IMG/VR virus record: IMGVR_UViG_3300045988_123588
Reading direction: 5' to 3' (one strand)
DNA length: 64,000 nt
DNA from: a virus
In this document: positions 1 through 64,000 of the stretch, piece after piece
How positions within the stretch are numbered: the first letter of the stretch is position 1
Layout of the letters: the number at the start of each line of letters is the position of its first letter
Notes under the pieces: model-generated
Told to the model about the DNA's origin: nothing
What the model saw: the letters and a program-made list of their open reading frames with translations, nothing else
The model's database searches: none
Made by a program: the position numbers and the translations under genes

Positions 1-2
1 AG

Positions 3-188
3 ATGTTCTTAGAAGCCGAACCTTCAAAATTTGTGGGTAATAAAACCGAGTACTTGGAGGTATTCAAGGAATTAGCCTTGGGTAAGATGCCTTTAATTGT
101 AACGGATTACTCTCAGAAAGCTGGTACAGCTCTGGTAATAACCGATAATCAACCATGTGATGGCAAAACAGAGCAAAGAGAAAAGTAA
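3..188 (+). CDS. 3' end of a tail-module gene entering from upstream of the window (function unknown)
   Basis: ORF open to the window edge, co-directional with and overlapping the next tail gene. Confidence 0.35.
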   Translation: MFLEAEPSKFVGNKTEYLEVFKELALGKMPLIVTDYSQKAGTALVITDNQPCDGKTEQREK

Positions 189-1803
189 GCCTTGCTTACC
201 TTGTTACACAAAAATACAAAACTCTGAGGAGATAGACGATGGGTTAGTAGGAGTAAAGATACTTGAATTGACTCCAGAGAACCTTTCTAAACCTGCTCAG
301 GACTCTGATAGGTATAAGTTACAGATGATACCAGCTACTTTTGCAGAAGGTACTGCAATAGTTGGCTCAGCTACATTCTTAAACAAATACTCTCAGTTAG
401 TTGGTATAGCTAAGGCTATGTCAGGGGGTCCAAACTTTGTAGATACTCGTGATAACAAGATAGAGATACACAATGGAAAGCAGTCCGGTAAAACCGTATT
501 TGCATATACTTATGCTGGTGGAACTGGAGAATTGCTAGAGTTCAGGGTTCAAACTAAATACGTACAAAGTATAGAAGCTGGTAAAGCTTCAAGTATAGAC
601 CCTGATACTAAAACTGTGGAAACAGAGGTAGTTCAATGTATACCTACCAATGATGACCCATGTAAGCCAGATGCCTATGTAAGAAGGAATAAGCCTGAGA
701 TACTTATGGAGCCAAGAGATGTTACTCGAATGGCAAAGTTTGAAAGGGCTATAGTACCAAGTACCTCTACGTGTCGTCAGGTAAATAACCCATCTAAAAA
801 ACCTCCTGTATATAGTTCTATAACGGATGCGAAACAGAAGATAGCTTCAAACCCATCTCTAACTGAAGCTGAAGTTAAAGCTTACAACTCTCAAATAGAG
901 GCCGAGTGGAAAAAGTATCAAGATGGACTTAAGGAGTTTGAAGATGCAATACGTTCGGGTAAAACTGATGTAAGTCTTCCACAACCTCCAGATGAAGTAT
1001 CTAACTTTGTTATTCGGAGAAAAGTACTGGTAAAACTGAATCCCATAGATTATGCCCCTAACAGTAGTACAGCTTATTGGCAAAATAGGTGGAGACAAGG
1101 TTATAATGCTTTGAAAAAGAGAACTGACGTAAGCCTTGTTATTCAGAATCCCTCTCAAGAGAAACCATACGGAGACTATCCATATGACCATCCCGGTTCA
1201 GATCGTTCCAAGGTATTGGCCGAAATGGAAGTAGAGATACAAGTGCCCGGTGTACGAGTAGTAGCTGACCCTTTATTCATGACCATGGGAAGCTTTATGT
1301 CTAATGATATCATCGAATCGGTGAATAGTCAAATAAAGGCAAAAGCTAAGTTTGTAGGTAACCCTAACATGAAGTCTTCTCAAATCATCGAGATAAAGAA
1401 TGTTGGTAAAAAATACTCTGACGAATGGTATGCCAAAGAGGTTGAACATAGCTTTGATACTGGGGGATATTTTACTGAAGTTACTTTCGAGAAGAAGTCA
1501 CGTAATGCTATATTAAACCGTATATCTACTTCGGTAAACACTCAGGAAGTATTCCAAAAGGCTCACGACATAGCCGAGGAATCTTATACAACAGGTGCTT
1601 GGAAAATACCAAGTAAGATTAAGTCTGAGGTAGCTAGATATCGAGCTTCAACTTGGAAAGAGGAAGACAAAGAGAATCCTCAAAGAGCTGGTCGTCAAAT
1701 TGTGGTACGTCAGAATCCAGATAACCCCGCTGATTACAAGGTAGAGGTAGATTCAAGGACTGACTTTCAGGTTGGTAGGAACATAAGTCCAAGAGAACAA
1801 TGA
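157..1803 (+). CDS. baseplate hub / late-control-D (P2 gpD, Mu gp44)-like tail protein
   Basis: 548-aa ORF directly upstream of a spike-W-J-I gene order typical of P2/Mu-type baseplates; assigned by synteny only. Confidence 0.45.
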   Translation: MMAKQSKEKSKPCLPCYTKIQNSEEIDDGLVGVKILELTPENLSKPAQDSDRYKLQMIPATFAEGTAIVGSATFLNKYSQLVGIAKAMSGGPNFVDTRDNKIEIHNGKQSGKTVFAYTYAGGTGELLEFRVQTKYVQSIEAGKASSIDPDTKTVETEVVQCIPTNDDPCKPDAYVRRNKPEILMEPRDVTRMAKFERAIVPSTSTCRQVNNPSKKPPVYSSITDAKQKIASNPSLTEAEVKAYNSQIEAEWKKYQDGLKEFEDAIRSGKTDVSLPQPPDEVSNFVIRRKVLVKLNPIDYAPNSSTAYWQNRWRQGYNALKKRTDVSLVIQNPSQEKPYGDYPYDHPGSDRSKVLAEMEVEIQVPGVRVVADPLFMTMGSFMSNDIIESVNSQIKAKAKFVGNPNMKSSQIIEIKNVGKKYSDEWYAKEVEHSFDTGGYFTEVTFEKKSRNAILNRISTSVNTQEVFQKAHDIAEESYTTGAWKIPSKIKSEVARYRASTWKEEDKENPQRAGRQIVVRQNPDNPADYKVEVDSRTDFQVGRNISPREQ

Positions 1804-2495
1804 CCTTATATGAACTGATTCAACAGAGGGGTATAGAGGCTATTGGAAGGTTTTACTCTACTTACAGAGGTATAGTAATAACCTCAAATGACCCAGACTC
1901 TCAAAACAAGGTATGTGTACACCTTCCAAGTATCTTAAGAGGTGTAGAAGTATGGGCTTACCCAAAACACCAACAGGGAGGCCCAGGTTCTGGATTCAAA
2001 TGGTTGTCTCCCCGTGAGGGTTCTATAGTATACGTAGAATTTGAAAACGGAGACCCAAGACACCCTCTCTGGTCTTATCATGGATGGGCAATCGGAGAAA
2101 TGCCCCCAGAATTGGATAAGCCTAATGTATTGGGATTTATTACTCCTAAGGGTAATAAGATTATACTGGATGAAAGTGAATCGGGAATATTAACTGCAAT
2201 AATCCAACAAGATATAATTGTTAAGTCTCTAGACGGTAATATAAACGTCGATGCGAATAACATTATAATGCAAGGGGGAGAAGTTGGTATTCCTGAATCC
2301 AATTCAGTAGTGGAAAGATTAAACAAAATCGAGCAAGACCTAAATAAAATAAAGCAGACATTCACTAATTGGACACCTAAACCTCAAGACGGGGGTGCTG
2401 CTTTGAAAACTGCTGCTGCATCTTGGGCTGGTTCTAAACTGGAAGAGACTAAGGTGGAGGATATTGAAAGTGAAACAATTAAACAACCTAACTAA
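1800..2495 (+). CDS. baseplate central spike (P2 gpV / gp5 OB-fold-like)
   Basis: 231 aa; GSIVYVEFENGDPRHPLW resembles the gp5/VgrG/gpV OB-fold motif; ATGA start/stop overlap with upstream gene. Confidence 0.6.
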   Translation: MTLYELIQQRGIEAIGRFYSTYRGIVITSNDPDSQNKVCVHLPSILRGVEVWAYPKHQQGGPGSGFKWLSPREGSIVYVEFENGDPRHPLWSYHGWAIGEMPPELDKPNVLGFITPKGNKIILDESESGILTAIIQQDIIVKSLDGNINVDANNIIMQGGEVGIPESNSVVERLNKIEQDLNKIKQTFTNWTPKPQDGGAALKTAAASWAGSKLEETKVEDIESETIKQPN

Positions 2496-2971
2496 TGGCA
2501 AACTATAATCAACTCAACACTATTGGTAGTGGTGCCTATTTCCCTATAAAGCTTGAACAAGCAGTCGGGAGCGATGGGAAACCAGAATCAATACAGCTGC
2601 CAGACGGAAGAGTAGTACCAAAGATAGGATGGTATATACTCCGAGGAGATGTTGCTTTAATAAAGCAGAACCTCACAGCTATCCTAACCTATCAAATAGG
2701 CCAAAGGTTCAGACAAGAGGACTTTGGTTCTCGAACTTGGGAATGTTTGGAAGAACCTAATACAAGTGCTCTCAACCTCATGATTAAAAATTTCGTGAAG
2801 GATGGCATAGCAGCCTGGGAACCAAGGATAACGGCATTAAAGGTATTTGCTCTGAAACCCACTAAGGAATCTATAAGACTCCTGATATATTTCAAGGTGC
2901 AGAACTCTCAGAGGGTAGAAGAGTTAAACTTCCAGTATAACTTAAATAATTCCACAACAAATGTCTACTAG
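2495..2971 (+). CDS. baseplate wedge protein, GPW/gp25-like
   Basis: 158 aa; IGSGAYFPI ... YQIGQRFRQEDFGS pattern of the gp25/W family; position after spike. Confidence 0.7.
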   Translation: MANYNQLNTIGSGAYFPIKLEQAVGSDGKPESIQLPDGRVVPKIGWYILRGDVALIKQNLTAILTYQIGQRFRQEDFGSRTWECLEEPNTSALNLMIKNFVKDGIAAWEPRITALKVFALKPTKESIRLLIYFKVQNSQRVEELNFQYNLNNSTTNVY

Positions 2972-4736
2972 CAACCCATGGCTAACTCCCTTTCAGAGGT
3001 CATACAATGACATAAAAGCCAAACTGATTCAATCTCTGAATGAAAGGGTTCCAGAGATAACGGATATGAGTGAAGGTAATATATTCATACTTACACTCTC
3101 AATCTTTGCAGGTATTGCTGAGGTGATACACTACTACATTGATGGCATGGCAAGAGAAGCTTTCCTTCCAACTTGCAGAAGGTATTCATCATTGTACAAA
3201 CATGCTAAGCTGGTAGATTACCACATAAAATCAGCTATCCCATCTTCAGTAGACTTAACGGTATATATGCAAGACGGGAGTCCTTTCCCGGTAGATATAC
3301 AAGTACCACAGAACACGATATTCAATTCAAAGGATGGTAAGCAGTGGATAACTACTCGCAATGTAACTATCGAAAGAGGTACATATACTTATAAAGTACC
3401 GGTAGCTCAGAAAGAAGCTGTGGAAGAAGTGGAACTGGGTACTTATACATCTCATGACATTATCATAACCTTGGGAGACTTGCCTACGGATAAGAAATAT
3501 GTAGAGGGTTCTATGGTACTCACTGTTGGTGGAGAGGCATGGACTTTGGTAGATACTTTTGCTTATTCAGGTCCAGGTGATAAGGTATACAAGGTGGAAC
3601 TTGATACTACTCTCATTCCGTATCTGGTATTTGGTGATGGTCAGTTCGGTAGGAAACCGACTATAGGTTCACTCATTAAGGGGCAGTATTATCTAACCTA
3701 CGGTGCAAATGGTAATATACCAGCAAACCAGTTTGATAAAGTTCCTGAGGTAATGGCTGATGTAACTTCTGGTCTTACTCTTACCAATACCATAGCTGCT
3801 ACAGGAGGTTCAGACTATGAGGACTTCGATACACTTAAAGAACACATCCCATTGAGTATAAAAACTCTTGGAGTAGCTATCACTAAGGAAGATTATGAAG
3901 CCATAGCTATGTTGATAGACGGGGTAGATAAGGCTTACTGCAATTACATTTGCGGAAAGTATGTAGAAGTATATATCACTCCAGACGGTGGTTCAGAGGC
4001 AAGTACTGAACTTATCAATAATGTAAGGCAAAGGATGGAATCATCCAAGGTATTAACTACTCGAGTAAGTGTATACTCTACACATGCAGCTAAGATTTAT
4101 TTATCAGCTGAAATAACCGGTAGGAAGTCTTTCAAATCTATAGATATAAGCAATCAGGTAAAGAAGGCCTTACTGGATGCTTATAACTATCAGAACTCTG
4201 ATATCAATAAACCGGTAAGACAATCAGATTTGTACGCTCTTATGGATAATCAACCAATGGTTGACTTCCTTACCATAACTGAACTGTACTTACTGCCATA
4301 TCCGATAGCCATAAATATTAACTCTCAGAATACGGAAGAGATAGTATCAGTGCCAGCACTGAATATCACCTATTTCAAGATGATATCCTTTACAACTTCT
4401 ACTCCGGAATCTGACTTCGAGAATTGTTACATACAGACCGTAATAGAAAACGGTAATGCCTTCTATAAGGTGTATGCTAACAAGGACTTATCGGGTAATG
4501 CTCTATACTCTGGTAAGTACGGTAAACCTCTTGAGGTAACTCTGACTAAGTCAAAGTTCAGCCTTACTATTAACTTACCGGTTGAAAACGCAAACTACGA
4601 AAACGGAACTGTATATCAATTAACTACCCAACCCATGGGAAGTAATGGTAGATTGGTAGACCTGATTCCACACAACTACAATATCCCTACTATCAGTTCG
4701 GATAACATAACACTCATAATCAATGAAGTGGTTTAA
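2961..4736 (+). CDS. baseplate J-like protein
   Basis: 591 aa; N-terminal ITDMSEGNIF...AEVIHYYIDGMAREAFLPT resembles the Baseplate_J family; follows the W-like gene. Confidence 0.6.
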   Translation: MSTSNPWLTPFQRSYNDIKAKLIQSLNERVPEITDMSEGNIFILTLSIFAGIAEVIHYYIDGMAREAFLPTCRRYSSLYKHAKLVDYHIKSAIPSSVDLTVYMQDGSPFPVDIQVPQNTIFNSKDGKQWITTRNVTIERGTYTYKVPVAQKEAVEEVELGTYTSHDIIITLGDLPTDKKYVEGSMVLTVGGEAWTLVDTFAYSGPGDKVYKVELDTTLIPYLVFGDGQFGRKPTIGSLIKGQYYLTYGANGNIPANQFDKVPEVMADVTSGLTLTNTIAATGGSDYEDFDTLKEHIPLSIKTLGVAITKEDYEAIAMLIDGVDKAYCNYICGKYVEVYITPDGGSEASTELINNVRQRMESSKVLTTRVSVYSTHAAKIYLSAEITGRKSFKSIDISNQVKKALLDAYNYQNSDINKPVRQSDLYALMDNQPMVDFLTITELYLLPYPIAININSQNTEEIVSVPALNITYFKMISFTTSTPESDFENCYIQTVIENGNAFYKVYANKDLSGNALYSGKYGKPLEVTLTKSKFSLTINLPVENANYENGTVYQLTTQPMGSNGRLVDLIPHNYNIPTISSDNITLIINEVV

Positions 4737-5619
4737 TCCAGCGAAGACATTCTTCAGGGATTACATCTTCAGTAACCTTTTTGACCATTACTACAAAGCC
4801 AATGATACTTATCAAGATTCAGAAGGCAAGGGTATATTCGAAAGGTTCATAGATGTATGTTCTGGCTATTTCGATACTGAGGTAATGCCCGATATAGATA
4901 ACTTCATGGAATGTTTGGATGTGGATAAAGCCAATCCTATATTCCTGAACTATCTATGGGAATACTTTGGGTTCATTCCTTATGCTTATGGCGTATTAAC
5001 TAAGGGAGAGCCCTATACAGAGGAGAATCTAGAGAATTGGATAAAAGAGGACAGGGGTTTTCCCACTGCGGATTACCGGTTAGTTCTAAGATACGCCATA
5101 TCTTTGTACAAGATAAGAGGTACTCGACGGTTTTATGAAATATTGGGCCGTTTTTACGGAGTGACCTTTACACTAACTGAAGTAGATGAAAGTACCAAAG
5201 CTTCGGTAGCTAAAGCTATAGGTGATGGTTCTGTAAACTATGACACTATCTCTCATTTCGATACTCCTTCAGCTACTTATGATACCGAGACAGATTGTTG
5301 GGAATGTGTCCCAATGATTCTTACTATTGGTATACCAAAGGGTCAGTGGGACTTTATGGTAAGGAAAGACCAAGAGATTCAAGAACAATTATTGGAAGAG
5401 TGGAAGTTGATGAATCCCGACGCAACCGAAGAAGAGATAGAGGCTGAAAGGGAATCGATACAATCAGAACATCCCTCTGACTATAGTGATAAAGTAAGGG
5501 AAACTCTGGTAAACATTGTCAATAAGTACCTACCCGTAAATGTAAAATATTTTGAACCAAAAGACAGTTCTGTAGTATTTGAACAAACTACTGCCGTAAT
5601 TTATATTGTATATGCTTAA
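4723..5619 (+). CDS. tail protein, P2 gpI-like
   Basis: 298 aa after the J-like gene; LRYAISLYKIRGTRRFYEILGRFYG resembles the gpI motif. Confidence 0.45.
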   Translation: MKWFNPAKTFFRDYIFSNLFDHYYKANDTYQDSEGKGIFERFIDVCSGYFDTEVMPDIDNFMECLDVDKANPIFLNYLWEYFGFIPYAYGVLTKGEPYTEENLENWIKEDRGFPTADYRLVLRYAISLYKIRGTRRFYEILGRFYGVTFTLTEVDESTKASVAKAIGDGSVNYDTISHFDTPSATYDTETDCWECVPMILTIGIPKGQWDFMVRKDQEIQEQLLEEWKLMNPDATEEEIEAERESIQSEHPSDYSDKVRETLVNIVNKYLPVNVKYFEPKDSSVVFEQTTAVIYIVYA

Positions 5620-6256
5620 CACACCTCTAATAGCTCTACTACTTTCTCTTGCTCAAGAAGACCCCAAACTAGACAATGCCGTTCAATCTTTAACCAAATC
5701 TTCGATTGAATTGGCTGAAGCTGCCTCAAATTATGGGGCACTTAAAGTGATATTCGGTATATTCATGGTATTGGTTCTTGTAATGGTAGTAATGTTTATA
5801 TATACCATCTGGAACTTAAATAAAAAGGTATCGGTAGTCTCTGAATCCTCTCAACAAGTGAAGGAGTTCTTCGATGGGGCCGCTGACTCTACCATTGGGA
5901 TAACTGAAGCTCAGATACTGATACGCAGAGAATTTAATTGCTTAGGACATATCCTTAAATATGCGATACTGCGTATACGATTTGAAAATCATATCGACAA
6001 CAAAGAGTCAGTCGTAAAGAAAGTAGATAGTTTGGTAAATAATGAGTATTCCGAACTATGTGGGATGCTATCAAACTTCACCTGTAATGGTAAATCTCTG
6101 GCAAATATCTTTGAGCCTCAAGATAATGAAGCAATAAAAGATATGGTAATTGAACAGATATATATACCAAAGGACCAATTTACAATTTCTAGTATGGACC
6201 AATCGGTTGGTATGTATCTAAACGGGTTAAAACTAATGTACCTTAAAAAATTATAG
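5606..6256 (+). CDS. membrane protein (one strong TM helix), possible holin or lysis accessory by position
   Basis: 216 aa; hydrophobic stretch VIFGIFMVLVLVMVVMFIYTIW; immediately upstream of the amidase. Confidence 0.45.
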   Translation: MYMLNTPLIALLLSLAQEDPKLDNAVQSLTKSSIELAEAASNYGALKVIFGIFMVLVLVMVVMFIYTIWNLNKKVSVVSESSQQVKEFFDGAADSTIGITEAQILIRREFNCLGHILKYAILRIRFENHIDNKESVVKKVDSLVNNEYSELCGMLSNFTCNGKSLANIFEPQDNEAIKDMVIEQIYIPKDQFTISSMDQSVGMYLNGLKLMYLKKL

Positions 6257-6258
6257 CT

Positions 6259-6885
6259 ATGGCACGAAGATTATTGCCTATCATTGACTTTGCGCACGGG
6301 TCAGATGTAGCGGGGAAACAATCTCCCGACGGTAGACATAAGGAATACCTGTGGAGTAGAAAAGTAGGTAAGATGTTGGCAGAACGTCTTAAACAAGAAG
6401 GATTTGAAGTAGCGTTCACCAATACTAAGGACACCGAAATTGGGCTGTCTAGAAGAAAAGAAATTGCAAATAATTTAGATACTCCCCGAGGGGGTGCAAA
6501 GTTTCTGCTTTCACTCCATAACAATGCTGCAGGTATGGGGAATGAATGGTGCGCTGCAAGGGGTTTTGAAATATATACCACCAAAGGACAAACTCGTTCG
6601 GATTTATTTGCCACGGTAATATTCGAACAATTACAGGAAGACTTTCCTACTACAGACGGTTATAAACATCGTATGGACCCATCAGATGGTGACCCTGATA
6701 AGGAAGCTAACTTCACAGTACTGATGGGCAACAACTACTGGGGAGTACTTCTCGAGTGGTTATTCCAGGATAACCCAGATGATGTGGCTTTACTTGAGGA
6801 TGACTCAGTAAATCACAAACTGGTGGAGTCATTAACCAAGGCTTTAATCTTCATAGATGAAAATCTTGATAAGTTAAAAATCTAA
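6259..6885 (+). CDS. N-acetylmuramoyl-L-alanine amidase (Amidase_3-type endolysin)
   Basis: IIDFAHGSDVAGKQSPDG and LSLHNNAAG match the IDPGHGGxDxG and SIHxNA motifs of Amidase_3. Confidence 0.75.
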   Translation: MARRLLPIIDFAHGSDVAGKQSPDGRHKEYLWSRKVGKMLAERLKQEGFEVAFTNTKDTEIGLSRRKEIANNLDTPRGGAKFLLSLHNNAAGMGNEWCAARGFEIYTTKGQTRSDLFATVIFEQLQEDFPTTDGYKHRMDPSDGDPDKEANFTVLMGNNYWGVLLEWLFQDNPDDVALLEDDSVNHKLVESLTKALIFIDENLDKLKI

Positions 6886-6887
6886 CT

Positions 6888-8717
6888 ATGGCACAGAATA
6901 ATGTAACTGAAGTAGTAAATGGGATAGTACAACCAAGATTCTATCAAGTCTATGGAGACTTAATAGAATCTAAAGAGGTTATGGAACCTCTTGCTATAAT
7001 GGCTGGTACAGGTCCTATTTGCGGCTTCGATTGGGTAGATACTACCCAACAGAACGTAACCATAACCAGTGTATTCAAAAGACCGGGTACATTACCTTCG
7101 GGAATGAGTAATATACTGGGCCGGGCTCGTAGAGTATTCCTTTCTAATAAGGATAATACTGCAGGCCAGGTGTTCAATGCTTACACTACTCCCGACGGAT
7201 TATGTCACATTGCCCCTGACGTACTAACCTTTAATGGAGTACAACCATCTGGAGGGTGGCCAAATCTGAGCAATCCTCAGAAGTTGGTAGCATTTGCTGT
7301 AAAAGCTACCCATACATATCGTCCAGATGGAAGTGAGAATCCTCCAAGTGTAACCAACTTCACCTGTGGTTGGTTAACATTTGACGATATATATGGTATC
7401 GAGGAAATTCTCTCTTGGGGATACGAGAGGATGTTAGAACTCCTGGCTGATTCAGGAATGCCTTTCAACAAGAATGTAGATTCTCTCATAGGAGTATACT
7501 TAGTTGGATGGAGACCCGAATGGAATAGTGACCCAAACAGTCAAAGATATAAGTCTATCATGGCTTCACTGAATTACACTTTGTGTTTGGTACCAACACA
7601 GGGTCAGTTCCCGGTGAAACCGTATGGGCTTAACCCTTTGGATATACTTGACCTCAAGAATAGGGTAAAGGTATTGGAACAGAGTACTATCCCTGTAGAA
7701 GTAGGTGATTTGACCGCTCAGGTATCAAACCTTATGAAATCCCTTGGTCAAGTAGTGGAAGTAGAAGTAACTAAAACTGGGTCCGATGGTGAAGACGATG
7801 TATATACATTTACTAAACTGAATGTTAACGGTTCAAAATTTGTCACGGACTCACCCATAGAAAAGAAACTTCACTGGCAATGGATTGAAGGTGCTGATGC
7901 CGCTGGTATATTTATATCTCCCGATATAGATATATCAAAACCAACTACAGTTCCTTCTAACAAGTGGGAGTTAGGTACAGTATTGTTTGGGATAAATGAG
8001 CAAGGGGCGATGATATATGAAAATATCAGTACTCCTTATCAACATGACGATTGGAAATTTGCTGGGTGTATCATGCTACAATTAAGCCCAAATGAAAACG
8101 ATTCTTCGTGTATCCCGACCGGATTTTATCATCCCACTAATCCCGATGCTGCTATGGGTTGGAGAATGGCTATTGCCATGAAGAGATTGATGGGTAGTAA
8201 GTCTATGTACTATGAGACTGCCGATAGTGGTCTGTTGAATTTCAACCCGAGTTCTGCAACTGACCATTATGCTTATGTAAAAGCTATAATGGGTGTAAAT
8301 ACTTTAACCTTGAGAGTAGTAGTATGCCTCTTGAATCAGGGTACAGCTAACGCATCTTTGAATTACAATTTGGCTATGTTATTCCAAAAAAATTCCAAGA
8401 TGAGTAGAATGATGGGCGAGATACTTAGGTTGAAGAATAATTCCGAGAGTATTACTCGCATATTCATGTCAATGCCAACTACTTTCAAAGCCAAAGATAT
8501 TGAACTAGAGTTGGCTGAGAATATGGATTGTGAGTTCCAAAAGTATTCTGCATATTTATCCATAGCTAACAACACAGCTAATATAGTGGTAAGTCTAAGG
8601 GGTATGACTAAGGCAACCGGAGCTCAAGAATATATCGAATTAGGTCATGAGATAACTATACCTATCCATGACATAACCGAGGATTTATATAATCGGACAT
8701 TATCTGGTGAAATGTAA
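6888..8717 (+). CDS. tail fibre / receptor-binding protein candidate
   Basis: 609-aa ORF, last gene of the baseplate operon, followed by a terminator; no motif recognised. Confidence 0.35.
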   Translation: MAQNNVTEVVNGIVQPRFYQVYGDLIESKEVMEPLAIMAGTGPICGFDWVDTTQQNVTITSVFKRPGTLPSGMSNILGRARRVFLSNKDNTAGQVFNAYTTPDGLCHIAPDVLTFNGVQPSGGWPNLSNPQKLVAFAVKATHTYRPDGSENPPSVTNFTCGWLTFDDIYGIEEILSWGYERMLELLADSGMPFNKNVDSLIGVYLVGWRPEWNSDPNSQRYKSIMASLNYTLCLVPTQGQFPVKPYGLNPLDILDLKNRVKVLEQSTIPVEVGDLTAQVSNLMKSLGQVVEVEVTKTGSDGEDDVYTFTKLNVNGSKFVTDSPIEKKLHWQWIEGADAAGIFISPDIDISKPTTVPSNKWELGTVLFGINEQGAMIYENISTPYQHDDWKFAGCIMLQLSPNENDSSCIPTGFYHPTNPDAAMGWRMAIAMKRLMGSKSMYYETADSGLLNFNPSSATDHYAYVKAIMGVNTLTLRVVVCLLNQGTANASLNYNLAMLFQKNSKMSRMMGEILRLKNNSESITRIFMSMPTTFKAKDIELELAENMDCEFQKYSAYLSIANNTANIVVSLRGMTKATGAQEYIELGHEITIPIHDITEDLYNRTLSGEM

Positions 8718-8744
8718 ACTGAACCATAGTTGAGTTGGTTAAGT

Positions 8745-8788
8745 GGGGCCGGGGTGAGGTTAGCAATAACCTTGCTCTGGCCTTTTTT
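8745..8788 (+). terminator. imperfect GC-rich hairpin plus T6 between convergent genes
   Basis: GGCCGGGGTGAGGTT...AACCTTGCTCTGGCC followed by TTTTTT. Confidence 0.55.
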
Positions 8789-9435
8789 CATTGTTTAAGG
8801 TCTAAGGCAGCTTGTTCTAAAGTTTTCTGTATGGTCTTTCTCATTCTGGAGAACATGTTAACTGCAAACTTATCTCGAGGCAACTCAAAGTAATCTATCA
8901 AGTGAAGGATAGATAACTTACCATGAGAATCTTTGATACGGGACTCAAACCATTTAGGAGGCTCAAGCTGTATCTGCATTACTAAGTATTCATCAGGAGT
9001 GAGATGCTCCTTCATGTACTGATGAAATCTTTGAGATTGTTCCTCTTTAATCCGAGTCTCATCAGAATCATCAAGTAGCTCTTTATTATTGTCAAATAAG
9101 ACTTCAAATGAAGTTAACTCTTGATTGAACTCTGCTTGCTTGGTATAAGCATTCCTCAGTAACTTACTTTTATAAGTTTGCAGGGAAGATAGGAGAGTTG
9201 CTTTTAACCTTTCCTCATCATATTCGTCTTGGTATTTATTAAATACATACAAGAACTTATCCCAGAAGAAGGAGTTAATAATATCTGGCGTGAGATTGAA
9301 TCTTCTAGAATCAACTCCCCTTGTCAGTCTACGGATTAATGGTTTGCAGGTTTTATATAACCTATTAAACAAATCCTCATCATAAGGTTTTAATTCTGTT
9401 AAACGATGTAGTTCACTTCCGTTGTTGCCTTTCAT
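8788..9435 (-). CDS. sigma-70-family (ECF-like) sigma factor candidate
   Basis: Region-2-like DLFNRLYKTCKPLIRRLTR...DIINSFFWDKF and region-4-like C-terminus FSRMRKTIQKTLEQA. Start moved to MKGNNGS because a TATATTTG -7 box lies about 25 nt upstream. Confidence 0.5.
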   Translation of the reverse strand: MKGNNGSELHRLTELKPYDEDLFNRLYKTCKPLIRRLTRGVDSRRFNLTPDIINSFFWDKFLYVFNKYQDEYDEERLKATLLSSLQTYKSKLLRNAYTKQAEFNQELTSFEVLFDNNKELLDDSDETRIKEEQSQRFHQYMKEHLTPDEYLVMQIQLEPPKWFESRIKDSHGKLSILHLIDYFELPRDKFAVNMFSRMRKTIQKTLEQAALDLKQ

Positions 9436-9458
9436 AGTAGTAAAGATTTTTAACAATG

Positions 9459-9466
9459 CAAATATA
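9459..9466 (-). promoter_or_regulatory. -7 box TATATTTG (Bacteroidota type) for the sigma-like gene
   Basis: Minus-strand TATATTTG about 25 nt upstream of the ATG at 9435; no well-spaced -33 TTTG. Confidence 0.4.
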
Positions 9467-9605
9467 AATAATAAAGTAACAACTTGTATGAATTTTATCA
9501 AAATTATTTCACCGTCTGTGTTCAAGTATGTTCAAAGATGAGCTTGGAGAACTATATTATCTAGCAGATACTATTGATTATACACTCATGAATATTATAT
9601 AATAT

Positions 9606-11072
9606 ATGAAACAAAATAGGGTAAAGAAGAGGTTAAACTCCTGTGACAAGTTTACGTTCTCTATTGAGTTTCAATTAGAAGTACTTAGGTTCTTGGTACA
9701 AGGGAAGGAAGCTTTTCTATATGTTCCAAAGATAAAACCTGGGTACTTTACTTTAATTGAACACTCCATAGTAGTAGAGGCCTTGGTAAAATTCGTAAAG
9801 AAATATCAACGAATACCAAGTGAGGTCTTAATGGTTGAGCAGGTTAAAACTTTATTAGAAGGTAAGGATTATGTAGACTTGGTTACTAAGGATGATATCC
9901 CTAATATTCATAGTTTAATATCCGAACTTTATAACAAACCTCTAAAGGATGTGGATATTGTCTTGGAGAACATACATAAGTTTATTGCTTACATTGAATT
10001 GAAAGCTCTGAACGAGGGTATGGACTTCTCTGATTACAATTCCTACGAAACTTATCAAGCTAAACTAACCAAGATTCTACAGAGTTCAAAACCTCAAAAG
10101 AAGGATGAACCTTTACTCATGGTTAGTGGAACTGCAATGCGACAACTTATGAGAAAGGTTGACCCAGATGTAGTTCCTACTCCATTCTGGCAGTTAAATA
10201 GATTGGGTAATGGAGATGGATATCCCAAGAATTCTCTTTTCGTTTTAATTGACCGTCCCAAACGAAGAAAGACTTTTGCACTTATCAATGTTGCTCGGGG
10301 ATATCTTGCTATGAAAAAGAATGTCCTCTACATAGATACTGAAAATGGTAAAAACCAGTTAATGGACCGTATGATTCAGTCCACCCTAAATAAAACTAAG
10401 AGGGAGATGTTAACTGGTGATTATGATAAGATGGAGCAAAGGCACATGCGTAAATATAAACGACTTGGGGTTGAGTTTATTGTGGAGCGTGTACCTGCAA
10501 CCATTGCAGATTGTAACACCATTATGAACTTGGTTAGGAAATTAGAAACCGAGAAAGGTATCAAAGTCCATGTCATAATTATTGACTATGCTGCAAAGTT
10601 GGCTTCTATTGCTCGAGATAGGGATGATGTAGAACGTATCAACAATGTATATATAGATATAGATAATATGGGAGATGAGTTGGGGCTTGATGCTGTATGG
10701 ACTGCCCAGCATGTTACCAGAGAGGGAGCTAAGCATCAAGAAACTCGATATGAGGATAATGATATTGCTTCTGCTATATCTATCATAAGGAATGCAAAAT
10801 GCGTCATGGGATTAAATTCTACTCAAGACGAGGAGGAACATAATATCATGAGAATGGAGGTTGTAGTTCAACGTGATGGAGTTCCAAATGGTCGGGTAAT
10901 GTTTAATATGGACCCCGAAAGACAACGTATGAAAGAGTTCTCAAAAGAAGCCAGAGCTAAGTATGATGAATCAATAGGTAAACAGGTAGATGACTTGCTT
11001 AAGAAAAAGAGGAGAGTAAGTAATCCCAATGCAGACCCCGAAAAGAGGAGTAAGACTTCAGGAGATATATAA
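9606..11072 (+). CDS. DnaB/gp41-like replicative helicase
   Basis: C-terminal RecA-fold pattern LIDRPKRRKTFALINVARGY / NVLYIDTENG / VIIIDYAAKL / WTAQHVTREG parallels DnaB motifs. The Walker A glycine is replaced (RRKT). Confidence 0.7.
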   Translation: MKQNRVKKRLNSCDKFTFSIEFQLEVLRFLVQGKEAFLYVPKIKPGYFTLIEHSIVVEALVKFVKKYQRIPSEVLMVEQVKTLLEGKDYVDLVTKDDIPNIHSLISELYNKPLKDVDIVLENIHKFIAYIELKALNEGMDFSDYNSYETYQAKLTKILQSSKPQKKDEPLLMVSGTAMRQLMRKVDPDVVPTPFWQLNRLGNGDGYPKNSLFVLIDRPKRRKTFALINVARGYLAMKKNVLYIDTENGKNQLMDRMIQSTLNKTKREMLTGDYDKMEQRHMRKYKRLGVEFIVERVPATIADCNTIMNLVRKLETEKGIKVHVIIIDYAAKLASIARDRDDVERINNVYIDIDNMGDELGLDAVWTAQHVTREGAKHQETRYEDNDIASAISIIRNAKCVMGLNSTQDEEEHNIMRMEVVVQRDGVPNGRVMFNMDPERQRMKEFSKEARAKYDESIGKQVDDLLKKKRRVSNPNADPEKRSKTSGDI

Positions 11073-11101
11073 AAAGTTAAACCTTAAATAATTAAAATTG
11101 T

Positions 11102-11314
11102 ATGGCACGAATTATCGATTCTATGGAATTAGCTAAGTTTGGAGAAGGTGTTACATCTTGTAACAAGTGTAAAAAGGTAATAGCCTTCAATAAGAAAGAA
11201 ATATTCTTAGACTTAAGCTATGGTCCAGGACATGATGGGGAAGAAAGCGTTAGATGTCCTAAATGCAATTCAGTATTACATATAGGAGAGTTTCACGCCA
11301 CTGAACACATGTAA
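11102..11314 (+). CDS. zinc-ribbon protein
   Basis: 70 aa with CNKC ... CPKC pairs. Confidence 0.5.
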   Translation: MARIIDSMELAKFGEGVTSCNKCKKVIAFNKKEIFLDLSYGPGHDGEESVRCPKCNSVLHIGEFHATEHM

Positions 11315-11316
11315 TC

Positions 11317-11685
11317 ATGAACATTAGATTGCTAAAAATGTTTCGGAGGAGAGCTTCCAAAGAAATATGTTTAAGAAGACAAGCTGGTAACCGATACGAG
11401 ATAGTATGCCCAATAGATGAAACCCATACTCTCGGGTATTTCACTAGACCTTGGGTACATATAAATGAACCCAGAGCTTCTGTAACTTTTAATATGTGTG
11501 TTCCAAATGGTAGCACACTTGTAAGGAAAGTAGGCTATAATCAAATGTACGATGAATGCTGCATTCCATTCCCCAGTAATCTACTCAAATTAGAGGAAGC
11601 TCAAAAAGAGTTAGTAAAGATTCGGAGGGGTTACATAATGTATCACTTAATACCAGAATTCTGTAAGAAGTTGCCTATTAAGTAA
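11317..11685 (+). CDS. hypothetical protein
   Basis: 122-aa ORF, 2 nt after the previous stop. Confidence 0.5.
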   Translation: MNIRLLKMFRRRASKEICLRRQAGNRYEIVCPIDETHTLGYFTRPWVHINEPRASVTFNMCVPNGSTLVRKVGYNQMYDECCIPFPSNLLKLEEAQKELVKIRRGYIMYHLIPEFCKKLPIK

Positions 11686-11689
11686 TAAC

Positions 11690-11727
11690 TACCCGGCTAT
11701 GTTATTCATGGTCGGGTATTTTCGTTT
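11690..11727 (+). terminator. short hairpin plus T-run
   Basis: TACCCG...CGGGTA followed by TTTTCGTTT. Confidence 0.4.
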
Positions 11728-11732
11728 AAGAT

Positions 11733-12686
11733 ATGAGACTTAACAGCAATATAAAAGGTAAGATGCACCAATATTTTATCAGAAAGATAGGGGCATTTGA
11801 TTACCGTAAGGGGTGGATGAAATCAGACTGTCCATACTGTGGGGGAGAGAAGAAGTTTGGTATCAACCTTTCAAATAATAGGTGCAATTGTTTTAAGTGT
11901 GGTGAGCATCCTTCTCCCCTAAGTCTGATAATGTATCTGGAGAGCACAGATAGTTTTCAGGAGGTATTATCTATACTCGAATCTGATGATTATACTGGAT
12001 ATGTATTCAAAGAGGAGAAGGTTGAGTTAAAAGGTAAGAAGGAGTTCTTCCTTCCCGAGGGATTTAAGAACATATCCATGGGTACTTCTCTGTTGGCAAG
12101 GTCTGCCAGGAATTATCTTAAGAAACGAGGATTTAAGATAGAGGAGTTAGCTCGTAAAGGATGGGGATATTGTAACACAGGTAAGTATCTTGGATATATC
12201 ATTATTCCATTTACAGAGCATGGGCAATTAACTTATTTCAATGCTCGATTATATATGGGCGCTGGTCCCAAATATAACAACCCAGAAGTAGATATAACAG
12301 GTTTGGGAAAGAGTTTTATTATATATAATGCAGATGCTCTAGAAATATATCGAACCGTTTATATTTGTGAGGGTGCAATCAACGCTGAAACCTTGGGAGA
12401 GAATGGGATTGCAACCGGAGGTAAGTCAGTCAGTAGATATCAGGTAAACAAGTTCATCAAAAGTCCAGTAGAGAAGTTCATTATACTGATTGACCCTGAT
12501 GCTAAAGATAAGGCATTAGACCTGGCATTTAAGTTAGTACCTTTCAAAAAGGTAAAGGTAGTATTCTTACCAGATAATGAGGATGTCAATTCATTAGGTA
12601 AGCGAAGGACTTTAGAATATGTACGAAAGACGACATATCAGACTTATCAAGAACTTTTATCTATAAAATCACAATTGAAATTATAA
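11733..12686 (+). CDS. DNA primase (zinc finger plus Toprim)
   Basis: CPYCGGEKKF...CFKCGEH zinc finger; Toprim ICEGAINAETL and ILIDPDAKDKA. Confidence 0.8.
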   Translation: MRLNSNIKGKMHQYFIRKIGAFDYRKGWMKSDCPYCGGEKKFGINLSNNRCNCFKCGEHPSPLSLIMYLESTDSFQEVLSILESDDYTGYVFKEEKVELKGKKEFFLPEGFKNISMGTSLLARSARNYLKKRGFKIEELARKGWGYCNTGKYLGYIIIPFTEHGQLTYFNARLYMGAGPKYNNPEVDITGLGKSFIIYNADALEIYRTVYICEGAINAETLGENGIATGGKSVSRYQVNKFIKSPVEKFIILIDPDAKDKALDLAFKLVPFKKVKVVFLPDNEDVNSLGKRRTLEYVRKTTYQTYQELLSIKSQLKL

Positions 12687-13525
12687 TGGCAAAACGAGAA
12701 CCTTCCATACATATCTCCAAAACCTTATTCTATAAACTCTGGAATGAGATGGGAGGTATGATATCAGAAGAATTTGTTGATAAGTTTTTCACTAAAGCCA
12801 GACAATATTCTTTAGACCACCGTTCAGTGGTTGGAGAAAATAAAAAGGTACAAACTCAGGCTATTCGTAGAGCTTCTGGAAGTATAGGGGATGCAAACTT
12901 ATTAGCAGATATCATCTATTCCACTAGAGTTAAGCTCAAACATATAGGAGTAACCAAAATAAAACAAACTGATTTACAATGGGCTTCAGTAAAAGAATTA
13001 GTACCCGTTGTAAATGAATTTTGTCAAAAGTTTGGGTTCGAACCTCGTCAGGGATATATTGAGTTTGTAACTACAGGTATAAAACTAATGTCTCAGGCAA
13101 AGAGAGTAAACTATAACTTCTGTGCTAATTGGTTACATCAGAGGGTGAATTGGATTATGGATGTATATGAGGCTGAGAAAGAAGTCAAGGAGGATGAATA
13201 TCCCAAGTTCACTCGAGAAGTATATGAACATTATACCAAAGAGATTCTTGATAGAATAGGTATCAATAATACTTATGACAAGAATCCTCAGGAGTATGTA
13301 TGGTTTGTAAGGGCAAGAAAATTAGCCGATGAAATTGGCGTTGATTATGAGACTTTTGTACTTGGTCAGTTTTATGCACTTGAATTTTGTAACGGTATAC
13401 CCAAGATAGAAGACTTATCCAACGATAAAGCTCGCCAAAGAGTTATCAATTACATGGCAAAGTTTAATATAGTGTCCCGACCTAGAACAGAACAGGTGGA
13501 TTGGGACGCCTTCAAAAATCGATAA
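12686..13525 (+). CDS. hypothetical protein (replication module)
   Basis: 279-aa ORF; TAATG start/stop overlap with primase. Confidence 0.55.
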   Translation: MAKREPSIHISKTLFYKLWNEMGGMISEEFVDKFFTKARQYSLDHRSVVGENKKVQTQAIRRASGSIGDANLLADIIYSTRVKLKHIGVTKIKQTDLQWASVKELVPVVNEFCQKFGFEPRQGYIEFVTTGIKLMSQAKRVNYNFCANWLHQRVNWIMDVYEAEKEVKEDEYPKFTREVYEHYTKEILDRIGINNTYDKNPQEYVWFVRARKLADEIGVDYETFVLGQFYALEFCNGIPKIEDLSNDKARQRVINYMAKFNIVSRPRTEQVDWDAFKNR

Positions 13526-13529
13526 TTAT

Positions 13530-13655
13530 ATGAAAAGGGATTGGGAAGACTTTTGGGGCATTGTATTGCAGGTATACTTGGGAATATGTATACTTGGATG
13601 GGTATCGGTAATTATCCTGAACATAATAGAAATGCTTAATAAACAAGGAATATGA
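13530..13655 (+). CDS. possible 41-aa membrane peptide
   Basis: Hand-translated MKRDWEDFWGIVLQVYLGICILGWVSVIILNIIEMLNKQGI; below the ORF-track cutoff. Confidence 0.25.
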   Translation: MKRDWEDFWGIVLQVYLGICILGWVSVIILNIIEMLNKQGI

Positions 13656-13734
13656 GAATAGACTAGGATGATATTATAGCAACTTCTATTCAGATAGTGT
13701 GTATAATAATACTATTCAGGTTTTTCATGTGTGG

Positions 13735-13742
13735 TATTTTTG
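13735..13742 (+). promoter_or_regulatory. -7 box TATTTTTG
   Basis: TAnnTTTG match 26 nt upstream of the ATG at 13768. Confidence 0.35.
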
Positions 13743-13767
13743 GTATAATAGATATGGCAACAAGATT

Positions 13768-15195
13768 ATGATAACTATAACCATAAAGAATTGCAATGTT
13801 TGTGAATTGTCTGGCCCTGCTAAGTTCACAAACAAGTTATATGAAATGTTCCGGATTAAGCATCCGGACGCTTGGCATATAATGATGTATAGTAGGGCAA
13901 AGAACTGGGATGGTTATGTGAAATATATTTCTGATTATGGTCAATTCAAAATAGGCCTTTTGAATAAGGTTTATAATGAATGCCGTAAAATGGGACAGAA
14001 AGTTAAAATTATAGATAATAGACCCTCATTAGGAGTTAAACCAGTAATTCCAACAGTAATGGGGGATAAAGAATTACGGGAAGTACAGAAAGAAGCTCTA
14101 GAAAAGATACTGTATAATAAGGTTGGAGACACTCCTTTCCTTATTTGTGCATCTGATTTGGCAGTTAACTTTGGAAAGACATTGGTGTTCTGTGGATTGC
14201 ATCAAGCATTCAAAAGAAAATTGAAGACTGTCTTGTTGTTGAACAGTGCAGACCTATTCAAGCAGTTCAAGAAAGAGATTCCAGAACTATTACCCGGTGA
14301 GAAAGTTGCATTTATACAAGGAAGTAAATGTAGTGAGTGGGGTAACTTTAATGTGTGTATGGTTCAATCTCTAGCAGGCAACATAAATAAGTATCAGAAG
14401 TTCCTTTCGGAAATAGATATGGTACTTATAGATGAAGCTGATGTGATTGATAATAAGACCTATAAGACGGTAATACAACACCTATATAATTCAAGAGTAC
14501 GAGTAGGATTAAGTGGTACTCTTTACATGAGTGAACTCAAGAAAAAGTTGGTTCACAACATGAATATTATGTCATTTATTGGTGATAGAGTAAACCAGGT
14601 AAAACTGGCCGAGATGATTGATAAGGGGTACTCTACTCCCATTATCTGTAAGTTGGTATATGCTCATTACAAGTATACCAAAGATGAGGATTACCCTACA
14701 GAATATCAAGAAGTAATATCTAACAATGTCAAAGCATGGAGACTCTCTTTGTCTCGAACTAAGTATAACATTCGACGCAAAAGATTGCCGGCACTCATTG
14801 TATGTAAGTTCATAGGACACTGTGAAAACCTTTATCGGTACTACGTTAAACATCTTGGGAATCAATACAACATACAATATGTCCATCACAAGACAAAAGG
14901 GCGAGATGAAATTCTACAAGCTTTCAGAGAGGGGAAAATAGATATACTAATCGCTACCACGATTATTTCTAGAGGTCAAAACTTCCCTGAATTAAAGTAT
15001 CTGCAGAATACTGCATCAATGGATTCTAATGAGAAGTCTTTGCAAATCTTGGGACGTCTTGCAAGAACTCACATGAATAAAAAGAAAGCCTATCTGGACG
15101 ATCTTCAATTCCCGGGTAATTATCTAAAGAGACATGGGAACCATCGTAAGAACTACTACATGAAGGAGAAGTTGAAGGTGATTAAGATAGAATGA
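13768..15195 (+). CDS. SF2 DEAD/DEAH-box helicase, UvsW-like
   Basis: NFGKT (I), LIDEAD (II), SGT (III), TTIISRGQNFPE (VI). Start set to the first ATG (MITITIKN) instead of the upstream GTG. Confidence 0.75.
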   Translation: MITITIKNCNVCELSGPAKFTNKLYEMFRIKHPDAWHIMMYSRAKNWDGYVKYISDYGQFKIGLLNKVYNECRKMGQKVKIIDNRPSLGVKPVIPTVMGDKELREVQKEALEKILYNKVGDTPFLICASDLAVNFGKTLVFCGLHQAFKRKLKTVLLLNSADLFKQFKKEIPELLPGEKVAFIQGSKCSEWGNFNVCMVQSLAGNINKYQKFLSEIDMVLIDEADVIDNKTYKTVIQHLYNSRVRVGLSGTLYMSELKKKLVHNMNIMSFIGDRVNQVKLAEMIDKGYSTPIICKLVYAHYKYTKDEDYPTEYQEVISNNVKAWRLSLSRTKYNIRRKRLPALIVCKFIGHCENLYRYYVKHLGNQYNIQYVHHKTKGRDEILQAFREGKIDILIATTIISRGQNFPELKYLQNTASMDSNEKSLQILGRLARTHMNKKKAYLDDLQFPGNYLKRHGNHRKNYYMKEKLKVIKIE

Positions 15196-15203
15196 ACCTT
15201 AAT

Positions 15204-15270
15204 TACCCGTGTATACATATATACCCGTATACAAGCACATAGGGATAATATCCCCGATACACGGGTATAC
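15204..15270. repeat. cluster of TACCCGTGTATAC-type sites around a GGGATAaTATCCC palindrome
   Basis: TACCCGTGTATAC 15204-15216; ATACCCGTATAC 15221-15232; palindrome 15242-15254; inverted GATACACGGGTATAC 15256-15270, overlapping GTATACGGTATAT. Confidence 0.7.
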
Positions 15271-15282
15271 GGTATATAGTTA

Positions 15283-15344
15283 CCTCTAAAATCGGTAACA
15301 TATATACTTACGGAAATTTTAGAGGAGGTATGAAAATAAAATGA
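15283..15344 (+). promoter_or_regulatory. hairpin sequestering an AGGAGG-ATG mini-ORF (MKIK) upstream of the 15357 gene
   Basis: CCTCTAAAAT 15283-15292 pairs with ATTTTAGAGG 15316-15325; AGGAGG 15323-15328; ATG AAA ATA AAA TGA 15330-15344. Confidence 0.4.
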
Positions 15345-15356
15345 CACTATTTTGAA

Positions 15357-15788
15357 ATGAAAAAGATAAATCACATAAAGGTATTAGATGAGTTATTAAA
15401 CGGATTTGAATTCAAATATGGTAGTAGGGTTCAAAATAAAATGTTTGTGAACCAGTTATTCAGACATCTGGTTAATCAAGGGGTAGATGTTGATAAGTAC
15501 ATAGGGTTTGGTAAAGGTGCAAAAAGAGATTCTCAAAAGATACACTTAGTGTTTGAGTATGAAGGTTTTACTTATGCCGTAGACCTTAGCCGAAAATACC
15601 CAAGAAGGTATTCTTTAGAAAAACTATCAGGAGTTCCAGATTCGTTTGTAAAGGTTCTCTTCATAATCGATGGGGAATACAGATGGAGAGTAAAGTCAGA
15701 AGATAACTCAGTAAATCTTGTATACTCTTCCAAATTAACTAAAGAAAATACCAGCCGTAAGCCAAGTAGAAAGTCTATTAGATACTAA
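15357..15788 (+). CDS. hypothetical protein
   Basis: 143-aa ORF. Confidence 0.55.
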   Translation: MKKINHIKVLDELLNGFEFKYGSRVQNKMFVNQLFRHLVNQGVDVDKYIGFGKGAKRDSQKIHLVFEYEGFTYAVDLSRKYPRRYSLEKLSGVPDSFVKVLFIIDGEYRWRVKSEDNSVNLVYSSKLTKENTSRKPSRKSIRY

Positions 15789-15810
15789 CGATAATCAAAC
15801 TCTCAAATAT

Positions 15811-16212
15811 ATGGCAAAGAAAAAGAAAGACAAGTTAAAAGAAGTAAGGAAGGAGTTAGAGACTGGAGATATTTTTGAGCCCATGGATATCACCAAACTT
15901 GGTTCAGGTAACGACCCTTGTTTCGGTAAGAATTACGACTTATCGACCAAGGAATGTAAGATGTGCGGGGATTCTGAACTCTGTTGCATTAAGTTCACAG
16001 CTCTCATGGGTAAGACTCGTAAAGAGTTAGAAGCAGAAACTAAATTCAAGGATTTGGAACCTTTGGTAGATATAGAGGGTTGTAAAAAGTACTACCGCAA
16101 ACTGGTAAGGGAGAAACTCGGTAAGAAGGAAATACTCGATAAGCTTCAGAGTAAGTTCGAGTTATCAAGAAAGGAAGCAAGAGACATTTATCGTAAATTC
16201 AACAGTAAATAA
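15811..16212 (+). CDS. hypothetical Lys-rich protein with a CxxC-containing Cys cluster
   Basis: 133 aa; CKMCGDSELCC. Confidence 0.5.
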   Translation: MAKKKKDKLKEVRKELETGDIFEPMDITKLGSGNDPCFGKNYDLSTKECKMCGDSELCCIKFTALMGKTRKELEAETKFKDLEPLVDIEGCKKYYRKLVREKLGKKEILDKLQSKFELSRKEARDIYRKFNSK

Positions 16213-16213
16213 C

Positions 16214-16789
16214 ATGGTACAATTAGAGTTCACAAAGATTAGAGATGTTAAATCTCCAAACCGAGCTAATGAGGGAGATGCAGGTTTGGATTTTTACATA
16301 CCTAAATTAACTATTGATGACATCTTAAAGGTAGGTGAGAAACATGAGAAAGATTTCACCGGTATCAATAGAAAGATGTTTGGTTGTGGTAACATAAAAT
16401 TCAAAGGCATAGATACTAATGGGTTATGTATAGCCCTTAATCCAGGAGGACGAATACTTATACCCTCTGGAATAAAGGTTCTTATCAATCCCAGGGAATC
16501 CATGCTCATGGCAGCAAACAAATCGGGAGTTGCTACTAAAGATGGATTAACATTTACAGCCGAGATAGTTGACAGTCCGTACACGGGAGAGATGCACATC
16601 GGGATTCAAAACGCTTCTACTGAACCAGTATATATACCCCTCAGAGAAGATAAGAAGATAATGCAATTCATACATGTTCCTATCATACTCTCAACACCGG
16701 TAGAGATTACCAACGAGGAGTATGAAGAGAAAGCAAAAAACTGGGGAACAAGAGGAGATAAGGGATTTGGTGCACACGATAATAAGTAA
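16214..16789 (+). CDS. dut: trimeric dUTPase
   Basis: GDAGLDFY, GGRILIPSGIKV, SGVATKDGL, IVDSPYTGEMHIGIQN and RGDKGFG correspond to dUTPase motifs 1-5. Confidence 0.85.
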   Translation: MVQLEFTKIRDVKSPNRANEGDAGLDFYIPKLTIDDILKVGEKHEKDFTGINRKMFGCGNIKFKGIDTNGLCIALNPGGRILIPSGIKVLINPRESMLMAANKSGVATKDGLTFTAEIVDSPYTGEMHIGIQNASTEPVYIPLREDKKIMQFIHVPIILSTPVEITNEEYEEKAKNWGTRGDKGFGAHDNK

Positions 16790-16793
16790 GACA

Positions 16794-17699
16794 ATGGATA
16801 GTCGCGATATAAAGGAAGAACCGAAAAATATAGAGGGTAATAGATATCTTGAGGAGATATACTTTATGCAAAAGAACCTCCTATCTGGTTATATCGGTAT
16901 AGAGGGGCTCCCACAGTATCCTATAGATATCAATACAAAAGCTTCTCAAACTTTACTCAAGGACTTCACTGCACGTGTAATAGAGGAGTTATCTGAGGGG
17001 TACGAATCTTTTCAGGCAGTGGATAGTATCATGCAGAACAGTCACTACAAGATTATATCTGGTGATGACCTGATATACATTGAACTACTTAATAACCTTC
17101 AAAATGCCAATGAGGAAAATGCAGATGCAGTACACTTCTTTGTTGAGTTGCTGATATATGCTAACATTCAGCCTGATGATATCATGGCATACATGGAGAA
17201 GTGGGTAAAGGATAACAAATGCGAACAGAGTACAGTAGATTACTTTAACTCTATACGTAATGATATCCTGTATACTGCTCAATCTATGGGAGTGAAGTGG
17301 TTGATGGATGAGAGAGATATAGAAGTAATCTTTGATAGTAACTCAACAAACCTGTTGAAGTGGTACGAAGAGAAAGACTCCGAAACTTTCCCTGAGTACA
17401 ATGAGAAACTGTTGAAAGGCGGTTATAAGTATAATCACGAAAACTATGCTCTTCAATATCCGTATATACTATGGAAGATAACTCACCATTTGAACATAGC
17501 TCGTAATTTCCTGAAGAATAAACCATGGAAGCAATCTCAGGTGATGACTCAGGAGTTAAAGTATCAGGCTGAGTTGGTGAAAGCTTTCATATACTTCTGT
17601 GGTTACCTCGGATGGATAGGTATGGATTCTAAGGAAGTGTTCTATATATACTTCAAAAAGAACCATATCAATATGTTCCGTCAAAAATCTAAGTATTAG
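16794..17699 (+). CDS. all-alpha (dimeric dUTPase/dCTPase, MazG-like) NTP pyrophosphatase
   Basis: ARVIEELSEGYE, EENADAVHFFVELLIY, KNKPWKQ and C-terminal YFKKNHINMFRQKSKY resemble the dUTPase_2 family. Start moved to MDSRD after the dut stop. Confidence 0.55.
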   Translation: MDSRDIKEEPKNIEGNRYLEEIYFMQKNLLSGYIGIEGLPQYPIDINTKASQTLLKDFTARVIEELSEGYESFQAVDSIMQNSHYKIISGDDLIYIELLNNLQNANEENADAVHFFVELLIYANIQPDDIMAYMEKWVKDNKCEQSTVDYFNSIRNDILYTAQSMGVKWLMDERDIEVIFDSNSTNLLKWYEEKDSETFPEYNEKLLKGGYKYNHENYALQYPYILWKITHHLNIARNFLKNKPWKQSQVMTQELKYQAELVKAFIYFCGYLGWIGMDSKEVFYIYFKKNHINMFRQKSKY

Positions 17700-17700
17700 T

Positions 17701-18693
17701 ATGAACATAGTTAGGGCAAAGAATCCTATTAAGGCCTGGGAATATTTAGTAGAGGGATTCCTACTGAAAAAACCCGAATGGTTTGGAGAAGGAGTTGGTT
17801 ACAATATAACCAACTCTCTTTTCACGTACGATATGTGCATAGAGATAGAAGAAGCCAAGTTTAATCCCAAGTTTGACTTTGGTAAGTTGTTCTGTTATAC
17901 CATGACTAAGTGGACTGGTTTAATAACCAACTACTTCGATTTAGATGTGCTTGATGAAGCTAAGATTATGATAAGAAAGTTGGAAGAAAATAAGGTAGTG
18001 AATAGAAACTACCATATAGGCTTTCACTTTGCAGACAATCATAATAGTGGAAAGGGATGTCTGGTGGGTGGAATATTCTCTCGTAAAATAGGTGTAGAAA
18101 AACCAGAGATAACTATCATTCTACGTTCATCAGATGTAGTAACCAGATTGCCTATGGATATGCTGTTATTCTGTAGACTCGGTGAATATGTATACGGACA
18201 TACTGATTTCAAACTGGTACTGATTCTGAAAGCAGCTTTTGCAGATGATACAGCTATACTTATGTACAACAATCATAAGGAAATAAAGAAGGTAATGAAA
18301 GGCTGTGAAGATGTAGAACGTAAGAGAAAGATACGCAAATCATTCAAGAGGTTGATGACCAGTGATGAGAAGGTATATAAGACTTATGGTCACAGTTTCA
18401 GAGCTTTCAAAGCTTTGAGGAAAGATCTCTCTTATAAACGTAAGTCAATGACTGCAGGTGAATTAGAGATTGGTAACTGGGATGGTATTCCTCTTCCATA
18501 TCCATGTTCTTCAATACTCAAACGAAATGAGATAAAGAAGACCTACTTAAAGTTCACTAGTAAGTATGGGCTTAAATTAAAGCTGGAAAGTGAAGGTAAT
18601 GAAGGCAAAAGAAAGAAGCTACTATCATTCGGAGCATCAGAAGGAGAGCCAGAAGAAGTTGGATATCAAATACCAGGACAAGAAGATGAGTAA
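17701..18693 (+). CDS. thymidylate-synthase-fold (ThyA-like) protein, paralogue A
   Basis: SGKGCLVGGIF (compare PCHxxFQF) and ILRSSDVVTRLPMDMLLFCRL (compare [21 protein letters not shown]). Asp at the Asn177-equivalent position. Confidence 0.5.
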   Translation: MNIVRAKNPIKAWEYLVEGFLLKKPEWFGEGVGYNITNSLFTYDMCIEIEEAKFNPKFDFGKLFCYTMTKWTGLITNYFDLDVLDEAKIMIRKLEENKVVNRNYHIGFHFADNHNSGKGCLVGGIFSRKIGVEKPEITIILRSSDVVTRLPMDMLLFCRLGEYVYGHTDFKLVLILKAAFADDTAILMYNNHKEIKKVMKGCEDVERKRKIRKSFKRLMTSDEKVYKTYGHSFRAFKALRKDLSYKRKSMTAGELEIGNWDGIPLPYPCSSILKRNEIKKTYLKFTSKYGLKLKLESEGNEGKRKKLLSFGASEGEPEEVGYQIPGQEDE

Positions 18694-19474
18694 GCTTAAA
18701 ATAAAGGGTAACCTGTTGCAGTTCAAAACCAGCATGAAAGCTTGGGAAGGACTTAACAGGTTATTTCTGTTCAATACCCTTGGTTTGGACATAGAAAGAA
18801 TTGGTAAAGCTCAATATATAAATGATTTAGTCATTAGTATTAATGAGCCTCTAGTAGACCCAGAATTTGATTTTGGTAGGCACTTCAACTACACCATGTC
18901 AAAATGGAAGTCATTAGTAGCTAATTACATTGATGAGAATAGTTTGATTGACTTAAGACAGGAAGTCAACACAGCTATGAACTCAAGGAAGATATTCAAT
19001 ATAGGTTATCAGTTTAATAATAAACATGCTCATGGGAAGAACTGCCTATTATCTATGACAGTGTCTAAAAAGGCTGGTATGGATAAACCCATGATAACCG
19101 TGTTCATGAGGGCATCAGAAGTTACTAAAAGATTAATATGTGATTTACTCCTCATTCAACGTATGGGAGAGTATATATTTTGCAATGGTCAGAAGTTTCA
19201 AGTATCAATACATTTCAGTCAGATATTTAATGATGATACTGTATTACTAATGTACCATGCTCATGAAGATTTACTAAAGCTAAGTGATAAACTTGGTATA
19301 TACGACGGGAATTGGTATGAGCGATTAGAATACCTACTAAAAGTAGACCCTGACAAGATAAAGTATAAGGTACATAAAAGAGCTTTGAAAGTACTAAGGC
19401 CAGAATTATTCAAGTACCCAAAAACTCTGGCAAAAGATTGTACACTTGGTAATGAAGACTGGCTACCATTCTAA
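18686..19474 (+). CDS. thymidylate-synthase-fold (ThyA-like) protein, paralogue B
   Basis: Collinear with paralogue A (KAWEGL, DPEFDFG, TMSKW, HGKNCLL, FMRASEVTKRLICDLLLIQRMGEY). ATGAGTAA overlap with A. Start moved to MSKLKIKG. Confidence 0.5.
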   Translation: MSKLKIKGNLLQFKTSMKAWEGLNRLFLFNTLGLDIERIGKAQYINDLVISINEPLVDPEFDFGRHFNYTMSKWKSLVANYIDENSLIDLRQEVNTAMNSRKIFNIGYQFNNKHAHGKNCLLSMTVSKKAGMDKPMITVFMRASEVTKRLICDLLLIQRMGEYIFCNGQKFQVSIHFSQIFNDDTVLLMYHAHEDLLKLSDKLGIYDGNWYERLEYLLKVDPDKIKYKVHKRALKVLRPELFKYPKTLAKDCTLGNEDWLPF

Positions 19475-19510
19475 GATAGGGAAGTCTATTGAATTGCAAA
19501 TACCAATGCA

Positions 19511-19690
19511 ATGAAAATAGAAGTAAAGAAATCTCCTTATACCAGTAAACTCGGAGGAGATATAGATATAACTTTCTCCACTGATGATGGATGGTTATTT
19601 AATACCGTGGCCAACATAAGTGTAAAAGATTTAAGGCAGCTTAAAAGAAAGGTAAGGAGGTATCTAAGTGAAGTACGAGAGGAAAGGTAA
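19511..19690 (+). CDS. small protein (59 aa), paralogue of the next ORF
   Basis: Hand-translated; ISVKDLRQLKRKVRRYL parallels MNIQDLKELRKSIRKYI in 19668-19868. Confidence 0.35.
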   Translation: MKIEVKKSPYTSKLGGDIDITFSTDDGWLFNTVANISVKDLRQLKRKVRRYLSEVREER

Positions 19691-19868
19691 ACCATATTTT
19701 GGAGTGGAGATATCCAAGGGTAAATATCCCGATAGGAATAGCAGGGATATAGAGTTATCTATATGTATCAATGCTCATCATTGGGTAGGTCTTCCCAATA
19801 TGAATATTCAGGACCTAAAAGAACTACGAAAATCTATAAGAAAATATATTAAAAATAACGAACAATGA
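19668..19868 (+). CDS. small protein (66 aa)
   Basis: ORF with a GTG start overlapping the previous small ORF; ATGA overlap with the next gene. Confidence 0.4.
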   Translation: MKYERKGKPYFGVEISKGKYPDRNSRDIELSICINAHHWVGLPNMNIQDLKELRKSIRKYIKNNEQ

Positions 19869-20635
19869 GAATATATTCGAACCCTTACGAGTTAATGTCA
19901 GAAACTGCTCGTAATCTTTGGGAGATGGGTAATGAGGTAAAACCACGTACCTATCAGAATAAAGTTATCGAAGGCAAAGATGACTTTATTACAAAGGAAC
20001 TTATATGTGAGCAGTACTGTTTAACTCACATGGAAGACCCAGCTGCACTTTTCGTATTTACCAAGTCCAAGGACTGGGCAGATGCAGAACTAGAAGAGAG
20101 AGTAAGCGGTAGAATGGAAAATCCTGGCAAAGCTTGGGAACTTCGTAAGAATATTTGGGAAGAGTTTTTGGTCGATGGATTTTTTGACTATACCTATGCA
20201 GAACGTATGAACGAGACAGTTTCATACAAAGGTAAAGCATTCTCTAAACTCGAGGCAGTGATAGAACTGTTAAAAACAGATAACGATACAAGAAAAGCCA
20301 TATTAAATATATATGGTGAGGACGGTTTCAATGAAGATTGCGACTCAAACTACCTTGGGGGTGAACATAGAATACCATGTTCAATGTACTACGACTTCCT
20401 CATACGGGAAAATGCCCGAGGAGAGAAGCAGTTAAATATTTGTTATCACCAAAGGTCATCAGACTTTGTAACCCACTTCGGGAATGATGTATACCTGGCA
20501 TGGAGACTCATGGAATACGTAGCTAGAGAAGTGGGCATCAAACCTGGTTATCTCTATCATACTATTGATAGTTTGCATAGTTATAAAAAGGACTGGGTAA
20601 AGCTTAAAACTTCTATCCAGACCGAATTAAGGTAA
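19865..20635 (+). CDS. ThyA-family enzyme, dCMP hydroxymethylase/methylase-like
   Basis: LLKTDNDTRKAILNIY, RIPCSMYYDF and ICYHQRSSDFVTHFGNDVYLAWRLMEYVAREVGIKPGYLYHTIDSLHSY are collinear with E. coli ThyA. Asp replaces Asn177. Confidence 0.8.
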   Translation: MRIYSNPYELMSETARNLWEMGNEVKPRTYQNKVIEGKDDFITKELICEQYCLTHMEDPAALFVFTKSKDWADAELEERVSGRMENPGKAWELRKNIWEEFLVDGFFDYTYAERMNETVSYKGKAFSKLEAVIELLKTDNDTRKAILNIYGEDGFNEDCDSNYLGGEHRIPCSMYYDFLIRENARGEKQLNICYHQRSSDFVTHFGNDVYLAWRLMEYVAREVGIKPGYLYHTIDSLHSYKKDWVKLKTSIQTELR

Positions 20636-20713
20636 CAAAAGAGGGTAACGGTGGTTGAACTTAGTTTCTTTTCTGTCAAGCCGAGATTAGTAGTAAAACC
20701 GTTACCTTCTTTC

Positions 20714-20787
<74 letters not shown>

Positions 20788-20864
20788 CTTATGAATCTTT
20801 ACTTTGCGCTGTGGACAACGAGTCCTGATTCATTCCCAGGTACTGGACGGTAGTGATATAGACT

Positions 20865-20874
20865 GGTACCTAAT
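20865..20874 (+). repeat. GGTACCTAAT 10-mer, copy 4 of 4, 2 nt upstream of tRNA-Pro
   Basis: Identical 10-mer at 49911-49920, 50484-50493 and 51467-51476. Confidence 0.8.
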
Positions 20875-20876
20875 TT

Positions 20877-20951
20877 ACGGAAGTAGCACAGTCCGGTCAG
20901 TGTACTTGCTTTGGGAGCAAGGGGTCGCAGGTTCGAATCCTGTCTTCCGTA
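20877..20951 (+). tRNA. tRNA-Pro(TGG): tRNA-Pro (anticodon TGG)
   Basis: 75 nt: acceptor ACGGAAG/CTTCCGT, anticodon stem CTTGC/GCAAG, loop TTTGGGA, T-arm GCAGG-TTCGAAT-CCTGT. Confidence 0.85.
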
Positions 20952-21062
20952 CAAGGGCTATATGCTGGGTCATAACAGGAGATACGACCTCCAGCTAGCA
21001 ATGGGCAATAACCTGGTACGAGATACCAAAACCCATAATTAAAGTCGAAGGCTATAGCTTTA

Positions 21063-21100
21063 GGAGATGAGCGAAGAACAGTACCTCATCTCCCCTTTTG
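21063..21100 (+). terminator. hairpin plus T-run just upstream of tRNA-Leu (terminator or processing structure)
   Basis: GGAGATGAG...CTCATCTCC followed by CCTTTTG. Confidence 0.4.
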
Positions 21101-21105
21101 TAAAG

Positions 21106-21191
21106 GCTCGGATGGTGAAATAGGTAGACACGCCGGACTTAAAATCCTGTGACCAGCAATGGTCGTGCGGGTTCGATTCCCGCTCCGAGTA
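21106..21191 (+). tRNA. tRNA-Leu(TAA): tRNA-Leu (anticodon TAA), class II long variable arm
   Basis: 86 nt: acceptor GCTCGGA/TCCGAGT, loop CTTAAAA, variable arm GACCAGCAATGGTC, T-arm GCGGG-TTCGATT-CCCGC. Confidence 0.8.
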
Positions 21192-21206
21192 CAAAATACC
21201 CTGAAC

Positions 21207-21542
21207 ATGACAATCACATTCAAAGATTATCCTTGCGGTACAATTTCATTAGGTACTTCAGTAACAAGAATACCTAACTCATATCGGATTAAATCTATCC
21301 GAGATATGGAATATATAATCAACCGTTCTAGAGAAGAAGTAAATAAAAGTCCAGCATTCCATACGTTTGCAATAAATAAAAGAACTACAGCTGGTATGAT
21401 TATTGAATGGCGAGCCCATAATATGCTATATGCACTGCATATAAAAAGGAATCGGACTCGAACGGTTGACCTGGATATAAATGAACCATGGTACCGTAAA
21501 GTAGGATATGTAATATTATCAACACTATACTTAAGATGGTAG
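21207..21542 (+). CDS. hypothetical protein
   Basis: 111 aa; start moved to MTITFKD so that it no longer overlaps tRNA-Leu. Confidence 0.5.
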   Translation: MTITFKDYPCGTISLGTSVTRIPNSYRIKSIRDMEYIINRSREEVNKSPAFHTFAINKRTTAGMIIEWRAHNMLYALHIKRNRTRTVDLDINEPWYRKVGYVILSTLYLRW

Positions 21543-22144
21543 AAATCACAAACGTAGACGTTTATGACTTAGAGAAGTCAATTATAGCATGTAGGAATGC
21601 TATGCGTACAGAACCTGTATTTCCAATAGGCGTAGATGCTTGGGGACATCCAATTTACGAACAGAAGGAGTGGGATGATTCTTTCAAGAGGGCAAAATCA
21701 CTTGCCAAATCTCCCTCAAACAGTGGTCACCCTAATTTTCTAACCGGTATAAGGGTATCATTTGATATTCTGTACCCAAACTACTTTTCACCCGAGTTAC
21801 AACGATATCATTGGATAGACATTGTAACCTCATCTTCAAAGATGCACCGACTTGGTGAAATTGTAAAGAAGGAATCTTTTAACAAGTATGTAACTCCAGA
21901 GGTCATAGCTATAGTTCAGGACTTGGCCAATAAGTTCATTGAGGACCCCAGCTATGAGAATCGCATCAAGCTGTTAAGTAACTGCCCTCTCGGAATAGAG
22001 TTATTCATGAGGGTAAGTACAAACTATATGCAACTACGGAATATATACTACCAGAGGAAAGACCATCGCTTGAGAGAGGATTGGGGGTCATTTTGTAAGA
22101 TGATTCAGGAATTACCATTCTTTGATGAATTTATCAATCAGTAG
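21536..22144 (+). CDS. ThyX-fold (flavin-dependent thymidylate synthase-like) protein with a divergent active-site motif
   Basis: SGHPNFLTGIRVSFDILYPNYFSPELQRYHWIDIVTSSSKMH is collinear with the ThyX motif GHxxPxEHxxFTFxI...RHRxxSxxxxSxRY. VSTNYMQLRNIYYQRKDHRLREDW parallels the ThyX C-terminal motif. RHR is replaced by RYH. Confidence 0.55.
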   Translation: MVEITNVDVYDLEKSIIACRNAMRTEPVFPIGVDAWGHPIYEQKEWDDSFKRAKSLAKSPSNSGHPNFLTGIRVSFDILYPNYFSPELQRYHWIDIVTSSSKMHRLGEIVKKESFNKYVTPEVIAIVQDLANKFIEDPSYENRIKLLSNCPLGIELFMRVSTNYMQLRNIYYQRKDHRLREDWGSFCKMIQELPFFDEFINQ

Positions 22145-22146
22145 TT

Positions 22147-22392
22147 ATGGCCGATAGATATGAACATGTAAATCACCCAAAACACTACAATAATTATAGT
22201 GTGGAAGTGATAGATATGATGGAAGCAATTTATGGAACGGAAGCAACAATAACCTTCTGTGAAATGACAGCTTTCAAATATCGCATGAGGGTTGGTACTA
22301 AACCAGATAACTCAATAGAACAGGATTTACAAAAGGAACGTTGGTATCTTAACAAGGCTAAAGAATTAAGGGCTAAAATTAAGGTAGAATAA
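22147..22392 (+). CDS. DUF3310-like small phage protein (HPxHY motif)
   Basis: 81 aa; VNHPKHYN near the N-terminus. Confidence 0.45.
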   Translation: MADRYEHVNHPKHYNNYSVEVIDMMEAIYGTEATITFCEMTAFKYRMRVGTKPDNSIEQDLQKERWYLNKAKELRAKIKVE

Positions 22393-22397
22393 AATGG

Positions 22398-22436
22398 AAG
22401 ACAGTACATTGTGAAAAGTGTACTGTCTTTCTTGTA
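22398..22436 (+). terminator. rho-independent terminator
   Basis: AAGACAGTACA...TGTACTGTCTT followed by TCTTGT. Confidence 0.6.
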
Positions 22437-22521
22437 GAACAAGATGAAGAGATAACTAAGAGATATGGTCTACTAAAGAACTATTGCATACTACAAGTAA
22501 TATAATAAATTCTATTAACAC

Positions 22522-24810
22522 ATGGAGTCAAGATATGCTATAATAAAGAGTTTCTCACAAGTCAAGCGGCTTGTGAAAGCCTGTTTGAAAACAGGTATAG
22601 CTTCCGTCGACTTCGAGACAAACGCAGAGGGTATTTATAATAAAACCTTCAAACCAACCATCTTATCCATAACCTTTCAAGTTGGTTCTGGTGTATCAAT
22701 TCCACTATGTCATCATGAATATAAAAACCCTCGTTGGAAACGTTGGTTAAAGTATTTTGGTAGGAAAGTGGTTGAGAATCCTAATATAACTAAAGTAGGA
22801 TGGAATCTGAAGTTTGACCTTCAGATATTTGAGTTGTTTGGAATATATGTTAGGGGTACAGTTCTAGACGGTATGCTTATGAAGTACCTTCTGAACGAAG
22901 AGAAACCTAATGACTTGAAGTCCATGGTTAGAAGGTATCTACCAGAACATGGGGATTACGAGAAGTCAGATAAATTCGACAAGATACCATGGGATAAGAA
23001 ACCTTTAGAACCATTATGCAAGTATGGTTGTCAGGATACCGATTACACTCTTAGGTTAGCTATGTTCTTTGAAAGCAAGCTGATAGAGGTTGGTATGTAT
23101 CCATTATTCAGGCATTTGATTATGCCTGCTTCACGGGTATTGCAACATGCCGAGAAAACAGGATTATATCTCGATAGGAAGTTCAATCAGGAATTACTTG
23201 AATCTTATAAACCAAAGATTGACCAAGCAACTTCTAATTGCTTGAATCTTCCTCGAGTGAAAAAATTCTCTAGATGGCTTGTCCAAGAAAGAATAAGCAA
23301 ATATCTTGCATCTATTGAAAGTGAACTTGAGGATTTAGATTACAATGATCCGAAGGATGCCCGTAAAATAGCAAGCAGGGAACAAAAAATATCTAACATC
23401 CGAGCAGGTGTATTCACTACTAAAAAGGAATTGGAATTAACCCGAGAAGTAAACTTAGGGAGTCCTATTGACTTACCTTTGTTATTATATTCTAAAAAGG
23501 GATTTAACTTTCCGATAATAAAATACACAAAGGATAAGAAAACAAATCGTGATACTGATAAGCCAAGTACTGATGAGGATACGTTGGTAGAACTTAGGTT
23601 AACGGTTAAAGACCCAGAAAGTCCAAAGGCAATATTCCTGGATAACCTTCTTGAGTTGAGAGGGTTAAAGAAAATGTATACAACATATATAGAGGGGTGG
23701 CATGATAAGGTACAGGATGATGATAGGATTCATGGTCAATTCAAAATCATTGGTACTACATCAGGACGACTGAGTAGTTCTGAACCCAATCTACAGCAGA
23801 TACCAAAGACTTCAGTAGATGCTAATATTAAGAAACAGTTAGTAGCTCCAAAGGGGAAACTATACATGGCACTAGACTACTCTCAGGCAGAGTTAAGAAT
23901 CATGGCACACCTTTCAGGAGATGAGACTTATCTTGAGGCATTTGCCAAGGGTCAGGACCCTCACCTTGCTATTGCAGCAAACAAATATGGGGTATCATAC
24001 GAGGAAGCAAACAAAGCTTATAGCGATGAACAACATCCCGATTATAAGCTTTGGAAAAATCGAAGGAAGCAGGCAAAGCAGATATGTTTCGGTATTATAT
24101 ATGGTATTCAGAAGAAACTGCTTGCAGTTAAACTATCTGACCCAAAAGCTGGTATTATCGTAACTCCAGATGAAGCTCAACAACAGCTGAACGAGTTTTT
24201 CCAAGAGCACCCAAAGATTAAGAAGTTCATGATTAACCAAGAGAAAGTATTGGTAAGACATGGATATATTAAATCTCTGTTTGGTAGGAAAAGAAGATTA
24301 CCTCAAGTATATTCTGATAATGAGCAAGAAGCTGCATACGCAGTACGATTATCAGTTAATATGCCATGTCAATCAGCTGCATCCGATATGACTTTGTTTG
24401 CATCTATACTTAATTACTGGAAGATTAGGCAGGGCATATTACCACCTCTATTGGAAACATGTACTGTACATGATGCTGTTTATTACCTGACAGACCCAGA
24501 ATATATAAACATATTCACAGTGTATAATATATGGGAAACATGCCGTAACCCGAGTACAAAAGAATATTTCAAGTTTGAAATCAATGATGTCGATATGTCT
24601 ATGGACTTTACTATAGGACGTTCGATGGCTGAGGAGTTACCGTATATACCGGGATATGACTATAGAAAAATGCTTCAACCAGATTTCAATGTGGAGAAGT
24701 ATTTGGAAGAACATCGGAAATGGAAAGAGCTATCCATTAAAGAGTTCCCAAAGAAGTTTCCGGAATACTTTAAGAAGGATTACTCATGGCGAAAGGAAAA
24801 GGTGGCATAG
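22522..24810 (+). CDS. family A DNA polymerase with 3'-5' exonuclease domain
   Basis: Exo motifs VDFETN, NLKFDL, YGCQDTD; pol motifs A DYSQAELRIMAHLSGD, B RRKQAKQICFGIIYG, C VHDAVY. Confidence 0.9.
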   Translation: MESRYAIIKSFSQVKRLVKACLKTGIASVDFETNAEGIYNKTFKPTILSITFQVGSGVSIPLCHHEYKNPRWKRWLKYFGRKVVENPNITKVGWNLKFDLQIFELFGIYVRGTVLDGMLMKYLLNEEKPNDLKSMVRRYLPEHGDYEKSDKFDKIPWDKKPLEPLCKYGCQDTDYTLRLAMFFESKLIEVGMYPLFRHLIMPASRVLQHAEKTGLYLDRKFNQELLESYKPKIDQATSNCLNLPRVKKFSRWLVQERISKYLASIESELEDLDYNDPKDARKIASREQKISNIRAGVFTTKKELELTREVNLGSPIDLPLLLYSKKGFNFPIIKYTKDKKTNRDTDKPSTDEDTLVELRLTVKDPESPKAIFLDNLLELRGLKKMYTTYIEGWHDKVQDDDRIHGQFKIIGTTSGRLSSSEPNLQQIPKTSVDANIKKQLVAPKGKLYMALDYSQAELRIMAHLSGDETYLEAFAKGQDPHLAIAANKYGVSYEEANKAYSDEQHPDYKLWKNRRKQAKQICFGIIYGIQKKLLAVKLSDPKAGIIVTPDEAQQQLNEFFQEHPKIKKFMINQEKVLVRHGYIKSLFGRKRRLPQVYSDNEQEAAYAVRLSVNMPCQSAASDMTLFASILNYWKIRQGILPPLLETCTVHDAVYYLTDPEYINIFTVYNIWETCRNPSTKEYFKFEINDVDMSMDFTIGRSMAEELPYIPGYDYRKMLQPDFNVEKYLEEHRKWKELSIKEFPKKFPEYFKKDYSWRKEKVA

Positions 24811-25235
24811 TACGTCTATCCCAGATTAAGAAAAACACACTAAAGATTCTCTTTCAAGGTAAAACTTACGAGATTGATTTAGACCAGGAACTCATGATTG
24901 ATGAGAACCTGGTCAATCAGTCTTTACGTAAAAGTCCATCCAATTACGCTCTATTGGTGATGGTAAGGGATAGGCTTATATACAAAAGGGATAAACTTGA
25001 AAAGGCAAAAGACCAGGCCTATAGTAAGGCATGGCTTTACTACAAAGAATCTGGAAACATCAATAATGATGCTGCAGCACATAAAGCAGAGAATAATCAA
25101 GCTTATCAAGGAGCCTTAAAAAGGTACATGAAGGCTGAATACAATGCAAGTAAATTCATAAGTATATGTAAAGCATACGAATCACGAGAGAATATATTAA
25201 GAACAATATCAGCAAACTTACGTAAACAACAGTAA
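24786..25235 (+). CDS. hypothetical protein, possibly a UvsY-like recombination mediator
   Basis: 149 aa, helical, charged; loose collinearity with T4 UvsY and proximity to the SSB and RecA-like genes only. Confidence 0.3.
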   Translation: MAKGKGGIVRLSQIKKNTLKILFQGKTYEIDLDQELMIDENLVNQSLRKSPSNYALLVMVRDRLIYKRDKLEKAKDQAYSKAWLYYKESGNINNDAAAHKAENNQAYQGALKRYMKAEYNASKFISICKAYESRENILRTISANLRKQQ

Positions 25236-25237
25236 CT

Positions 25238-25612
25238 ATGTCAAAAATTGAATTAGACCTTATTTCGGTCAAAGAAGCAAATGAGTTGAACGATAAACTG
25301 AAAGGTTTAGGAACTCCAACAGGAAGCCGGGTACTTATAGTATCTCCAATAGTAACTGCAGATACAAAAACAAAGGGTGGATTATATATCCCTCAGGAAC
25401 ACGACAAAGATACAGTACCACGCAAAGGAGTGGTCATTCAAGTAGGACCAATAACTGACGAACAGCAGGAAGAATATCCTGGTCTTCAAGTAGGAGCTGT
25501 AGTTACGTATGGTCTGTATGCCGGTAAAGAGCTGGATATTGTAGACCTTCCCAATCAAGTAACTACTATATTATCTCTGAACGAGATACTTTACATTGAA
25601 ACCAATAAATAA
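25238..25612 (+). CDS. GroES/Cpn10-like co-chaperonin
   Basis: SRVLIVSPIVTADTKTKGGLYIP...RKGVVIQVG...LQVGAVVTYGLYAGKE...LNEILYIE is collinear with E. coli GroES. Confidence 0.7.
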   Translation: MSKIELDLISVKEANELNDKLKGLGTPTGSRVLIVSPIVTADTKTKGGLYIPQEHDKDTVPRKGVVIQVGPITDEQQEEYPGLQVGAVVTYGLYAGKELDIVDLPNQVTTILSLNEILYIETNK

Positions 25613-25616
25613 AGCC

Positions 25617-26405
25617 ATGAAAAAGGAAAAAACCGTTAAGAAAAAAGGTAGTGTAATGACTACCCGAGAAAAAATGCTTGCCCGGAAGAAAGACCTGGAA
25701 AAGCGTAGTGGAGGTGGTGGAATAATCTACCCGAAAGAAGGAACTACAAGAGTACGTATCAAATCACGAGGAGCAGACGAAGAACTGGGAATCGAGATTG
25801 TTCAATTCTATCTCGGACCTAAAGAGGGAGGTATTATATCTCCGGCTACTTTCGATGAGCCATGTCCTTTCATGGAGAAGTTTCAGGAGCTTAAGAACTC
25901 CGATGACCCAGATGATAAGGCATTGGCCTCGAAATTGGTGCCCAAGAGAAAGTATCTCGTAGGGGTACTTGGGTACAAAGATACCAAGGGTAAGGAAATT
26001 GACCCTGACAGGGTTGATAAGCCTATGATGGTACCACGCTCGGTATATCAAGATATTATCGACCTTTACCTCGACGAGGAGGATTGGGGTGACATGACTG
26101 ACCCCGTAGATGGATATGATATCAAGATAACCCGCACCGGTACTGGCAAGAATGACACCAGTTATTCAGTATCCCCTTGCCAGAAAACCAAGCTGGACAA
26201 GAAGTATCGGGGAGAGGTGGACTTGGAGAAAGCAATACGAGCAAATATCCTTTCCTACGAGGAGCTCGAGGAGAAGCTGGCATCATTCCTAAATGAGGGA
26301 GATGATGACGATGAAGATGAAAGACCTCGTAAGAAATCTTCTTCCAAAACCAAGCTAGCGGATAAAAAGAAAAAGGGGAAGAAGAAATATAAGGGTGATA
26401 TCTAA
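25617..26405 (+). CDS. gp32-like single-stranded DNA-binding protein
   Basis: Collinear with T4 gp32 (RVRIK, PCPFMEKF, KRKYLVGVLGY, DPVDGYDIKITRTG), with an acidic then basic tail. Start moved to MKKEKTV after the GroES stop. Confidence 0.55.
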   Translation: MKKEKTVKKKGSVMTTREKMLARKKDLEKRSGGGGIIYPKEGTTRVRIKSRGADEELGIEIVQFYLGPKEGGIISPATFDEPCPFMEKFQELKNSDDPDDKALASKLVPKRKYLVGVLGYKDTKGKEIDPDRVDKPMMVPRSVYQDIIDLYLDEEDWGDMTDPVDGYDIKITRTGTGKNDTSYSVSPCQKTKLDKKYRGEVDLEKAIRANILSYEELEEKLASFLNEGDDDDEDERPRKKSSSKTKLADKKKKGKKKYKGDI

Positions 26406-26433
26406 AGATTCTCTGGATATATACCTAAAGCAG

Positions 26434-26465
26434 GAGTGGGGTATATTTAATATCCCACTCTTTTC
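26434..26465 (+). terminator. rho-independent terminator
   Basis: GAGTGGG...CCCACTC followed by TTTTC. Confidence 0.55.
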
Positions 26466-26484
26466 ATATTATAAATAACCAAGT

Positions 26485-27675
26485 ATGGCAAGGAAAACAA
26501 AAGCTGCTAGAAAATCAGGCAGTAAAAAGTTCAAGATACCAACACAAAATGAGATACTCAAGAAATATGGGTCATCTCTCCAGTTAAAGGCCAGTACTAT
26601 AAACCATCATGGTTTGTGGATTCCATCCACATTCTTTGCTCTCAACTATCAGATGGGTGGTGGTGTACCATTTGGTAAGATAATCGAGATAATGGGAGAA
26701 GAATCTTCAGGTAAATCCCTGATAGCTTACAACTTTGCTTATGCTGCACAACAACTCGGAGGTCATGTAATATGGGTGGATGCAGAACAGGCATGGATGA
26801 ACTCATGGGCAGAAGAAAATGGTTTGGACCCTGAACGAGTAACAGTACTAAATGACACCCGAATAGAAACTATATCGGATGCTATTGCTGATTTAGCAAT
26901 ATATTGGAGGTCTAAGTTAACCAACAATGAACCTATCATAGTTGTGATAGATTCAATAGCGGCCTTGGATTCTATTGAAGCCATTGATGCAAAAATGGCT
27001 GATAGCAAAGCCGAAATGGGAAACCGGGCAAAACAAATCTACAAGATGTTCCGAATAAGGAACGAATTGTTCTACCGGCTTGGAGTAACCATGGTATGTA
27101 TCAACCAGTTGCGCAGTAAACTGGGAGCAGGCTTTGGTCAAGATACCAGTACAACTCCGGGTGGGGCAGCACTCAAGTTTTATGCTTCAATACGATTAGC
27201 ATTCTACTCAGGTAAAACTCTTAAGATTAAGTATAAGGGTAAGGAAAGACGAGCAGGTAAATATGTAACTGTTCAGATGAAAAAGAATAAGGTATCTCCT
27301 CCTCGGGAAACCATATCCAAAGCCCCTATATACTTTAATCCAAAGTATCATGAAGTCGGCTTTGACAGATACTTCTGGTTAGAAGAGTCTTTGGAAGATG
27401 CCGGAGTAATAGAAAAGCTCGGTGGTGGAACCTATATGTTCGAAGGAAAGAAACTGTGTAGAGGAGAAGAGGCTTTCCATAGATTAATCGAGGAAGATGG
27501 TGAATTGAGGAAAAAGCTGTTAAAGGCTGCCGGAATAAACACCATAGGAACAACTAAGCGAAAGCTCAAGAAGATTACACGAAACATGTTCCCTGTTGAT
27601 GCAGACTTAGACTATGAATCTCAAATAGAATCTGAAGATGCAGAAGAAGAAGAATATATCCCGGATGAGGGGTAG
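26485..27675 (+). CDS. RecA/UvsX-family recombinase
   Basis: GKIIEIMGEESSGKSLIAYN (Walker A), IVVIDSIAAL (Walker B), acidic C-terminus. Confidence 0.85.
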   Translation: MARKTKAARKSGSKKFKIPTQNEILKKYGSSLQLKASTINHHGLWIPSTFFALNYQMGGGVPFGKIIEIMGEESSGKSLIAYNFAYAAQQLGGHVIWVDAEQAWMNSWAEENGLDPERVTVLNDTRIETISDAIADLAIYWRSKLTNNEPIIVVIDSIAALDSIEAIDAKMADSKAEMGNRAKQIYKMFRIRNELFYRLGVTMVCINQLRSKLGAGFGQDTSTTPGGAALKFYASIRLAFYSGKTLKIKYKGKERRAGKYVTVQMKKNKVSPPRETISKAPIYFNPKYHEVGFDRYFWLEESLEDAGVIEKLGGGTYMFEGKKLCRGEEAFHRLIEEDGELRKKLLKAAGINTIGTTKRKLKKITRNMFPVDADLDYESQIESEDAEEEEYIPDEG

Positions 27676-28585
27676 AAAACCGAGGATGCTTATGGTAGTG
27701 GACGGGAGTAATCTTGCTCACCGTTCATACCATAAGTTTAAGAATCTAAAAGCCAACAACGGAGTTGGTACAGGGTTGGTATATGGATTCTTAAGAATCT
27801 TAGGTTCATACCTAACAAGGTTTAAGCCCAGTCATGTAGTAATTACTTTCGATACTCAACAGAGCAAAGAGTCAAATTTCCGTAATGGTCTACTCGAAGG
27901 TTACAAAGCACATAGGAGTAAGATAAGTATGGATTATGAAGACTTCAATAAACAATTATCATTGTTGAGAAGGATTCTAAGATTACTCGGAGTTCAGATG
28001 ATTATTGATAGGAAGGGCCTGGGATATGAATCTGATGACTACATTGCTTGGTTGGCAATAAACCACCCAGGTAAATCTCTGATAATATCCTCTGATAAAG
28101 ACTTCTGTCAATTGCTTGATAAAAGAGTCAAGATATTCAATCCTAACAAAGATACCATAATCCTAAACCAAACCTGCAAGGATATCATGGGTTACTCTGC
28201 TGAGGAATGCGTTGACTACCTAATACTTAATGGAGATAAGTCAGATGATATCCCAGGTTATTACGGTATGGGAGAAGTGAAGACAAAAGCTTTCTTAAAA
28301 CAGTATGGGAGTATATCAGACTTCATAGATGCAGTCGGAGCAGAGTTCAAGGGTATTGAAAGGGACCAGCTAGAAGAGTTATACAAGAAGAACAAGCCTC
28401 TGATAGACTTGAGAACAGCATTAACTCTGCACCCAATCAAGAAAGTCCCTTGGGTAAAAGGATGTACTAATAATAAAAGGAAGGATAGGTTATTCATGGT
28501 ATTAGACAAGTTTAACCTTAGGTCTTTCAAGATACCCGATTTTTTGGAACCTTTCAAAAAACTACAACATTATGTACAACGGTAG
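27665..28585 (+). CDS. 5'-3' exonuclease / flap endonuclease (RNase H-like)
   Basis: MVVDGSNLAHRSYH, FDTQQS..FRN..YKAHR, ESDDYIA, SSDKDFCQL. The start could also be 27686. Confidence 0.85.
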   Translation: MRGRKPRMLMVVDGSNLAHRSYHKFKNLKANNGVGTGLVYGFLRILGSYLTRFKPSHVVITFDTQQSKESNFRNGLLEGYKAHRSKISMDYEDFNKQLSLLRRILRLLGVQMIIDRKGLGYESDDYIAWLAINHPGKSLIISSDKDFCQLLDKRVKIFNPNKDTIILNQTCKDIMGYSAEECVDYLILNGDKSDDIPGYYGMGEVKTKAFLKQYGSISDFIDAVGAEFKGIERDQLEELYKKNKPLIDLRTALTLHPIKKVPWVKGCTNNKRKDRLFMVLDKFNLRSFKIPDFLEPFKKLQHYVQR

Positions 28586-29234
28586 GAAATACCAAATCAT
28601 GTTCACCGGAGTTTCGGGAGTTGGAAAAACAACTATTGCCAAGGAAGTGGCAGATATGTTAAAGATACCTTTCATATCTGGGTCATATTCTGACTTGGTA
28701 CCTGAAACTAAAAACATGCCACATGCTGATATGATTCAGCAGGATGCCGAAACGGTATTCACACAGGATATGCAGGTACTTAATCTGCGTAACAAAGCTT
28801 TCAGGGGAGAAGATAGCTTTGTAACAGACAGGTCATACTTTGACTCAGCAGCATACTTTATCAATAAGCTATCACATAGGTTAGCTGAATGCGATTTAGA
28901 ACATGCTGTAGACTTATGTCGTATGTTACTTGGTCAACAATGTACTCATTTAATCTTCATACCTTTCTCAGCAAGATTTTTCAATGAGTGGGTAACAGAA
29001 GATAACGGTAAACGAGTACTATCAAAGTACTACCAATTCCAGGTATCACAGGTAATGTACGGACTACTTGACCTGTGGGGTTTCAAACTAGATTCAAATA
29101 TATTCCAGTATGTAAATGGTATTCCCAATACTGGTACATTGGATATCATGGGTTACAAGATTAAAGTCATGATATTGGATGAGATGAACTACGAAAAAAG
29201 GAAAAACCTTATCAACAAATTTCTTCAGTTATGA
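28572..29234 (+). CDS. P-loop nucleotide kinase-like protein (dNMP kinase or DNA-base kinase candidate)
   Basis: IMFTGVSGVGKTTIAKEVA Walker A; TDRSYFDSAAYF resembles the dNK/NadR-type kinase motif. Confidence 0.5.
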   Translation: MYNGRKYQIMFTGVSGVGKTTIAKEVADMLKIPFISGSYSDLVPETKNMPHADMIQQDAETVFTQDMQVLNLRNKAFRGEDSFVTDRSYFDSAAYFINKLSHRLAECDLEHAVDLCRMLLGQQCTHLIFIPFSARFFNEWVTEDNGKRVLSKYYQFQVSQVMYGLLDLWGFKLDSNIFQYVNGIPNTGTLDIMGYKIKVMILDEMNYEKRKNLINKFLQL

Positions 29235-30193
29235 AGGTGATAGGTATAGCATTCTCTGATTTGCACTTAGGAGAGTATTCTAAGTTCAATGAGGATAACA
29301 AGAGGACCCTAAGTATTTTCAGGGTCCTCTCTTTGATTAAAGACTTATGTATTAAGTATAAATGCCCGGCATTCTTTTGCGGGGATTTTATGCACCGTCC
29401 AGAATATATAAGTACTTCACTTGATGAAATTATAATTGAACAGTTCGAAGAGTTAAATAGGTGTAACGAATTTAACATATATGGTATATCCGGAAACCAT
29501 GACCTACAGAAAAGTAACTCTATAACTAATCAATCACCTTCTCATTGGGCAAACTTATGTCGCAGATATTCATTCTTACATAATCTGGATTTCTCTTACC
29601 ATGAGTTTGATAAGTTCAGAGTAGTAGGTATTCCCTACTTAGACCACAACAAAGGGTTGGATGGGCTGATAAAAGCAGAGTTGAAAGAAGCTATGTTAAA
29701 GCCTACAATCCTATTATTACATACTGATTATCCTGGGGCTAAAGATACCGACAATACTGAAGTTGGAACAGTAGAGAATTTGAATGTGAATTTACTATCT
29801 AAATTCAAATTGGTATTGATAGGTCATATACATAAACCTCAAAGACTTGGGAAAAAGATATACATGGTAGGAGCTCCCCTACAACAGAGGAGAACAGACC
29901 GTAATTGTAAACTTGGATATTGGAAGATATATGAGGACTTCTCAATGGAATTCAAGCCATTCAAAGGCTTTCCTAAATTTGTGGATGTATCATCAGAGGA
30001 TGAAATTAGGGATGATGGTAATTATTATACTGTCATTGCTAGCAAGTCTCGGATTGTGGCGGTGGAAGATACCCCGCAAATAACTCGGGAACTTACTAAG
30101 AAAACAATGGTAAGGAGATATATGAGAGCAAAAGGTATAAAAGACCAAAATAAAAAGGCCACATTGTTAAAAGTAATCAAGGAAGCAGAATGA
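29231..30193 (+). CDS. Mre11/SbcD (T4 gp47-like) nuclease
   Basis: Phosphoesterase motifs DLHLG, GDFMHR, GNHD, LLLHTD, GHIH. Confidence 0.85.
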   Translation: MKVIGIAFSDLHLGEYSKFNEDNKRTLSIFRVLSLIKDLCIKYKCPAFFCGDFMHRPEYISTSLDEIIIEQFEELNRCNEFNIYGISGNHDLQKSNSITNQSPSHWANLCRRYSFLHNLDFSYHEFDKFRVVGIPYLDHNKGLDGLIKAELKEAMLKPTILLLHTDYPGAKDTDNTEVGTVENLNVNLLSKFKLVLIGHIHKPQRLGKKIYMVGAPLQQRRTDRNCKLGYWKIYEDFSMEFKPFKGFPKFVDVSSEDEIRDDGNYYTVIASKSRIVAVEDTPQITRELTKKTMVRRYMRAKGIKDQNKKATLLKVIKEAE

Positions 30194-31905
30194 TACAGTT
30201 TGGTAATATTATAATCGAGGGCTTCTGTTCTATATCTCACTTGGAACTAAATCTAAGCTCAAAGGGGATAACTGTAATTAGAGGGGCAACAGGAGAGGGT
30301 AAGACTACAATCTTATCAGCTTTAGTTTGGGGTGCTTATGGTAAGAATCTAAAGGGTAAATCAGATGTAAATACTTGGGAGAAGTATCGACCCAAATCCT
30401 ATCAGGGAACCAAGGTAGAAATATACTTTGGTAAGAATGGTAAAACTCATAAGATAACCCGATGCCTTAAGTATAAAGGTGAAGTGAATGGAGCCAAAGG
30501 TAAAGATAGACTTATATATGAGATAGATGCTGTTGAAGTACAAGAGAAAAGTAAGGGGGAGATACAGGCGCTTATAATCGCTGATTTAGGTATGTCGTAT
30601 AGCCTTTTTATGAATTCAGTACTATTCGGTCAGGGTATGAAAAGACTGATACAAGAATCTTCTTCAGACAAGAAAGAATTGTTTGAGGAAATTTTTGAGT
30701 TGGAATACATATCTAAAGCCAGAGATATTGCTAAGGGTTACTATACTGAAGCTCTGAAAGAGTATCAGAATATCTCTCAAAGATATAGAACCTTAGAGGA
30801 TAAGAAACAGTCAGTTCAAAGGATGGTTGATGACCTAAAGAAACAGGCCAATACCGTGAAAGATGACATATCTTCAAAGGTTAAAGTTCTTGAGAAGAAA
30901 TTATCACTGCTAGCTAAGGCAAAAAAATCAAATGAGCTTAAGGAGACAGTAACTCAGAAAAACCGAATAGAACAAAAGTTATCAGATGCAAAAGATAGTC
31001 AAAGGGATATTATCAATAAGATAAATGATGCCAAGAAGAAAACTAAGGTATCTCTAGAAGAGTTCATTGAAGGAATAATAAAGTTATTGAAGAGGGGTGA
31101 TATTAAGAACTCTTTGAAACGCCTAATAGAAGTAAAGAAAGCCTTCGGAGACATTGAAAGGTTACAGGGTAAATATTCCAAGATATCCGACAGGATATCT
31201 GGTTATCGAGATGAACTGGAAGAACTTAGAGATAAGGAATACGAAGTAAAGAAGATACAAAGAGAGATAGAACAAGTAGAATCAGAAATCAAAAGGTTAT
31301 CTTCAGAAAGGCGGGTAGGAGTGAATAAGGGGTTAATAACCAAATATAAAGCCCAGCTTTCAACCTTAACCAAGAAATTATCAACCATAGGAGAGAAAAT
31401 GGAAAGCCAGAAAGAAAAGGTTGATAATTACAAATGGGTAATGGATGACCCTCTTGGGAATAGAGGTATAAAAGCATTCCTATTCGAGAGCTCCATGGAT
31501 ATTCTGAATGAAACACTTGAATCATACTCTGATGTACTTGGGTTCAATATCTTATTCTATGTAGATATACAAGGAGTAAAGAAGGATTTTAATACCCAGA
31601 TAATTATGGATGGTATAGAAGTATCATATGAGGAGTTATCTGGTGGTCAGAAGCAATTAGTAAACTTAGCTATGGCCTTTGCAATGAATGAAGTGATGAC
31701 CAAAGCTAAGGGATTAAATATAGCTTTCTTGGATGAGGTATTTGAAAACCTTAGTTCAGAATACGTAGAATTAGTTATAGGGTTAATTCGCAAGATATAT
31801 AAGGATAAAACCCTATATCTCATATCCCACCAGGAATCATTGCCAATTCCTAATGCCAGGGTGCTTACTGTGACCAGAGAAAGAGGCCTTTCACAATACC
31901 ACTAA
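30190..31905 (+). CDS. Rad50/SbcC (T4 gp46-like) ATPase
   Basis: Walker A GATGEGKTT, long coiled-coil middle, signature LSGGQKQ, Walker B IAFLDEVF. Confidence 0.85.
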   Translation: MIQFGNIIIEGFCSISHLELNLSSKGITVIRGATGEGKTTILSALVWGAYGKNLKGKSDVNTWEKYRPKSYQGTKVEIYFGKNGKTHKITRCLKYKGEVNGAKGKDRLIYEIDAVEVQEKSKGEIQALIIADLGMSYSLFMNSVLFGQGMKRLIQESSSDKKELFEEIFELEYISKARDIAKGYYTEALKEYQNISQRYRTLEDKKQSVQRMVDDLKKQANTVKDDISSKVKVLEKKLSLLAKAKKSNELKETVTQKNRIEQKLSDAKDSQRDIINKINDAKKKTKVSLEEFIEGIIKLLKRGDIKNSLKRLIEVKKAFGDIERLQGKYSKISDRISGYRDELEELRDKEYEVKKIQREIEQVESEIKRLSSERRVGVNKGLITKYKAQLSTLTKKLSTIGEKMESQKEKVDNYKWVMDDPLGNRGIKAFLFESSMDILNETLESYSDVLGFNILFYVDIQGVKKDFNTQIIMDGIEVSYEELSGGQKQLVNLAMAFAMNEVMTKAKGLNIAFLDEVFENLSSEYVELVIGLIRKIYKDKTLYLISHQESLPIPNARVLTVTRERGLSQYH

Positions 31906-32459
31906 TGACTATTGGTATTAAACACTATCAAAACATGAGAAAGAACAGTCGAAACAAAGGAAGCAGGTTCGAGCGTACTATAGCAAAGGCCTGGGAATCC
32001 TGGACAGGATATAAATTCTCTAGAACTCCAGGTTCAGGAGGATGGGCAAAGGCTAAGGATGCTATGGGAGATTTGGTATGTACTGATGAGAAACACTCAC
32101 GTCGCTTCCCATTCTCAATCGAATGCAAAAACTATCAGGATATTAAGTTCGAACATATACTACTGGGACTTAAGAGCTGTAAAATTATATCTTTTTGGGA
32201 ACAGGCTACAAAGGATGCTAAACGTGCAGGAAAAATACCCATACTTATCATGCGGTATAATTCTATGCCAAAAGGTGAAGCTTTCTTTATTGTGGAAGCT
32301 GGGAAAATAGATTCGTTCCTTATGAACAATTGTTCAGAACTTTCCCGAATGGAGATAAAAACCCCGAAAGTACATTTAGCCGTGTATATGTTCAAAGAAA
32401 TTCAACGATTGGTAACATATTCAGACGTATTCAAATACGCTCGTAAATTGAACAAGTAA
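31905..32459 (+). CDS. PD-(D/E)xK nuclease, Hjc-like Holliday junction resolvase candidate
   Basis: KGSRFERTIAKAW ... GDLVC ... SIECK pattern, as in archaeal Hjc. Confidence 0.5.
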   Translation: MTIGIKHYQNMRKNSRNKGSRFERTIAKAWESWTGYKFSRTPGSGGWAKAKDAMGDLVCTDEKHSRRFPFSIECKNYQDIKFEHILLGLKSCKIISFWEQATKDAKRAGKIPILIMRYNSMPKGEAFFIVEAGKIDSFLMNNCSELSRMEIKTPKVHLAVYMFKEIQRLVTYSDVFKYARKLNK

Positions 32460-32460
32460 T

Positions 32461-33171
32461 ATGAAGACCCCCTATATATACTGTATATTCAGACTTGACA
32501 GGAAATTCTACAAAAGAATCAACTCGGATTTGAAATGTAGGGGGTACAAACATGTGAAGGCCATAGTACCAACTATAAGTGTACTCAAGAAGTCACGAAA
32601 AGGTAATAATGAGTACGAGGATGTACCATTACTGTTCAACTATGGATTCATAAAGATGAAGCCTGAAAAAGCCTTTGACAGATATTACCTAAACAAATTA
32701 AAGAAAGATATCCCAGGTATAATATCATTCATGAAGTCTTTGGATTACAGACCTAAGAGAAAGAGGTTGAGAGTAGATAATGCCGAAGACTTTGATGATT
32801 ATTCGGTAGTAGCCACTATAACTAAGGAAGAGGTAAAGAAATATCGTAGAATGTCTCGAGCAAATAAGATATTCTCGGTAAGTGATATTACCAGAGTTGC
32901 TATTGGAGATTATGTTGTATTAAGGGGATATCCATTCGAGGGGATACCAGCCATTATACTTGAAAGTAATCTTACTACAAAGATGATGCTGGTAAAGCTA
33001 TACCCCGAAATGAACGGTAGTTTAGAGATAGAAGTACCAATGGAGAATGTACTTTACTCAGCCTACCACGAATCGGATGAATATAAAATGTACTCAGCCG
33101 ATTATGAGGTAGATTTATCTCAAATTCCCGATGGTAGTACTGAAGAGATTCTAATGAACAAACAATACTAA
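32461..33171 (+). CDS. NusG/RfaH (UpxY-like) transcription elongation / antitermination factor
   Basis: NGN-like YIYCIFRLDR...VPLLFNYGFIKM and KOW-like IGDYVVLRGYPFEGIPAIILE, collinear with E. coli RfaH. Confidence 0.6.
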   Translation: MKTPYIYCIFRLDRKFYKRINSDLKCRGYKHVKAIVPTISVLKKSRKGNNEYEDVPLLFNYGFIKMKPEKAFDRYYLNKLKKDIPGIISFMKSLDYRPKRKRLRVDNAEDFDDYSVVATITKEEVKKYRRMSRANKIFSVSDITRVAIGDYVVLRGYPFEGIPAIILESNLTTKMMLVKLYPEMNGSLEIEVPMENVLYSAYHESDEYKMYSADYEVDLSQIPDGSTEEILMNKQY

Positions 33172-33172
33172 C

Positions 33173-34102
33173 ATGGAACGACATCAAGAATTGGCTTGGG
33201 ATTGTTTGACCGAGCAAGAGAGGGCCAGCCTTATGTTTATACAAGGCAAGGGTCTATCAACTTGGGAAGCTGGAGAAATTCTCAAGATGTCTCATTACAA
33301 GTACTTAGAATTAAAGGCAAGAGCTGAGAAATTCTTCAAACTATTCTCCGATTACTTTGAATTACATCCTTCACTGGTAAATCCTCAATCTCCCATAGAA
33401 CCTCGATTTAGGGATTACCTATTTGGGGCTATGGTTAAAAGACTGCCCAAAGAGGAAGCTAAAATACATTCAGGAGATTCTTCTTGGTTATTGACTTCTA
33501 TAACTAATCCCCGTATCATAAAGAATATGAAAAGGCTGAAAGAATCAGAGAATAAATGGGACAAAGACCTTTATGCTCTGATTCTTGAGTTTGATAGGTG
33601 GAATAACTATCGAATAATGCCCCGGGTATTGCAAGCTCCAACTGCATATAAGAGGAGGTCTACAAAAAAAGATAAGGTATATCTGTCTTACTTACATCGA
33701 ATACCCGACTTCAAGATAAGGCAGTTAATAACTGAGTATTGGAAAAACGGTCCCTCAAGTAGAAGATACTTTACAGCTATTGTATCAGAAGAACTCTTTC
33801 CTGAAGAAGGTTATGGAGTAATGCCCATTAAGCGAGAGGATGATATAGTTAAGGCAATAACAGATCTAAGAATATACATATTCGAGAGTCAAACCATTGC
33901 AGACACATTTGGATTATTGGCAACCCAATACTTTGAAAAAACCGTGGATAGTAAAGGGGGCTTGAAGTTCTGGAAAGAGTACAGGGAGGTCATACAGAAA
34001 GCTATTAACTACAAATCAATAAATAATATGGATTTTACTTGTGAGACTCTAGATACAGCCTATAAGTTACGCAGAAAAAGAACCTTGAAATCGAACTCTT
34101 AG
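33173..34102 (+). CDS. HTH (sigma region-4/LuxR-like) regulator candidate
   Basis: N-terminal LTEQERASLMFIQGKGLSTWEAGEILKMSHYKYLELKARAEKF. Confidence 0.4.
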   Translation: MERHQELAWDCLTEQERASLMFIQGKGLSTWEAGEILKMSHYKYLELKARAEKFFKLFSDYFELHPSLVNPQSPIEPRFRDYLFGAMVKRLPKEEAKIHSGDSSWLLTSITNPRIIKNMKRLKESENKWDKDLYALILEFDRWNNYRIMPRVLQAPTAYKRRSTKKDKVYLSYLHRIPDFKIRQLITEYWKNGPSSRRYFTAIVSEELFPEEGYGVMPIKREDDIVKAITDLRIYIFESQTIADTFGLLATQYFEKTVDSKGGLKFWKEYREVIQKAINYKSINNMDFTCETLDTAYKLRRKRTLKSNS

Positions 34103-34119
34103 AATTTTTATACAAATAT

Positions 34120-34150
34120 TTTGCAACTTCAAGAAATTTGATTATATTTG
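34120..34150 (+). promoter_or_regulatory. Bacteroidota-type promoter (-33 TTTG, 19 nt, -7 TATATTTG)
   Basis: TTTGCA at 34120, TATATTTG at 34143-34150. The 28 nt 34143-34170 are identical to 41798-41825. Confidence 0.65.
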
Positions 34151-34190
34151 CAATAGGAAATAAGAAATAAAATTTTATACCTATATAAAT

Positions 34191-34757
34191 ATGCGCAAAA
34201 GTAAGAAAAAAGACAAAAGACCGTTAAAGCTTAACAAGGAAAAGCTAAAGGTCATGGGAAGTGGGTTAGAAAATATGACCTACAAGGACATGAAGAGAAG
34301 AGCAGTTTCTCTCGGCATGCCATTCCCCGATGCTTGTTCAGCTGATTACAATGGACTATCATCATGGATTCACCATTCGGATAATAAGCCGGACAATGCT
34401 CTTATCGATGAATATGATAAGTGGATGGACCAGCAATTAGAACTTGCTGGATATCCCAAGGATGACCCAATGAGGAATTATCAACTCAATCTTGGGTTCA
34501 TCGGTGAAGATGCAGTCACTAAGCAGAAAAAGACCAAACGGGTAAAGGGGTTGGAAAAACCCAAAAAGCCGAAGAAAGAGAAGGATGACAATGGTCTTTG
34601 GAAAGGAACTAAGAAATCCTACGTATTCGAATTAACCTATAAAGGGTTGTCAATCGATAGAATCACCCGGAGAGTGCAAAAGAGATTCCCAGACGCCAAG
34701 GAAAAATCCATTCAGCAATGGTATCGGGCAGCACTCCGTAAACAAAAGAAAGAGTAA
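34191..34757 (+). CDS. Lys-rich hypothetical protein
   Basis: 188 aa, basic N- and C-termini. Confidence 0.55.
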   Translation: MRKSKKKDKRPLKLNKEKLKVMGSGLENMTYKDMKRRAVSLGMPFPDACSADYNGLSSWIHHSDNKPDNALIDEYDKWMDQQLELAGYPKDDPMRNYQLNLGFIGEDAVTKQKKTKRVKGLEKPKKPKKEKDDNGLWKGTKKSYVFELTYKGLSIDRITRRVQKRFPDAKEKSIQQWYRAALRKQKKE

Positions 34758-34762
34758 ATACC

Positions 34763-35590
34763 ATGCCACGAGTTTATAGGTTTAAGAATGATGATGACTT
34801 CGAGGAATCCTGTTACAGATTAGGAATACCGTGGGTACCTCCTCAGATTATAAAGTTAAGCCGAAGAAGAAAACAAGAGTGGCAAAGGAAAGTACTCTGT
34901 GGAAAAATCAAGGTTCATAAATATAGGGAAAGGAATAAACGCTTTCTAGATAGATACCGGGAATGCTTAAAAGAAGCTACCAGGATTAACGGAGTAGTAG
35001 ACCCTGATTCTCTACCTCCAGATGTAAGAGCATACTTCTTGGAAAAGAAGAGGAGGAGAGAATACCATAGGAGATTCGGAAAAGTTATCAAAGAAAGGGA
35101 CTTAAAGATCTACCTTCATAAATGGTATCCATGGTCTTATAATTACAAAGGAGAACCAGCAGTAGTATTACAAGGATTCTACTCTTTGAAGGCAGCCAGA
35201 AAAAGGTTTTTAACTTATTATGGCAGGGAGAATCTGAAAGCAGTGCATTGGATAAAAGGGAAAACAGCATTAGAGAAGAAGTTTGTTATAGGTCAATCTC
35301 TACTAATTGCTGGGAGAAGAAAAAAGCCAATATCTAAGATACTGTTAACCGAGGTATACAGGAACTCAAAATCTTCAGCCCAAAGGGAGTTAGGGAAAAG
35401 AATTGCTCGGAAAAAGAGACTCGGCTCTCAACAGAAAGAAAAGTACTTTTTGAACTTGGTAGATAAGTTTAATTATGGAACAAAAGAATATAGAACTGTT
35501 CTCAAGCCTATTCCAGAAAAGCTTATTAAGCTATCGAAGGCTAAAGAGATTGAGTCCAAAAGAAAGAAGGCTCTTTACGAAGAAGAGTGA
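34763..35590 (+). CDS. Arg/Lys-rich hypothetical protein
   Basis: 275 aa, strongly basic. Confidence 0.55.
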   Translation: MPRVYRFKNDDDFEESCYRLGIPWVPPQIIKLSRRRKQEWQRKVLCGKIKVHKYRERNKRFLDRYRECLKEATRINGVVDPDSLPPDVRAYFLEKKRRREYHRRFGKVIKERDLKIYLHKWYPWSYNYKGEPAVVLQGFYSLKAARKRFLTYYGRENLKAVHWIKGKTALEKKFVIGQSLLIAGRRKKPISKILLTEVYRNSKSSAQRELGKRIARKKRLGSQQKEKYFLNLVDKFNYGTKEYRTVLKPIPEKLIKLSKAKEIESKRKKALYEEE

Positions 35591-36017
35591 TTTAACTTGG
35601 GACCAATTGAAAGTGGCATTAGCATATAGGGCTATAACCAAACGTTCTGCTATTAGTTCCATAAGATGGACTAAAAGACATTGGTCAGAATATCAAGAGG
35701 CAGTACTAAGAAGGTTAGGTGGAATGCCTATGGTGAGAAGAAGACTCGAACCGAAGTTTATTCTCAAAGAACTATTAACCCAGGGATTTGTACCAATATC
35801 CCAGTTCAAGATGAAAACTAAAACTGGATGGTATGCCTATATAATAACTAACCAAAAGGTATGCGGAGAACACTATATTTATCCTGAACACTTTGCTCAT
35901 GATTATCGAGCAAATAAAAAAGGTCACCGATATATAAGCGAAGCTTTTTCAGGGATAGGACAAGAAGGATATACGAGAATCTATTATACAGCATATAAAA
36001 ACGGTTATGCAAAATGA
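35475..36017 (+). CDS. hypothetical basic protein, start uncertain
   Basis: ORF overlaps the previous gene by 116 nt in the +1 frame. There is no internal ATG until MPMVRRR. Confidence 0.4.
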   Translation: MEQKNIELFSSLFQKSLLSYRRLKRLSPKERRLFTKKSDLTWDQLKVALAYRAITKRSAISSIRWTKRHWSEYQEAVLRRLGGMPMVRRRLEPKFILKELLTQGFVPISQFKMKTKTGWYAYIITNQKVCGEHYIYPEHFAHDYRANKKGHRYISEAFSGIGQEGYTRIYYTAYKNGYAK

Positions 36018-36274
36018 CAGTAGTAAATAAAAGGGAGCCCGAAAACCCCTGGGACGGAGTAAAACTCATAGTGGGAGTCAAAAGGTATTATACCGAAAAT
36101 GATAATGCGGTGGATGATACCTACACTCAGGAAGGTGAACCTTTTGAAGTAAAAAATCAGAATGAGTTCACTCAGAAAGTAGAAGCTATCAGGGATAAAA
36201 ACGTATTCTTGAAAGCTATGGCAGTCCAAGAAAATAGAGAGATATACACTCAAAAGTTTATCACGAAACTATAA
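36014..36274 (+). CDS. hypothetical protein
   Basis: 86 aa, ATGA overlap. Confidence 0.5.
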   Translation: MTVVNKREPENPWDGVKLIVGVKRYYTENDNAVDDTYTQEGEPFEVKNQNEFTQKVEAIRDKNVFLKAMAVQENREIYTQKFITKL

Positions 36275-36314
36275 TCAATCAAACATTTTTTAAACACCTT
36301 TAATCAATTTAATT

Positions 36315-36824
36315 ATGGCAAAGAAAAAAGCTGCAGCAAAAGAGGTAGAACGCAAGGTTCTCTCTAACGGGGTAATTCTCATCAAATACGATGACGATTC
36401 CTATGCACTCCTGACTCCCATCTCGGCAGAAGACGCCGAAGAAATTTTCGGTGGGGAATCCGAGGATTCGGACGACGAGGACGAAGAAGACGAGGATGAA
36501 GATGAGTCGGATGACGAAGATTCCGATGAAGACGAAGACGAGGAGGATTCTGACGAAGAAGAAGACGAGGACGAGGACGGCGATGAGGATGAAGAGGACG
36601 AAGATGAAGAGGATGACGACGAGGTAACCCCCGAGGACCTGGCCGGCATGGACTTCGAAGCTCTCGAAGACCTCTGCGACGACAAAGAACTCGAAACTGA
36701 CCCCGACGAATTCGACGAGGAAGACGTCGAGAAACTCCGCAAAGCGGTGGCCAAGGAACTGAACATCACCCTGCCCAAGGCAAAGGCCGCTTCCAAGAAG
36801 GACACCAAGAAAAAGAAAAAGTAA
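36315..36824 (+). CDS. poly-acidic protein (about 75-residue D/E tract) with Lys-rich termini
   Basis: 169 aa; ESEDSDDEDEEDEDEDESDDEDSDEDEDEEDSDEEEDEDEDGDEDEEDEDEEDDDE; markedly GC-rich codons. Confidence 0.7.
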   Translation: MAKKKAAAKEVERKVLSNGVILIKYDDDSYALLTPISAEDAEEIFGGESEDSDDEDEEDEDEDESDDEDSDEDEDEEDSDEEEDEDEDGDEDEEDEDEEDDDEVTPEDLAGMDFEALEDLCDDKELETDPDEFDEEDVEKLRKAVAKELNITLPKAKAASKKDTKKKKK

Positions 36825-36853
36825 GGGTCCTTCTGACTATAACCAAATCCAAG

Positions 36854-36920
36854 GGTCCCCCGGGAATCGCTAAATGCTTAAACTCCATAGGCTATGGCCA
36901 AACGTTCGGGGGACCTTTTA
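36854..36920 (+). terminator. compound hairpin plus T-run
   Basis: GGTCCCCCG...CGGGGGACC enclosing CCATAGgCTATGG, followed by TTTTAT. Confidence 0.5.
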
Positions 36921-36947
36921 TAACAAAACCATTTAATCAAATATAAC

Positions 36948-37373
36948 ATGGCAACGAAGAAAAAGGCAGCAGAAGCAAAAGCTGCAAAGAAAGAGGAATC
37001 GAAAAAGGGCGGTAAGAAAGAACTGACCGCTGAAGAGAAGAAGGCTAAGCGAGAAGCGATGAAAGAACGACTCAAGAACCGGGCACCGGGTCAGCGACCG
37101 AACAGCAAACAGTGCGACATCATCGACCTGGGCGGCGGCAACGTTGCAAAGACCTTCGCCATGAACGTCCGGAAGTACGGAGTTCTCATCACCTCGGTCG
37201 TAACCGACAAGGATGGCAAAGTGATTGCCGTCTCGAATGCCACCATTCCGGGGGTATCGGTTAAATCCAAGAAAGAGCACGGCACTCTGGTCCCCAAGGT
37301 ACCCGGCATGGGCAAGAAAGGGAAAGCCGCCGAAGCTGAGGATGACGAGGAGGATGAAGACGATGAGGAATAG
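36948..37373 (+). CDS. Lys-rich protein with an acidic tail
   Basis: 141 aa, MATKKKAAEAKAAKKEESKKGGKK...EDDEEDEDDEE, GC-rich codons. Confidence 0.65.
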   Translation: MATKKKAAEAKAAKKEESKKGGKKELTAEEKKAKREAMKERLKNRAPGQRPNSKQCDIIDLGGGNVAKTFAMNVRKYGVLITSVVTDKDGKVIAVSNATIPGVSVKSKKEHGTLVPKVPGMGKKGKAAEAEDDEEDEDDEE

Positions 37374-37418
37374 GTCCTGAGCACCCAATCCTACGTACAT
37401 CAACACTTGAGTCATACA

Positions 37419-37462
37419 GGGGAGGCCATCCGAAGGTTTAAGGGTGGGCCTCCCCACTTTGT
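37419..37462 (+). terminator. rho-independent terminator
   Basis: GGGGAGGCC...GGCCTCCCC followed by ACTTTGTAT. Confidence 0.6.
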
Positions 37463-37470
37463 ATAGATAT

Positions 37471-37698
37471 ATGCAAGACGACGACAGCATCATATATCTG
37501 GCATTATGCAATCAGCTACAATCATACCAGCTGTTGCTAGAGGAAGAAAAAGATATCTCTGAAGAAAATAGAATGATGACAGAGTATATTATCTCTAGAA
37601 CAGAGGAATTGATTGATAAGTATGCCCAGAAAATAGGAAGTGACACCACTATTCAAAGACCTCAATGGGACAATTTAACACCTCAGTCAAAGGGTTGA
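37471..37698 (+). CDS. hypothetical protein
   Basis: Start moved to MQDDDS, outside the terminator hairpin. Confidence 0.45.
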   Translation: MQDDDSIIYLALCNQLQSYQLLLEEEKDISEENRMMTEYIISRTEELIDKYAQKIGSDTTIQRPQWDNLTPQSKG

Positions 37699-37724
37699 TA
37701 TATCGGATTAAAGAACTAACCAAA

Positions 37725-38045
37725 ATGGTTCAAGATATAGATACAAGGTTATCTATGCCTGGACTGTCTCCTGGTAAAAGGCAAGCTTTAATCAAAGATA
37801 AGACCCTAAAAATAGGTAAGGTAAAATCTCTGGCAAAGCGCATAGAAGATTTAACAAATGGAAACATCTTAACCATAACTTTTGAAAACAAGGGCTCTGG
37901 TGAAAGGTTTAGGATTACATACACCAACATATCTCAGGATGATGCTGTTGCTCATCTTAAGTTGATGGCAAATCTTCAGGGAATGGAAATAATCATCTCA
38001 GAGATAAAGGAAGTACAGACCAAAAACTCCTTAACCAAACTATAA
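37725..38045 (+). CDS. hypothetical protein
   Basis: Start uncertain (37665 or 37725). Confidence 0.45.
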   Translation: MVQDIDTRLSMPGLSPGKRQALIKDKTLKIGKVKSLAKRIEDLTNGNILTITFENKGSGERFRITYTNISQDDAVAHLKLMANLQGMEIIISEIKEVQTKNSLTKL

Positions 38046-38094
38046 ACATGCAAAGGTAATTCAAACTAATTTTCATTTAATCAACTCAACAACA

Positions 38095-38658
38095 ATGGCA
38101 AAAGACATCAGCAAAAAAGACCTGGCTGCAAAGAAAGCCCGCCGGGCTCAGAAGGAAATGCTGGCCTACATGGAAGAGAACGACCTCGACCCCAAGAAAG
38201 ATTGGACAGGCCACAAGAAGCATGGAAAGAAAATCCAGGCCTGGGTAGACATCATCAATCTCGGGAACAAAAAGGCCAGAGCAGCTACGGAAGAGAAGGC
38301 CGTAGAAAAGGCCAAGAAAAACCAGAAGCCCGAAGCCCATCCTAAGAAGGAAAAGGTCACAAGTACACCCAATGCTTATGACTACCCAACAGTGGACGGC
38401 AAGGAGATGACCTCTGACCAGAAGAAAAAGTACCGTCAGAAGATGCGTACTCTTCTGAAGACCATGTCCAAAGAGAAAGCAGAGGCCGAGGGCAAGAAGT
38501 ATGCTGCAGAGTTGGCATCAGGTGCTCCGGCAGCTGCTCCCAAGAAAGAGAAGAAGGCAAAGAAGGAAGAGCCGGCCAAGGAAAAGAAGGCCGAGAAACC
38601 TTCGAAAGAAGGCAAGGACAAGAAGAAGAAAAAGAAGTCTAAGAAAGAGGAGGATTAA
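38095..38658 (+). CDS. Lys-rich low-complexity protein
   Basis: 187 aa, KKEKKAKKEEPAKEKKAEKPSKEGKDKKKKKKSKKEED tail, GC-rich codons. Confidence 0.65.
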   Translation: MAKDISKKDLAAKKARRAQKEMLAYMEENDLDPKKDWTGHKKHGKKIQAWVDIINLGNKKARAATEEKAVEKAKKNQKPEAHPKKEKVTSTPNAYDYPTVDGKEMTSDQKKKYRQKMRTLLKTMSKEKAEAEGKKYAAELASGAPAAAPKKEKKAKKEEPAKEKKAEKPSKEGKDKKKKKKSKKEED

Positions 38659-38688
38659 CCCGATAGGCAATCAGTGAAACTTCTCATG

Positions 38689-38724
38689 CCCCCGAATCTA
38701 TACAAGGTTCGGGGTTCTTTGTTG
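38689..38724 (+). terminator. rho-independent terminator
   Basis: CCCCGAA...TTCGGGG followed by TTCTTTGTT. Confidence 0.6.
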
Positions 38725-38754
38725 AACTAACCTATACAACACCACTGAATTTAA

Positions 38755-38786
38755 TTTGCATATTATTATAATAAGTATTATATTTG
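38755..38786 (+). promoter_or_regulatory. Bacteroidota-type promoter (-33 TTTG, 20 nt, -7 TATATTTG)
   Basis: TTTGCA at 38755, TATATTTG at 38779-38786. Confidence 0.65.
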
Positions 38787-38808
38787 CATAACGAATAATT
38801 ATAGAGGA

Positions 38809-39102
38809 ATGAAAACTTATTTGATAGCTTATTATGATAATTACGATGGAGTATATCAGGGTAGAAGTAGGACTCTGGAGTCATATCTAAAACAGAGTGT
38901 CCAATGGGCCAAATTATTTTCAACCGTTTGGATAGTGAATTCAGACCTGACCAAAGAGAAAATACTTCAGAACATAAATGATGTTTTAGGAGACTCATCT
39001 CCTTACTTCAAGATATTTATTACCGAGATATCCAGTAGTAGTTATACTACAAGCGGATTTTACAATGATATAAATAAATGGTTAGAAATTAATATAAAAT
39101 AA
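38809..39102 (+). CDS. hypothetical protein
   Basis: 97-aa ORF 23 nt after the -7 box. Confidence 0.55.
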   Translation: MKTYLIAYYDNYDGVYQGRSRTLESYLKQSVQWAKLFSTVWIVNSDLTKEKILQNINDVLGDSSPYFKIFITEISSSSYTTSGFYNDINKWLEINIK

Positions 39103-39103
39103 C

Positions 39104-39280
39104 ATGAAACCCTCAAAATTTACTACTGTAAAGGATATGAAGGATTACCTGGACTCATTACCCAAAGAGATGGATGATTATAGGGTCAATATCCATGTAG
39201 ACCATAATACTGCTAAGGAGTATTTTGAAGCGGGGATAGACCAAAACCATCAGATTCTATATATCTATAACGAGAATTAA
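39104..39280 (+). CDS. small hypothetical protein (58 aa)
   Basis: Hand-translated ORF exactly filling the gap between neighbouring genes. Confidence 0.35.
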   Translation: MKPSKFTTVKDMKDYLDSLPKEMDDYRVNIHVDHNTAKEYFEAGIDQNHQILYIYNEN

Positions 39281-39281
39281 A

Positions 39282-39740
39282 ATGAAAATCAACCGAGGCT
39301 GTATTAAACTGAAATTGCAAAGGCATCTATCCGCCCAGGAAATCTGGAATCAGATTATGGATGTGCATATTCAGGCGCTGGAATCCCTTTTAGAGGATAA
39401 GAGCTTAGATAAATGGAAAATTATATTCCCTTGCTATGGAACTTCTCTAGAAGCGGTGGAATCCATGGCAAAAGAATACATAGATGCCTTCAAAAGAGTT
39501 CAGGGTAATACGTTCAACGAAAGATATGAGGATGTTGAAACAATGTTGGTGAAAGGTTTAAACCAAAGATGGTTCAACACTATCATGAGTACACTATATA
39601 TGATGGAAGAGGACTTAATGGAAATGAGTTCTGATTCTGTCTTCACTCTCTGGGATATTTTCTTCACCTGCCAGGCATTGCGTAAAGAAAATAATGTGGT
39701 AGCTATGGGACTTAACACTTTTGAGCTTAAAAGACAGTAA
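39282..39740 (+). CDS. hypothetical protein
   Basis: 152-aa ORF. Confidence 0.55.
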   Translation: MKINRGCIKLKLQRHLSAQEIWNQIMDVHIQALESLLEDKSLDKWKIIFPCYGTSLEAVESMAKEYIDAFKRVQGNTFNERYEDVETMLVKGLNQRWFNTIMSTLYMMEEDLMEMSSDSVFTLWDIFFTCQALRKENNVVAMGLNTFELKRQ

Positions 39741-39742
39741 AG

Positions 39743-39970
39743 ATGAAAGACACAATTAAAATCACGGGTTCATCAAGAATCGAGAAGGTTATTTTTGATG
39801 ATGAGACCAGGGATATCGAGATAACCTTCAAAGGAGAAAAGGTATATCTGTATAATTCGGTATCAGAGTTTGACTTCAGGATGTTCAAAGAAGATATACA
39901 AAACGGGGAATCCGTTGGGAAGTCCTTCGAGAAGAGAATCAGGAATAAGTACTCAGGTAAAAGATTATGA
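39743..39970 (+). CDS. hypothetical protein
   Basis: 75-aa ORF. Confidence 0.5.
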   Translation: MKDTIKITGSSRIEKVIFDDETRDIEITFKGEKVYLYNSVSEFDFRMFKEDIQNGESVGKSFEKRIRNKYSGKRL

Positions 39971-40386
39971 AAAGGTATTACACATCAGACGGAGAACCCG
40001 ATGAGGCTAAAACCCTTTGGGAAGCTGCAAAGAGAGTGATAATAGGAGTATCGGCATTCTGCGTAGTTTGCATGTTGTGGGATGCTAAAACAGTTCCACC
40101 AACACCAGATGCAACTCCTCACTGGAAAAACTGGGATGAATCAAGGCATTTATCCGAGGTGAAAAGCTATGACTACAAAAACGGTATAATTCACTACAGA
40201 GATGAATATACTGGAGATAGGCCCAAGGAGTTAAATCTTCATGGGTCTTCTAGTAGTTACAGTTCGGGAATAACTTTACAAGTATCAGGGGCATCAGTTC
40301 ACTTGGATATGGATGTAGAAGAACTCATGGACCAGTTAACTGAGGATGTAGATTTTTACGAATACTTCGAACGAAACATGGATTGA
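39967..40386 (+). CDS. hypothetical membrane protein
   Basis: 139 aa, one TM (VIIGVSAFCVVCMLW). Confidence 0.5.
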   Translation: MKRYYTSDGEPDEAKTLWEAAKRVIIGVSAFCVVCMLWDAKTVPPTPDATPHWKNWDESRHLSEVKSYDYKNGIIHYRDEYTGDRPKELNLHGSSSSYSSGITLQVSGASVHLDMDVEELMDQLTEDVDFYEYFERNMD

Positions 40387-40387
40387 T

Positions 40388-40708
40388 ATGGCAGGTCTGA
40401 TTAAATTCAAAGTAAACAAGTACGTTCACGGCACCAGGAGTAAGGATGTATTTGAATTCAAACCAAAGGCCCAGATTATATTCGAGGGTAAGAGAATTGG
40501 TCACATCATTGATACAGAGGTATACTTTTACATAAGTGTAAAGGACACTACTCTGAACTACATACCTGAATTGTGGGAAAAATTCTCTACTCATCAGGAA
40601 GCAAAGGAAGCAGTAATAACCCAGGCAGAATATATCTGGAAAACACTAAACATTTATCATCCACTTAAAACATTAGCACCAAACTACGGATTATGGGAAA
40701 AGAAGTAA
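40388..40708 (+). CDS. hypothetical protein
   Basis: 106-aa ORF. Confidence 0.5.
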   Translation: MAGLIKFKVNKYVHGTRSKDVFEFKPKAQIIFEGKRIGHIIDTEVYFYISVKDTTLNYIPELWEKFSTHQEAKEAVITQAEYIWKTLNIYHPLKTLAPNYGLWEKK

Positions 40709-41019
40709 AGAAACCGACAAACAGCTGGGTATGGAAAAAGATATTCGGTATAACTCTATTAGGATGGATGAATATCCTGATATTTCAATGGCTATTCCTC
40801 CGAATATCTTACCATTGGGTATATGTAGACCCTGATAGAGATGAAGATGCTAGAGTAGATACTTTTTGGGATGATGAGAAACAGCAGTTTGTTGCAAAAA
40901 CTTTCTACTACTATGCCTTTATCGGGTGTATTTTACCTCTAACTGGATGGTGGGGAGATTATGTAATGCCTTTCAAATTCAAATATCGTTTAACTAAAGT
41001 AAGGGAGTATTATGAATAA
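40693..41019 (+). CDS. hypothetical membrane protein
   Basis: 108 aa, hydrophobic segments. Confidence 0.5.
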   Translation: MGKEVKKPTNSWVWKKIFGITLLGWMNILIFQWLFLRISYHWVYVDPDRDEDARVDTFWDDEKQQFVAKTFYYYAFIGCILPLTGWWGDYVMPFKFKYRLTKVREYYE

Positions 41020-41290
41020 ACTGTACAAAACCATTTTGAAGATAGTCATCGTATCTTTTATTACACTAGCTATATTCACTATGGGTTTCACATTAGCTGG
41101 TATACATGAAGCAAAAGGAGCAGACGTTAAGACGTTCAAAATTCAGAGACTAAAACCAAATATGTGGTTTGAGGGGACGAATAGTATTGGCGATATAAAA
41201 GGATATGGTTATTATTTAACTAAATCCGATGGTACAGTTGTACTATTGGTAATAAATCCCCAAGGAGGTATAATAGAAATACAATTATGA
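41012..41290 (+). CDS. hypothetical protein with N-terminal TM/signal
   Basis: 92 aa; ILKIVIVSFITLAIFTMGFTLAG. Confidence 0.5.
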   Translation: MNKLYKTILKIVIVSFITLAIFTMGFTLAGIHEAKGADVKTFKIQRLKPNMWFEGTNSIGDIKGYGYYLTKSDGTVVLLVINPQGGIIEIQL

Positions 41291-41469
41291 GTACCGTAGA
41301 ATTTAAGGCTGCATGTGCAGCACATCGTAAGTGTTGTCCTTACAAAGCAACGGGCATGACTAAGTGTGGTGCCAATGAAAACATTACACCTGACGGTAAA
41401 TGCCCTACCAAAGACTGTTATTACATGGCTAAATTCAAGAAGGCTCTCAAAAAATTATCCGATAAATGA
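41287..41469 (+). CDS. Cys-rich small protein
   Basis: 60 aa with 7 Cys. Confidence 0.45.
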   Translation: MSTVEFKAACAAHRKCCPYKATGMTKCGANENITPDGKCPTKDCYYMAKFKKALKKLSDK

Positions 41470-41651
41470 AGCCATCAATCGTAGCTGAAACCTATAATGA
41501 GCTTATGGGACCAGAGTCTCAAGTTAAATCTGTAGAGATTCAGGACGATGGTTTCAGACAAATTGTCTATGTTAACATGTATAGAAAACAGGTCCAATGC
41601 TTAGAACACACTGAAACTACCTATACCGTGAACGAACCCATAAAGAATTAG
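41466..41651 (+). CDS. hypothetical protein
   Basis: 61-aa ORF. Confidence 0.45.
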   Translation: MKPSIVAETYNELMGPESQVKSVEIQDDGFRQIVYVNMYRKQVQCLEHTETTYTVNEPIKN

Positions 41652-41659
41652 TGAAATAA

Positions 41660-41691
41660 TTTGCAGGGGTTGATATTTATATCTATATTTG
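41660..41691 (+). promoter_or_regulatory. Bacteroidota-type promoter with no ORF downstream (orphan)
   Basis: TTTGCA at 41660, 20 nt, TATATTTG at 41684-41691. The next promoter starts about 80 nt later. Confidence 0.55.
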
Positions 41692-41773
41692 CATAAACAA
41701 TAAAAGGGAAAAGCCACAAGAAGTTAACACACAAGAAGCCAAGAACACCACCTCAAAGAAAATGATAAAAATA

Positions 41774-41805
41774 TTTGCATATATAGAAAAGTTCCCCTAT
41801 ATTTG
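41774..41805 (+). promoter_or_regulatory. Bacteroidota-type promoter (-33 TTTG, 20 nt, -7 TATATTTG)
   Basis: TTTGCA at 41774, TATATTTG at 41798-41805. Leader identical to 34143-34170. Confidence 0.65.
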
Positions 41806-41871
41806 CAATAGGAAATAAGAAATAATAAAAACACTTTTTAATTTATTGTAAAACCTTTAACATTGTAAGCC

Positions 41872-42327
41872 ATGAAAAAGAACAAGAAAAATCAGGCTCA
41901 GAAAACTGAAAAGACCAACCTGGTAGAGGGAATCAACAACCTCATCGAAGAGAAGACCCAGAAGGTCGAGAAATCCAAGAAGGCTCTGAAGGCAGAGGTC
42001 AAAAAGGAGGAAACTCCTGAAGCGGCCAAGGAGAAGAAGGTCAAGAAGACCAAGAAGGAGAAACTGGTCGATAAGACCAAGAAAAAAGTCGAAGCCAATC
42101 TCGTAGAAGAGGTGGTAACGAAACGGGAGGTTAAATACATCTACCCCGCCGACTGCGAAGACACCCTTTCCAGGAAAAAGTTCCGGCAGCAGGTCCGAAA
42201 CAAGATTCACCAGCTGGAGCTGGCCATGCTCCGAATCGAGAACCAGGATTCGAAGGAGTTCAAGAAGGCCAAGAAGGAATACCTGGAGTACAAGAACCAA
42301 TTCGTCAAGGAATCCGTTGCAATCTAA
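41872..42327 (+). CDS. Lys-rich protein
   Basis: 151 aa, KEKKVKKTKKEKLVDKTKKK; GC-rich codons. Confidence 0.65.
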   Translation: MKKNKKNQAQKTEKTNLVEGINNLIEEKTQKVEKSKKALKAEVKKEETPEAAKEKKVKKTKKEKLVDKTKKKVEANLVEEVVTKREVKYIYPADCEDTLSRKKFRQQVRNKIHQLELAMLRIENQDSKEFKKAKKEYLEYKNQFVKESVAI

Positions 42328-42406
42328 TCTTTCATAGTAGGAGAGGGGGCACAGGGCTAAGGCTCTGGCCCCTCAGTATAATCACCTTTTAACGATATGA
42401 AAGATT

Positions 42407-42706
42407 ATGATTGTTGGCTTACCAGAGAAAGCAATTCAGAAGGTAGATAAGGAATTGCTAGAATTACACAAAGAAGTCCTTAGGTCATACCTAACACAAC
42501 GGAACCTTAAACATAGGCATCAGAAAAAATTCTTTAAGATATACGACCATTACATTTCGGAGAGGAATATAAGGAGATTCTTCTTCCGTCCTGCTAAGCT
42601 ATTCGTATATGCTTTAGTGACTGACCGATTGGATGACATCGAAGACTATGTACCATTAAAAGATAAGCACCATGTTTCCCGAAAGAGTAAAAAGCGTAAC
42701 GCTTGA
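42407..42706 (+). CDS. hypothetical basic protein
   Basis: 99-aa ORF. Confidence 0.5.
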   Translation: MIVGLPEKAIQKVDKELLELHKEVLRSYLTQRNLKHRHQKKFFKIYDHYISERNIRRFFFRPAKLFVYALVTDRLDDIEDYVPLKDKHHVSRKSKKRNA

Positions 42707-43070
42707 TAAATCCAAAATCACCTACTACCTTCAAACTCAAGGGGGATACCCTATAAATCCCGAATTATATCAGGTAGAGGATTTGGCATTCGATTGCGGA
42801 ATAAGGTCAAATCAATATATCCCTGACTATGCCATTAAGGGGTACTTTAAGGTGGATGAGAATATGTTACATCCAGTATTTATCGAGAATATTGATGGGC
42901 CTCATTTATTATATATTTCGGGTATACCAAGAAATATTTCGGTACAAGAAAAGAATAGGTTCAGGTTTCCTGACCCGGTCTGGTTATCATATTGGGAAGA
43001 TAAGTATATAGGCTACCTTTTTCAAGTGGTAACTAGAGAATCAGCATTAAATCACTTAATAAATCAATAA
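42672..43070 (+). CDS. hypothetical protein
   Basis: 132-aa ORF. Confidence 0.5.
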   Translation: MFPERVKSVTLDKSKITYYLQTQGGYPINPELYQVEDLAFDCGIRSNQYIPDYAIKGYFKVDENMLHPVFIENIDGPHLLYISGIPRNISVQEKNRFRFPDPVWLSYWEDKYIGYLFQVVTRESALNHLINQ

Positions 43071-43090
43071 CTTATAAACAACAAGACACT

Positions 43091-43600
43091 ATGAAAACTG
43101 CAGAGTATGTAAAACAGTTTAAGTTGGACACCCCGAATTACAACTTTAACCGGGAGAAATTCATGGAGGCCTTCGGCCAAGAATTTAAGGACCGAATTGA
43201 GGCAATGATGACAGCCTGCAAAAAGATGCAGGTGCAGTTTACCTATGAAAAATTCCTTCATGCCATCAAGGAACAGCAGGACAAGTTTTGGCAAATTTCC
43301 AAGAAAAAACTTGGAGAGCCATTATCCGATGGCTTATTCTCAGCTTTCTTTGCCCTGCATGTAATACCTCTCCGGGCAAATCTCTTTCCCAACGTCCATG
43401 CGGAAATAGAAGAAAGACGTCAAAAGGCCATTGAAAGAGAGGCCAAGTTTAGGGCCGAAGAAGAGGAACGGCAAAGAGAAGCCAAAGAGAAAGCGGAGAA
43501 AATGAAACCTTTATTAGATGCCGTAATTGCCTATGGAGCTGCCCAAAATTTGGCAAAGCAGGGCAAGGTAAAGGCTACTAAAACCAAGGGGAAACGGTAA
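43091..43600 (+). CDS. hypothetical charged protein
   Basis: 169 aa, E/K/R-rich C-terminal half, GC-richer codons. Confidence 0.6.
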   Translation: MKTAEYVKQFKLDTPNYNFNREKFMEAFGQEFKDRIEAMMTACKKMQVQFTYEKFLHAIKEQQDKFWQISKKKLGEPLSDGLFSAFFALHVIPLRANLFPNVHAEIEERRQKAIEREAKFRAEEEERQREAKEKAEKMKPLLDAVIAYGAAQNLAKQGKVKATKTKGKR

Positions 43601-43638
43601 ATCCTAATAATACAAGACTCTAAAGTTACTAAGATTTT

Positions 43639-43899
43639 ATGAGGTCATTTTTAACCTTGGCTGTTATGATAACGGATAATATCCTGACATCATATAAGAC
43701 AGCCGGAGAGGAAGGAGTAAGTTTGAGCTACGAGTATAAATTAAACTCGGTTGATATAGAGGTAGTTTACCCAAAGCACGTAGACCAGCTATGTTCAGGG
43801 CTTTTAGCACTGAGTAACCAGCTAAAGTTCGAAAATCAGATATCTGATTTTAATCTATCCATAAGCTCATCTAAATTGAAGGTAAGCCTATTCAGGTGA
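43639..43899 (+). CDS. hypothetical protein
   Basis: 86-aa ORF. Confidence 0.45.
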   Translation: MRSFLTLAVMITDNILTSYKTAGEEGVSLSYEYKLNSVDIEVVYPKHVDQLCSGLLALSNQLKFENQISDFNLSISSSKLKVSLFR

Positions 43900-43930
43900 T
43901 CCAGCAACCTGACTATCAAAGAGTTAATTC

Positions 43931-43965
43931 AAAAAGGCCCTTGCCACAACAGGGCCTTTTTATAT
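43931..43965 (+). terminator. rho-independent terminator
   Basis: AAAAAGGCCCT...AGGGCCTTTTT. Confidence 0.7.
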
Positions 43966-44007
43966 ATTTTTATTGGGATTAACTATTAGATACCAAAATC
44001 AAACATC

Positions 44008-44856
44008 ATGAAAGAACAAAAGATAGTTCCACGATTCCCAAGGGGGTTAGGTATAACCCAATTAGCCTTACAAGCTAATGCTGGAGATGATGAAGCTCTT
44101 AAGAATCTGACCAAGTTTATTGTTCACACTTGGATAGTAAACAATGGGAAATTATGGTCAAGGGTTTATTCCGTAAATGAGCTAGCAGACTTCCTGAAAT
44201 GTGAGCCAGCAATTATTCAGATGCAGATGAAACAAACGTTTCTAGACAACGGCCTATTTGACCGTAACAAGATGGATGAAATTGCTGATTCTCTTATGGG
44301 GGCTTGCATAGGCTGGGCACTTGAAGACCGTATGGAAATAAGTCAACAGCTACAAATACTCAGGGATTCTCAGGGGGGAAGGTATGCTCCTTTCATAACC
44401 TCTGAAGTCAATAAAGCCATTGGATTAAAACAACAGTCTACAACATCTCTTCAGAGTTTGGTACGTGCAGTATCTGGTGGCGGTACAGTAAATATCTTTA
44501 ACCAACAGAACAATCAATTCAACAATGCAGGTGAGTCTGAACCAGTGATGACACGGGATATAGCCATGGCTATGATTCAAAAAGAGATTGCTGACAAGGG
44601 TGGTGTAAAAGAGATAGAATATGTAGAAAACCAGTATGACTTCAAAGAATTACCCATCGTAGTTGCAACAAAACAAGAAGGCAATAGAGGGGAAAAAGAA
44701 GGTTTAACCCTCAAGAAGGCCGAATTGGATAGCGTAACAGGAGACTACCATGGTGCCTTAAAAGCTTTTGAAGAAGACCATCACCAAATCAGACGAGAAA
44801 TCGAAGAGGGGATAGACTACGAAGAGGTAGACCCAGAACTCGAAGATAACTTTTGA
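44008..44856 (+). CDS. hypothetical protein
   Basis: 282-aa ORF, acidic C-terminus. Confidence 0.55.
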   Translation: MKEQKIVPRFPRGLGITQLALQANAGDDEALKNLTKFIVHTWIVNNGKLWSRVYSVNELADFLKCEPAIIQMQMKQTFLDNGLFDRNKMDEIADSLMGACIGWALEDRMEISQQLQILRDSQGGRYAPFITSEVNKAIGLKQQSTTSLQSLVRAVSGGGTVNIFNQQNNQFNNAGESEPVMTRDIAMAMIQKEIADKGGVKEIEYVENQYDFKELPIVVATKQEGNRGEKEGLTLKKAELDSVTGDYHGALKAFEEDHHQIRREIEEGIDYEEVDPELEDNF

Positions 44857-44862
44857 TTTTTA

Positions 44863-44894
44863 TTTGCAAAATTAAATTTAATTTCTTATATTTG
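44863..44894 (+). promoter_or_regulatory. Bacteroidota-type promoter (-33 TTTG, 20 nt, -7 TATATTTG)
   Basis: TTTGCA at 44863, TATATTTG at 44887-44894. Confidence 0.65.
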
Positions 44895-44916
44895 TATAAA
44901 GATAAAAATAAAGGTT

Positions 44917-45153
44917 ATGGACTTAATAATTAAAACCGAAACCCAGACTATAGCCATAGTTATTAAGGATAATCTGAGAGGATTTAGACTTAATCAAGCT
45001 GGTATAGTATTTCACTTATCTGATGAAGACCTTCAGAATATATCAGAAGTGTTAGAAATACACAAACAAGAAGTAGAGTTCTTGATATCTTTGAGAGAAA
45101 GACATCTGACAATACTTCACAGACCAGGACAGGAAATCCAATTCAATCTATAA
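44917..45153 (+). CDS. hypothetical protein
   Basis: 78-aa ORF. Confidence 0.5.
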   Translation: MDLIIKTETQTIAIVIKDNLRGFRLNQAGIVFHLSDEDLQNISEVLEIHKQEVEFLISLRERHLTILHRPGQEIQFNL

Positions 45154-45167
45154 CACAAATACCTACT

Positions 45168-45680
45168 ATGAAAGAAGTTTTAACTGCAACTAAAGTGGTA
45201 ACCAGAATCAATCAGCTTATCAATGAAGGTAAGAAGATTAAAGTATTCGGATTACCTTATCCCCCTTATAAGGAAGATATTGTTTTCACGGATGAAAAAG
45301 TAAATCGTCAGGGCTGGTTATGTACTAACAGTAAAGTAACTCTATCGGCACAAGCCTGTGCAACTAAGGTAAAGATACATACCATCACTGGTTGGTGCAA
45401 TCTATTCCAGTACGTAGAGAATGGTAAATATGTAGATACCATATCTGAAGATGGACAGTATATCGGTATGCAAGCTATGGATGATATCTGTCCCGGAATG
45501 CTACTGGGGGTAGCCCATGACGATACTCATACAAATCTCGGCATGATTCTCAATGTAGAGGATGACGAGACAAATAATGTGAGGGCTATAACTATAGCCG
45601 GGCCAGACTTTATGGAGAAGACTCATTATCTTCCCATGAACGAAGCTACTAATTACTTCGTATTCGACAAAATCATGTAA
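45168..45680 (+). CDS. hypothetical protein
   Basis: 170-aa ORF. Confidence 0.55.
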   Translation: MKEVLTATKVVTRINQLINEGKKIKVFGLPYPPYKEDIVFTDEKVNRQGWLCTNSKVTLSAQACATKVKIHTITGWCNLFQYVENGKYVDTISEDGQYIGMQAMDDICPGMLLGVAHDDTHTNLGMILNVEDDETNNVRAITIAGPDFMEKTHYLPMNEATNYFVFDKIM

Positions 45681-45697
45681 CGTTAACCTTTATAACT

Positions 45698-46048
45698 ATG
45701 CACATTAATCAGAAAATAGACCTTTTAATAAGGGCAAGCAGACTTTACTGCCACGGTATGTACCAAAAGTACGACCCTAAGTATCACCCAGCTATCAAAG
45801 GTGTAGTACTCAACTTTACTAATAAGTTGTTCGGTACAAAACCCGTAGAGAACAAAGTAAAGATAGATATCCGAAGCCTCTTCGAGGATGAAATCGAAAA
45901 TAGACCGGGGTGGAAAGTATATTCTGGTATACGTATCTACATAGAGTTTCCTGATAATTCGGCCCTGGAATACGAGCTGTTCAAACATCCACTTATACCC
46001 GAAGGAGATATCTGCTACAAACCTGTACCTATACCAGCTAAGGCCTAA
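45698..46048 (+). CDS. hypothetical protein
   Basis: 116-aa ORF. Confidence 0.5.
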   Translation: MHINQKIDLLIRASRLYCHGMYQKYDPKYHPAIKGVVLNFTNKLFGTKPVENKVKIDIRSLFEDEIENRPGWKVYSGIRIYIEFPDNSALEYELFKHPLIPEGDICYKPVPIPAKA

Positions 46049-46064
46049 TAAATAAAGGACCATT

Positions 46065-46092
46065 AAGACCTCTTTTCTAGAGGTCTTTTCTG
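46065..46092 (+). terminator. rho-independent terminator
   Basis: AAGACCTCT...AGAGGTCTT followed by TTCTGTG. Confidence 0.65.
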
Positions 46093-46170
46093 TGTTACTA
46101 AACTAACTTTGCCTTTATAGGAATTAAAATCTCTAGAATCTCTGCTTACTCCCCGATGCCGAGAAGTTTT

Positions 46171-46202
46171 ATTTGCATATTAAAAATATTATTCTTATAT
46201 TT
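46171..46202 (+). promoter_or_regulatory. Bacteroidota-type promoter (-33 TTTG, 20 nt, -7 TATATTTG)
   Basis: TTTGCA at 46171, TATATTTG at 46195-46202. Confidence 0.65.
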
Positions 46203-46228
46203 GTATAAAGAAATAAAATTAATGCAAT

Positions 46229-46567
46229 ATGAAAAACCAGGATTATAGAAAATTAGGAGAAGAGGCCATAAACGGGAAGTTTGCTGAATTGGAAAACAAC
46301 CTGTGGGAAGAAGGATGGGCAGATAATCCCATGTCATATAGGCCGTTAGAACATGAGATTTACATAGAGATTATGTTAAGAGCCATGGGAACAATATCCA
46401 TTATGTATAAAGATTACGATGACTTCTGGGCAAAGAATCCAACTGAAGAAGAAGCTTATAAGGTAGCACAGCCTATATTTAATAAATGGGCTAACCAACT
46501 TTATCCCGAAGTAAAATTGATAAACGGTCTTAATCAAGAACTAAACTATGGAAAAGAAGCTAATTAA
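46229..46567 (+). CDS. hypothetical protein
   Basis: 112-aa ORF. Confidence 0.5.
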   Translation: MKNQDYRKLGEEAINGKFAELENNLWEEGWADNPMSYRPLEHEIYIEIMLRAMGTISIMYKDYDDFWAKNPTEEEAYKVAQPIFNKWANQLYPEVKLINGLNQELNYGKEAN

Positions 46568-46751
46568 GGACCTGAAAAGGGGGGAGTACTTTATCCTTAA
46601 TCCAGTAGAAGAACCTCAGGAATACCAGGTATGGGTCAGAGGAGAATACATACCTCAAGCCAAAGCTTACAGTACTCATAAATGGTCTGATACCAATCAT
46701 GAAGTACTAAGAAAAGGTAATAAGGAAGTCTACATAGGTTTCACCTTTTAA
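46548..46751 (+). CDS. hypothetical protein
   Basis: 67-aa ORF. Confidence 0.45.
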   Translation: MEKKLIKDLKRGEYFILNPVEEPQEYQVWVRGEYIPQAKAYSTHKWSDTNHEVLRKGNKEVYIGFTF

Positions 46752-46763
46752 CACTTATAGATT

Positions 46764-46994
46764 ATGGCACAGAAAAGATACAAATTACTCATTTGGTTCT
46801 ACCTGAAGAATCATACTTATCATAAGACCATACATGCAGCTCATGATATGGAGGTAGAACTTACCAGAAAGGTAGAAGTAGCCAAATGGGTAGATGAAAA
46901 TGATGAGAGTATTGCTAAAGCATATCTCATCGACCGAGTAAAAGATACCCGAGAAACAGTAATTAAAAGAACCATAGAAATGACCATATACTAA
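46764..46994 (+). CDS. hypothetical protein
   Basis: 76-aa ORF. Confidence 0.45.
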   Translation: MAQKRYKLLIWFYLKNHTYHKTIHAAHDMEVELTRKVEVAKWVDENDESIAKAYLIDRVKDTRETVIKRTIEMTIY

Positions 46995-47006
46995 AAACTA
47001 AGAATT

Positions 47007-47231
47007 ATGACTTACACTGTAGAAGATTTGATTGGAGCATTGGAAGAAATGGACCCTCAGGCACCAGTAATGGTAGCAGTTCAGCCAACTTGGCCATTTG
47101 AACATACCATTACCGGAATAGTAAGTGACTGCAATGGGATTGTATACCTTGCATCCCAACAGCGTGGATATTTACCCCAAGATGCCAAAGATGCTTTTGA
47201 GAATGCCGGTATATCATTCTCAGACCGATGA
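47007..47231 (+). CDS. hypothetical protein
   Basis: 74-aa ORF. Confidence 0.45.
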   Translation: MTYTVEDLIGALEEMDPQAPVMVAVQPTWPFEHTITGIVSDCNGIVYLASQQRGYLPQDAKDAFENAGISFSDR

Positions 47232-47237
47232 TTTTAA

Positions 47238-47269
47238 TTTGCAAATATGGATTTAATATATTATATTTG
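47238..47269 (+). promoter_or_regulatory. Bacteroidota-type promoter (-33 TTTG, 20 nt, -7 TATATTTG)
   Basis: TTTGCA at 47238, TATATTTG at 47262-47269. Confidence 0.65.
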
Positions 47270-47296
47270 CAATAAGAAAAGATAAAACCTATAATT

Positions 47297-47665
47297 ATGG
47301 AAGATTATAAAAAGGTTATGCTCTCAGGTCTCAAGGAATCATTTAACTTGGGAAAGATTTATGAAGAGGAAGTAGATTGCATCAAGGAAGCAATCGAAGA
47401 CACATATGCTGAAATGATAGAAGAATTAGATTCCAGACTGGGATTGGAACTCTACGATTATAAAGTAGAGATTAAATATGACCAGGACCGGATTCCTCAG
47501 TCATATAAGCATACTCTTCTGGTCAAGTTCAATGAGTCAGAAGGAGCAATCAAAATGAATTTCCGAGGAGTATTAACACAACTGAAGGAAATTCTCTCTA
47601 CCGGAGATGATGAAGTACTGGTAGGGAGCTGCAATCTGGGTTTGGTAATAACCATTAAAGCATGA
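47297..47665 (+). CDS. hypothetical protein
   Basis: 122-aa ORF. Confidence 0.5.
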   Translation: MEDYKKVMLSGLKESFNLGKIYEEEVDCIKEAIEDTYAEMIEELDSRLGLELYDYKVEIKYDQDRIPQSYKHTLLVKFNESEGAIKMNFRGVLTQLKEILSTGDDEVLVGSCNLGLVITIKA

Positions 47666-47850
47666 GTTCAATCAACAAAATATGTAGAGAATACAACTGG
47701 GTATGTAAGCATATCAAAGGGCCTCTCTACAGGATAAAGATGCAGGAGTTATACATTGAAGTCAACAAAGCAATGAAGGACCCAAATTTAACTCCTGAAC
47801 AGAGATTAAAATTAATCGGTATTAGAGATACCTTAAAATTAAAGCTATGA
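47662..47850 (+). CDS. hypothetical protein
   Basis: 62-aa ORF, ATGA overlap. Confidence 0.45.
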   Translation: MSSINKICREYNWVCKHIKGPLYRIKMQELYIEVNKAMKDPNLTPEQRLKLIGIRDTLKLKL

Positions 47851-48098
47851 AGATGTTTGAATTAATTCCGTACATACTGGAGTTAGACCCAGAAGCGGAA
47901 GTAATGTTAATAGAAGACTTAGAACCCGGTAGTAATGGATTACCCAAGATGTCTAAGGTACTCCCAACCATGATGGTAAATATCAATACTGGGGAGAAGG
48001 TACTCACTCTCATTAGAGAGAATCACATGAAGGAGTTTGAGTTAAAAGCTAAACTCATGTCAGCTCACAATATTCAACTAAAAGATAAAATCTCATGA
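47847..48098 (+). CDS. hypothetical protein
   Basis: 83-aa ORF, ATGA overlap. Confidence 0.45.
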   Translation: MKMFELIPYILELDPEAEVMLIEDLEPGSNGLPKMSKVLPTMMVNINTGEKVLTLIRENHMKEFELKAKLMSAHNIQLKDKIS

Positions 48099-48382
48099 AA
48101 AACCAAGAAGAAAGTGCTCTGACAAAATTCATACTGGTAGTTATTGCCATTACACTGATTATAGTCATGGTAGCAGTGATCAAAGATAAAAATCAGGTAA
48201 AGGAGCCACCTGCTAAACCCTGGATAAATCCCGATGGAAGCTTACCTTATGAAACAGTTAAGGCTTTAGCTCCAGACTATATCGACAGTCTCAAAAGGGC
48301 TGGAGAGATTGAAAGGTGGTTAAAAGAGCACCCTCAACAAAATCTCAACATTCGCATCACTATCGAAGATGAACACTGGTAA
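48095..48382 (+). CDS. hypothetical membrane protein
   Basis: 95 aa, TM FILVVIAITLIIVMVAVI. Confidence 0.5.
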   Translation: MKNQEESALTKFILVVIAITLIIVMVAVIKDKNQVKEPPAKPWINPDGSLPYETVKALAPDYIDSLKRAGEIERWLKEHPQQNLNIRITIEDEHW

Positions 48383-48398
48383 AGGCCTTCAATATTTA

Positions 48399-48430
48399 TT
48401 TGCATAATTGCAAAATTTTTGCTATATTTG
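48399..48430 (+). promoter_or_regulatory. Bacteroidota-type promoter (-33 TTTG, 20 nt, -7 TATATTTG)
   Basis: TTTGCA at 48399, TATATTTG at 48423-48430. Confidence 0.65.
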
Positions 48431-48472
48431 TATAAAGAAATAAGATAATAAACCAATAAATAAATTAAGGCC

Positions 48473-48826
48473 ATGAAAAAACAACCAGACATCTACTTAT
48501 ACCTCCTTAAGAAAGTTCACGGGTGGTGCAAAAGACAAGGCATGACAGATCCGGAGATGTATTTCCATTGCACATTCCGAGATTTCCTCCGGAGATATAA
48601 TATGCTCCTCACTAAGATTGAAACCAGAAACAATCAAACCGGAGGTTATCATACCTTTACCTTCACACCAGCTCCTGGATGTAAAATATTCGGAGGTACA
48701 AACGAGGATTTGGAATCATTATTCAGCTTCTATACTCCTCTTCTGGATTATTTCCAATACGAGGATATAACAGTAATCCGCAATCACGGAGGTATCATCT
48801 CTATCCGCTGCTACTTCCCTATCTAG
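48473..48826 (+). CDS. hypothetical protein
   Basis: 117-aa ORF. Confidence 0.5.
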   Translation: MKKQPDIYLYLLKKVHGWCKRQGMTDPEMYFHCTFRDFLRRYNMLLTKIETRNNQTGGYHTFTFTPAPGCKIFGGTNEDLESLFSFYTPLLDYFQYEDITVIRNHGGIISIRCYFPI

Positions 48827-48846
48827 TAACTCAAAGATAACTGGAT

Positions 48847-48948
48847 ATGAAAACACTTAGGTTATTATTGCAAGCATTACTGGAATGGGTCATCCTGGTA
48901 GCTGTAATACTGATAGTCTCTTGGGTAATCATCCAAATAAAATATTAA
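48847..48948 (+). CDS. possible 33-aa membrane peptide
   Basis: Hand-translated MKTLRLLLQALLEWVILVAVILIVSWVIIQIKY. Confidence 0.25.
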   Translation: MKTLRLLLQALLEWVILVAVILIVSWVIIQIKY

Positions 48949-48950
48949 TC

Positions 48951-49262
48951 ATGGAAAATCAGGACTCTAAAATAACTGATACACTGCCTTTCAAAAAAGA
49001 GGAGTATGTCAAGGATGTAGAGGAATACATGAAATCTCCCACAGAAGACTTATTCTACAAATTGCGTAAATATCGCAAACAATGTATAGAATATCTCAAG
49101 AAACATCCGGATGATTTTGACATGCAGGTAAACCTGATAGACTTAAACTACTTGGGCATATCCAAAAGCAAACCGCCAGTCCAAAAAGTCCAAGAGACAA
49201 AACCTCAAAACATGCAAGATGTCATAGAGGACTACTGGGCAGAGGACGATTATTACTTATAA
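48951..49262 (+). CDS. hypothetical protein
   Basis: Start moved to MENQDSK. Confidence 0.45.
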   Translation: MENQDSKITDTLPFKKEEYVKDVEEYMKSPTEDLFYKLRKYRKQCIEYLKKHPDDFDMQVNLIDLNYLGISKSKPPVQKVQETKPQNMQDVIEDYWAEDDYYL

Positions 49263-49274
49263 TTCACCCATGCT

Positions 49275-49496
49275 ATGAAATGCACTGAATCCAGAGAGTT
49301 AAGAGATCTTTCAATGAATCAACTCAATGCTAAGTTATCTGAACTCTACAAGGAACTACCATCAGGAAAATGGGTATTCCAAAGAAAATACAGACAACAT
49401 ATCCTCAATCTCATCAACCAAATAAAACACGAACAAACCCTAAGAAGAAAAGGATTAAGGACACAAGGAGTATGGATAGAAATACCAAAACAATAA
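49275..49496 (+). CDS. hypothetical protein
   Basis: 73-aa ORF. Confidence 0.45.
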   Translation: MKCTESRELRDLSMNQLNAKLSELYKELPSGKWVFQRKYRQHILNLINQIKHEQTLRRKGLRTQGVWIEIPKQ

Positions 49497-49500
49497 AGCC

Positions 49501-49713
49501 ATGAAAGACATTTTAGTATCTTACACTCGGGAAGAGAAAGATGAAGCCACAGGAAACTACATCACAGTAAATCACAAAGGATATATTCAACACTGGGACT
49601 GTAGCCCAACCTACACAATGGCCATCATCCTCAATACAGAAGGAAAGTTCCACTTAGTCCACGTAGATAAAATCTGGGTAGAAAAAGAAGACATGCTCCA
49701 AAACAAAGAATAA
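49501..49713 (+). CDS. hypothetical protein
   Basis: 70-aa ORF. Confidence 0.45.
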   Translation: MKDILVSYTREEKDEATGNYITVNHKGYIQHWDCSPTYTMAIILNTEGKFHLVHVDKIWVEKEDMLQNKE

Positions 49714-49715
49714 CC

Positions 49716-49877
49716 ATGAATCAGGAAGACATCAAAGCCTTAACACCAATAGAAAAGGTACAAACCTTAATAGCCTTAATAGATACTCCGATAGGCAGGA
49801 GAAAATATCCCAAGGACCTAATACTCTTGGCTCAATCCTTAAAGGAAGACTTCCCCTACAACCCCGCCCAAACATGA
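49716..49877 (+). CDS. possible small protein (53 aa)
   Basis: Hand-translated MNQEDIKALTPIEKVQTLIALIDTPIGRRKYPKDLILLAQSLKEDFPYNPAQT, starting 2 nt after the previous stop. Confidence 0.3.
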   Translation: MNQEDIKALTPIEKVQTLIALIDTPIGRRKYPKDLILLAQSLKEDFPYNPAQT

Positions 49878-49910
49878 AAAACAAACCGAATAAATACTCT
49901 AGGAGAATAA

Positions 49911-49920
49911 GGTACCTAAT
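49911..49920 (+). repeat. GGTACCTAAT 10-mer (also at 50484-50493, 51467-51476, 20865-20874)
   Basis: Four identical copies read directly. Seven GGTACC sites lie within 49.9-51.5 kb. Confidence 0.85.
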
Positions 49921-49994
49921 CAAAATCTGTATCAACATATACAGGTTCAACCCCAAACAAGGATAAATCCAAATATCCATATACACAATCCTTA

Positions 49995-50006
49995 ATATAT
50001 AATATA
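49995..50006 (+). repeat. ATATATAATATA 12-mer (also at 50353-50364, 50702-50713)
   Basis: Three identical AT-only 12-mers in the low-coding region. Confidence 0.8.
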
Positions 50007-50056
50007 CATACCTATATATCATTCATTAAGGGAATATATAATCATCAATCATATAT

Positions 50057-50113
50057 GGCTTTTAGGATTGGCTTTTATCTTAGAGGCCTTTTATTTATGT
50101 GTTAGGTTAGGGC
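50057..50113 (+). repeat. degenerate 40-55 bp unit GCTTTTAG..AGGCCTTTTAT(A/T)T..TTA(A)GG, copy 1 (copies 2 and 3 at 51205-51245 and 51251-51301)
   Basis: ggcttttaggattggcttttatcttagaggccttttatttatgtgttaggttaggg compared with cgcttttagtggcttggcttataggccttttatattatatgataaggtacc and cgcttttaggggcctttttatattggtatatggttaaggccc. Confidence 0.6.
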
Positions 50114-50696
50114 AAAAGTTAACAGGCAGTCGATGATAAGGTTCAGATATCCAAAGAATCGAAGGGCCATAAAATCGGGGTGAGGAAAAATTTTGGTTAA
50201 GGCAAGGATAGGGGCCAACTGTGTACCTTATGAGCTCTGGAGCTATCTATGTTACTATACGTATTAGCTAAGTCGACTTAGGGCCCTAAGACCAGGGGGA
50301 AGGCCCTAAAAGGCACCTTAAAGGTACCCAAACCCCTACCTTAATCAAGTCTATATATAATATATTAAGTATATCAGGATTGAGGTTAAGGTCCCTAGCT
50401 AAGGCCTTTTCGATAAAGAGACATTAGGCCCTCTGACTCTTGATATCTACAGCTTGACTCTCTATTCAGATTGGTACACTGATGGTACCTAATGAAGGCC
50501 TTAACCCTAAGCCTTAAAGAATACAGTCTATATATATATGCGAGTCTTTTAAGTGATTTTGGAACAGGTGTCTAAAATCGATATGCCAGGAATAGAGTAT
50601 TGGAGATTTGATTTCTCAAGTTAAGGCTTAGTTAAGGCACATTTAGGGTACCTTTTAAGACCATAAACTACCATAAAGGTAGGCCTTAAAGAATTA

Positions 50697-50728
50697 TTTG
50701 CATATATAATATATTATGATTATATTTG
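50697..50728 (+). promoter_or_regulatory. Bacteroidota-type promoter (-33 TTTG, 20 nt, -7 TATATTTG)
   Basis: TTTGCA at 50697, TATATTTG at 50721-50728. Confidence 0.65.
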
Positions 50729-50770
50729 TATAACGAAAAAGAAATAATAAACCCTAATACTAATAAGGCC

Positions 50771-50932
50771 ATGAAAAGAATCAGAAAGGTAATCCTAATA
50801 TCCCTACTCTTAATAATGGGATTCACTATTGGAGCTTTGGTCACAATATATACTCAAGAGGTATATAACCATCCTAATGTAAAAGAAGCCTTTGAGGTCA
50901 AGGCCTTTGGTCAATACTTTATATACGAATAA
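50771..50932 (+). CDS. small membrane protein (53 aa)
   Basis: Start moved to MKRIRKVILISLLLIMGFTIGALVTIY (ATG after TAAGGCC). Confidence 0.45.
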   Translation: MKRIRKVILISLLLIMGFTIGALVTIYTQEVYNHPNVKEAFEVKAFGQYFIYE

Positions 50933-50951
50933 CTATTAAAATCCTAAAGCC

Positions 50952-51176
50952 ATGCTTAATTCTAAAGACTTTACCACTGCCCTGGAAATTATCTCCAAAC
51001 ATCATTCAACCGAATTGGCAATCAATACTCCTAACAATAACTTTGTAGGGTATATGGGCCAGACTGAATTCAGGTTGCATATTAAGAAATGCGTGCCCTC
51101 TGTAATCAATAAACTGATTCAGGCAGGGTATACCCTTAATATGGGACCTGAAGGTTTGGAGGTTGATAAGATTTAA
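50952..51176 (+). CDS. hypothetical protein
   Basis: 74-aa ORF. Confidence 0.45.
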   Translation: MLNSKDFTTALEIISKHHSTELAINTPNNNFVGYMGQTEFRLHIKKCVPSVINKLIQAGYTLNMGPEGLEVDKI

Positions 51177-51755
51177 CCTTCATTTGCTTTCAAGGTTGGG
51201 CCTCGCTTTTAGGGGCCTTTTTATATTGGTATATGGTTAAGGCCCTATATCGCTTTTAGTGGCTTGGCTTATAGGCCTTTTATATTATATGATAAGGTAC
51301 CTTTATGGTACCTACCCAAGGCCTATTCTTTTATTATATTATATGGGAATGAATGCAATATAGGTATATCATAATGCAAGCAGGGGCATATCATAGAAAC
51401 TTAAGACTTACGGAATATAAGTTTACTTGTTTATAAAACTAAGAACTTCTAGATTATGAAAGGCAAGGTACCTAATCCATAAGCCAACCCTGGGAACTTC
51501 AGGCTGAAAAGAAAGGCAGTGTATGGTAGGAGCTAAGGCCATAATTCATTTCGGACATATAAGACCTAACCCAGGAGCTAAGACCAATTTAAGAACCGAA
51601 CATTAAGACCTTCTATTAGAACCTTCTTTCTGGTGCCCTGATGGTGCCAAGAAGGCCAAGAAAGCAATTCCCATGCCAAGAATGTCCCGGAATAGCTCCC
51701 AGAAAGTTTTATGAAAATAAATGCTCCCGAGGCCACCAATTATAAATATTTGTTG

Positions 51756-51763
51756 TATATTTG
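51756..51763 (+). promoter_or_regulatory. -7 box TATATTTG without a well-spaced -33
   Basis: TATATTTG 52 nt upstream of the ATG at 51816. Confidence 0.4.
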
Positions 51764-51815
51764 TAATACAGAAAAGAACTAATAAAAGTTAAACCAATTA
51801 AAAATTTTTACTATT

Positions 51816-52157
51816 ATGAAAGCAAATGAAATTTTAGCAATCGGCAACGAAATTTTTTCAACCAACGAAAGAAAGAGCATCTACAAAAAAGAAATTTTTG
51901 CGGAGTGCAAAACCGACAAAGAAAAGAAAAATTTGCGTATGAAATTACGCAAAAAGCTGGACAACTTTATTGCCGAAAGCATTGCATCGGCAAAGCAACC
52001 TGCCAAGTTGGCTGAACTCCGCAAGGCATGGCAAACCTATGCCACTCAGGTATATATTAACTCTACTGCTATAGTGGATGCCAATGCCAACACGGAAAAA
52101 CGGAAATCCATCACCGACTTCCTTGCACTTATGCAACCGGCAAAGGGGGGTAAATAA
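51816..52157 (+). CDS. Lys-rich helical protein
   Basis: 113 aa, GC-richer codons, KEKKNLRMKLRKKL motif shared with other Lys-rich genes. Confidence 0.6.
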   Translation: MKANEILAIGNEIFSTNERKSIYKKEIFAECKTDKEKKNLRMKLRKKLDNFIAESIASAKQPAKLAELRKAWQTYATQVYINSTAIVDANANTEKRKSITDFLALMQPAKGGK

Positions 52158-52180
52158 AACCCCCACCGGGGTGATACCAA

Positions 52181-52212
52181 AGGGGACAAACCAAAATTTG
52201 TCCCCTATTTTT
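52181..52212 (+). terminator. strong rho-independent terminator
   Basis: GGGGACAAA...TTTGTCCCC followed by TATTTTT. Confidence 0.75.
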
Positions 52213-52233
52213 AATAAAATTTATTTTTGCGAT

Positions 52234-52256
52234 AGGGACACCGTGGTCCCTTTTTA
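52234..52256 (+). terminator. second tandem terminator
   Basis: AGGGAC...GTCCCT followed by TTTT. Confidence 0.5.
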
Positions 52257-52406
52257 CTGCAAGGACTTTTTGGGCTCCTCGCATTAAGCTCCTCCTGAAA
52301 GGTACATGCCACATGGGTACATAACCCCATCCCCCTCTCCATACACAAAATGAAGAACCCATCTAAAGGCTCTTCATAAAATTTTTCCAGGATATTTTTA
52401 GGGCTC

Positions 52407-52808
52407 CTATTGTAAGGCCTCTGCCTTAACCCTATATATCCCTATCAGTTTATCAAATGCTTTAATCCTTGATTCTATATCAAGCCTATCCCACCAATAT
52501 ATTTCCCGAATAGAAAGGTTATCATTAAGACCTTTATAGGCTTCAGTATTCTTGTCACCACCCAGGAAATCAAAGTTAAACTCAGGTATCAGGATAGTCA
52601 ACCAATCTGGACTATACATTACCTCTCCCTCATAGGTACATAAATCATGGCCCATCTCTCTCAGTATGAGGACTAAGTTATCCATCAGATCCCTATGTCT
52701 ATATACAGCTTTCTTAAAGGCATTGCACATACCTTTACCATATTTCCAACATTCCTTGGCATACTTTATCCAAGCCAAGATAACCTTATCCTTATCTACT
52801 TGTTCCAT
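52407..52808 (-). CDS. hypothetical protein
   Basis: 133-aa ORF, last gene of the minus-strand block. Confidence 0.5.
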   Translation of the reverse strand: MEQVDKDKVILAWIKYAKECWKYGKGMCNAFKKAVYRHRDLMDNLVLILREMGHDLCTYEGEVMYSPDWLTILIPEFNFDFLGGDKNTEAYKGLNDNLSIREIYWWDRLDIESRIKAFDKLIGIYRVKAEALQ

Positions 52809-52811
52809 AGG

Positions 52812-53000
52812 TTATAATAAAATGAGGATTGTAAGAAAGCAAACCAGAATGCAAAATATTCCAAATATAAATAACTCACCTAATATTTGAAGATATTTTC
52901 TAGAAGTATTGCCTAAGATTGAAAGGATAAGCCCTATTATTCCTATTAAGAAAGTAATTCCTATGGTTATCCAAAGGCATATAAATAAATTATGAATCAT
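52812..53000 (-). CDS. small membrane protein
   Basis: 62 aa, two hydrophobic helices. Confidence 0.45.
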   Translation of the reverse strand: MIHNLFICLWITIGITFLIGIIGLILSILGNTSRKYLQILGELFIFGIFCILVCFLTILILL

Positions 53001-53050
53001 AAGCTTTAGTTTTAAGGATATAGACTTGGGATAATCGTTTCGGTATCAAG

Positions 53051-53091
53051 CTATACACACAATAAGAGGGACCCAATCAAAGAGTCCCTCT
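53051..53091 (-). terminator. terminator of cassette P1
   Basis: Minus strand: AGAGGGAC...GTCCCTCT followed by TATTGTGTGT. Confidence 0.55.
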
Positions 53092-53099
53092 ACTAAATA

Positions 53100-53507
53100 C
53101 TAAATATCTGCCAGGTTGATAACAGGATTCATACTCATACTCAGGTTAACGGTATCAACCTGCTGAGCATAGTCATCTGTGGGCATAAATATACCACTTC
53201 TTTTAACGTATATATTCACTATTCTTAAGTCGAAGTTAATGTCAAAAGATGGGAACCCAATTATATGCACTCCCTCTGGGAAAGTCGGACTTTGGGAAGC
53301 CGTTAAATCCATGACCAGTTTAATACCATCTATTCTACCTTCTATTAAGTCAGTGATTATCTGTTTGAGTACACTGACTTCGGTAACAAATCCAATGTAG
53401 GCCCAGTTTGGGTTAGTAGACTTGTTGTTTTCAAGTTTGATTTCTGCGAATTTCATATCATCTTCGATTATAGGTACATTACCTTGGTGAAATAAAAATA
53501 AACTCAT
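53100..53507 (-). CDS. FH(S/Q)xNVP-family protein P1
   Basis: Start moved to MSLFLFHQGNVPIIEDDMKFAEIKL to match its paralogues. Confidence 0.6.
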   Translation of the reverse strand: MSLFLFHQGNVPIIEDDMKFAEIKLENNKSTNPNWAYIGFVTEVSVLKQIITDLIEGRIDGIKLVMDLTASQSPTFPEGVHIIGFPSFDINFDLRIVNIYVKRSGIFMPTDDYAQQVDTVNLSMSMNPVINLADI

Positions 53508-53523
53508 ATCGTATGGTTTATGG

Positions 53524-53556
53524 ATTAAAAGTATATCACTATGATATACTTTTAAT
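53524..53556. promoter_or_regulatory. perfect palindrome upstream of P1
   Basis: ATTAAAAGTATATCA-cta-TGATATACTTTTAAT, 16 nt from the start codon. Confidence 0.75.
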
Positions 53557-53562
53557 GACGTA

Positions 53563-53610
53563 ATGTACACACAACAAAGCCCAGTAGAAACCTATAAACT
53601 ACTGGGCTTT
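53563..53610 (-). terminator. terminator of cassette P2
   Basis: Minus strand: AAAGCCCAGTAG...CTACTGGGCTTT followed by GTTGTGTGT. Confidence 0.65.
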
Positions 53611-53614
53611 ATTT

Positions 53615-54034
53615 TTAATCTATATTCCAATAAAAACCGTCCACTGGTGAACATGTAACTATTTCTCGGTTACCAGGTAAACTGTCAATAGTTATCTGTT
53701 GTATGATTTGGTCTCCGTTTTTACTCAGTACAGCAAACATAACCATTCCAAGTACCACCCTATTAGAATCTCTAAGGTTAATATAAATCGGTGGGTATAT
53801 GTACCCATACTTGTCCATCTCTCCGCTATTTTGAAGGGCTTTGTTATCGAATATCACTCTTACAGCATCTACCTTACCGTCGATGATATCCTGGGTTAAT
53901 TGTTGGGTCTCTTCTTCCGTGGATTGGAATTCGAACCCATTCCAATCTGTACTGGCTATTTTCAAATCTCTGACTACCATATCTTCATTTAGTGTGAAAG
54001 GCACATTGCCTGAATGAAACATTAACAAACTCAT
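53615..54034 (-). CDS. FH(S/Q)xNVP-family protein P2
   Basis: MSLLMFHSGNVPFTLNEDM... Confidence 0.6.
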   Translation of the reverse strand: MSLLMFHSGNVPFTLNEDMVVRDLKIASTDWNGFEFQSTEEETQQLTQDIIDGKVDAVRVIFDNKALQNSGEMDKYGYIYPPIYINLRDSNRVVLGMVMFAVLSKNGDQIIQQITIDSLPGNREIVTCSPVDGFYWNID

Positions 54035-54053
54035 AAGTTGTAAGGTTTATTGG

Positions 54054-54082
54054 TAAGAGTATATCTCTAAGATATACTCTTA
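54054..54082. promoter_or_regulatory. perfect palindrome upstream of P2
   Basis: TAAGAGTATATCT-cta-AGATATACTCTTA, 19 nt from the start codon. Confidence 0.75.
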
Positions 54083-54091
54083 GGTGACCTA

Positions 54092-54129
54092 CTCACACAA
54101 AAATACCCAACTAAATTAGCTGGGTATTT
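54092..54129 (-). terminator. terminator of cassette P3
   Basis: Minus strand: AAATACCCA...TGGGTATTT followed by TTGTGTGAG. Confidence 0.6.
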
Positions 54130-54140
54130 GAGTTGTATAG

Positions 54141-54581
54141 TTATTCTACCGTTTCCATGGTAATGGTTCCTGTAGAGGAAATAGTGATACATTGTATTGA
54201 CCTGTATGAACCATCTCCTTGACCTTTTACAGGTAATTGCCACGAAGTTGTACTTCTTAATACCGGTATACACGGTAAGTAGATATTTATACTACCAGGT
54301 ACTTGATAGTTACTGATATTCATAACAATACCTATGGTATCTACTTCATACAATTTACTACCATTACTAGTTGACCGTCCCCTTATGATAGGGATCACTG
54401 GCTCAGCATCATTAGCTGAAGCAGTCCTTACCAAAAGGTCGAAAGCTTGTTTACCAGTCATACCCAGTACAGAGTTAAATACTGGATACTCTCCCTGTTC
54501 CATGGGCAGGTCCACTAAAAAAATTATCGGCTTCATATTTTCCAAGATTTGTAATACATTCTGTGAGTGAAATCCTAACAT
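54141..54581 (-). CDS. FH(S/Q)xNVP-family protein P3
   Basis: MLGFHSQNVLQILENMK... Confidence 0.6.
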   Translation of the reverse strand: MLGFHSQNVLQILENMKPIIFLVDLPMEQGEYPVFNSVLGMTGKQAFDLLVRTASANDAEPVIPIIRGRSTSNGSKLYEVDTIGIVMNISNYQVPGSINIYLPCIPVLRSTTSWQLPVKGQGDGSYRSIQCITISSTGTITMETVE

Positions 54582-54613
54582 AGTTTTTGGTGTTAAGGTC
54601 CTTATATACGCAT

Positions 54614-54641
54614 AAAAGTATTTCTTCTAAGAAATACTTTT
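54614..54641. promoter_or_regulatory. perfect palindrome in the divergent P3/P4 intergenic region
   Basis: AAAAGTATTTCTT-ct-AAGAAATACTTTT; 32 nt from the P3 start and 25 nt from the P4 start. Confidence 0.75.
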
Positions 54642-54666
54642 ACCATTAAACACATACAATACAGCT

Positions 54667-55071
54667 ATGTTAGGATTCCATTCTCAAAATGTACCAATCA
54701 CAATAATAGAAGATGATATGAAGTTTGCAAAGTTACCATTACCAACTAATGACATTGGGAGTTGGAGAAAAGATGCTCTTTCTACTGCTCAGCTAATAAG
54801 CATCTACACTCAGGCTAAAAATGAACAGATAGATGGAGTCATGATAGTGGATAGTATTGACTATGGCGGTCAATATGAACAAAGAGCCATATCCACTGGA
54901 TTAAGGGTCAACCCTAACGAAGTACGATTTGACTTCAACTATGGTCATACCACAGAAGATGGTCAAGCTATCGGCAGAGGTTTTGTCAACGACGACCAAA
55001 CCACAGCTATATACAGAGTTATAATTACAAGTGCTGGAGTACTAACCTATAGTTACACTTCGTTGGAATAA
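54667..55071 (+). CDS. FH(S/Q)xNVP-family protein P4 (inverted orientation)
   Basis: MLGFHSQNVPITIIEDDMKFAKLPL... Confidence 0.6.
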   Translation: MLGFHSQNVPITIIEDDMKFAKLPLPTNDIGSWRKDALSTAQLISIYTQAKNEQIDGVMIVDSIDYGGQYEQRAISTGLRVNPNEVRFDFNYGHTTEDGQAIGRGFVNDDQTTAIYRVIITSAGVLTYSYTSLE

Positions 55072-55084
55072 AAAAAAACGCTAA

Positions 55085-55115
55085 ATAGGAGGTCAGTAAA
55101 TATCTGACCTCCTAT
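55085..55115. terminator. bidirectional terminator between convergent genes
   Basis: ATAGGAGGTCAG-taaatat-CTGACCTCCTAT followed by TATGTGTG. Confidence 0.7.
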
Positions 55116-55133
55116 TATGTGTGATTATATTTA

Positions 55134-55448
55134 CTACTTTTGGTCTGGTTCTTTGACCTTAGCCTTTTGTTTGAAGTAGAACTTGGTTTCTACGAAAAGA
55201 TAGGGGTATTCCTTATTTTCGGGGTCATACACCAAAGTATAATCTACCCCTCTAACGTTGGCTTTCATGTAATGAAACTTTCTCCAGGCTTTATCATTGA
55301 GATTTTTGATGACTTGTTCAAAAGAACGTACAAAACCAACTCTCTTCCTTAGGTACTTCTTTGTTCTACCAACTTCTTGGTAAAACATTTCTTCTATTAC
55401 TCCACCAGCAGCATAAAACTGACCCGGAGTATAAACTTTTACTGCCAT
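55134..55448 (-). CDS. hypothetical protein
   Basis: 104-aa ORF. Confidence 0.5.
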   Translation of the reverse strand: MAVKVYTPGQFYAAGGVIEEMFYQEVGRTKKYLRKRVGFVRSFEQVIKNLNDKAWRKFHYMKANVRGVDYTLVYDPENKEYPYLFVETKFYFKQKAKVKEPDQK

Positions 55449-55461
55449 ATAGATATTTTGA

Positions 55462-55812
55462 TTAAGGTTCCCAAATGTCGAATGTTTGACCTTGAGCTGT
55501 AGTTATTCTTAATGAATAATGTTCTCTTACTACCCTTAGCTTAGTAAAGGTTAGGTCATGTTTACGGTATACATACTCCTCTAAGGATGATATCTCATTT
55601 TCAATATTGCCCTTTAATTGACCACTGAACTTTTGGGTGAACCCTTGAGTAAGATTATTTATCTTTCCAGTGAGTTTATCCCGTAAAAGGGAAGGAATAT
55701 TCCCGTCTATGATTACTTTCTCTATATAAGCATCCCAAACAGGAATAGATTGCTTCTCTTCATCACTGGCTTTCCTCAAGATTATTTCAATGTCGTTTAA
55801 TTCTATTATCAT
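55462..55812 (-). CDS. hypothetical protein
   Basis: 116-aa ORF. Confidence 0.5.
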   Translation of the reverse strand: MIIELNDIEIILRKASDEEKQSIPVWDAYIEKVIIDGNIPSLLRDKLTGKINNLTQGFTQKFSGQLKGNIENEISSLEEYVYRKHDLTFTKLRVVREHYSLRITTAQGQTFDIWEP

Positions 55813-56047
55813 TCTTGAAAAGAATTTTGAATGTTAGTATTAACAATCCGGTTATTACTGCAGGACTAACTGCCCATATTAGAAATAAAACTCCATACCT
55901 TACCTTATTAGAGGCTTTCTTAAGAGGAGTTTCTTCTACTACACTGTAGATAAACAAGCAGAAAATAAATCCGAGAGTGTAGAATACTAAAAGGGTATAA
56001 CCCAACCAAGCCGGAGTGGGATTAGCAGTCATCAGGATATCAGACAT
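55787..56047 (-). CDS. small membrane protein
   Basis: 86 aa, 2-3 TM helices. Confidence 0.5.
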   Translation of the reverse strand: MSDILMTANPTPAWLGYTLLVFYTLGFIFCLFIYSVVEETPLKKASNKVRYGVLFLIWAVSPAVITGLLILTFKILFKNDNRIKRH

Positions 56048-56235
56048 GAGATGATTATTATGATGGTAATACAGATTATGAATGTTTGAATAGTTTCTTT
56101 CTTACCTTTGGACCAAGATTCGTTACCATCATACTCTTTATCAGCTTCTTTAATAGCTTTCCAAGTCATACCTCCACAATATGCAGAGTAACTAATAACG
56201 TTGACTGTAATCCAATGTAGTAAGAAACGTATCAT
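56032..56235 (-). CDS. small membrane protein
   Basis: 67 aa, TM helices at both ends. Confidence 0.45.
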   Translation of the reverse strand: MIRFLLHWITVNVISYSAYCGGMTWKAIKEADKEYDGNESWSKGKKETIQTFIICITIIIIISCLIS

Positions 56236-56546
56236 TTTCCTTCTATTTTTTCTATAATACGACTGATTTTGGCAGCGGCATACCTGATTATATCAGGATT
56301 TTCAATCCCTTTCTTGTTGATGGCAGCCAATTTCTCCAAATCACGGTTTAAAGTTCTCTGTGCTACCAGAGTTTTATACTTTTCTTCGTTAAAAACCTCA
56401 ATTTGATATTTAGAATTGATAGGACGAAGAGTCCGGTCAGTCTTAATACCATTGTCGAGGGTGTAGATTCCCTTTTTCCTCTCTTTAATAGCCGTCTTTT
56501 CAAAGAAGGCAGGGCCTGTTACCAGTAGTAAATCACCAACTTTCAT
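56232..56546 (-). CDS. hypothetical protein
   Basis: 104-aa ORF. Confidence 0.5.
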   Translation of the reverse strand: MKVGDLLLVTGPAFFEKTAIKERKKGIYTLDNGIKTDRTLRPINSKYQIEVFNEEKYKTLVAQRTLNRDLEKLAAINKKGIENPDIIRYAAAKISRIIEKIEGK

Positions 56547-56628
56547 GAGTTTTGTTATTATTTTAATGCAATATTATATAGTTTTCGCAAGACCTTCCGG
56601 TATATATTATATAAATCTATTTTCTCGG

Positions 56629-57156
56629 TTAGTTAGATAGCCTTTTTATGATTCTACGTATACATTCATTACCAACTTTGAACTTTTTAGATATGTAACC
56701 AGTAGTTTTACCCTGATTATGTAGATTAAATACCTCTATTTCTTGTTCTTTGGTTAGTTTTGACCAGGGGTTTAGATATCCAAATTTGCCCTTACCAGGA
56801 TTATTCTCATGAGTAAACAGAGTAGTCAATCTATTTTCACGTAAAGCCTGTTGGATGTTCATTTTCTGAGTTCCCCAATATAAATTCTCTACATGATTGT
56901 TCAATGGGTTATTATCCCTATGACACACACATGGATATTTATTAGGGTTTGGTATATAAATCATGGCTACCAATCGAGAAACGGAGAAATGACGGTCTAT
57001 CTTATTAGTAACGTACAACCTAACTCGATAAGATTTTCTATTACCTCGAGTTACAATCTTAAATTTTCTTAATTTCCAACCCTTAGTTTTGGTAAATCTA
57101 TATACTTTACCATCTTTAGTTACATGGTATGGTAAGTCAAACACATTAGCTTTCAT
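56629..57156 (-). CDS. HNH homing endonuclease (free-standing)
   Basis: VCHRDNNPLNNHVENLYWGT HNH core plus a C-terminal helix-turn-helix-like tail (GYISKKFKVGNECIRRI). Confidence 0.75.
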   Translation of the reverse strand: MKANVFDLPYHVTKDGKVYRFTKTKGWKLRKFKIVTRGNRKSYRVRLYVTNKIDRHFSVSRLVAMIYIPNPNKYPCVCHRDNNPLNNHVENLYWGTQKMNIQQALRENRLTTLFTHENNPGKGKFGYLNPWSKLTKEQEIEVFNLHNQGKTTGYISKKFKVGNECIRRIIKRLSN

Positions 57157-57169
57157 AAACTTAATTAAA

Positions 57170-58189
57170 ATGCAAAAGCCAATAGTAATTTTAGGAGTCG
57201 ATGCAGCACAAGGTGCACTACTTTTCCCCTTTCAAAATGATTCTCGGTTCAGAATAGTAGCAAATATAGAACCCCGCTCAGTTTTTCATAGTAAAGGGGA
57301 ATTACAATGGAAGCTCAATTTTGGAAATATACCGTTTGTAAGAAGCCTTGAAGAGGTCAAAAACACCCAAATTGACCTGATATTAGGTTCTCCTTCATGT
57401 GGTCATAGTTCTGTATTCTCTTATTCCAGGAAAAAATCCTTGGGCAAACCCCGGGAAGATGCCACCCTTAATTTATATCTTTCCAGTATAAAGAAGTTCA
57501 AGCCAGCAATATTTATGCTGGAGAACCTCCCAAAGCTTCTAGATTTTATACCTATCGGGGAATGGGAGCATAATTTACCCGATTATCAACTTATAGTTCA
57601 CTGTCACTCCGTTTCGGTATTCGGTAATTCTCAACAAAGTAGGAAACGTCTGGTATTGATAGGAGTACGTAAAGATTATAAAGTTAACCCAGACCTCTTC
57701 ACCCATACTTTCAAAGTAAGTAAGTTGAAAAACCTATGTGAACTGAAGAAAGAAGTACGCAGGGATATAAATTATCGAGAAGCAGATGATAAAAAGTTGG
57801 CAATGTATCATTATGCAGATAAGTCGAAAACTACTTTAACCGTGGCCCAAGTGAGGAAATTATGGAGAACCGAGTTTAAGAATGACTACAAATGGCCAAT
57901 GAGAACTCAAAAGATGAAGACTCTTCCAGGAGTATATAGGAATAGGAAAAGAAGTTACCCATTGACCGTGAGACCCTCATCAAGACAATTCAACCCCCAT
58001 GGAAGGATAATTGGCCTTGAAGAGTATAGGGTTATAATGGGCTTTCCTAAAAATTTTAAGGTATATTTTGATAAGGCTAATCCCACCTATTGGTTAAATA
58101 AGGGAAGGAATACCTTAACCAAAGGTTCGGTATATGAGGTTGGGATATGGTTAAAAAGGTGCCTAATTAAGGCCTCAATTTTAAGATAA
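57170..58189 (+). CDS. DNA (cytosine-5) methyltransferase-like protein with an atypical motif I
   Basis: Motif IV GSPSCGHSS, VI FMLENLPKL, VIII QQSRKRLVLIG and IX/X IGLEEYRVIMGFPKNFKV are collinear with M.HhaI. Motif I reads LGVDAAQGA instead of FxGxGG. Start moved to MQKPIVIL. Confidence 0.65.
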   Translation: MQKPIVILGVDAAQGALLFPFQNDSRFRIVANIEPRSVFHSKGELQWKLNFGNIPFVRSLEEVKNTQIDLILGSPSCGHSSVFSYSRKKSLGKPREDATLNLYLSSIKKFKPAIFMLENLPKLLDFIPIGEWEHNLPDYQLIVHCHSVSVFGNSQQSRKRLVLIGVRKDYKVNPDLFTHTFKVSKLKNLCELKKEVRRDINYREADDKKLAMYHYADKSKTTLTVAQVRKLWRTEFKNDYKWPMRTQKMKTLPGVYRNRKRSYPLTVRPSSRQFNPHGRIIGLEEYRVIMGFPKNFKVYFDKANPTYWLNKGRNTLTKGSVYEVGIWLKRCLIKASILR

Positions 58190-58192
58190 CTC

Positions 58193-58265
58193 CCCCTCGT
58201 ATATGCGCGTGATAATAATATACCTTAAACAGTATATTATTATCTATATACGCGTTTAAGAGGGG
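58193..58265. repeat. large imperfect palindrome upstream of the packaging module
   Basis: 13-bp perfect inverted repeat GATAATAATATAC (58211-58223) / GTATATTATTATC (58232-58244), outer CCCCTC/GAGGGG, internal TATATGCGCG/TATATACGCG. Confidence 0.7.
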
Positions 58266-58297
58266 TATATGAAAGAACAAAATAACAAATACAGAAA

Positions 58298-58957
58298 ATG
58301 AAAAATGTAATCCTAACCTTAGCCTTTATATTTATGGCCTTAACCATATTCTGGCTATGGAACCGAAATTCAGAATTAAAGGAAGGTATTAAAAATTCTA
58401 CTGAGCAACCTGATACAGTTTGGGTTAATAAACCATTTACTGCAAAGGTTGAATTTCCAAATTTTAAGTTACCAAGGATAGTATTCCTCTATCAGATAGA
58501 TTCAGTACCTATTGAACGTATCGAATATGTTGATAGAGTAGTTACCATCATTCAGAAAGATTCAACCAAGATTGAATACAATGAATTATTCTTGACTAAC
58601 TATCCAAAGGCTCCAAAATTATTACAAATACTTTCAAATCGAGATAAGCTATCCATCACTACATTCAATACAGACTGTAGATTAGCTACAGAAGAATATA
58701 CAGTCAATTATTCTCGATATCAGTATAATTACCTGGATGGGAAATTAACTTATAAGAAAACATCCTTTCTAAAAAGATTTAATCCAGTAGTTCAATATAC
58801 CATACGACCAGTACATAACTTCCATGATTTGGATTTAGGCTTGAAATACAATACCAGTAAATTTAATTATGAAGCCGGGTTGAATATCAACTATTATCCT
58901 AAACTTCGGGATAATTTAGGTCTTGACCCGTACCTAAGAATTTCATACAATTTCTGA
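58298..58957 (+). CDS. membrane-anchored beta-rich protein (outer-membrane-protein-like C-terminus)
   Basis: N-terminal TM VILTLAFIFMALTIFWLW; alternating-pattern C-terminus LDLGLKYNTSKFNYEAGLNINYY...YLRISYNF ending in Phe. Confidence 0.4.
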   Translation: MKNVILTLAFIFMALTIFWLWNRNSELKEGIKNSTEQPDTVWVNKPFTAKVEFPNFKLPRIVFLYQIDSVPIERIEYVDRVVTIIQKDSTKIEYNELFLTNYPKAPKLLQILSNRDKLSITTFNTDCRLATEEYTVNYSRYQYNYLDGKLTYKKTSFLKRFNPVVQYTIRPVHNFHDLDLGLKYNTSKFNYEAGLNINYYPKLRDNLGLDPYLRISYNF

Positions 58958-58958
58958 C

Positions 58959-60467
58959 ATGGCAAGAAAGAAGACATTAGTTGAAGATGCAAGTCTTACA
59001 CCTGAACAACTTAAGACATTGGTTCGGGTGATGAAAGACCCTTTCTTCTTTTCTACTTTCTGCTACGTGATAAACCCAGTGTTGGGTATGGTAAAGTTCT
59101 TGCTCTACCCTTTTCAAAAGGCAGTGCTATACCAATTCATGCTCAACAGGTTCAATATCATCCTAAAGTTTCGTCAGGCTGGTATTACTGAGCTAATCTC
59201 CCTCTACTGTCTTTGGTTAGCAATGTATCATCCTAACAAGAAGATAAACATTATCTCAATCAAGGACACCGTAGCAAAGAAAGTACTGAAGAAGATTAAG
59301 TTCATGTACAAGAATCTACCCTCATATTTGCAAGAGCCTATCATAAATGGTCGTGCAGGGGAGTTTGGTTCTGTATCAACTATAGAGTTTGCAAATGGTT
59401 CTGTAATAGAATCTATTCCAACCTCTGACCAAGCTGGTCGTTCTGAATCTTTGTCGTTGTTAGTGATTGATGAAGCAGCAATCGTAAGATGGGCTTCAAC
59501 TATCTGGGCATCAGCCTTCCCTACTCTGTCCACTGGTGGTGCTGCTATAGTAAACTCAACCCCGTATGGAGTAGGTAACTTCTTTCACGGTACTTGGGTA
59601 GATGCTATATCTGGGGGTAACCCATTCAATCCCATTAGATTGTATTGGCAGATGCACCCCGACAGAGATGAGAAATGGTATGAAGAGATGTCTGCTGCTT
59701 TGGGACCCAAGAGAACTGCTCAGGAGATAGATGGTGACTTCTTATCATCTGGTAATACAGTATTCGACTTAGCTGATATAAAGGCTATAGAAGAATGTTT
59801 ATTCGACTATCCCGTTATCAATACTCGTCTCAAAGGTCAGTATAAAGAGTTCAATGAACCAGACCCGAACAAAGAATACTTTATCGGTGGTGACTGTGCT
59901 ACTGGTAGAGGTACAGACTACTCGGCTTTCACCTGTATGGATAAAGAGGGAGAAGAGGCTGCAGTATACAAGGGTAGGATACCTTTGAATAAGTATGCCC
60001 GTTTACTTGGCGATATTGGAGAGAAGTATAACTTTGCTAAGTTAGCTCCTGAGACCAATGACGTTGGTATGACAGTGACTACCATACTTCAGGATGAGGG
60101 TTATCCAAATCTTTACTTCTATACTAAGCTCTTACGTAAGAAGAGGAAGAACAGACCTGAGGAAGATAAGTTCCCGGGATGGTTAACTACAACCAAGAAC
60201 CGTTCTGTAATCATCGAGAACTTAGAGAAGGATATTAGGGAAGAGAACGTAATTGTAAAAGACCCATTCTTCGTACAAGAAGCATACACCTTTATATACG
60301 ACGGTGCCGGAAGACCCATTGCTCGTGGTAAGCATAGAATGAATAATTCATCAATGGACCTGGATTTGGAAGGTGAAACCTATTCGGATGATGCGATATT
60401 CGGTAAAGCTATCACCAATCATATCAGGTCTCATAGTCCATCTGGTACTGTAGTAATTCCTCAGTAA
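58959..60467 (+). CDS. terL: terminase large subunit
   Basis: 502 aa; FRQAGITELIS, Walker-B-like LLVIDEAA, nuclease-domain IGGDCATGRGTDYSAF; followed by a portal-size ORF. Confidence 0.85.
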   Translation: MARKKTLVEDASLTPEQLKTLVRVMKDPFFFSTFCYVINPVLGMVKFLLYPFQKAVLYQFMLNRFNIILKFRQAGITELISLYCLWLAMYHPNKKINIISIKDTVAKKVLKKIKFMYKNLPSYLQEPIINGRAGEFGSVSTIEFANGSVIESIPTSDQAGRSESLSLLVIDEAAIVRWASTIWASAFPTLSTGGAAIVNSTPYGVGNFFHGTWVDAISGGNPFNPIRLYWQMHPDRDEKWYEEMSAALGPKRTAQEIDGDFLSSGNTVFDLADIKAIEECLFDYPVINTRLKGQYKEFNEPDPNKEYFIGGDCATGRGTDYSAFTCMDKEGEEAAVYKGRIPLNKYARLLGDIGEKYNFAKLAPETNDVGMTVTTILQDEGYPNLYFYTKLLRKKRKNRPEEDKFPGWLTTTKNRSVIIENLEKDIREENVIVKDPFFVQEAYTFIYDGAGRPIARGKHRMNNSSMDLDLEGETYSDDAIFGKAITNHIRSHSPSGTVVIPQ

Positions 60468-60488
60468 GCATAAACCATTCAATATAAC

Positions 60489-61973
60489 ATGAAACTTAAT
60501 CCTATCAGTTGGTTCACCAGGTCTAAGCCTGTGGAATCTCAGAACAAAGATGAGGGAAAGGGTTCAATAAGTCCGGGCAGAGTTTCTCAACCAGATGATG
60601 GTGTGGGGAACTCTGAACTCATTACCACTCTCAATGGTATGACGAACTTAGTTACCCCAACGTTCAGAACAGAACTAATACCTATCATTCGGGACCTGTA
60701 CAAGATAAACCCGGATGTCAGCATTGCATTGCAGGACATGTTCAAGCTGTCTAATACAGGTCATACCATTGACTTCCCAAACAATACTCCAGAAGAGTCT
60801 ACCAAGATGAGGGAGCATCTGAGGGATGTATCAAGAAAGTGGTCTAAATATACTGCTGGTATTGATGGGTTAGTAAACAAATTCATAGTTCAGCTTCTCG
60901 TTGGTGGTGCTATATCAGTAGAAGGAGTACCAAACAAGAAGTTAACAGGACTGGAAACCATACTCTTCATAAAACCAGAAACTATAAGGTTTAAGAGAGA
61001 GAACAATGGAGTATATCACCCATATCAAAGAAACCCACGTTTGGTAGATGGTCTCAAAGATTCATTCATACGATTGAATACAGAGACCTACTGTTATGTA
61101 GGTATGTATAATGATACCGATGAACCGTACGGAGTACCTCCATTCATGTCGGCTTTGGATTCTATCGCTGGTCAGCATACTATGCGAAAGAATTTCAAAC
61201 ATATTATGGAAGTAATGGGTATGGTTGGTTTCCTTGAAGCTAAGATGGCTAAACCTCCTCGTACTGCTGGAGAAAGTGAGAAAGCTTATGCTGAACGTTT
61301 GAACAGTACTCTCCGGAAGATGAAGACCAACATTGTTGGAGGTATGTCTGATGGAGTAGTGGTTGGTTACATTGATGACCACGAATTCGAATTAAGGTCT
61401 ACTTCAGCTTCTATGCAGAATATAAACCTTCCGTGGAATATGAATCAACAATCTGTGGCAAATGGCTTGGGAGTAAATGGTTCTATCATCGGAGTATCTG
61501 CATCACAGAGTGGTACTGAGGGAGGAGCTGGCATACAGCTGTCTAAAATGATATCCCAGTTAAAGAATATTCAAACATTGGTAATCTTTGTACTGGAGTT
61601 CTTTTATTCTCTAGAACTGCGCCTGGCTGGGTTTAACAACAAAGGAATCACTATCAAGTTTGGAACTTCAACTGTTTCAGACGATATTAAGTTACAACAG
61701 GCTCGTGAATACCGTGCTCGGGTAAATGTAACCCTGTACAATCAGGGTATAATAAGTCAGGACCAGTTTGCACGAGATATGGGTTATGAAGCTCCAGACC
61801 AACCCGAACCAAGAACTCCCGTGGATTCTGATGATTCAGATGGTACTGGTGATTCAGACACTGGTCAGAAGAAAAAGAAACGGGAAGATGACAAAGATAA
61901 GTCAGACCGTAGAACCCGTGATAAAGCAAATCCTAACCCCAAAAGGAAAGACCAAGACAGTAAACCAAGATAA
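60489..61973 (+). CDS. portal protein
   Basis: 494-aa ORF between terL and the protease; charged low-complexity C-terminus; assigned by synteny. Confidence 0.6.
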   Translation: MKLNPISWFTRSKPVESQNKDEGKGSISPGRVSQPDDGVGNSELITTLNGMTNLVTPTFRTELIPIIRDLYKINPDVSIALQDMFKLSNTGHTIDFPNNTPEESTKMREHLRDVSRKWSKYTAGIDGLVNKFIVQLLVGGAISVEGVPNKKLTGLETILFIKPETIRFKRENNGVYHPYQRNPRLVDGLKDSFIRLNTETYCYVGMYNDTDEPYGVPPFMSALDSIAGQHTMRKNFKHIMEVMGMVGFLEAKMAKPPRTAGESEKAYAERLNSTLRKMKTNIVGGMSDGVVVGYIDDHEFELRSTSASMQNINLPWNMNQQSVANGLGVNGSIIGVSASQSGTEGGAGIQLSKMISQLKNIQTLVIFVLEFFYSLELRLAGFNNKGITIKFGTSTVSDDIKLQQAREYRARVNVTLYNQGIISQDQFARDMGYEAPDQPEPRTPVDSDDSDGTGDSDTGQKKKKREDDKDKSDRRTRDKANPNPKRKDQDSKPR

Positions 61974-61976
61974 ATT

Positions 61977-63503
61977 ATGTCAATGACTCAGCAGAACACC
62001 GATGTAATGGTGTTAAGTGCAGCTCATAGCTTGATGGTATCAGATGTGCCAGAAATAGTTATAGATGCTCACTCTCTTTCTGAAAACTTCTATAAGGGCA
62101 CTGGCAACTTCAGTGAAGACCCTAAGAAGTCACTGGAAAGGTTTGGTATGTGGGGAGGCACTTTGAATGTCAACCAGTTCATGCCAGAAGTAACTCCAGA
62201 AATGTTAAAACCCAAGGACAGTGACTTTATAGAGCCAATGTTCAGAATGCTTTCTGCCGCAATAGTGGCAAGGAAGTATAATCCCACTGAGTTTCCAGAA
62301 GCAGTACTGAAGGAATCTATGCCCTTATTGGTAGGTCAATCAGTTAATCTTGACCATGAGACTGATGTGGCTAATGCCATTGGAGCAGTTAAGTCTGTAG
62401 AGTGGCAAGAAGCTTATAAGGATGAAAAGACTGGGATAATTATCCCTGCTGGTATCAATGGTATCCTGAAGATAGACGGTCTTTCAAATCCTCGTATAGC
62501 TCGTGGTATTCAAATGGACCCTCCGTCCATACACTCTAACTCTGTAACTGTAGAGTTTGCATGGGAACCATCTCATGTCTTTGAAGATATATGGGAGTTC
62601 TATTCTAAACTTGGTACCTATACCGAGAATGGAGAGTTAATTCGTAGGGTTGTTACCAAGATTATATCTTATAAAGAGACATCTCTGGTATGGCATGGGG
62701 CAGACCCGTTTGCCCAGCTTATCAAAAGCGGTAAATTAAACAGCCCTGCTTATGCAGGAAGTCAGTACTATTCTTTCTCTGAAGAAAAAGCTGCCGAAGC
62801 AAATGACCCAGCAAAGAGGGTATCTATGTTCGACTTCAAGGTTCTTTCTGAAAAAGATATAAAGTACAATACCACCCAATCTAATAATGAAAAGGGTGCC
62901 GGAAAGGGTAACCACAATAACCAAACAAATAAAACAAACATGGACAAAGAATTGCAGCAAGTGCTAGCGAGCCTCTTTGGTGAAAATCTTTTGACCCTTT
63001 CTGAAGGTCAGGAAGTTTCGACAGAGCTGGCTCTCACCCAGATTAAAAACCTGGTACAGCAGAATCAGAGCCTCACAAATGACGTGGCTACCAAAGACAC
63101 TGAGATTCAGACTCTCAAGGAAGAGAAAGCAAATCTCGAGAAAGACGTAGAGTCTTACAAGGAAGCAAAGAAAAACTGGGACGGTCATATCAAATCCTTC
63201 CGTGAGGAAACGGTGGCTGCCTACAAGAAAGTTTCCGGCGAGGAGAATGTAGACCAGAATATCCTGGCACTACTGGAGAACGAAGGAACTACCATGGAAA
63301 CTCTCAGTGCTCTGCGTAAAACTTATGACGCACAGCTGGAAGACAAATTCCCGATGCACTGCAACCATTGCGGTTCTCAGGACGTGGGCCGGGCATCTTC
63401 TATAAATCCCGAGGGAGAAGATGAGACGAAGAACGGAGATAAGTCCACTAAGGCAGTTGCCCAAGCTCTGGCTGACCGGAAACTCCGAGGAGAAAAGAAA
63501 TAA
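61977..63503 (+). CDS. prohead protease - scaffold fusion
   Basis: N-terminal LVGQSVNLDHETDVANAIG resembles the HK97-type protease motif; C-terminal coiled-coil (LTNDVATKDTEIQTLKEEKANLEKDVESYKEAKK). Confidence 0.5.
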   Translation: MSMTQQNTDVMVLSAAHSLMVSDVPEIVIDAHSLSENFYKGTGNFSEDPKKSLERFGMWGGTLNVNQFMPEVTPEMLKPKDSDFIEPMFRMLSAAIVARKYNPTEFPEAVLKESMPLLVGQSVNLDHETDVANAIGAVKSVEWQEAYKDEKTGIIIPAGINGILKIDGLSNPRIARGIQMDPPSIHSNSVTVEFAWEPSHVFEDIWEFYSKLGTYTENGELIRRVVTKIISYKETSLVWHGADPFAQLIKSGKLNSPAYAGSQYYSFSEEKAAEANDPAKRVSMFDFKVLSEKDIKYNTTQSNNEKGAGKGNHNNQTNKTNMDKELQQVLASLFGENLLTLSEGQEVSTELALTQIKNLVQQNQSLTNDVATKDTEIQTLKEEKANLEKDVESYKEAKKNWDGHIKSFREETVAAYKKVSGEENVDQNILALLENEGTTMETLSALRKTYDAQLEDKFPMHCNHCGSQDVGRASSINPEGEDETKNGDKSTKAVAQALADRKLRGEKK

Positions 63504-63535
63504 CAGAGAAAGTAACTTAAATTTCAAATTAAACT

Positions 63536-63988
63536 ATGGCAGACTTACACAAAGTGGGTTCCCGAACCCCGCAGGCTGTGATTTACAAGAGTGAATCGCA
63601 CAAGCTTCATCAGGCATTCCCGGTAAAGAAAGGTGATATCATCGTTCAGGGCCAGCCTGTAAAACTGAACAACGACGGTACAATTTCTCCGTATACCGGG
63701 GCAGAGGGCGAAATGTATATCGGTATCGCCATCGGTTATAGTCAGCACCCAGCATATCCTCCTACGGCAGCCGGCGTAGAGGTAACGGTAATGGTACAGG
63801 GCTACACCGTTATCCACGGCATTGCGAAACAGGAAGTAGCAACCACTGGTTATGTACAGACCGACGGTACACTGGATGACAGTGGCATATATCCCAACTA
63901 TAGCCCGTCGGCATCAAATGCCGAGACTCCTTTCCTGGCCATCAATACGGCAGAGGTTGGTGAACTGGTACGAATCCTCGTAAAATAA
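63536..63988 (+). CDS. head decoration / DUF2190-like small capsid protein
   Basis: 150 aa, Gly/Val/Ala-rich, located between the scaffold gene and the expected major capsid gene; GC-rich codons. Confidence 0.45.
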   Translation: MADLHKVGSRTPQAVIYKSESHKLHQAFPVKKGDIIVQGQPVKLNNDGTISPYTGAEGEMYIGIAIGYSQHPAYPPTAAGVEVTVMVQGYTVIHGIAKQEVATTGYVQTDGTLDDSGIYPNYSPSASNAETPFLAINTAEVGELVRILVK

Positions 63989-64000
63989 CAAAAAAAAAAC

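What the first reader, a model, noticed from the sequence alone, without database searches (positions are those of the whole stretch)
49878..51815. About 1.9 kb nearly non-coding, motif-dense region: candidate replication origin, regulatory hub or ncRNA locus
Genes are otherwise packed with overlaps. Here, two stretches of about 0.9 kb and 0.64 kb have no ORF of 60 aa or more on either strand. Only a 53-aa and a 74-aa gene lie between them.

The region is saturated with TAAGGCC/AGGCCTT/TAAGGNCC-type motifs. It contains:
- 7 GGTACC sites, about as many as I spotted in the other 62 kb;
- three copies of GGTACCTAAT;
- three AT-only ATATATAATATA blocks;
- three copies of a degenerate 40-55 bp unit (GCTTTTAG..AGGCCTTTTATaTT..TTAAGG).

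Iteron-like repeats together with AT-rich unwinding blocks fit an origin. The region also marks the switch from the + strand array to the - strand block.

TAAGGCC or AAAGCC directly precedes several real start codons (48473, 49501, 50771, 50952, 25617). Decayed gene starts are therefore an alternative explanation.
Basis: seen in the sequence. Interest (0 to 1): 0.65.

Follow-up and report, generated by a model that had tools for sequence, protein, structure and literature searches.

The report
Conserved non-coding control region, gut phage
This 1.9 kb gap in a common human-gut Bacteroidota phage is real non-coding DNA built from terminators, host-type promoters and repeated palindromic sites that look like protein-binding sites; it is kept more faithfully than the small genes around it, so it most likely controls gene expression, and nothing specific marks it as a replication origin.

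Summary
GGTACC occurs 7 times in 1.9 kb against 8 in the other 62 kb, GGCC 20 against 89, and no reading frame is conserved.

The parts resolve as follows:
- The "40-55 bp units" are three + strand intrinsic terminators.
- One AT block is the spacer of a canonical Bacteroidota promoter (TTTGCA-N19-TATATTTG).
- The GGTACC/GGCC motifs form an oriented composite module, GGYRCM-N4-5-GGYRCC-N3-5-AAGRCC. It has five paired-hexamer sites here (0.03 expected by chance) and none elsewhere in the window.

About 50 related phage genomes keep two non-coding blocks (about 590 and 450 nt) better than the flanking genes, including a near-invariant 134-nt core. Extra gene cassettes in relatives carry the same terminator, hexamer pair, AAGGCC, promoter junction.

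The second hexamer flips between GGTGCC and its complement GGCACC, and the spacers vary. That points to double-stranded DNA recognition, not RNA. Covariation, Rfam, DnaA boxes, tandem iterons and GC skew give nothing for an ncRNA or an origin.

Best reading (confidence about 0.45): a promoter-upstream regulatory array in a cassette-shuffling early region. It is close to T4 PeSLs and, by appearance, to the T5 untranslated repeat regions. The core and the variable (TA)n tracts remain unexplained.

The parts
49878..50056 (+). Variable non-coding tail after the 53-aa gene. It holds AAGGTACCTAAT (49909-49920) and a TATATAATATA box (49996-50006).
   Evidence: Only about 5 of 92 related loci match 49750-49950.
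50057..50098 (+). Intrinsic terminator T1: a 12-pair stem with G-U pairs, followed by TTTTATTTAT.
   Evidence: RNA fold is -15.4 kcal/mol (z -3.6) on the + strand and -4.1 on the - strand. Conserved in relatives.
50100..50690 (.). Block A: conserved non-coding DNA holding three tandem promoter-upstream-type modules (a, b, c).
   Evidence: Found as one colinear unit at 70-95% identity in nearly all relatives. Frames are not conserved. Indels are mostly not multiples of 3.
50164..50176 (+). GGGCCATAAAATC, invariant in the 44 aligned sequences and largely retained (GGGCCATAA) in the most distant relative, L052.
50312..50328 (.). Paired hexamers of module a: GGCACC-TTAAA-GGTACC.
50352..50368 (+). 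AT tract a (TATATATAATATATTAA). It is the least stable 20-mer of the 64 kb window, and its length varies in relatives.
50473..50500 (+). Composite module b: GGTACA-CTGAT-GGTACC-TAATG-AAGGCC.
50527..50660 (.). Near-invariant 134-nt core. It begins with (TA)n tract b (50529-50539), which ranges from 11 to 24 nt among relatives.
   Evidence: Conservation. Tract lengths. One copy per contig. No folding signal (z 0.03 on + and -1.9 on -).
50636..50668 (+). Composite module c: GGCACA-TTTAG-GGTACC-TTTT-AAGACC, with AAGACCATAAAC overlapping its end (50657-50668). It lies 30-60 nt upstream of the -33 element.
   Evidence: Kept in L052 and MT121964.1.
50694..50728 (+). Host-type early promoter P50721: TTATTTGCA-N19-TATATTTG. 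The 'AT block' at 50703 is its spacer.
   Evidence: same architecture as nine other promoters at 34-48 kb. The -7 consensus TAnnTTTG is given in PMC4747536.
50771..50932 (+). 53-aa predicted membrane protein gene, present in only a minority of relatives.
50952..51176 (+). 74-aa conserved gene of unknown function, 76-96% identical in relatives. It shows a weak MotA C-terminal-domain-like fold signal.
51198..51228 (+). Intrinsic terminator T2 (GGGCCTC...GGGGCCT followed by TTTTTAT).
   Evidence: Fold -12.0 kcal/mol on + and -6.2 on -.
51261..51290 (+). Terminator-like hairpin T3 (GGCTTGGCTTATAGGCC followed by TTTTATATTA). It is weak by energy but highly conserved.
51290..51740 (.). Block B: non-coding DNA upstream of the 113-aa gene. 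The whole intergenic region (51177-51815) stays at 638-721 nt in all relatives, and 51350-51400 is a highly conserved stretch.
   Evidence: No structure signal.
51296..51323 (+). Composite module d: GGTACC-TTTAT-GGTACC-TACCC-AAGGCC, followed by an AT tract at 51329-51345.
51632..51657 (+). Composite module e: GGTGCC-CTGAT-GGTGCC-AAG-AAGGCC. Relatives, including the most distant (L052), carry a module of the same composition in block B; it does not line up column for column across lineages. Its spacers vary and the second hexamer flips orientation.
51756..51763 (+). The -7 box (TATATTTG) of the promoter of the 113-aa gene. In this lineage the -33 position reads GAGGCC instead of TTTG.
51816..52157 (+). 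113-aa conserved helical protein gene, the last + strand gene before the convergent - strand block.
52159..52216 (.). Back-to-back terminators that close the + strand array and the - strand block.
   Evidence: -23.9 kcal/mol, z -4.1.
58158..58174 (+). Outlying short module GGTGCC-TAATT-AAGGCC. It lies upstream of the gene that precedes the large terminase, next to a roughly 70-bp imperfect palindrome (58192-58265).

Best explanation
The region is the downstream end of the phage's early, cassette-type gene array. It is a run of five copies of one intergenic junction module.

The module reads, in order:
- a + strand terminator hairpin built from GGCC-type stems;
- a pair of palindromic GGYRCC hexamers one helical turn apart;
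- AAGRCC (often AAGRCCATAAAC);
- AGGCCTTAA;
- an AT-rich promoter.

Two copies (c and e) end in host sigma-A-type promoters that drive the 53/74-aa genes and the 113-aa gene. Three copies (a, b, d) have no TTTG elements and carry AT or (TA)n tracts instead.

Inferred mechanism: a dimeric or tetrameric double-stranded-DNA-binding protein, from the phage or the host, occupies the paired hexamers and the AAGGCC sites upstream of these promoters and sets their activity. That could be early shut-off or a switch to a later transcription class. The promoter-less copies would then add a high-density cluster of the same sites.

Shown here: the terminators, the promoters, the module and its statistics, its conservation, and its recurrence at other cassette junctions.

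Inferred only: that a protein binds it, and what that does to transcription.

Not explained: the near-invariant 134-nt core and the length-variable (TA)n tracts.
For: - Promoters. Ten promoters of the form TTTGCA-N19-TATATTTG lie at 34-52 kb, two of them in the region. This is the Bacteroides -7 consensus (PMC4747536).
- Terminators. Three + strand terminators are present, and their folds favour the + strand.
- Statistics. Paired hexamers GGYRCM-N5-GGYRCC give 5 sites (8 matches counting both strands) against 0.03 expected, all inside the region. The full composite module occurs 4 times, all on the + strand, and nowhere else in 64 kb.
- Relatives. The module occurs 71 times on the gene strand and once on the other strand in 564 kb. 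The hexamers and AAGGCC are conserved. The spacers vary (CTGAT, CACT, CAAA, GCAT, TCTT). The second hexamer switches between GGTGCC and GGCACC, which are reverse complements. This is the pattern of a symmetric double-stranded DNA site.
- Recurrence. The same order (terminator, hexamer pair, GGCCATAAAC, AAGGCC, -33/-7) sits 65 nt upstream of a different promoter at an extra gene cassette in L013. Motif units directly upstream of P50721 are duplicated in L042.
- Outlier. A short copy lies upstream of the terminase-proximal gene at 58158.
- Promoter variant. In this lineage the -33 element of the 113-aa gene's promoter is replaced by GAGGCC.
- Depth of conservation. The most distant relative keeps only the motifs and the promoter, not the intervening sequence.
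- Weak lead. The conserved 74-aa gene lying between the blocks gives T4 MotA DNA-binding domain as its top eight PDB fold matches.
Against: - No binding protein is identified. The MotA-like signal is not significant (E 0.16-0.6 on a model with pLDDT 60), and a profile comparison with T4 MotA gives 0.6% probability.
- Blocks of 450-590 nt, and a 134-nt stretch invariant across 44 distinct sequences, are far more than operator sites normally need.
- Modules a, b and d have no recognisable promoter.
- The 71:1 strand bias comes mostly from two orthologous positions, so it is not 71 independent events.
- Other early promoters at 34-48 kb work without this module.
Confidence: 0.45

Rival explanations
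1. Replication origin. The (TA)n tracts act as DNA unwinding elements. The flanking GGYRCC/AAGGCC sites bind an initiator or a helicase loader. Alternatively, early transcription through the region primes replication, as in T7 and T4.
For: - The region is conserved, non-coding, and the core is single-copy.
- 50353 is the least stable 20-mer in 64 kb, and three more of the twelve least stable 20-mers lie here.
- The (TA)n tract length varies freely from 11 to 24 nt. An unwinding element tolerates that; a promoter spacer does not.
- The phage encodes a DnaB-type helicase, a primase, PolA and SSB, but no recognised initiator.
Against: - No tandem iteron array: modules are 160-660 bp apart and TRF finds nothing.
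- No DnaA boxes.
- No GC-skew inflection at the region; the cumulative maximum is near 48 kb and tracks gene orientation.
- At 40-100 bp scale the AT tracts are no less stable than ordinary early promoters.
- The motif module recurs at other cassette junctions.
- The AT tracts lie downstream of terminator T1 and upstream of the next promoter, so little host transcription should cross them.
Confidence: 0.15
2. Non-coding RNA locus. One or more RNAs are made from non-host-type promoters (the TATATAATATA and (TA)n boxes). The near-invariant core would be the functional RNA.
For: - A 134-nt stretch with almost every base fixed is more typical of a functional RNA than of operator DNA.
- TATATAATATA is over-represented (5 against 0.32 expected), and every copy is on the strand of the local genes.
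- 49996 plus T1 could bound an RNA of about 85-90 nt.
- Several small hairpins carry G-U pairs that work only on the + strand.
Against: - No Rfam match, even at E up to 10.
- In the consensus fold only 9 of 80 pairs show a double change, and the covariation term is only -2 kcal/mol.
- Alignment z-scores reach -3 to -5 only at 50290-50530, and equally on both strands. There is no signal in the core or in block B.
- The core as a single sequence folds no better than shuffles.
- The observed substitutions break the predicted core hairpin (G to U opposite U).
- The hexamer-pair variants favour opposite strands.
- No terminator lies between block A and the next gene.
Confidence: 0.12
3. Recombination linkers. 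The blocks are enlarged versions of the terminator/promoter junctions that mediate cassette exchange among co-infecting relatives, as PeSLs do in T4-type phages. Their high identity would come from frequent gene conversion, not from a function of their own.
For: - Gene content differs on both sides of block A and between blocks A and B. There are at least six insert sizes between the 74-aa gene and block B.
- Early promoters are dispersed repeats of 46-100 nt at 75-84% identity.
- Assemblies of relatives break at these repeats.
- PeSL literature: PMC2839356 (listing only), PMC4122927 (abstract read).
Against: - Conservation inside the blocks is patchy in a motif-specific way. At greater divergence the motifs survive while the sequence between them does not. 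That indicates selection on the sites, not wholesale homogenisation.
- A 40-nt segment inside block A exists in three unrelated forms while its flanks stay invariant.
Confidence: 0.15
4. A cis-acting DNA site for genome entry or packaging, comparable to the T5 injection-stop/untranslated repeat regions or to the short-repeat zones next to T7 terminal repeats.
For: - It shares the T5 hallmark: an untranslated region full of repeats and palindromes, conserved among relatives whose neighbouring early ORFs are not (10.1101/866236).
- Many related contigs, including both GenBank relatives, start or end within 46-54 kb.
Against: - The contig ends fall at different positions: repeated promoters, (TA)n tracts, and twice at sequencing adapters. 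That points to assembly breaks at repeats, not to a fixed terminus.
- At least one full-length contig (_129938) runs across the region.
- There are no DnaA boxes, unlike T5.
- The terminase genes are 7-8 kb away, with their own palindrome at 58.2 kb.
Confidence: 0.06

Closest known systems
PeSLs (promoter-early stem-loops) of T4-type phage hyperplastic regions (PMC2839356, PMC4122927)
   Same: Both are composite terminator-plus-early-host-promoter junctions. Both repeat with high similarity between small, variable ORFs. Both are associated with insertion, deletion and replacement of gene cassettes between close relatives.
   Different: - Here the junction carries an extra, oriented set of palindromic sites (a GGYRCC pair plus AAGGCC) between terminator and promoter.
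- Three copies have no gene and no canonical promoter.
- Two long blocks (590 and 450 nt), including a 134-nt invariant core, have no PeSL counterpart.
- The promoters are of the Bacteroidota type, not sigma-70.
Untranslated repeat regions / injection stop signal of T5-like phages (10.1101/866236)
   Same: Both are kilobase-scale untranslated regions inside the earliest-expressed gene set. [quoted passage not shown] Both are conserved in order among relatives whose adjacent ORFs are poorly conserved.
   Different: - There are no DnaA boxes here.
- There is no evidence for a long terminal repeat or a fixed genome end.
- There is no sequence similarity.
- The function of the T5 regions is itself only a hypothesis.
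T4 middle promoters (MotA box plus sigma appropriation)
   Same: Both are early-region promoters in which an upstream box could replace the host -35/-33 element; P51756 has GAGGCC at the -33 position. In addition, a small phage protein next to the sites gives the MotA C-terminal domain as its best fold match.
   Different: - The fold match is not significant and there is no sequence similarity.
- The sites here are palindromic pairs 30-200 nt upstream, not a single box at -30.
- No AsiA-like partner was found.
Iteron-type phage and plasmid origins (lambda ori, P1 oriR, P4 ori/crr)
   Same: Both combine repeated protein-site-like motifs with easily melted AT-rich tracts in non-coding DNA.
   Different: - There is no tandem array of 17-22-bp iterons.
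- There are no DnaA boxes.
- There is no adjacent initiator gene.
- The motifs are also used at other promoters.

Membership tests
PeSL-type composite terminator/promoter cassette | A stem-loop terminator directly joined to an early host-sigma promoter | tested here: met
   Seen at the terminator plus P46196, in L013 4820-4990, and as T2/T3 ... P51756 and T1 ... P50721 with longer spacers.
PeSL-type composite terminator/promoter cassette | Many similar copies dispersed between small ORFs of a variable region | tested here: met
   Ten promoters at 34-52 kb share 75-84% identity over 46-100 nt.
PeSL-type composite terminator/promoter cassette | Indel and replacement boundaries between relatives coincide with the copies | tested here: inconclusive
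   Cassette content varies on both sides of the blocks, and extra cassettes bring their own junction. Breakpoints were not mapped to the base.
PeSL-type composite terminator/promoter cassette | A short element with no further conserved sequence (the size limit is recalled from memory, not read from the papers) | tested here: not met
   Blocks A (590 nt) and B (450 nt) are conserved throughout their length or in long stretches.
Iteron-type replication origin | A tandem array of three or more direct repeats of about 17-22 bp in helical phase | tested here: not met
   TRF finds only two trivial 9-bp rows. The modules are 161, 163, 660 and 336 bp apart.
Iteron-type replication origin | An adjacent AT-rich unwinding element | tested here: met
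   50353 is the least stable 20-mer of the window. At 40-100 bp scale the tracts are no different from other promoters.
Iteron-type replication origin | DnaA boxes, or an initiator gene at or next to the site | tested here: not met
   No TTWTNCACA within the region. The neighbouring proteins have no family match.
Iteron-type replication origin | A strand-composition switch at the site | tested here: not met
   GC skew turns negative at about 48 kb and follows gene orientation. There is no inflection at 50-51.8 kb.
T5-type untranslated repeat region / injection stop signal | A conserved untranslated repeat- and palindrome-rich region among poorly conserved early ORFs | tested here: met
   The region is the window maximum for 6-, 8- and 10-bp non-AT palindromes.
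T5-type untranslated repeat region / injection stop signal | Location inside a long direct terminal repeat near a fixed genome end | tested here: inconclusive
   Contig ends cluster at 46-54 kb but at different positions, on repeats, (TA)n tracts and adapters. No read data are available.
T5-type untranslated repeat region / injection stop signal | Ordered pairs of DnaA boxes | tested here: not met
Structured non-coding RNA | Match to a curated RNA family | tested here: not met
   Rfam finds only the three tRNAs at 20.7-21.2 kb at the gathering threshold. In the region nothing scores better than E = 2.
Structured non-coding RNA | Base pairs supported by compensatory changes on one strand | tested here: not met
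   44 sequences, 80 predicted pairs, 9 with any double change, covariation term -2.0 kcal/mol. Shuffle z-scores are similar on both strands and absent in the core.
Structured non-coding RNA | Its own promoter and terminator bounding a discrete transcript | not testable with these tools
   Only candidate boxes are available (TATATAATATA). There are no transcript data.
MotA-type activator / middle promoter system | An activator with the MotA C-terminal 'double-wing' DNA-binding fold | tested here: inconclusive
   The top 8 PDB fold hits are MotA C-terminal domain, but E is 0.16-0.6 on a model with pLDDT 60. MotA also appears among the BFVD top hits. hhalign probability is 0.6%. No Pfam hit.
MotA-type activator / middle promoter system | An activator box replacing the -35/-33 element at a fixed distance from an intact -10/-7 element | tested here: inconclusive
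   Seen only at P51756 in this lineage, where GAGGCC sits where TTTG should be. No other TAnnTTTG box has this arrangement.

The most novel reading that the evidence does not exclude
Blocks A and B, and above all the near-invariant 134-nt core at 50527-50660 with its hypervariable (TA)n tract, may not be promoter accessories at all. They could be a previously undescribed cis-acting element of a very common gut phage lineage. Candidates are a new kind of phage origin or recombination-initiation site, a DNA-entry or packaging control site in the manner of T5, or a new RNA whose constraint is on primary sequence, not on helices.
Probability: 0.25. Interest if true: 0.65.

Novelty: new variant of a known kind. 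Interest (0 to 1): 0.4.

Why it matters
The phage lineage is abundant in human gut data. The two small flanking proteins have 324 and 191 hits in the 90%-identity clustered protein collection, some standing for hundreds of member sequences, and genomes are about 77-80 kb. None of its relatives in the phage collection comes from a cultured isolate.

Almost nothing is known about how Bacteroidota phages schedule transcription or start replication. This region gives a concrete, testable handle:
- a defined composite DNA motif (GGYRCC-N4-5-GGYRCC ... AAGGCC) tied to early promoters;
- a set of canonical host-type early promoters and terminators that could be reused as parts in Bacteroides;
- a non-coding core more conserved than any neighbouring gene.

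If the motif binds a phage regulator, it would be the first operator-like system described for this group. If the core turns out to be an origin or an RNA, it would be a new element in one of the commonest gut phages.

Tried and rejected
- Hidden protein coding, including altered genetic codes. The one stop-free stretch shared by 98% of sequences (50105-50225, - strand) is read in different frames in different relatives. Indel lengths are mostly not multiples of 3.
- Known RNA families. Rfam at gathering and at E up to 10 gave nothing. No tRNA or tmRNA lies here.
- RNA structure. Consensus folding, pair counts and shuffled-alignment z-scores on both strands gave no strand-specific support.
- DGR template repeat. 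The core has no second, diverged copy in the window.
- DnaA boxes: none in the region.
- Sigma-54 promoter reading of the hexamer pairs (by eye, no tool run). Only one site on the - strand fits GG-N10-GC, and relatives with 4-nt spacers do not fit.
- Genome terminus inferred from contig ends. The ends fall at different positions on dispersed promoter repeats, (TA)n tracts and Nextera adapters.
- Restriction-site avoidance or decoy. GGTACC and GGCC are at expected frequency in the rest of the window. The palindrome excess is due almost entirely to GGTACC and AGGCCT.
- Mobile element or invertible segment. The 35-nt inverted repeat 50008/51333 is AT-rich, 74% complementary, and its left arm is not conserved.
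- Identity of the neighbouring proteins. Pfam, PHROGs, NCBIfam and PDB sequence searches were empty. The fold search for the 113-aa protein was empty.
- Specificity of the phage C5 methyltransferase: no PDB relative.
- Host sequence origin. The core pattern occurs only on three MAG contigs, once on each; their content was not examined.
Full report
**What the window is**

The window is most of a tailed phage genome of about 77-80 kb.
- It encodes a baseplate wedge protein, a PolA-type polymerase, a DnaB-like helicase, a primase, SSB, UvsX-, SbcCD- and RusA-like proteins, a large terminase, a portal and a protease.
- Its only relatives in the phage collection are two uncultured human-faecal records, MT121964.1 (75.5 kb) and MT835790.1.
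- IMG/VR holds more than 50 related contigs. The small proteins next to the region have hundreds of homologues in the clustered protein collection.
- Ten promoters of the form (A/T)TTTGCA-N19-TATATTTG lie on the + strand between 34 and 52 kb. TAnnTTTG at -7 is the Bacteroides consensus (PMC4747536); the matching -33 TTTG is from my own knowledge of Bacteroides promoters. The host is therefore a member of the Bacteroidota, and this stretch is the early, host-polymerase-transcribed array of small genes.

**The observation**

All the counted features are real and far beyond chance.
- GGTACC: 7 in the region, 8 in the rest, about 0.2 expected from composition.
- GGCC: 20 against 89. AGGCCT: 7 against 13.
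- TATATAATATA: 5 in the window against 0.32 expected.
- The region is the window maximum for non-AT palindromes of 6, 8 and 10 bp.
- The rest of the genome holds GGTACC and GGCC at expected frequency, so this is enrichment, not relaxed avoidance.
- The switch to the - strand genes is at 52.2-52.4 kb, one gene beyond the region.

**Anatomy**

- The three 'degenerate 40-55 bp units' are + strand intrinsic terminators. T1 (50057-50098) folds at -15.4 kcal/mol on + and -4.1 on -. T2 (51198-51228) is moderate. T3 (51261-51290) is weaker but highly conserved.
- The AT block at 50703 is the spacer between the -33 and -7 elements of promoter P50721, which drives the 53-aa and 74-aa genes. A second -7 box at 51756 precedes the 113-aa gene.
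- Two long non-coding blocks remain: A (50100-50690) and B (51290-51740).
- Within them the GGTACC- and GGCC-type motifs are organised. Pairs of GGYRCC-like hexamers lie one helical turn apart (spacer of 5 nt here, 4-5 in relatives), followed 3-5 nt later by AAGRCC. This occurs at 50473, 50636, 51296 and 51632, with a hexamer pair alone at 50312.
- The paired-hexamer pattern gives 5 sites (8 matches counting both strands) against 0.03 expected. The full module occurs only here, and only on the + strand.
- The pair at 50312 and the modules at 50473, 50636 and 51296 are each followed within 25-55 nt by an AT block. For 50636 (copy c) the block is the spacer of P50721; the -7 box of P51756 lies about 100 nt beyond 51632 (copy e). 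For copies a, b and d the block is an AT or (TA)n tract with no TTTG elements.

**Comparative evidence that the blocks are functional and non-coding**

- Across 92 loci, block A and the first 260 nt of block B are found in nearly all relatives at 70-95% identity. The genes at 49716-49877 and 50771-50932 are found in few.
- The whole 51177-51815 spacer keeps its length, 638-721 nt.
- A 134-nt core (50527-50660) is almost invariant in 44 distinct sequences whose neighbouring segments differ by up to 35%.
- No reading frame is conserved. The one common stop-free stretch is read in different frames in different genomes. Only 8 of 68 indels in block A and 11 of 50 in block B are multiples of three.
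- The (TA)n tract at the start of the core ranges from 11 nt (this window, the shortest) to 24 nt, mostly in steps of two. The spacer of promoter c shows substitutions but no indels in the alignment.

**RNA or DNA?**

- Rfam gives nothing.
- A consensus fold of 44 sequences has 80 pairs. Almost all are invariant, and the covariation term is -2 kcal/mol.
- Shuffled-alignment z-scores reach -3 to -5 only at 50290-50530, and equally on both strands. That is what inverted repeats in DNA would give. The core and block B show no signal. The core folds no better than shuffles.
- The block B module is the most informative case. In relatives it appears as GGTACC-CACT-GGCACC-AGCT-AAGGCC, GGTACC-CAAA-GGTGCC-AGCT-AAGGCC, GGTGCC-CTGAT-GGTGCC-AAG-AAGGCC, and other forms.
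- Across these forms the hexamers and AAGGCC are kept and the spacers are free. The second hexamer alternates between GGTGCC and its reverse complement GGCACC. An RNA hairpin would be disrupted on one strand or the other. A symmetric site GGYRCC read on double-stranded DNA is not affected.
- I therefore read the motifs as protein-binding sites on duplex DNA.

**What they are attached to**

- In relatives that carry extra genes between the 74-aa gene and block B, each extra cassette brings its own junction with the same order of parts. In L013 4779-5024 the order is: GGCC-stem terminator; GGTACC-CTCT-GGTGCC; GGCCATAAAC; AAGGCC; then a canonical -33/-7 promoter 65 nt downstream of the pair.
- P50721 in the window has the same layout: GGCACA-TTTAG-GGTACC, AAGACCATAAAC, AGGCCTTAA, -33.
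- In L042 the units just upstream of this promoter are tandemly duplicated.
- The most distant relative (L052) has lost most of the block A sequence. It retains GGGCCATAA, GAGCT-N5-AGCTATCT, AGGTACC, GGCAC-N5-GGTACCTT and the promoter.
- A short version, GGTGCC-TAATT-AAGGCC, lies upstream of the gene that precedes the terminase.
- In this lineage the -33 TTTG of the 113-aa gene's promoter is replaced by GAGGCC. Other lineages have TTTGCA or TTTGTA there.
- Together these observations tie the module to promoters and cassette junctions, not to a single unique site.

**Best explanation and its limits**

- The region is a run of five junction modules at the end of a cassette-shuffling early array. 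It carries an operator-like array for an unidentified DNA-binding protein that modulates the local promoters. Confidence is about 0.45.
- The terminators, the promoters, the module, its statistics and its conservation are shown. Protein binding and its regulatory effect are inferred.
- The candidate binder is weak. The conserved 74-aa protein gives a low-confidence model (pLDDT 60). Its top eight PDB matches are all the T4 MotA DNA-binding domain, but at E 0.16-0.6, and a profile comparison gives no support.
- The 113-aa protein is helical with no match.
- This model does not explain the invariant core or the conserved promoter-less copies.

**Rivals**

- Origin of replication (0.15).
  - For: AT tracts that include the least stable 20-mer of the window; tolerance of (TA)n length change; no recognisable initiator elsewhere.
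  - Against: no iteron array; no DnaA boxes; no skew inflection; reuse of the module at other junctions.
- A new RNA (0.12) is hard to exclude for the invariant core, but it has no positive structural evidence.
- Recombination linkers in the PeSL sense (0.15) fit the cassette variation (PMC4122927 abstract; PMC2839356 listed). They do not fit the motif-specific pattern of conservation at greater divergence.
- A T5-like entry or terminus element (0.06) shares the overall look described for T5 (10.1101/866236). However, contig ends near here fall on dispersed promoter repeats, (TA)n tracts and adapters, not on one position.

**Verdict**

The finding is real and moderately interesting. The origin reading is not excluded, but nothing specific supports it. 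Relative to known systems it is a new variant of the composite terminator/promoter junctions of phage hyperplastic regions, enlarged by an oriented palindromic site array and two unusually conserved non-coding blocks.

Noticed in passing
window 1-64000: GATC is almost absent: 12 sites against about 210 expected from composition, and none in 49878-51815. This suggests strong selection against a GATC-specific host restriction system.
   Followed up: no
window 50529-50539 and 50352-50368; relatives L003-L148: The (TA)n tract at the start of the invariant core behaves as a dinucleotide microsatellite, ranging from 11 to 24 nt among relatives, mostly in steps of 2. This window carries the shortest allele. 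Tract a also varies in length.
   Followed up: partly
window 58192-58265: A roughly 70-bp imperfect palindrome lies between the methyltransferase gene and the gene that precedes the large terminase. It has perfect 13-bp arms, GATAATAATATAC and GTATATTATTATC, nested in CCCCCTC...GAGGGG. It could be a packaging site, a late promoter or a terminator.
   Followed up: no
window 9596-9606 (+) and 56603-56613 (-): The 11-mer TATATAATATA, over-represented in the window, also lies directly upstream of the DnaB-like helicase gene and in an intergenic gap of the - strand block. Each copy is on the strand of the local genes. It may be a second, non-host-type promoter element.
   Followed up: partly
window 48473, 49501, 50771, 50952, 25617: Several genes start with TAA(A/G)GCC immediately before the ATG. 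Relatives show AAAGGCTATG and AAAGGCCATG. This may be a lineage-specific start context in a host group that does not rely on Shine-Dalgarno pairing.
   Followed up: partly
window 53100-54581 (- strand): Three consecutive - strand genes (156, 139 and 146 aa) look like paralogues, sharing an N-terminal F-H-(S/Q)-(G/Q)-N-V motif. None has a family match.
   Followed up: no
L028 1-41 and L047 1-41 (IMG/VR contigs 3300045988_080767 and _088760): Two public contigs begin with Nextera transposase adapter sequence (GTCTCGTGGGCTCGGAGATGTGTATAAGAGACAG) fused to phage sequence. In L047 the junction is exactly at the (TA)n tract.
   Followed up: no
window 16214-20635: A dUTPase, an NTP pyrophosphohydrolase-like protein and a thymidylate-synthase-family protein are clustered. 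This could indicate a modified pyrimidine in the phage DNA.
   Followed up: no
window 50428-50468; alignment A1 columns 383-425: A segment of about 40 nt inside block A exists in three mutually unalignable forms among relatives, while both flanks stay invariant.
   Followed up: partly
window 20714-21192: A cluster of three tRNA genes: Met-CAT, Pro-TGG and Leu-TAA. A GGTACCTAAT copy lies between the first two.
   Followed up: no

Follow-up and report, generated by a model that had tools for sequence, protein, structure and literature searches.

The uncultured human-gut phage to which the window (the whole 64,000-nucleotide stretch that was analysed) belongs has a genome of about 79 kb and carries an array of up to four small genes, each provided with its own promoter-like element and terminator. 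We read this locus, with a probability of roughly 0.55, as a hyperplastic accessory array of a lytic phage, in which self-contained units encode effectors that diversify and have one docking or targeting peptide in common. The array, consisting of the genes P1 to P4 and noticed in the initial annotation, is real and lies well above chance expectation, with three corrections to its original description. Hardly any accessory locus of a gut phage has been characterised, and the array provides a clean, testable handle on this class of loci.

Architecture of the array and its surroundings

The cassette genes and their flanking elements are listed in Table 1. All four open reading frames are present, with N-termini that agree with those quoted in the initial annotation, and P4, on the plus strand, is inverted relative to P1–P3 on the minus strand, as had been described. 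Lengths of 134–146 amino acids had been given; P1 is corrected to 135 amino acids, starting at position 53507. The proteins are acidic and small, and the exact P1 protein occurs on 22 public contigs. Database entries of 117 amino acids for P4 were rejected as truncated proteins, being the result of gene-caller starts at an internal methionine.

Table 1. Features of the cassette array and the adjoining gene, with positions in the window.
Feature	Position	Strand	Description
P1 cassette gene	53100..53507	-	ORF, 135 aa, MSLFLFHQGNVPIIEDDMK...; start set from homologues, e.g. P0034
P2 cassette gene	53615..54034	-	ORF, 139 aa, MSLLMFHSGNVPFTLNEDM...
P3 cassette gene	54141..54581	-	ORF, 146 aa, MLGFHSQNVLQILENMK...; body most divergent of the four
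P4 cassette gene	54667..55071	+	ORF, 134 aa, MLGFHSQNVPITIIEDDMK...; inverted, divergent from P3
Dyad element 1	53524..53556		ATTAAAAGTATATCA-N3-TGATATACTTTTAAT; 16-19 nt upstream of P1 ATG
Dyad element 2	54054..54082		TAAGAGTATATCT-N3-AGATATACTCTTA; 20 nt upstream of P2 ATG
Dyad element 3	54613..54642		TAAAAGTATTTCTT-N2-AAGAAATACTTTTA; common to P3 and P4, 32 nt from P3 ATG and 25 nt from P4 ATG
P1 terminator-like hairpin	53056..53091	-	hairpin 53065-53091, TTGTGTG tail 53056-53062; -18.1 kcal/mol
P2 terminator-like hairpin	53566..53613	-	hairpin 53573-53613, GTGTGT tail; -22.6 kcal/mol
P3 terminator-like hairpin	54094..54129	-	hairpin 54101-54129, TTGTGTG tail 54094-54100
P4 terminator-like hairpin	55084..55127	+	hairpin 55084-55116, ATGTGTGATTA tail; -25.8 kcal/mol
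104-aa basic protein gene	55134..55448	-	pI 9.7; adjoins array, possible partner (lead only)

Upstream of each ATG, at a distance of 13–35 nt, a cassette-specific perfect palindrome is located. The pattern has three matches in the 64 kb, all at the array, where 0.01 would be expected. A palindrome of its own had been ascribed to each copy; this holds for P1 and P2, but P3 and P4, as a divergent pair, share the one at 54613–54642, so that the four genes have only three dyad elements between them. The second element differs from the first by a symmetric A:T to G:C change, and the dyad symmetry is preserved via two-sided changes. Folded as RNA, the first element reaches −13.8 kcal/mol (z −7.8). 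A promoter, an operator and a 5′ hairpin are the roles considered for the dyad element. Inspection of the sequence around it revealed no convincing sigma-70 or Bacteroides −33/−7 promoter boxes, and a promoter function of the element is accordingly an assumption.

Past every stop codon, after 1–12 nt, a stable GC-rich hairpin is found, with a folding energy of −18 to −26 kcal/mol and a z of −4.5 to −9.3, and (T)TGTGTG comes next; the folding bears out for all four genes the claim that each copy has its own hairpin and tail. The stems differ in sequence between the cassettes, with only the TGTGTG tail in common. The window contains 5 copies of TTGTGTG where 6.3 would be expected, so the motif is not enriched; three of these five copies adjoin cassette hairpins, and the P4 hairpin has ATGTGTG. 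On the minus strand, a T-run comes after the P4 stem, which there closes a leftward operon whose last gene is that of the 104-amino acid protein. Rfam reports only three tRNAs, elsewhere in the window, and no known RNA at the array. An upstream dyad element and a stable downstream hairpin are present at every cassette in every locus examined, and the proposal that whole units (dyad element, gene and terminator) were duplicated, with one copy inverted, is strengthened by at least 60 related loci. A cassette-specific dyad element, one small gene and a GC hairpin followed by TGTGTG would make up one self-contained expression unit.

The cassettes are part of a leftward block of small accessory genes, not of the head module, and this block adjoins an HNH endonuclease and a cytosine methyltransferase. 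Far away, and on the opposite strand, are the genes for tail and baseplate (157–8717). The gene for the 104-amino acid protein, which matched no family in Pfam, PHROGs, NCBIfam and PADLOC scans of the neighbours, is present in 20 of 20 complete cassette-bearing loci and in 9 of 18 cassette-less ones, and cassettes never occur without it; because of the nine cassette-less loci, the co-occurrence may be mere linkage. Elsewhere in the window, a head-maturation protease (PHROG 8158, 61977–63503) is fused to a coiled-coil scaffold-like tail; the searches assigned no cleavage specificity to it. The phage also encodes a UvsX-like recombinase, SbcCD, RusA and an exonuclease. Neither integrase, invertase nor serine or tyrosine recombinase is among the PHROG matches listed for the 82 open reading frames of the window (the best 25 of 43 families, for 62 of the 82 frames, with about 15 kb of the genome lying outside the window). 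A diversity-generating retroelement was rejected, as no reverse transcriptase is among the PHROG families listed. Very few genes, 4 of 58, are preceded by a Shine-Dalgarno-like motif, which points to a Bacteroidota host.

A constant leader and diverging bodies

The four proteins start with a constant peptide of 12–17 residues, made up of a hydrophobic residue and F-H-x-x-N-V-P, an acidic (I/L)xE(D)D stretch and then a methionine. The F, H, N and V residues, as well as the methionine at about position 17, are invariant in P1–P4. At residues 12–17, each of the four window copies and the majority of subtypes have the (I/L)xE motif; two subtypes lack it, with IGD (P0133) and LNG (L010) in its place. 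All of the approximately ten body types contain the leader, distant subtypes included. In the window, no other protein has it, and it is confined to the P1–P4 family; a leader-like SDVPEIVID at residue 23 of the protease was dismissed, being at chance level (roughly estimated at one match per 19,332 residues).

Among P1–P4, the leaders are 38–69% identical and the bodies 10–19%. Sequence similarity is nevertheless detectable by BLASTP between P1 and P2 (E=2e-10, 73 amino acids) and between P1 and P4 (E=2e-7, 65 amino acids). When profiles are compared with the leader removed, and with the chimeric protein described below left out of the P2 set as its presence inflated the scores, P1–P2 and P1–P4 still align (P=1e-4 and P=2.6e-3, respectively, about 100 collinear columns), but homology of the P3 body to the other three is not significant (P=0.1–0.17). 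The earlier statement that the sequences diverge almost completely after their starts therefore applies to P3 and not to P1, P2 and P4, the bodies of which are weakly homologous. Judged from these comparisons, the bodies appear to be, at least in part, divergent homologues and not unrelated cargo.

In the FHxxNV codons, pS is 0.7–1.2 (0.15 for P1/P3) and pN 0–0.34; P3 and P4 encode an identical peptide here with four synonymous differences. Because synonymous sites are near saturation and the peptide is kept, the leader is maintained by selection on the peptide and not on the DNA; for the same reason, gene conversion or a DNA-level signal is ruled out as the cause of its identity. Within subtypes, dN/dS is 0.06–0.23 for the leader and 0.48–0.53 for the whole P1 and P4 genes, reaching 1.1–1.4 in 15-codon windows, and hypervariable loops are present. 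The high dN/dS of the bodies could partly reflect relaxed constraint instead of diversifying selection. Each subtype is represented by roughly 50 alleles.

The P1–P4 family is predicted to consist of small alpha/beta monomers. In the AlphaFold2 model of P1, the body has a mean pLDDT of 82 (pTM 0.75) and residues 1–11 are unplaced, with pLDDT values below 50. The shared N-terminus thus lies outside the confident body, contrary to the possibility, raised in the initial annotation, that its identity is merely part of a common globular fold. The N-terminal half of the P3 model keeps the same order of secondary structure elements, but this model is of low confidence (pLDDT 49), so a fold common to all four is not proven. 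Foldseek, with the P3 model left out for its pLDDT of 49, gave no match in the PDB (best E 0.68); in BFVD it returned two uncharacterised proteins, both from one uncultured siphovirus (E 9e-4 and 1e-2, TM about 0.43–0.45). A PDB sequence profile search returned nothing, and Pfam, PHROGs, PADLOC and NCBIfam gave no family match, including no known defence or anti-defence family.

Each protein combines two parts under opposite selection, a constant leader outside the predicted fold and a fast-diversifying, acidic alpha/beta body. We infer that the leader acts as a shared handle by which all the paralogues dock to one and the same partner. The bodies would then be effectors in an arms race, for example anti-defence or host-interaction proteins, with differing targets. 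Candidate partners of the leader are the protease with its scaffold-like tail, the portal (60489–61973), the major capsid protein, a 150-amino acid protein (63536–63988) and the 104-amino acid protein.

Distribution and recombination of the cassettes

A profile search yielded 2952 family proteins, all of 114–158 amino acids and none with a name. Among 1.84 billion representative proteins, only 36 clusters belong to the family. No members were found in 185,579 species genomes, for which reason a prophage or bacterial origin was rejected, and the phage collection contained no cultured relative. The family is restricted to one lineage of gut phages of about 79 kb, which appear to infect Bacteroidota.

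The initial annotation proposed comparing the locus among related phages, and such a comparison reveals gain and loss of cassettes. In 38 complete related loci, zero, one, two, three and four cassettes are present in 18, 10, 4, 4 and 2 cases, respectively. One single-cassette locus (L001) is decayed and retains pseudogene remnants of lost cassettes, and an empty site (L037) consists of a single hairpin that resembles the P1 hairpin stem. Close relatives differ by insertions, deletions and replacements with junctions inside the regulatory motifs, and one locus (L007) contains a hybrid palindrome. Inverted isomers of the array with swapped N-termini are also found among the relatives, with recurrent breakpoints within the leader codons. 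A natural chimera (P0076) joins the N-terminal half of P2 to the C-terminal half of P1 at an IDG motif in the middle of the gene. Crossovers map to four kinds of site: the codons of the conserved leader, the dyad elements, the IDG motif at mid-gene and the terminator-like hairpins. The locus is dispensable, hyperplastic and frequently reshuffled.

Homologous recombination would allow the array to grow, shrink, invert and form chimeras, with the UvsX-type machinery as the probable driver. The four possible exact leader-swap chimeras of P1 and P4 are absent among 15 billion proteins, in which the native alleles are found on 2–22 contigs or more; this search, which is negative evidence only, gave no sign of ongoing switching at the array. 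Programmed inversion was rejected, given that there is no recombinase among the listed matches and that exact chimeras of native alleles are lacking.

Comparison with known systems and possible functions

In T4-type phages, promoter-plus-stem-loop (PeSL) cassettes mediate the shuffling of orphan open reading frames (PMC2839356, PMC4122927). Common to both systems are orphan frames bracketed by conserved motifs with stem-loops, which at the array are putatively regulatory, as well as insertions, deletions and replacements between near-identical phages with junctions within these motifs, and reliance on the efficient homologous recombination of the phage (PMC2839356, PMC4122927). However, the PeSL consensus (sigma-70 −35/−10 boxes and a GGGG...CCCC stem) has no match at the array, where the motif is TAARAGTATWTC-N-GAWATACTYTTA; the upstream motif is a perfect palindrome with 13–15-bp arms and no recognisable sigma-70 boxes, and the terminator stems are heterogeneous apart from their tail. 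The cassettes are paralogues, unlike those of PeSL, and therefore crossovers also take place within the coding sequence (leader and IDG motif), leading to chimeric proteins and inversions. The array extends the idea of promoter-and-terminator cassette shuffling past T4-type phages and shows recombination within coding sequences creating chimeric proteins.

The invertible tail-fibre segments of Mu (Gin) and P1 (Cin) and the R64 shufflon likewise join a conserved N-terminal segment to one of several variable parts, and they have copies in inverse orientation and natural isomers resulting from inversion between conserved segments. In contrast to these systems, every copy in the array is complete as a gene, having a start and regulatory elements of its own, and inversion only swaps near-identical leaders. 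The dedicated serine or tyrosine recombinase of such site-specific systems, Bacteroides invertons included, is not among the matches listed. Integron cassettes, in turn, are promoterless frames with attC, used together with an IntI integrase and attI; here the conserved dyad element is upstream, beside the ATG, no integrase is among the matches listed and the downstream hairpins contain no attC-like core.

In T4, the leader is MKTYQEFIAE, compared to FHxxNVP here; the T4 capsid-targeting sequence is common to several unrelated head proteins, whereas the present leader is limited to one family, and the T4 prohead protease cleaves at (L/I)xE. The T4 internal proteins differ widely and have only the capsid-targeting sequence in common (PMC3012670). 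Both IPI, IPII and IPIII of T4 and the proteins described here are several small, dispensable and diverse proteins of which only a short N-terminal leader is conserved, followed by a glutamate-containing (I/L)xE (here in most members). The internal protein locus of T-even phages is also polymorphic between close relatives, and in both cases the bodies are plausibly engaged in an arms race (PMC3012670). In the array, by contrast, three or more of the four bodies are distantly homologous to each other, and both the host phylum and the phage lineage differ from those of T4. PHROG, Pfam, PDB sequence and Foldseek searches revealed no homology to IPI, IPII, IPIII or the targeting sequence, with the IPI* structure being present in the PDB. 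The analogy to T4 drawn in the initial annotation is apt; it covers the conserved leader, the plastic and dispensable locus and the (I/L)xE motif of most subtypes, and not sequence or fold.

By this analogy, packaging into the virion is plausible and is the most likely use of the leader. Taken strictly, the leader would be a capsid-targeting sequence that binds a scaffold or protease core and is cleaved at (I/L)xE, and the bodies would be ejected with the DNA against host defences, which we regard as possible, though less likely than not. A short, conserved and unstructured leader with (I/L)xE next to it in all four window copies and most subtypes is consistent with this, as are the protease with its scaffold-like tail, the dispensability and plasticity of the locus, the acidic, small and fast-evolving bodies and the T4 precedent (PMC3012670), but homology to T4 is lacking, the protease family was not settled by the searches, two subtypes have no glutamate, the leader is, unlike that of T4, unique to one family within the window and the cassettes are outside the head module. 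It is also possible, though somewhat doubtful, that an internal-protein-like system evolved independently, in which a portable peptide, FHxxNVP plus acidic (I/L)xE, is used to load swappable effectors into the virion or to attach them to one hub protein, as plug-and-play units reshuffled, inverted and recombined by the phage's own recombination. Location in the accessory block beside the endonuclease and methyltransferase, a dedicated regulatory element for each gene found nowhere else in the window, acidic and dispensable proteins with high dN/dS and the 104-amino acid basic protein in every cassette-bearing locus would all fit host-interaction or anti-defence proteins that remain in the cytoplasm and do not enter the virion, with the leader as a short linear motif for one conserved host or phage partner and bodies that recruit or block various targets. 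This is a minority possibility in our estimation, as known defence and anti-defence families gave no match and the co-occurrence with the basic protein, also encoded in nine cassette-less loci, is perhaps linkage alone.

The proteins might instead be modules on the virion surface, capsid decoration proteins or small adhesins, with an N-terminal arm that anchors them to a fixed site on capsid or tail and an exposed, diversifying body. Decoration proteins of the lambda gpD type have such a layout, with an N-terminal arm that becomes ordered only on binding and an exposed variable domain of about 120 amino acids, and the hypervariable loops are in line with it, as are Foldseek matches, weak and non-significant at E 0.15 and 0.44, to crAss-like tail and tail-fibre proteins. 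This is improbable, given that no fold match to a decoration, fibre or receptor-binding protein was found and given the position and strand of the tail and baseplate genes. As 18 of 38 related loci are without cassettes, the proteins cannot be an essential receptor-binding protein, and the adaptor-docked receptor-binding module suggested in the initial annotation finds little support in small predicted monomers encoded far from the tail genes. Recurrent inversions with breakpoints in the leader codons, the hybrid palindrome and the two-sided changes that keep the dyad symmetry could mean that leader and dyads are mainly DNA or RNA signals, recombination sites of a programmed, shufflon-like switch or translation-initiation signals, the peptide itself having no function; near-saturated synonymous sites under a conserved peptide, the lack of an invertase or integrase among the matches listed and the absence of exact native-allele chimeras among 15 billion proteins, with native alleles on many contigs, make this very improbable.

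In the preferred reading, an accessory array of effectors with a shared docking or targeting peptide, the strongly selected peptide of 12–17 residues could be a targeting or docking tag comparable to the T4 capsid-targeting sequence used in protein delivery. The approximately ten diverged body types are a promising source of new anti-defence or host-interaction activities in Bacteroidota. The natural series of zero to four cassettes in otherwise near-identical phages offers ready isogenic comparisons; in single-cassette relatives, the body type retained is that of P4.

Architecture of the cassette array

The window represents most of an uncultured human-gut tailed phage of about 79 kb, has a GC content of 38% and gives PHROG matches to a baseplate wedge subunit, DnaB-like helicase, DNA polymerase, SbcCD, UvsX-like recombinase, RusA, terminase, portal and head protease. 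A Shine-Dalgarno-like motif precedes only 4 of 58 genes, which points to a Bacteroidota host. Nearly all genes lie on the plus strand; the four paralogous genes P1 to P4 are located in a leftward block (Table). Just upstream of a strand switch there is a region where long ORFs are scarce and terminator-like hairpins and AT-rich palindromes are dense, which may be regulatory or origin-like.

Table. Coordinates of the array and of other features of the window
Feature	Position	Strand	Remarks
tRNAs Met-CAT, Pro-TGG, Leu-TAA	20714-21192	+	three, replication module
ORF-poor region	50000-51800
Further T/G tail	52342-52349	-	after hairpin 52350-52377
Leftward block	52407-57156	-	small genes of no known function, HNH endonuclease; cytosine methyltransferase adjoins
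P1	53100-53507	-	135 aa
P2	53615-54034	-	139 aa
P3	54141-54581	-	146 aa
P4	54667-55071	+	134 aa
Leader-ending Met codons, P1 to P4	53457-53459, 53984-53986, 54534-54536, 54715-54717		protein position 16-18
Dyad elements	53524-53556, 54054-54082, 54613-54642		perfect palindromes, 13-15-nt arms
T/G tails (TTGTGTG or TTTGTGTA)	53052-53062, 53566-53574, 54094-54100, 55117-55127
Basic protein	55134-55448	-	104 aa, pI 9.7; no family match
Large terminase	58959-60467		502 aa, uninterrupted
Head-maturation protease/coiled-coil scaffold fusion	61977-63503	+

The upstream dyad element, AGTATWTC-N3-7-GAWATACT, has exactly three matches in the 64 kb (0.01 expected). The initial annotation gave each gene its own perfect palindrome; the palindromes are perfect, but there are three for four genes, since the divergent P3 and P4 share the third, which is located between them. 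Among related loci, the element is found 13-35 nt before the ATG of every cassette with enough upstream sequence; the one cassette without a match is near the start of its locus, where the upstream sequence is not covered. Only the divergent pair of the related locus L007 has an imperfect, hybrid element, with arms from two different alleles, and among 38 complete loci the element occurs in none of those that lack cassettes. Its symmetry is kept at 96.8% of positions across 19 distinct variants, a value reached in 0 of 500 shuffles, with two-armed changes at three positions (A:T to G:C, A:T to T:A and T:A to A:T), consistent with recognition by a dimeric DNA-binding protein or with hairpin formation. 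By inspection, neither sigma-70 nor Bacteroides -33/-7 boxes are recognised at the element, so that its role as a putative promoter is assumed only.

As first annotated, all four genes are followed by a hairpin and a (T)TGTGTG tail. The hairpins are GC-rich, differ between cassettes and start 1-12 nt past the stop codon, with energies of -18 to -26 kcal/mol (z -4.5 to -9.3), and the units look individually insulated. TTGTGTG is no commoner in the window than expected (5 copies against 6.3); three of the five abut cassette hairpins, and T/G tails are kept in divergent relatives although the stems differ. The P4 hairpin has a T-run on the opposite strand and thus also marks the end of the leftward operon whose last gene encodes the 104-aa protein. 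In the leftward accessory block, terminator-like hairpins end in T/G-alternating tails; plus-strand genes have plain T-runs. The gene for this protein, directly beside the array, accompanies the cassettes in all 20 complete loci that have them and is also present in 9 of the 18 cassette-less ones; no locus has cassettes but lacks this gene. Its product could bind the dyad element, be a partner of the leader, or merely be linked.

A constrained leader and fast-evolving bodies

The N-termini originally quoted were confirmed: F, H, N, V and a methionine near position 17 are invariant, and the leader is absent from every other window ORF. The methionine, which ends the conserved leader, is invariant across all subtypes; gene callers often pick it as the start, giving 117-aa "P4" entries on many contigs, and internal initiation there, yielding a leaderless isoform, is conceivable. 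The proteins are acidic (pI 4.3-5.1).

Identity between the window paralogues is 38-69% in the leader versus 10-19% in the body. Within subtypes, dN/dS of the leader is 0.06-0.23, and that of the whole gene is 0.53 for P4, 0.48 for P1, 0.34 for body subtype P3b and 0.17 for P2. Several 15-codon body windows reach 1.1-1.4, and variable positions are patchy, for example in the loop after the first strand. The leader is strongly constrained and the bodies are fast-evolving. Almost complete divergence of the bodies, as initially proposed, holds for P3, which profile-profile comparison does not link to the others (P=0.1-0.17), but not for P1-P2 (P=1e-4) and P1-P4 (P=2.6e-3), which are linked collinearly; leader and natural chimeras had been taken out. 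The motifs IDG(I/V) and, C-terminally, DDxxQxIxxITIxSxG run through the alignment.

It is the peptide of the leader that is conserved. Over the six FHxxNV codons, pS ranges from 0.7 to 1.2 (except for P1/P3, 0.15) and pN from 0 to 0.34; P3 and P4 agree in all six residues but show four synonymous differences. As synonymous sites are nearly saturated while the peptide is kept, recent gene conversion is ruled out as the source of leader identity, and a nucleotide-level signal is not the reason either.

The AlphaFold2 model of P1 (53-sequence alignment) has a confident alpha/beta body (pLDDT 82, pTM 0.75), with residues 1-11 unplaced (pLDDT below 50), so that the leader is not part of the predicted fold. 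The model of P3 is of low quality (pLDDT 49), with the secondary-structure order of P1 in its N-terminal half. Structurally, only two BFVD entries come near the P1 model, and those marginally: A0A8S5QK49 and A0A8S5QKS5 (E 9e-4 and 1e-2, TM 0.42-0.45). Both are uncharacterised, about 120 aa long and encoded by one uncultured phage (Siphoviridae sp. ctCUc43), and they may form a distant pair of paralogues similar in kind to the cassette proteins.

The cassette proteins form a lineage-restricted family without recognisable fold. A P1-P4 profile retrieves 2952 proteins, all of 114-158 aa, unnamed and without Pfam domains, and when 1.84 billion representatives were searched exhaustively with a profile, no more than 36 clusters emerged, comprising about ten full-length body types. 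No member occurs in 185,579 species-representative genomes, and no family library or structure search recognises the family. In divergent relatives, the cassette genes occupy the same syntenic position.

A dispensable, recombination-driven array

In the 38 complete IMG/VR loci, anchored on a flanking gene found in all relatives, cassettes number zero in 18, one in 10, two in 4, three in 4 and four in 2. Cassettes are absent from MT121964, a relative of 75.5 kb whose portal is 92% identical, and the empty site of L037 consists of one hairpin similar to the P1 terminator. Two array isomers exist, one window-like and one with the segment from P1 leader to P4 leader inverted, which encodes P4-leader/P1-body and P1-leader/P4-body proteins. 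MT835790 is a decayed inverted isomer, with one cassette and remnants of the P1 and P2 C-termini. A P2-N/P1-C chimera with its crossover at the IDG motif is found in database protein P0076 and locus L003.

Among the phage's own functions are a UvsX-like recombinase, SbcCD, RusA and an exonuclease; the PHROG matches listed for window ORFs include no integrase, invertase or reverse transcriptase. Exact leader-swap chimeras of the window alleles are absent from 15 billion proteins, where the native alleles are common. On both grounds, a programmed switch was rejected, and we attribute the rearrangements to ordinary homologous recombination that took place over evolutionary time between short conserved stretches.

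Possible roles and known systems

The leader would serve all paralogues as a shared docking or targeting peptide, and the bodies would be arms-race effectors. Packaging into the head, like T4 internal proteins, is possible but rather doubtful: most members have (I/L)xE after the leader and the phage encodes a protease-scaffold fusion, but the Glu is missing in two subtypes and the cassette genes lie outside the head module. That the leader acts as a short linear motif in the cytoplasm is likewise a tentative proposal. Surface decoration or adhesion is improbable, given the lack of a fold match and of cassettes in half of the relatives. Although inversions recur at the leader, as a pure DNA or RNA signal might suggest, its near-saturated synonymous sites make such a role very improbable.

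The two closest known systems are the T-even internal-protein locus, where diverse proteins have only the capsid-targeting sequence in common (PMC3012670), and the PeSL promoter-plus-stem-loop cassettes, by which orphan ORFs are shuffled in the hyperplastic regions of T4-type phages (PMC2839356, PMC4122927). The locus described here behaves like a mixture of the two without belonging to either: it is found in an unrelated lineage of gut phages, encodes no homologue of the T4 internal proteins and has different regulatory motifs. Unlike PeSL cassettes, its cassettes are paralogues, so recombination also reaches inside the coding sequence. The locus is of moderate interest as found, and would be of greater interest if packaging or a defined partner were shown.

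Residues 20-31 of the protease/scaffold fusion include SDVPEIVID, faintly like the leader's NVPIIEDD; with roughly one such match expected by chance in 19,332 residues, it is a lead only. In several relatives the large terminase has 831 aa (L003 1-1641, L033 11145-13640, L001 6964-9459) and matches intein-splicing, NUMOD4 and HNH_3 domains, suggesting an intein or homing endonuclease insertion.
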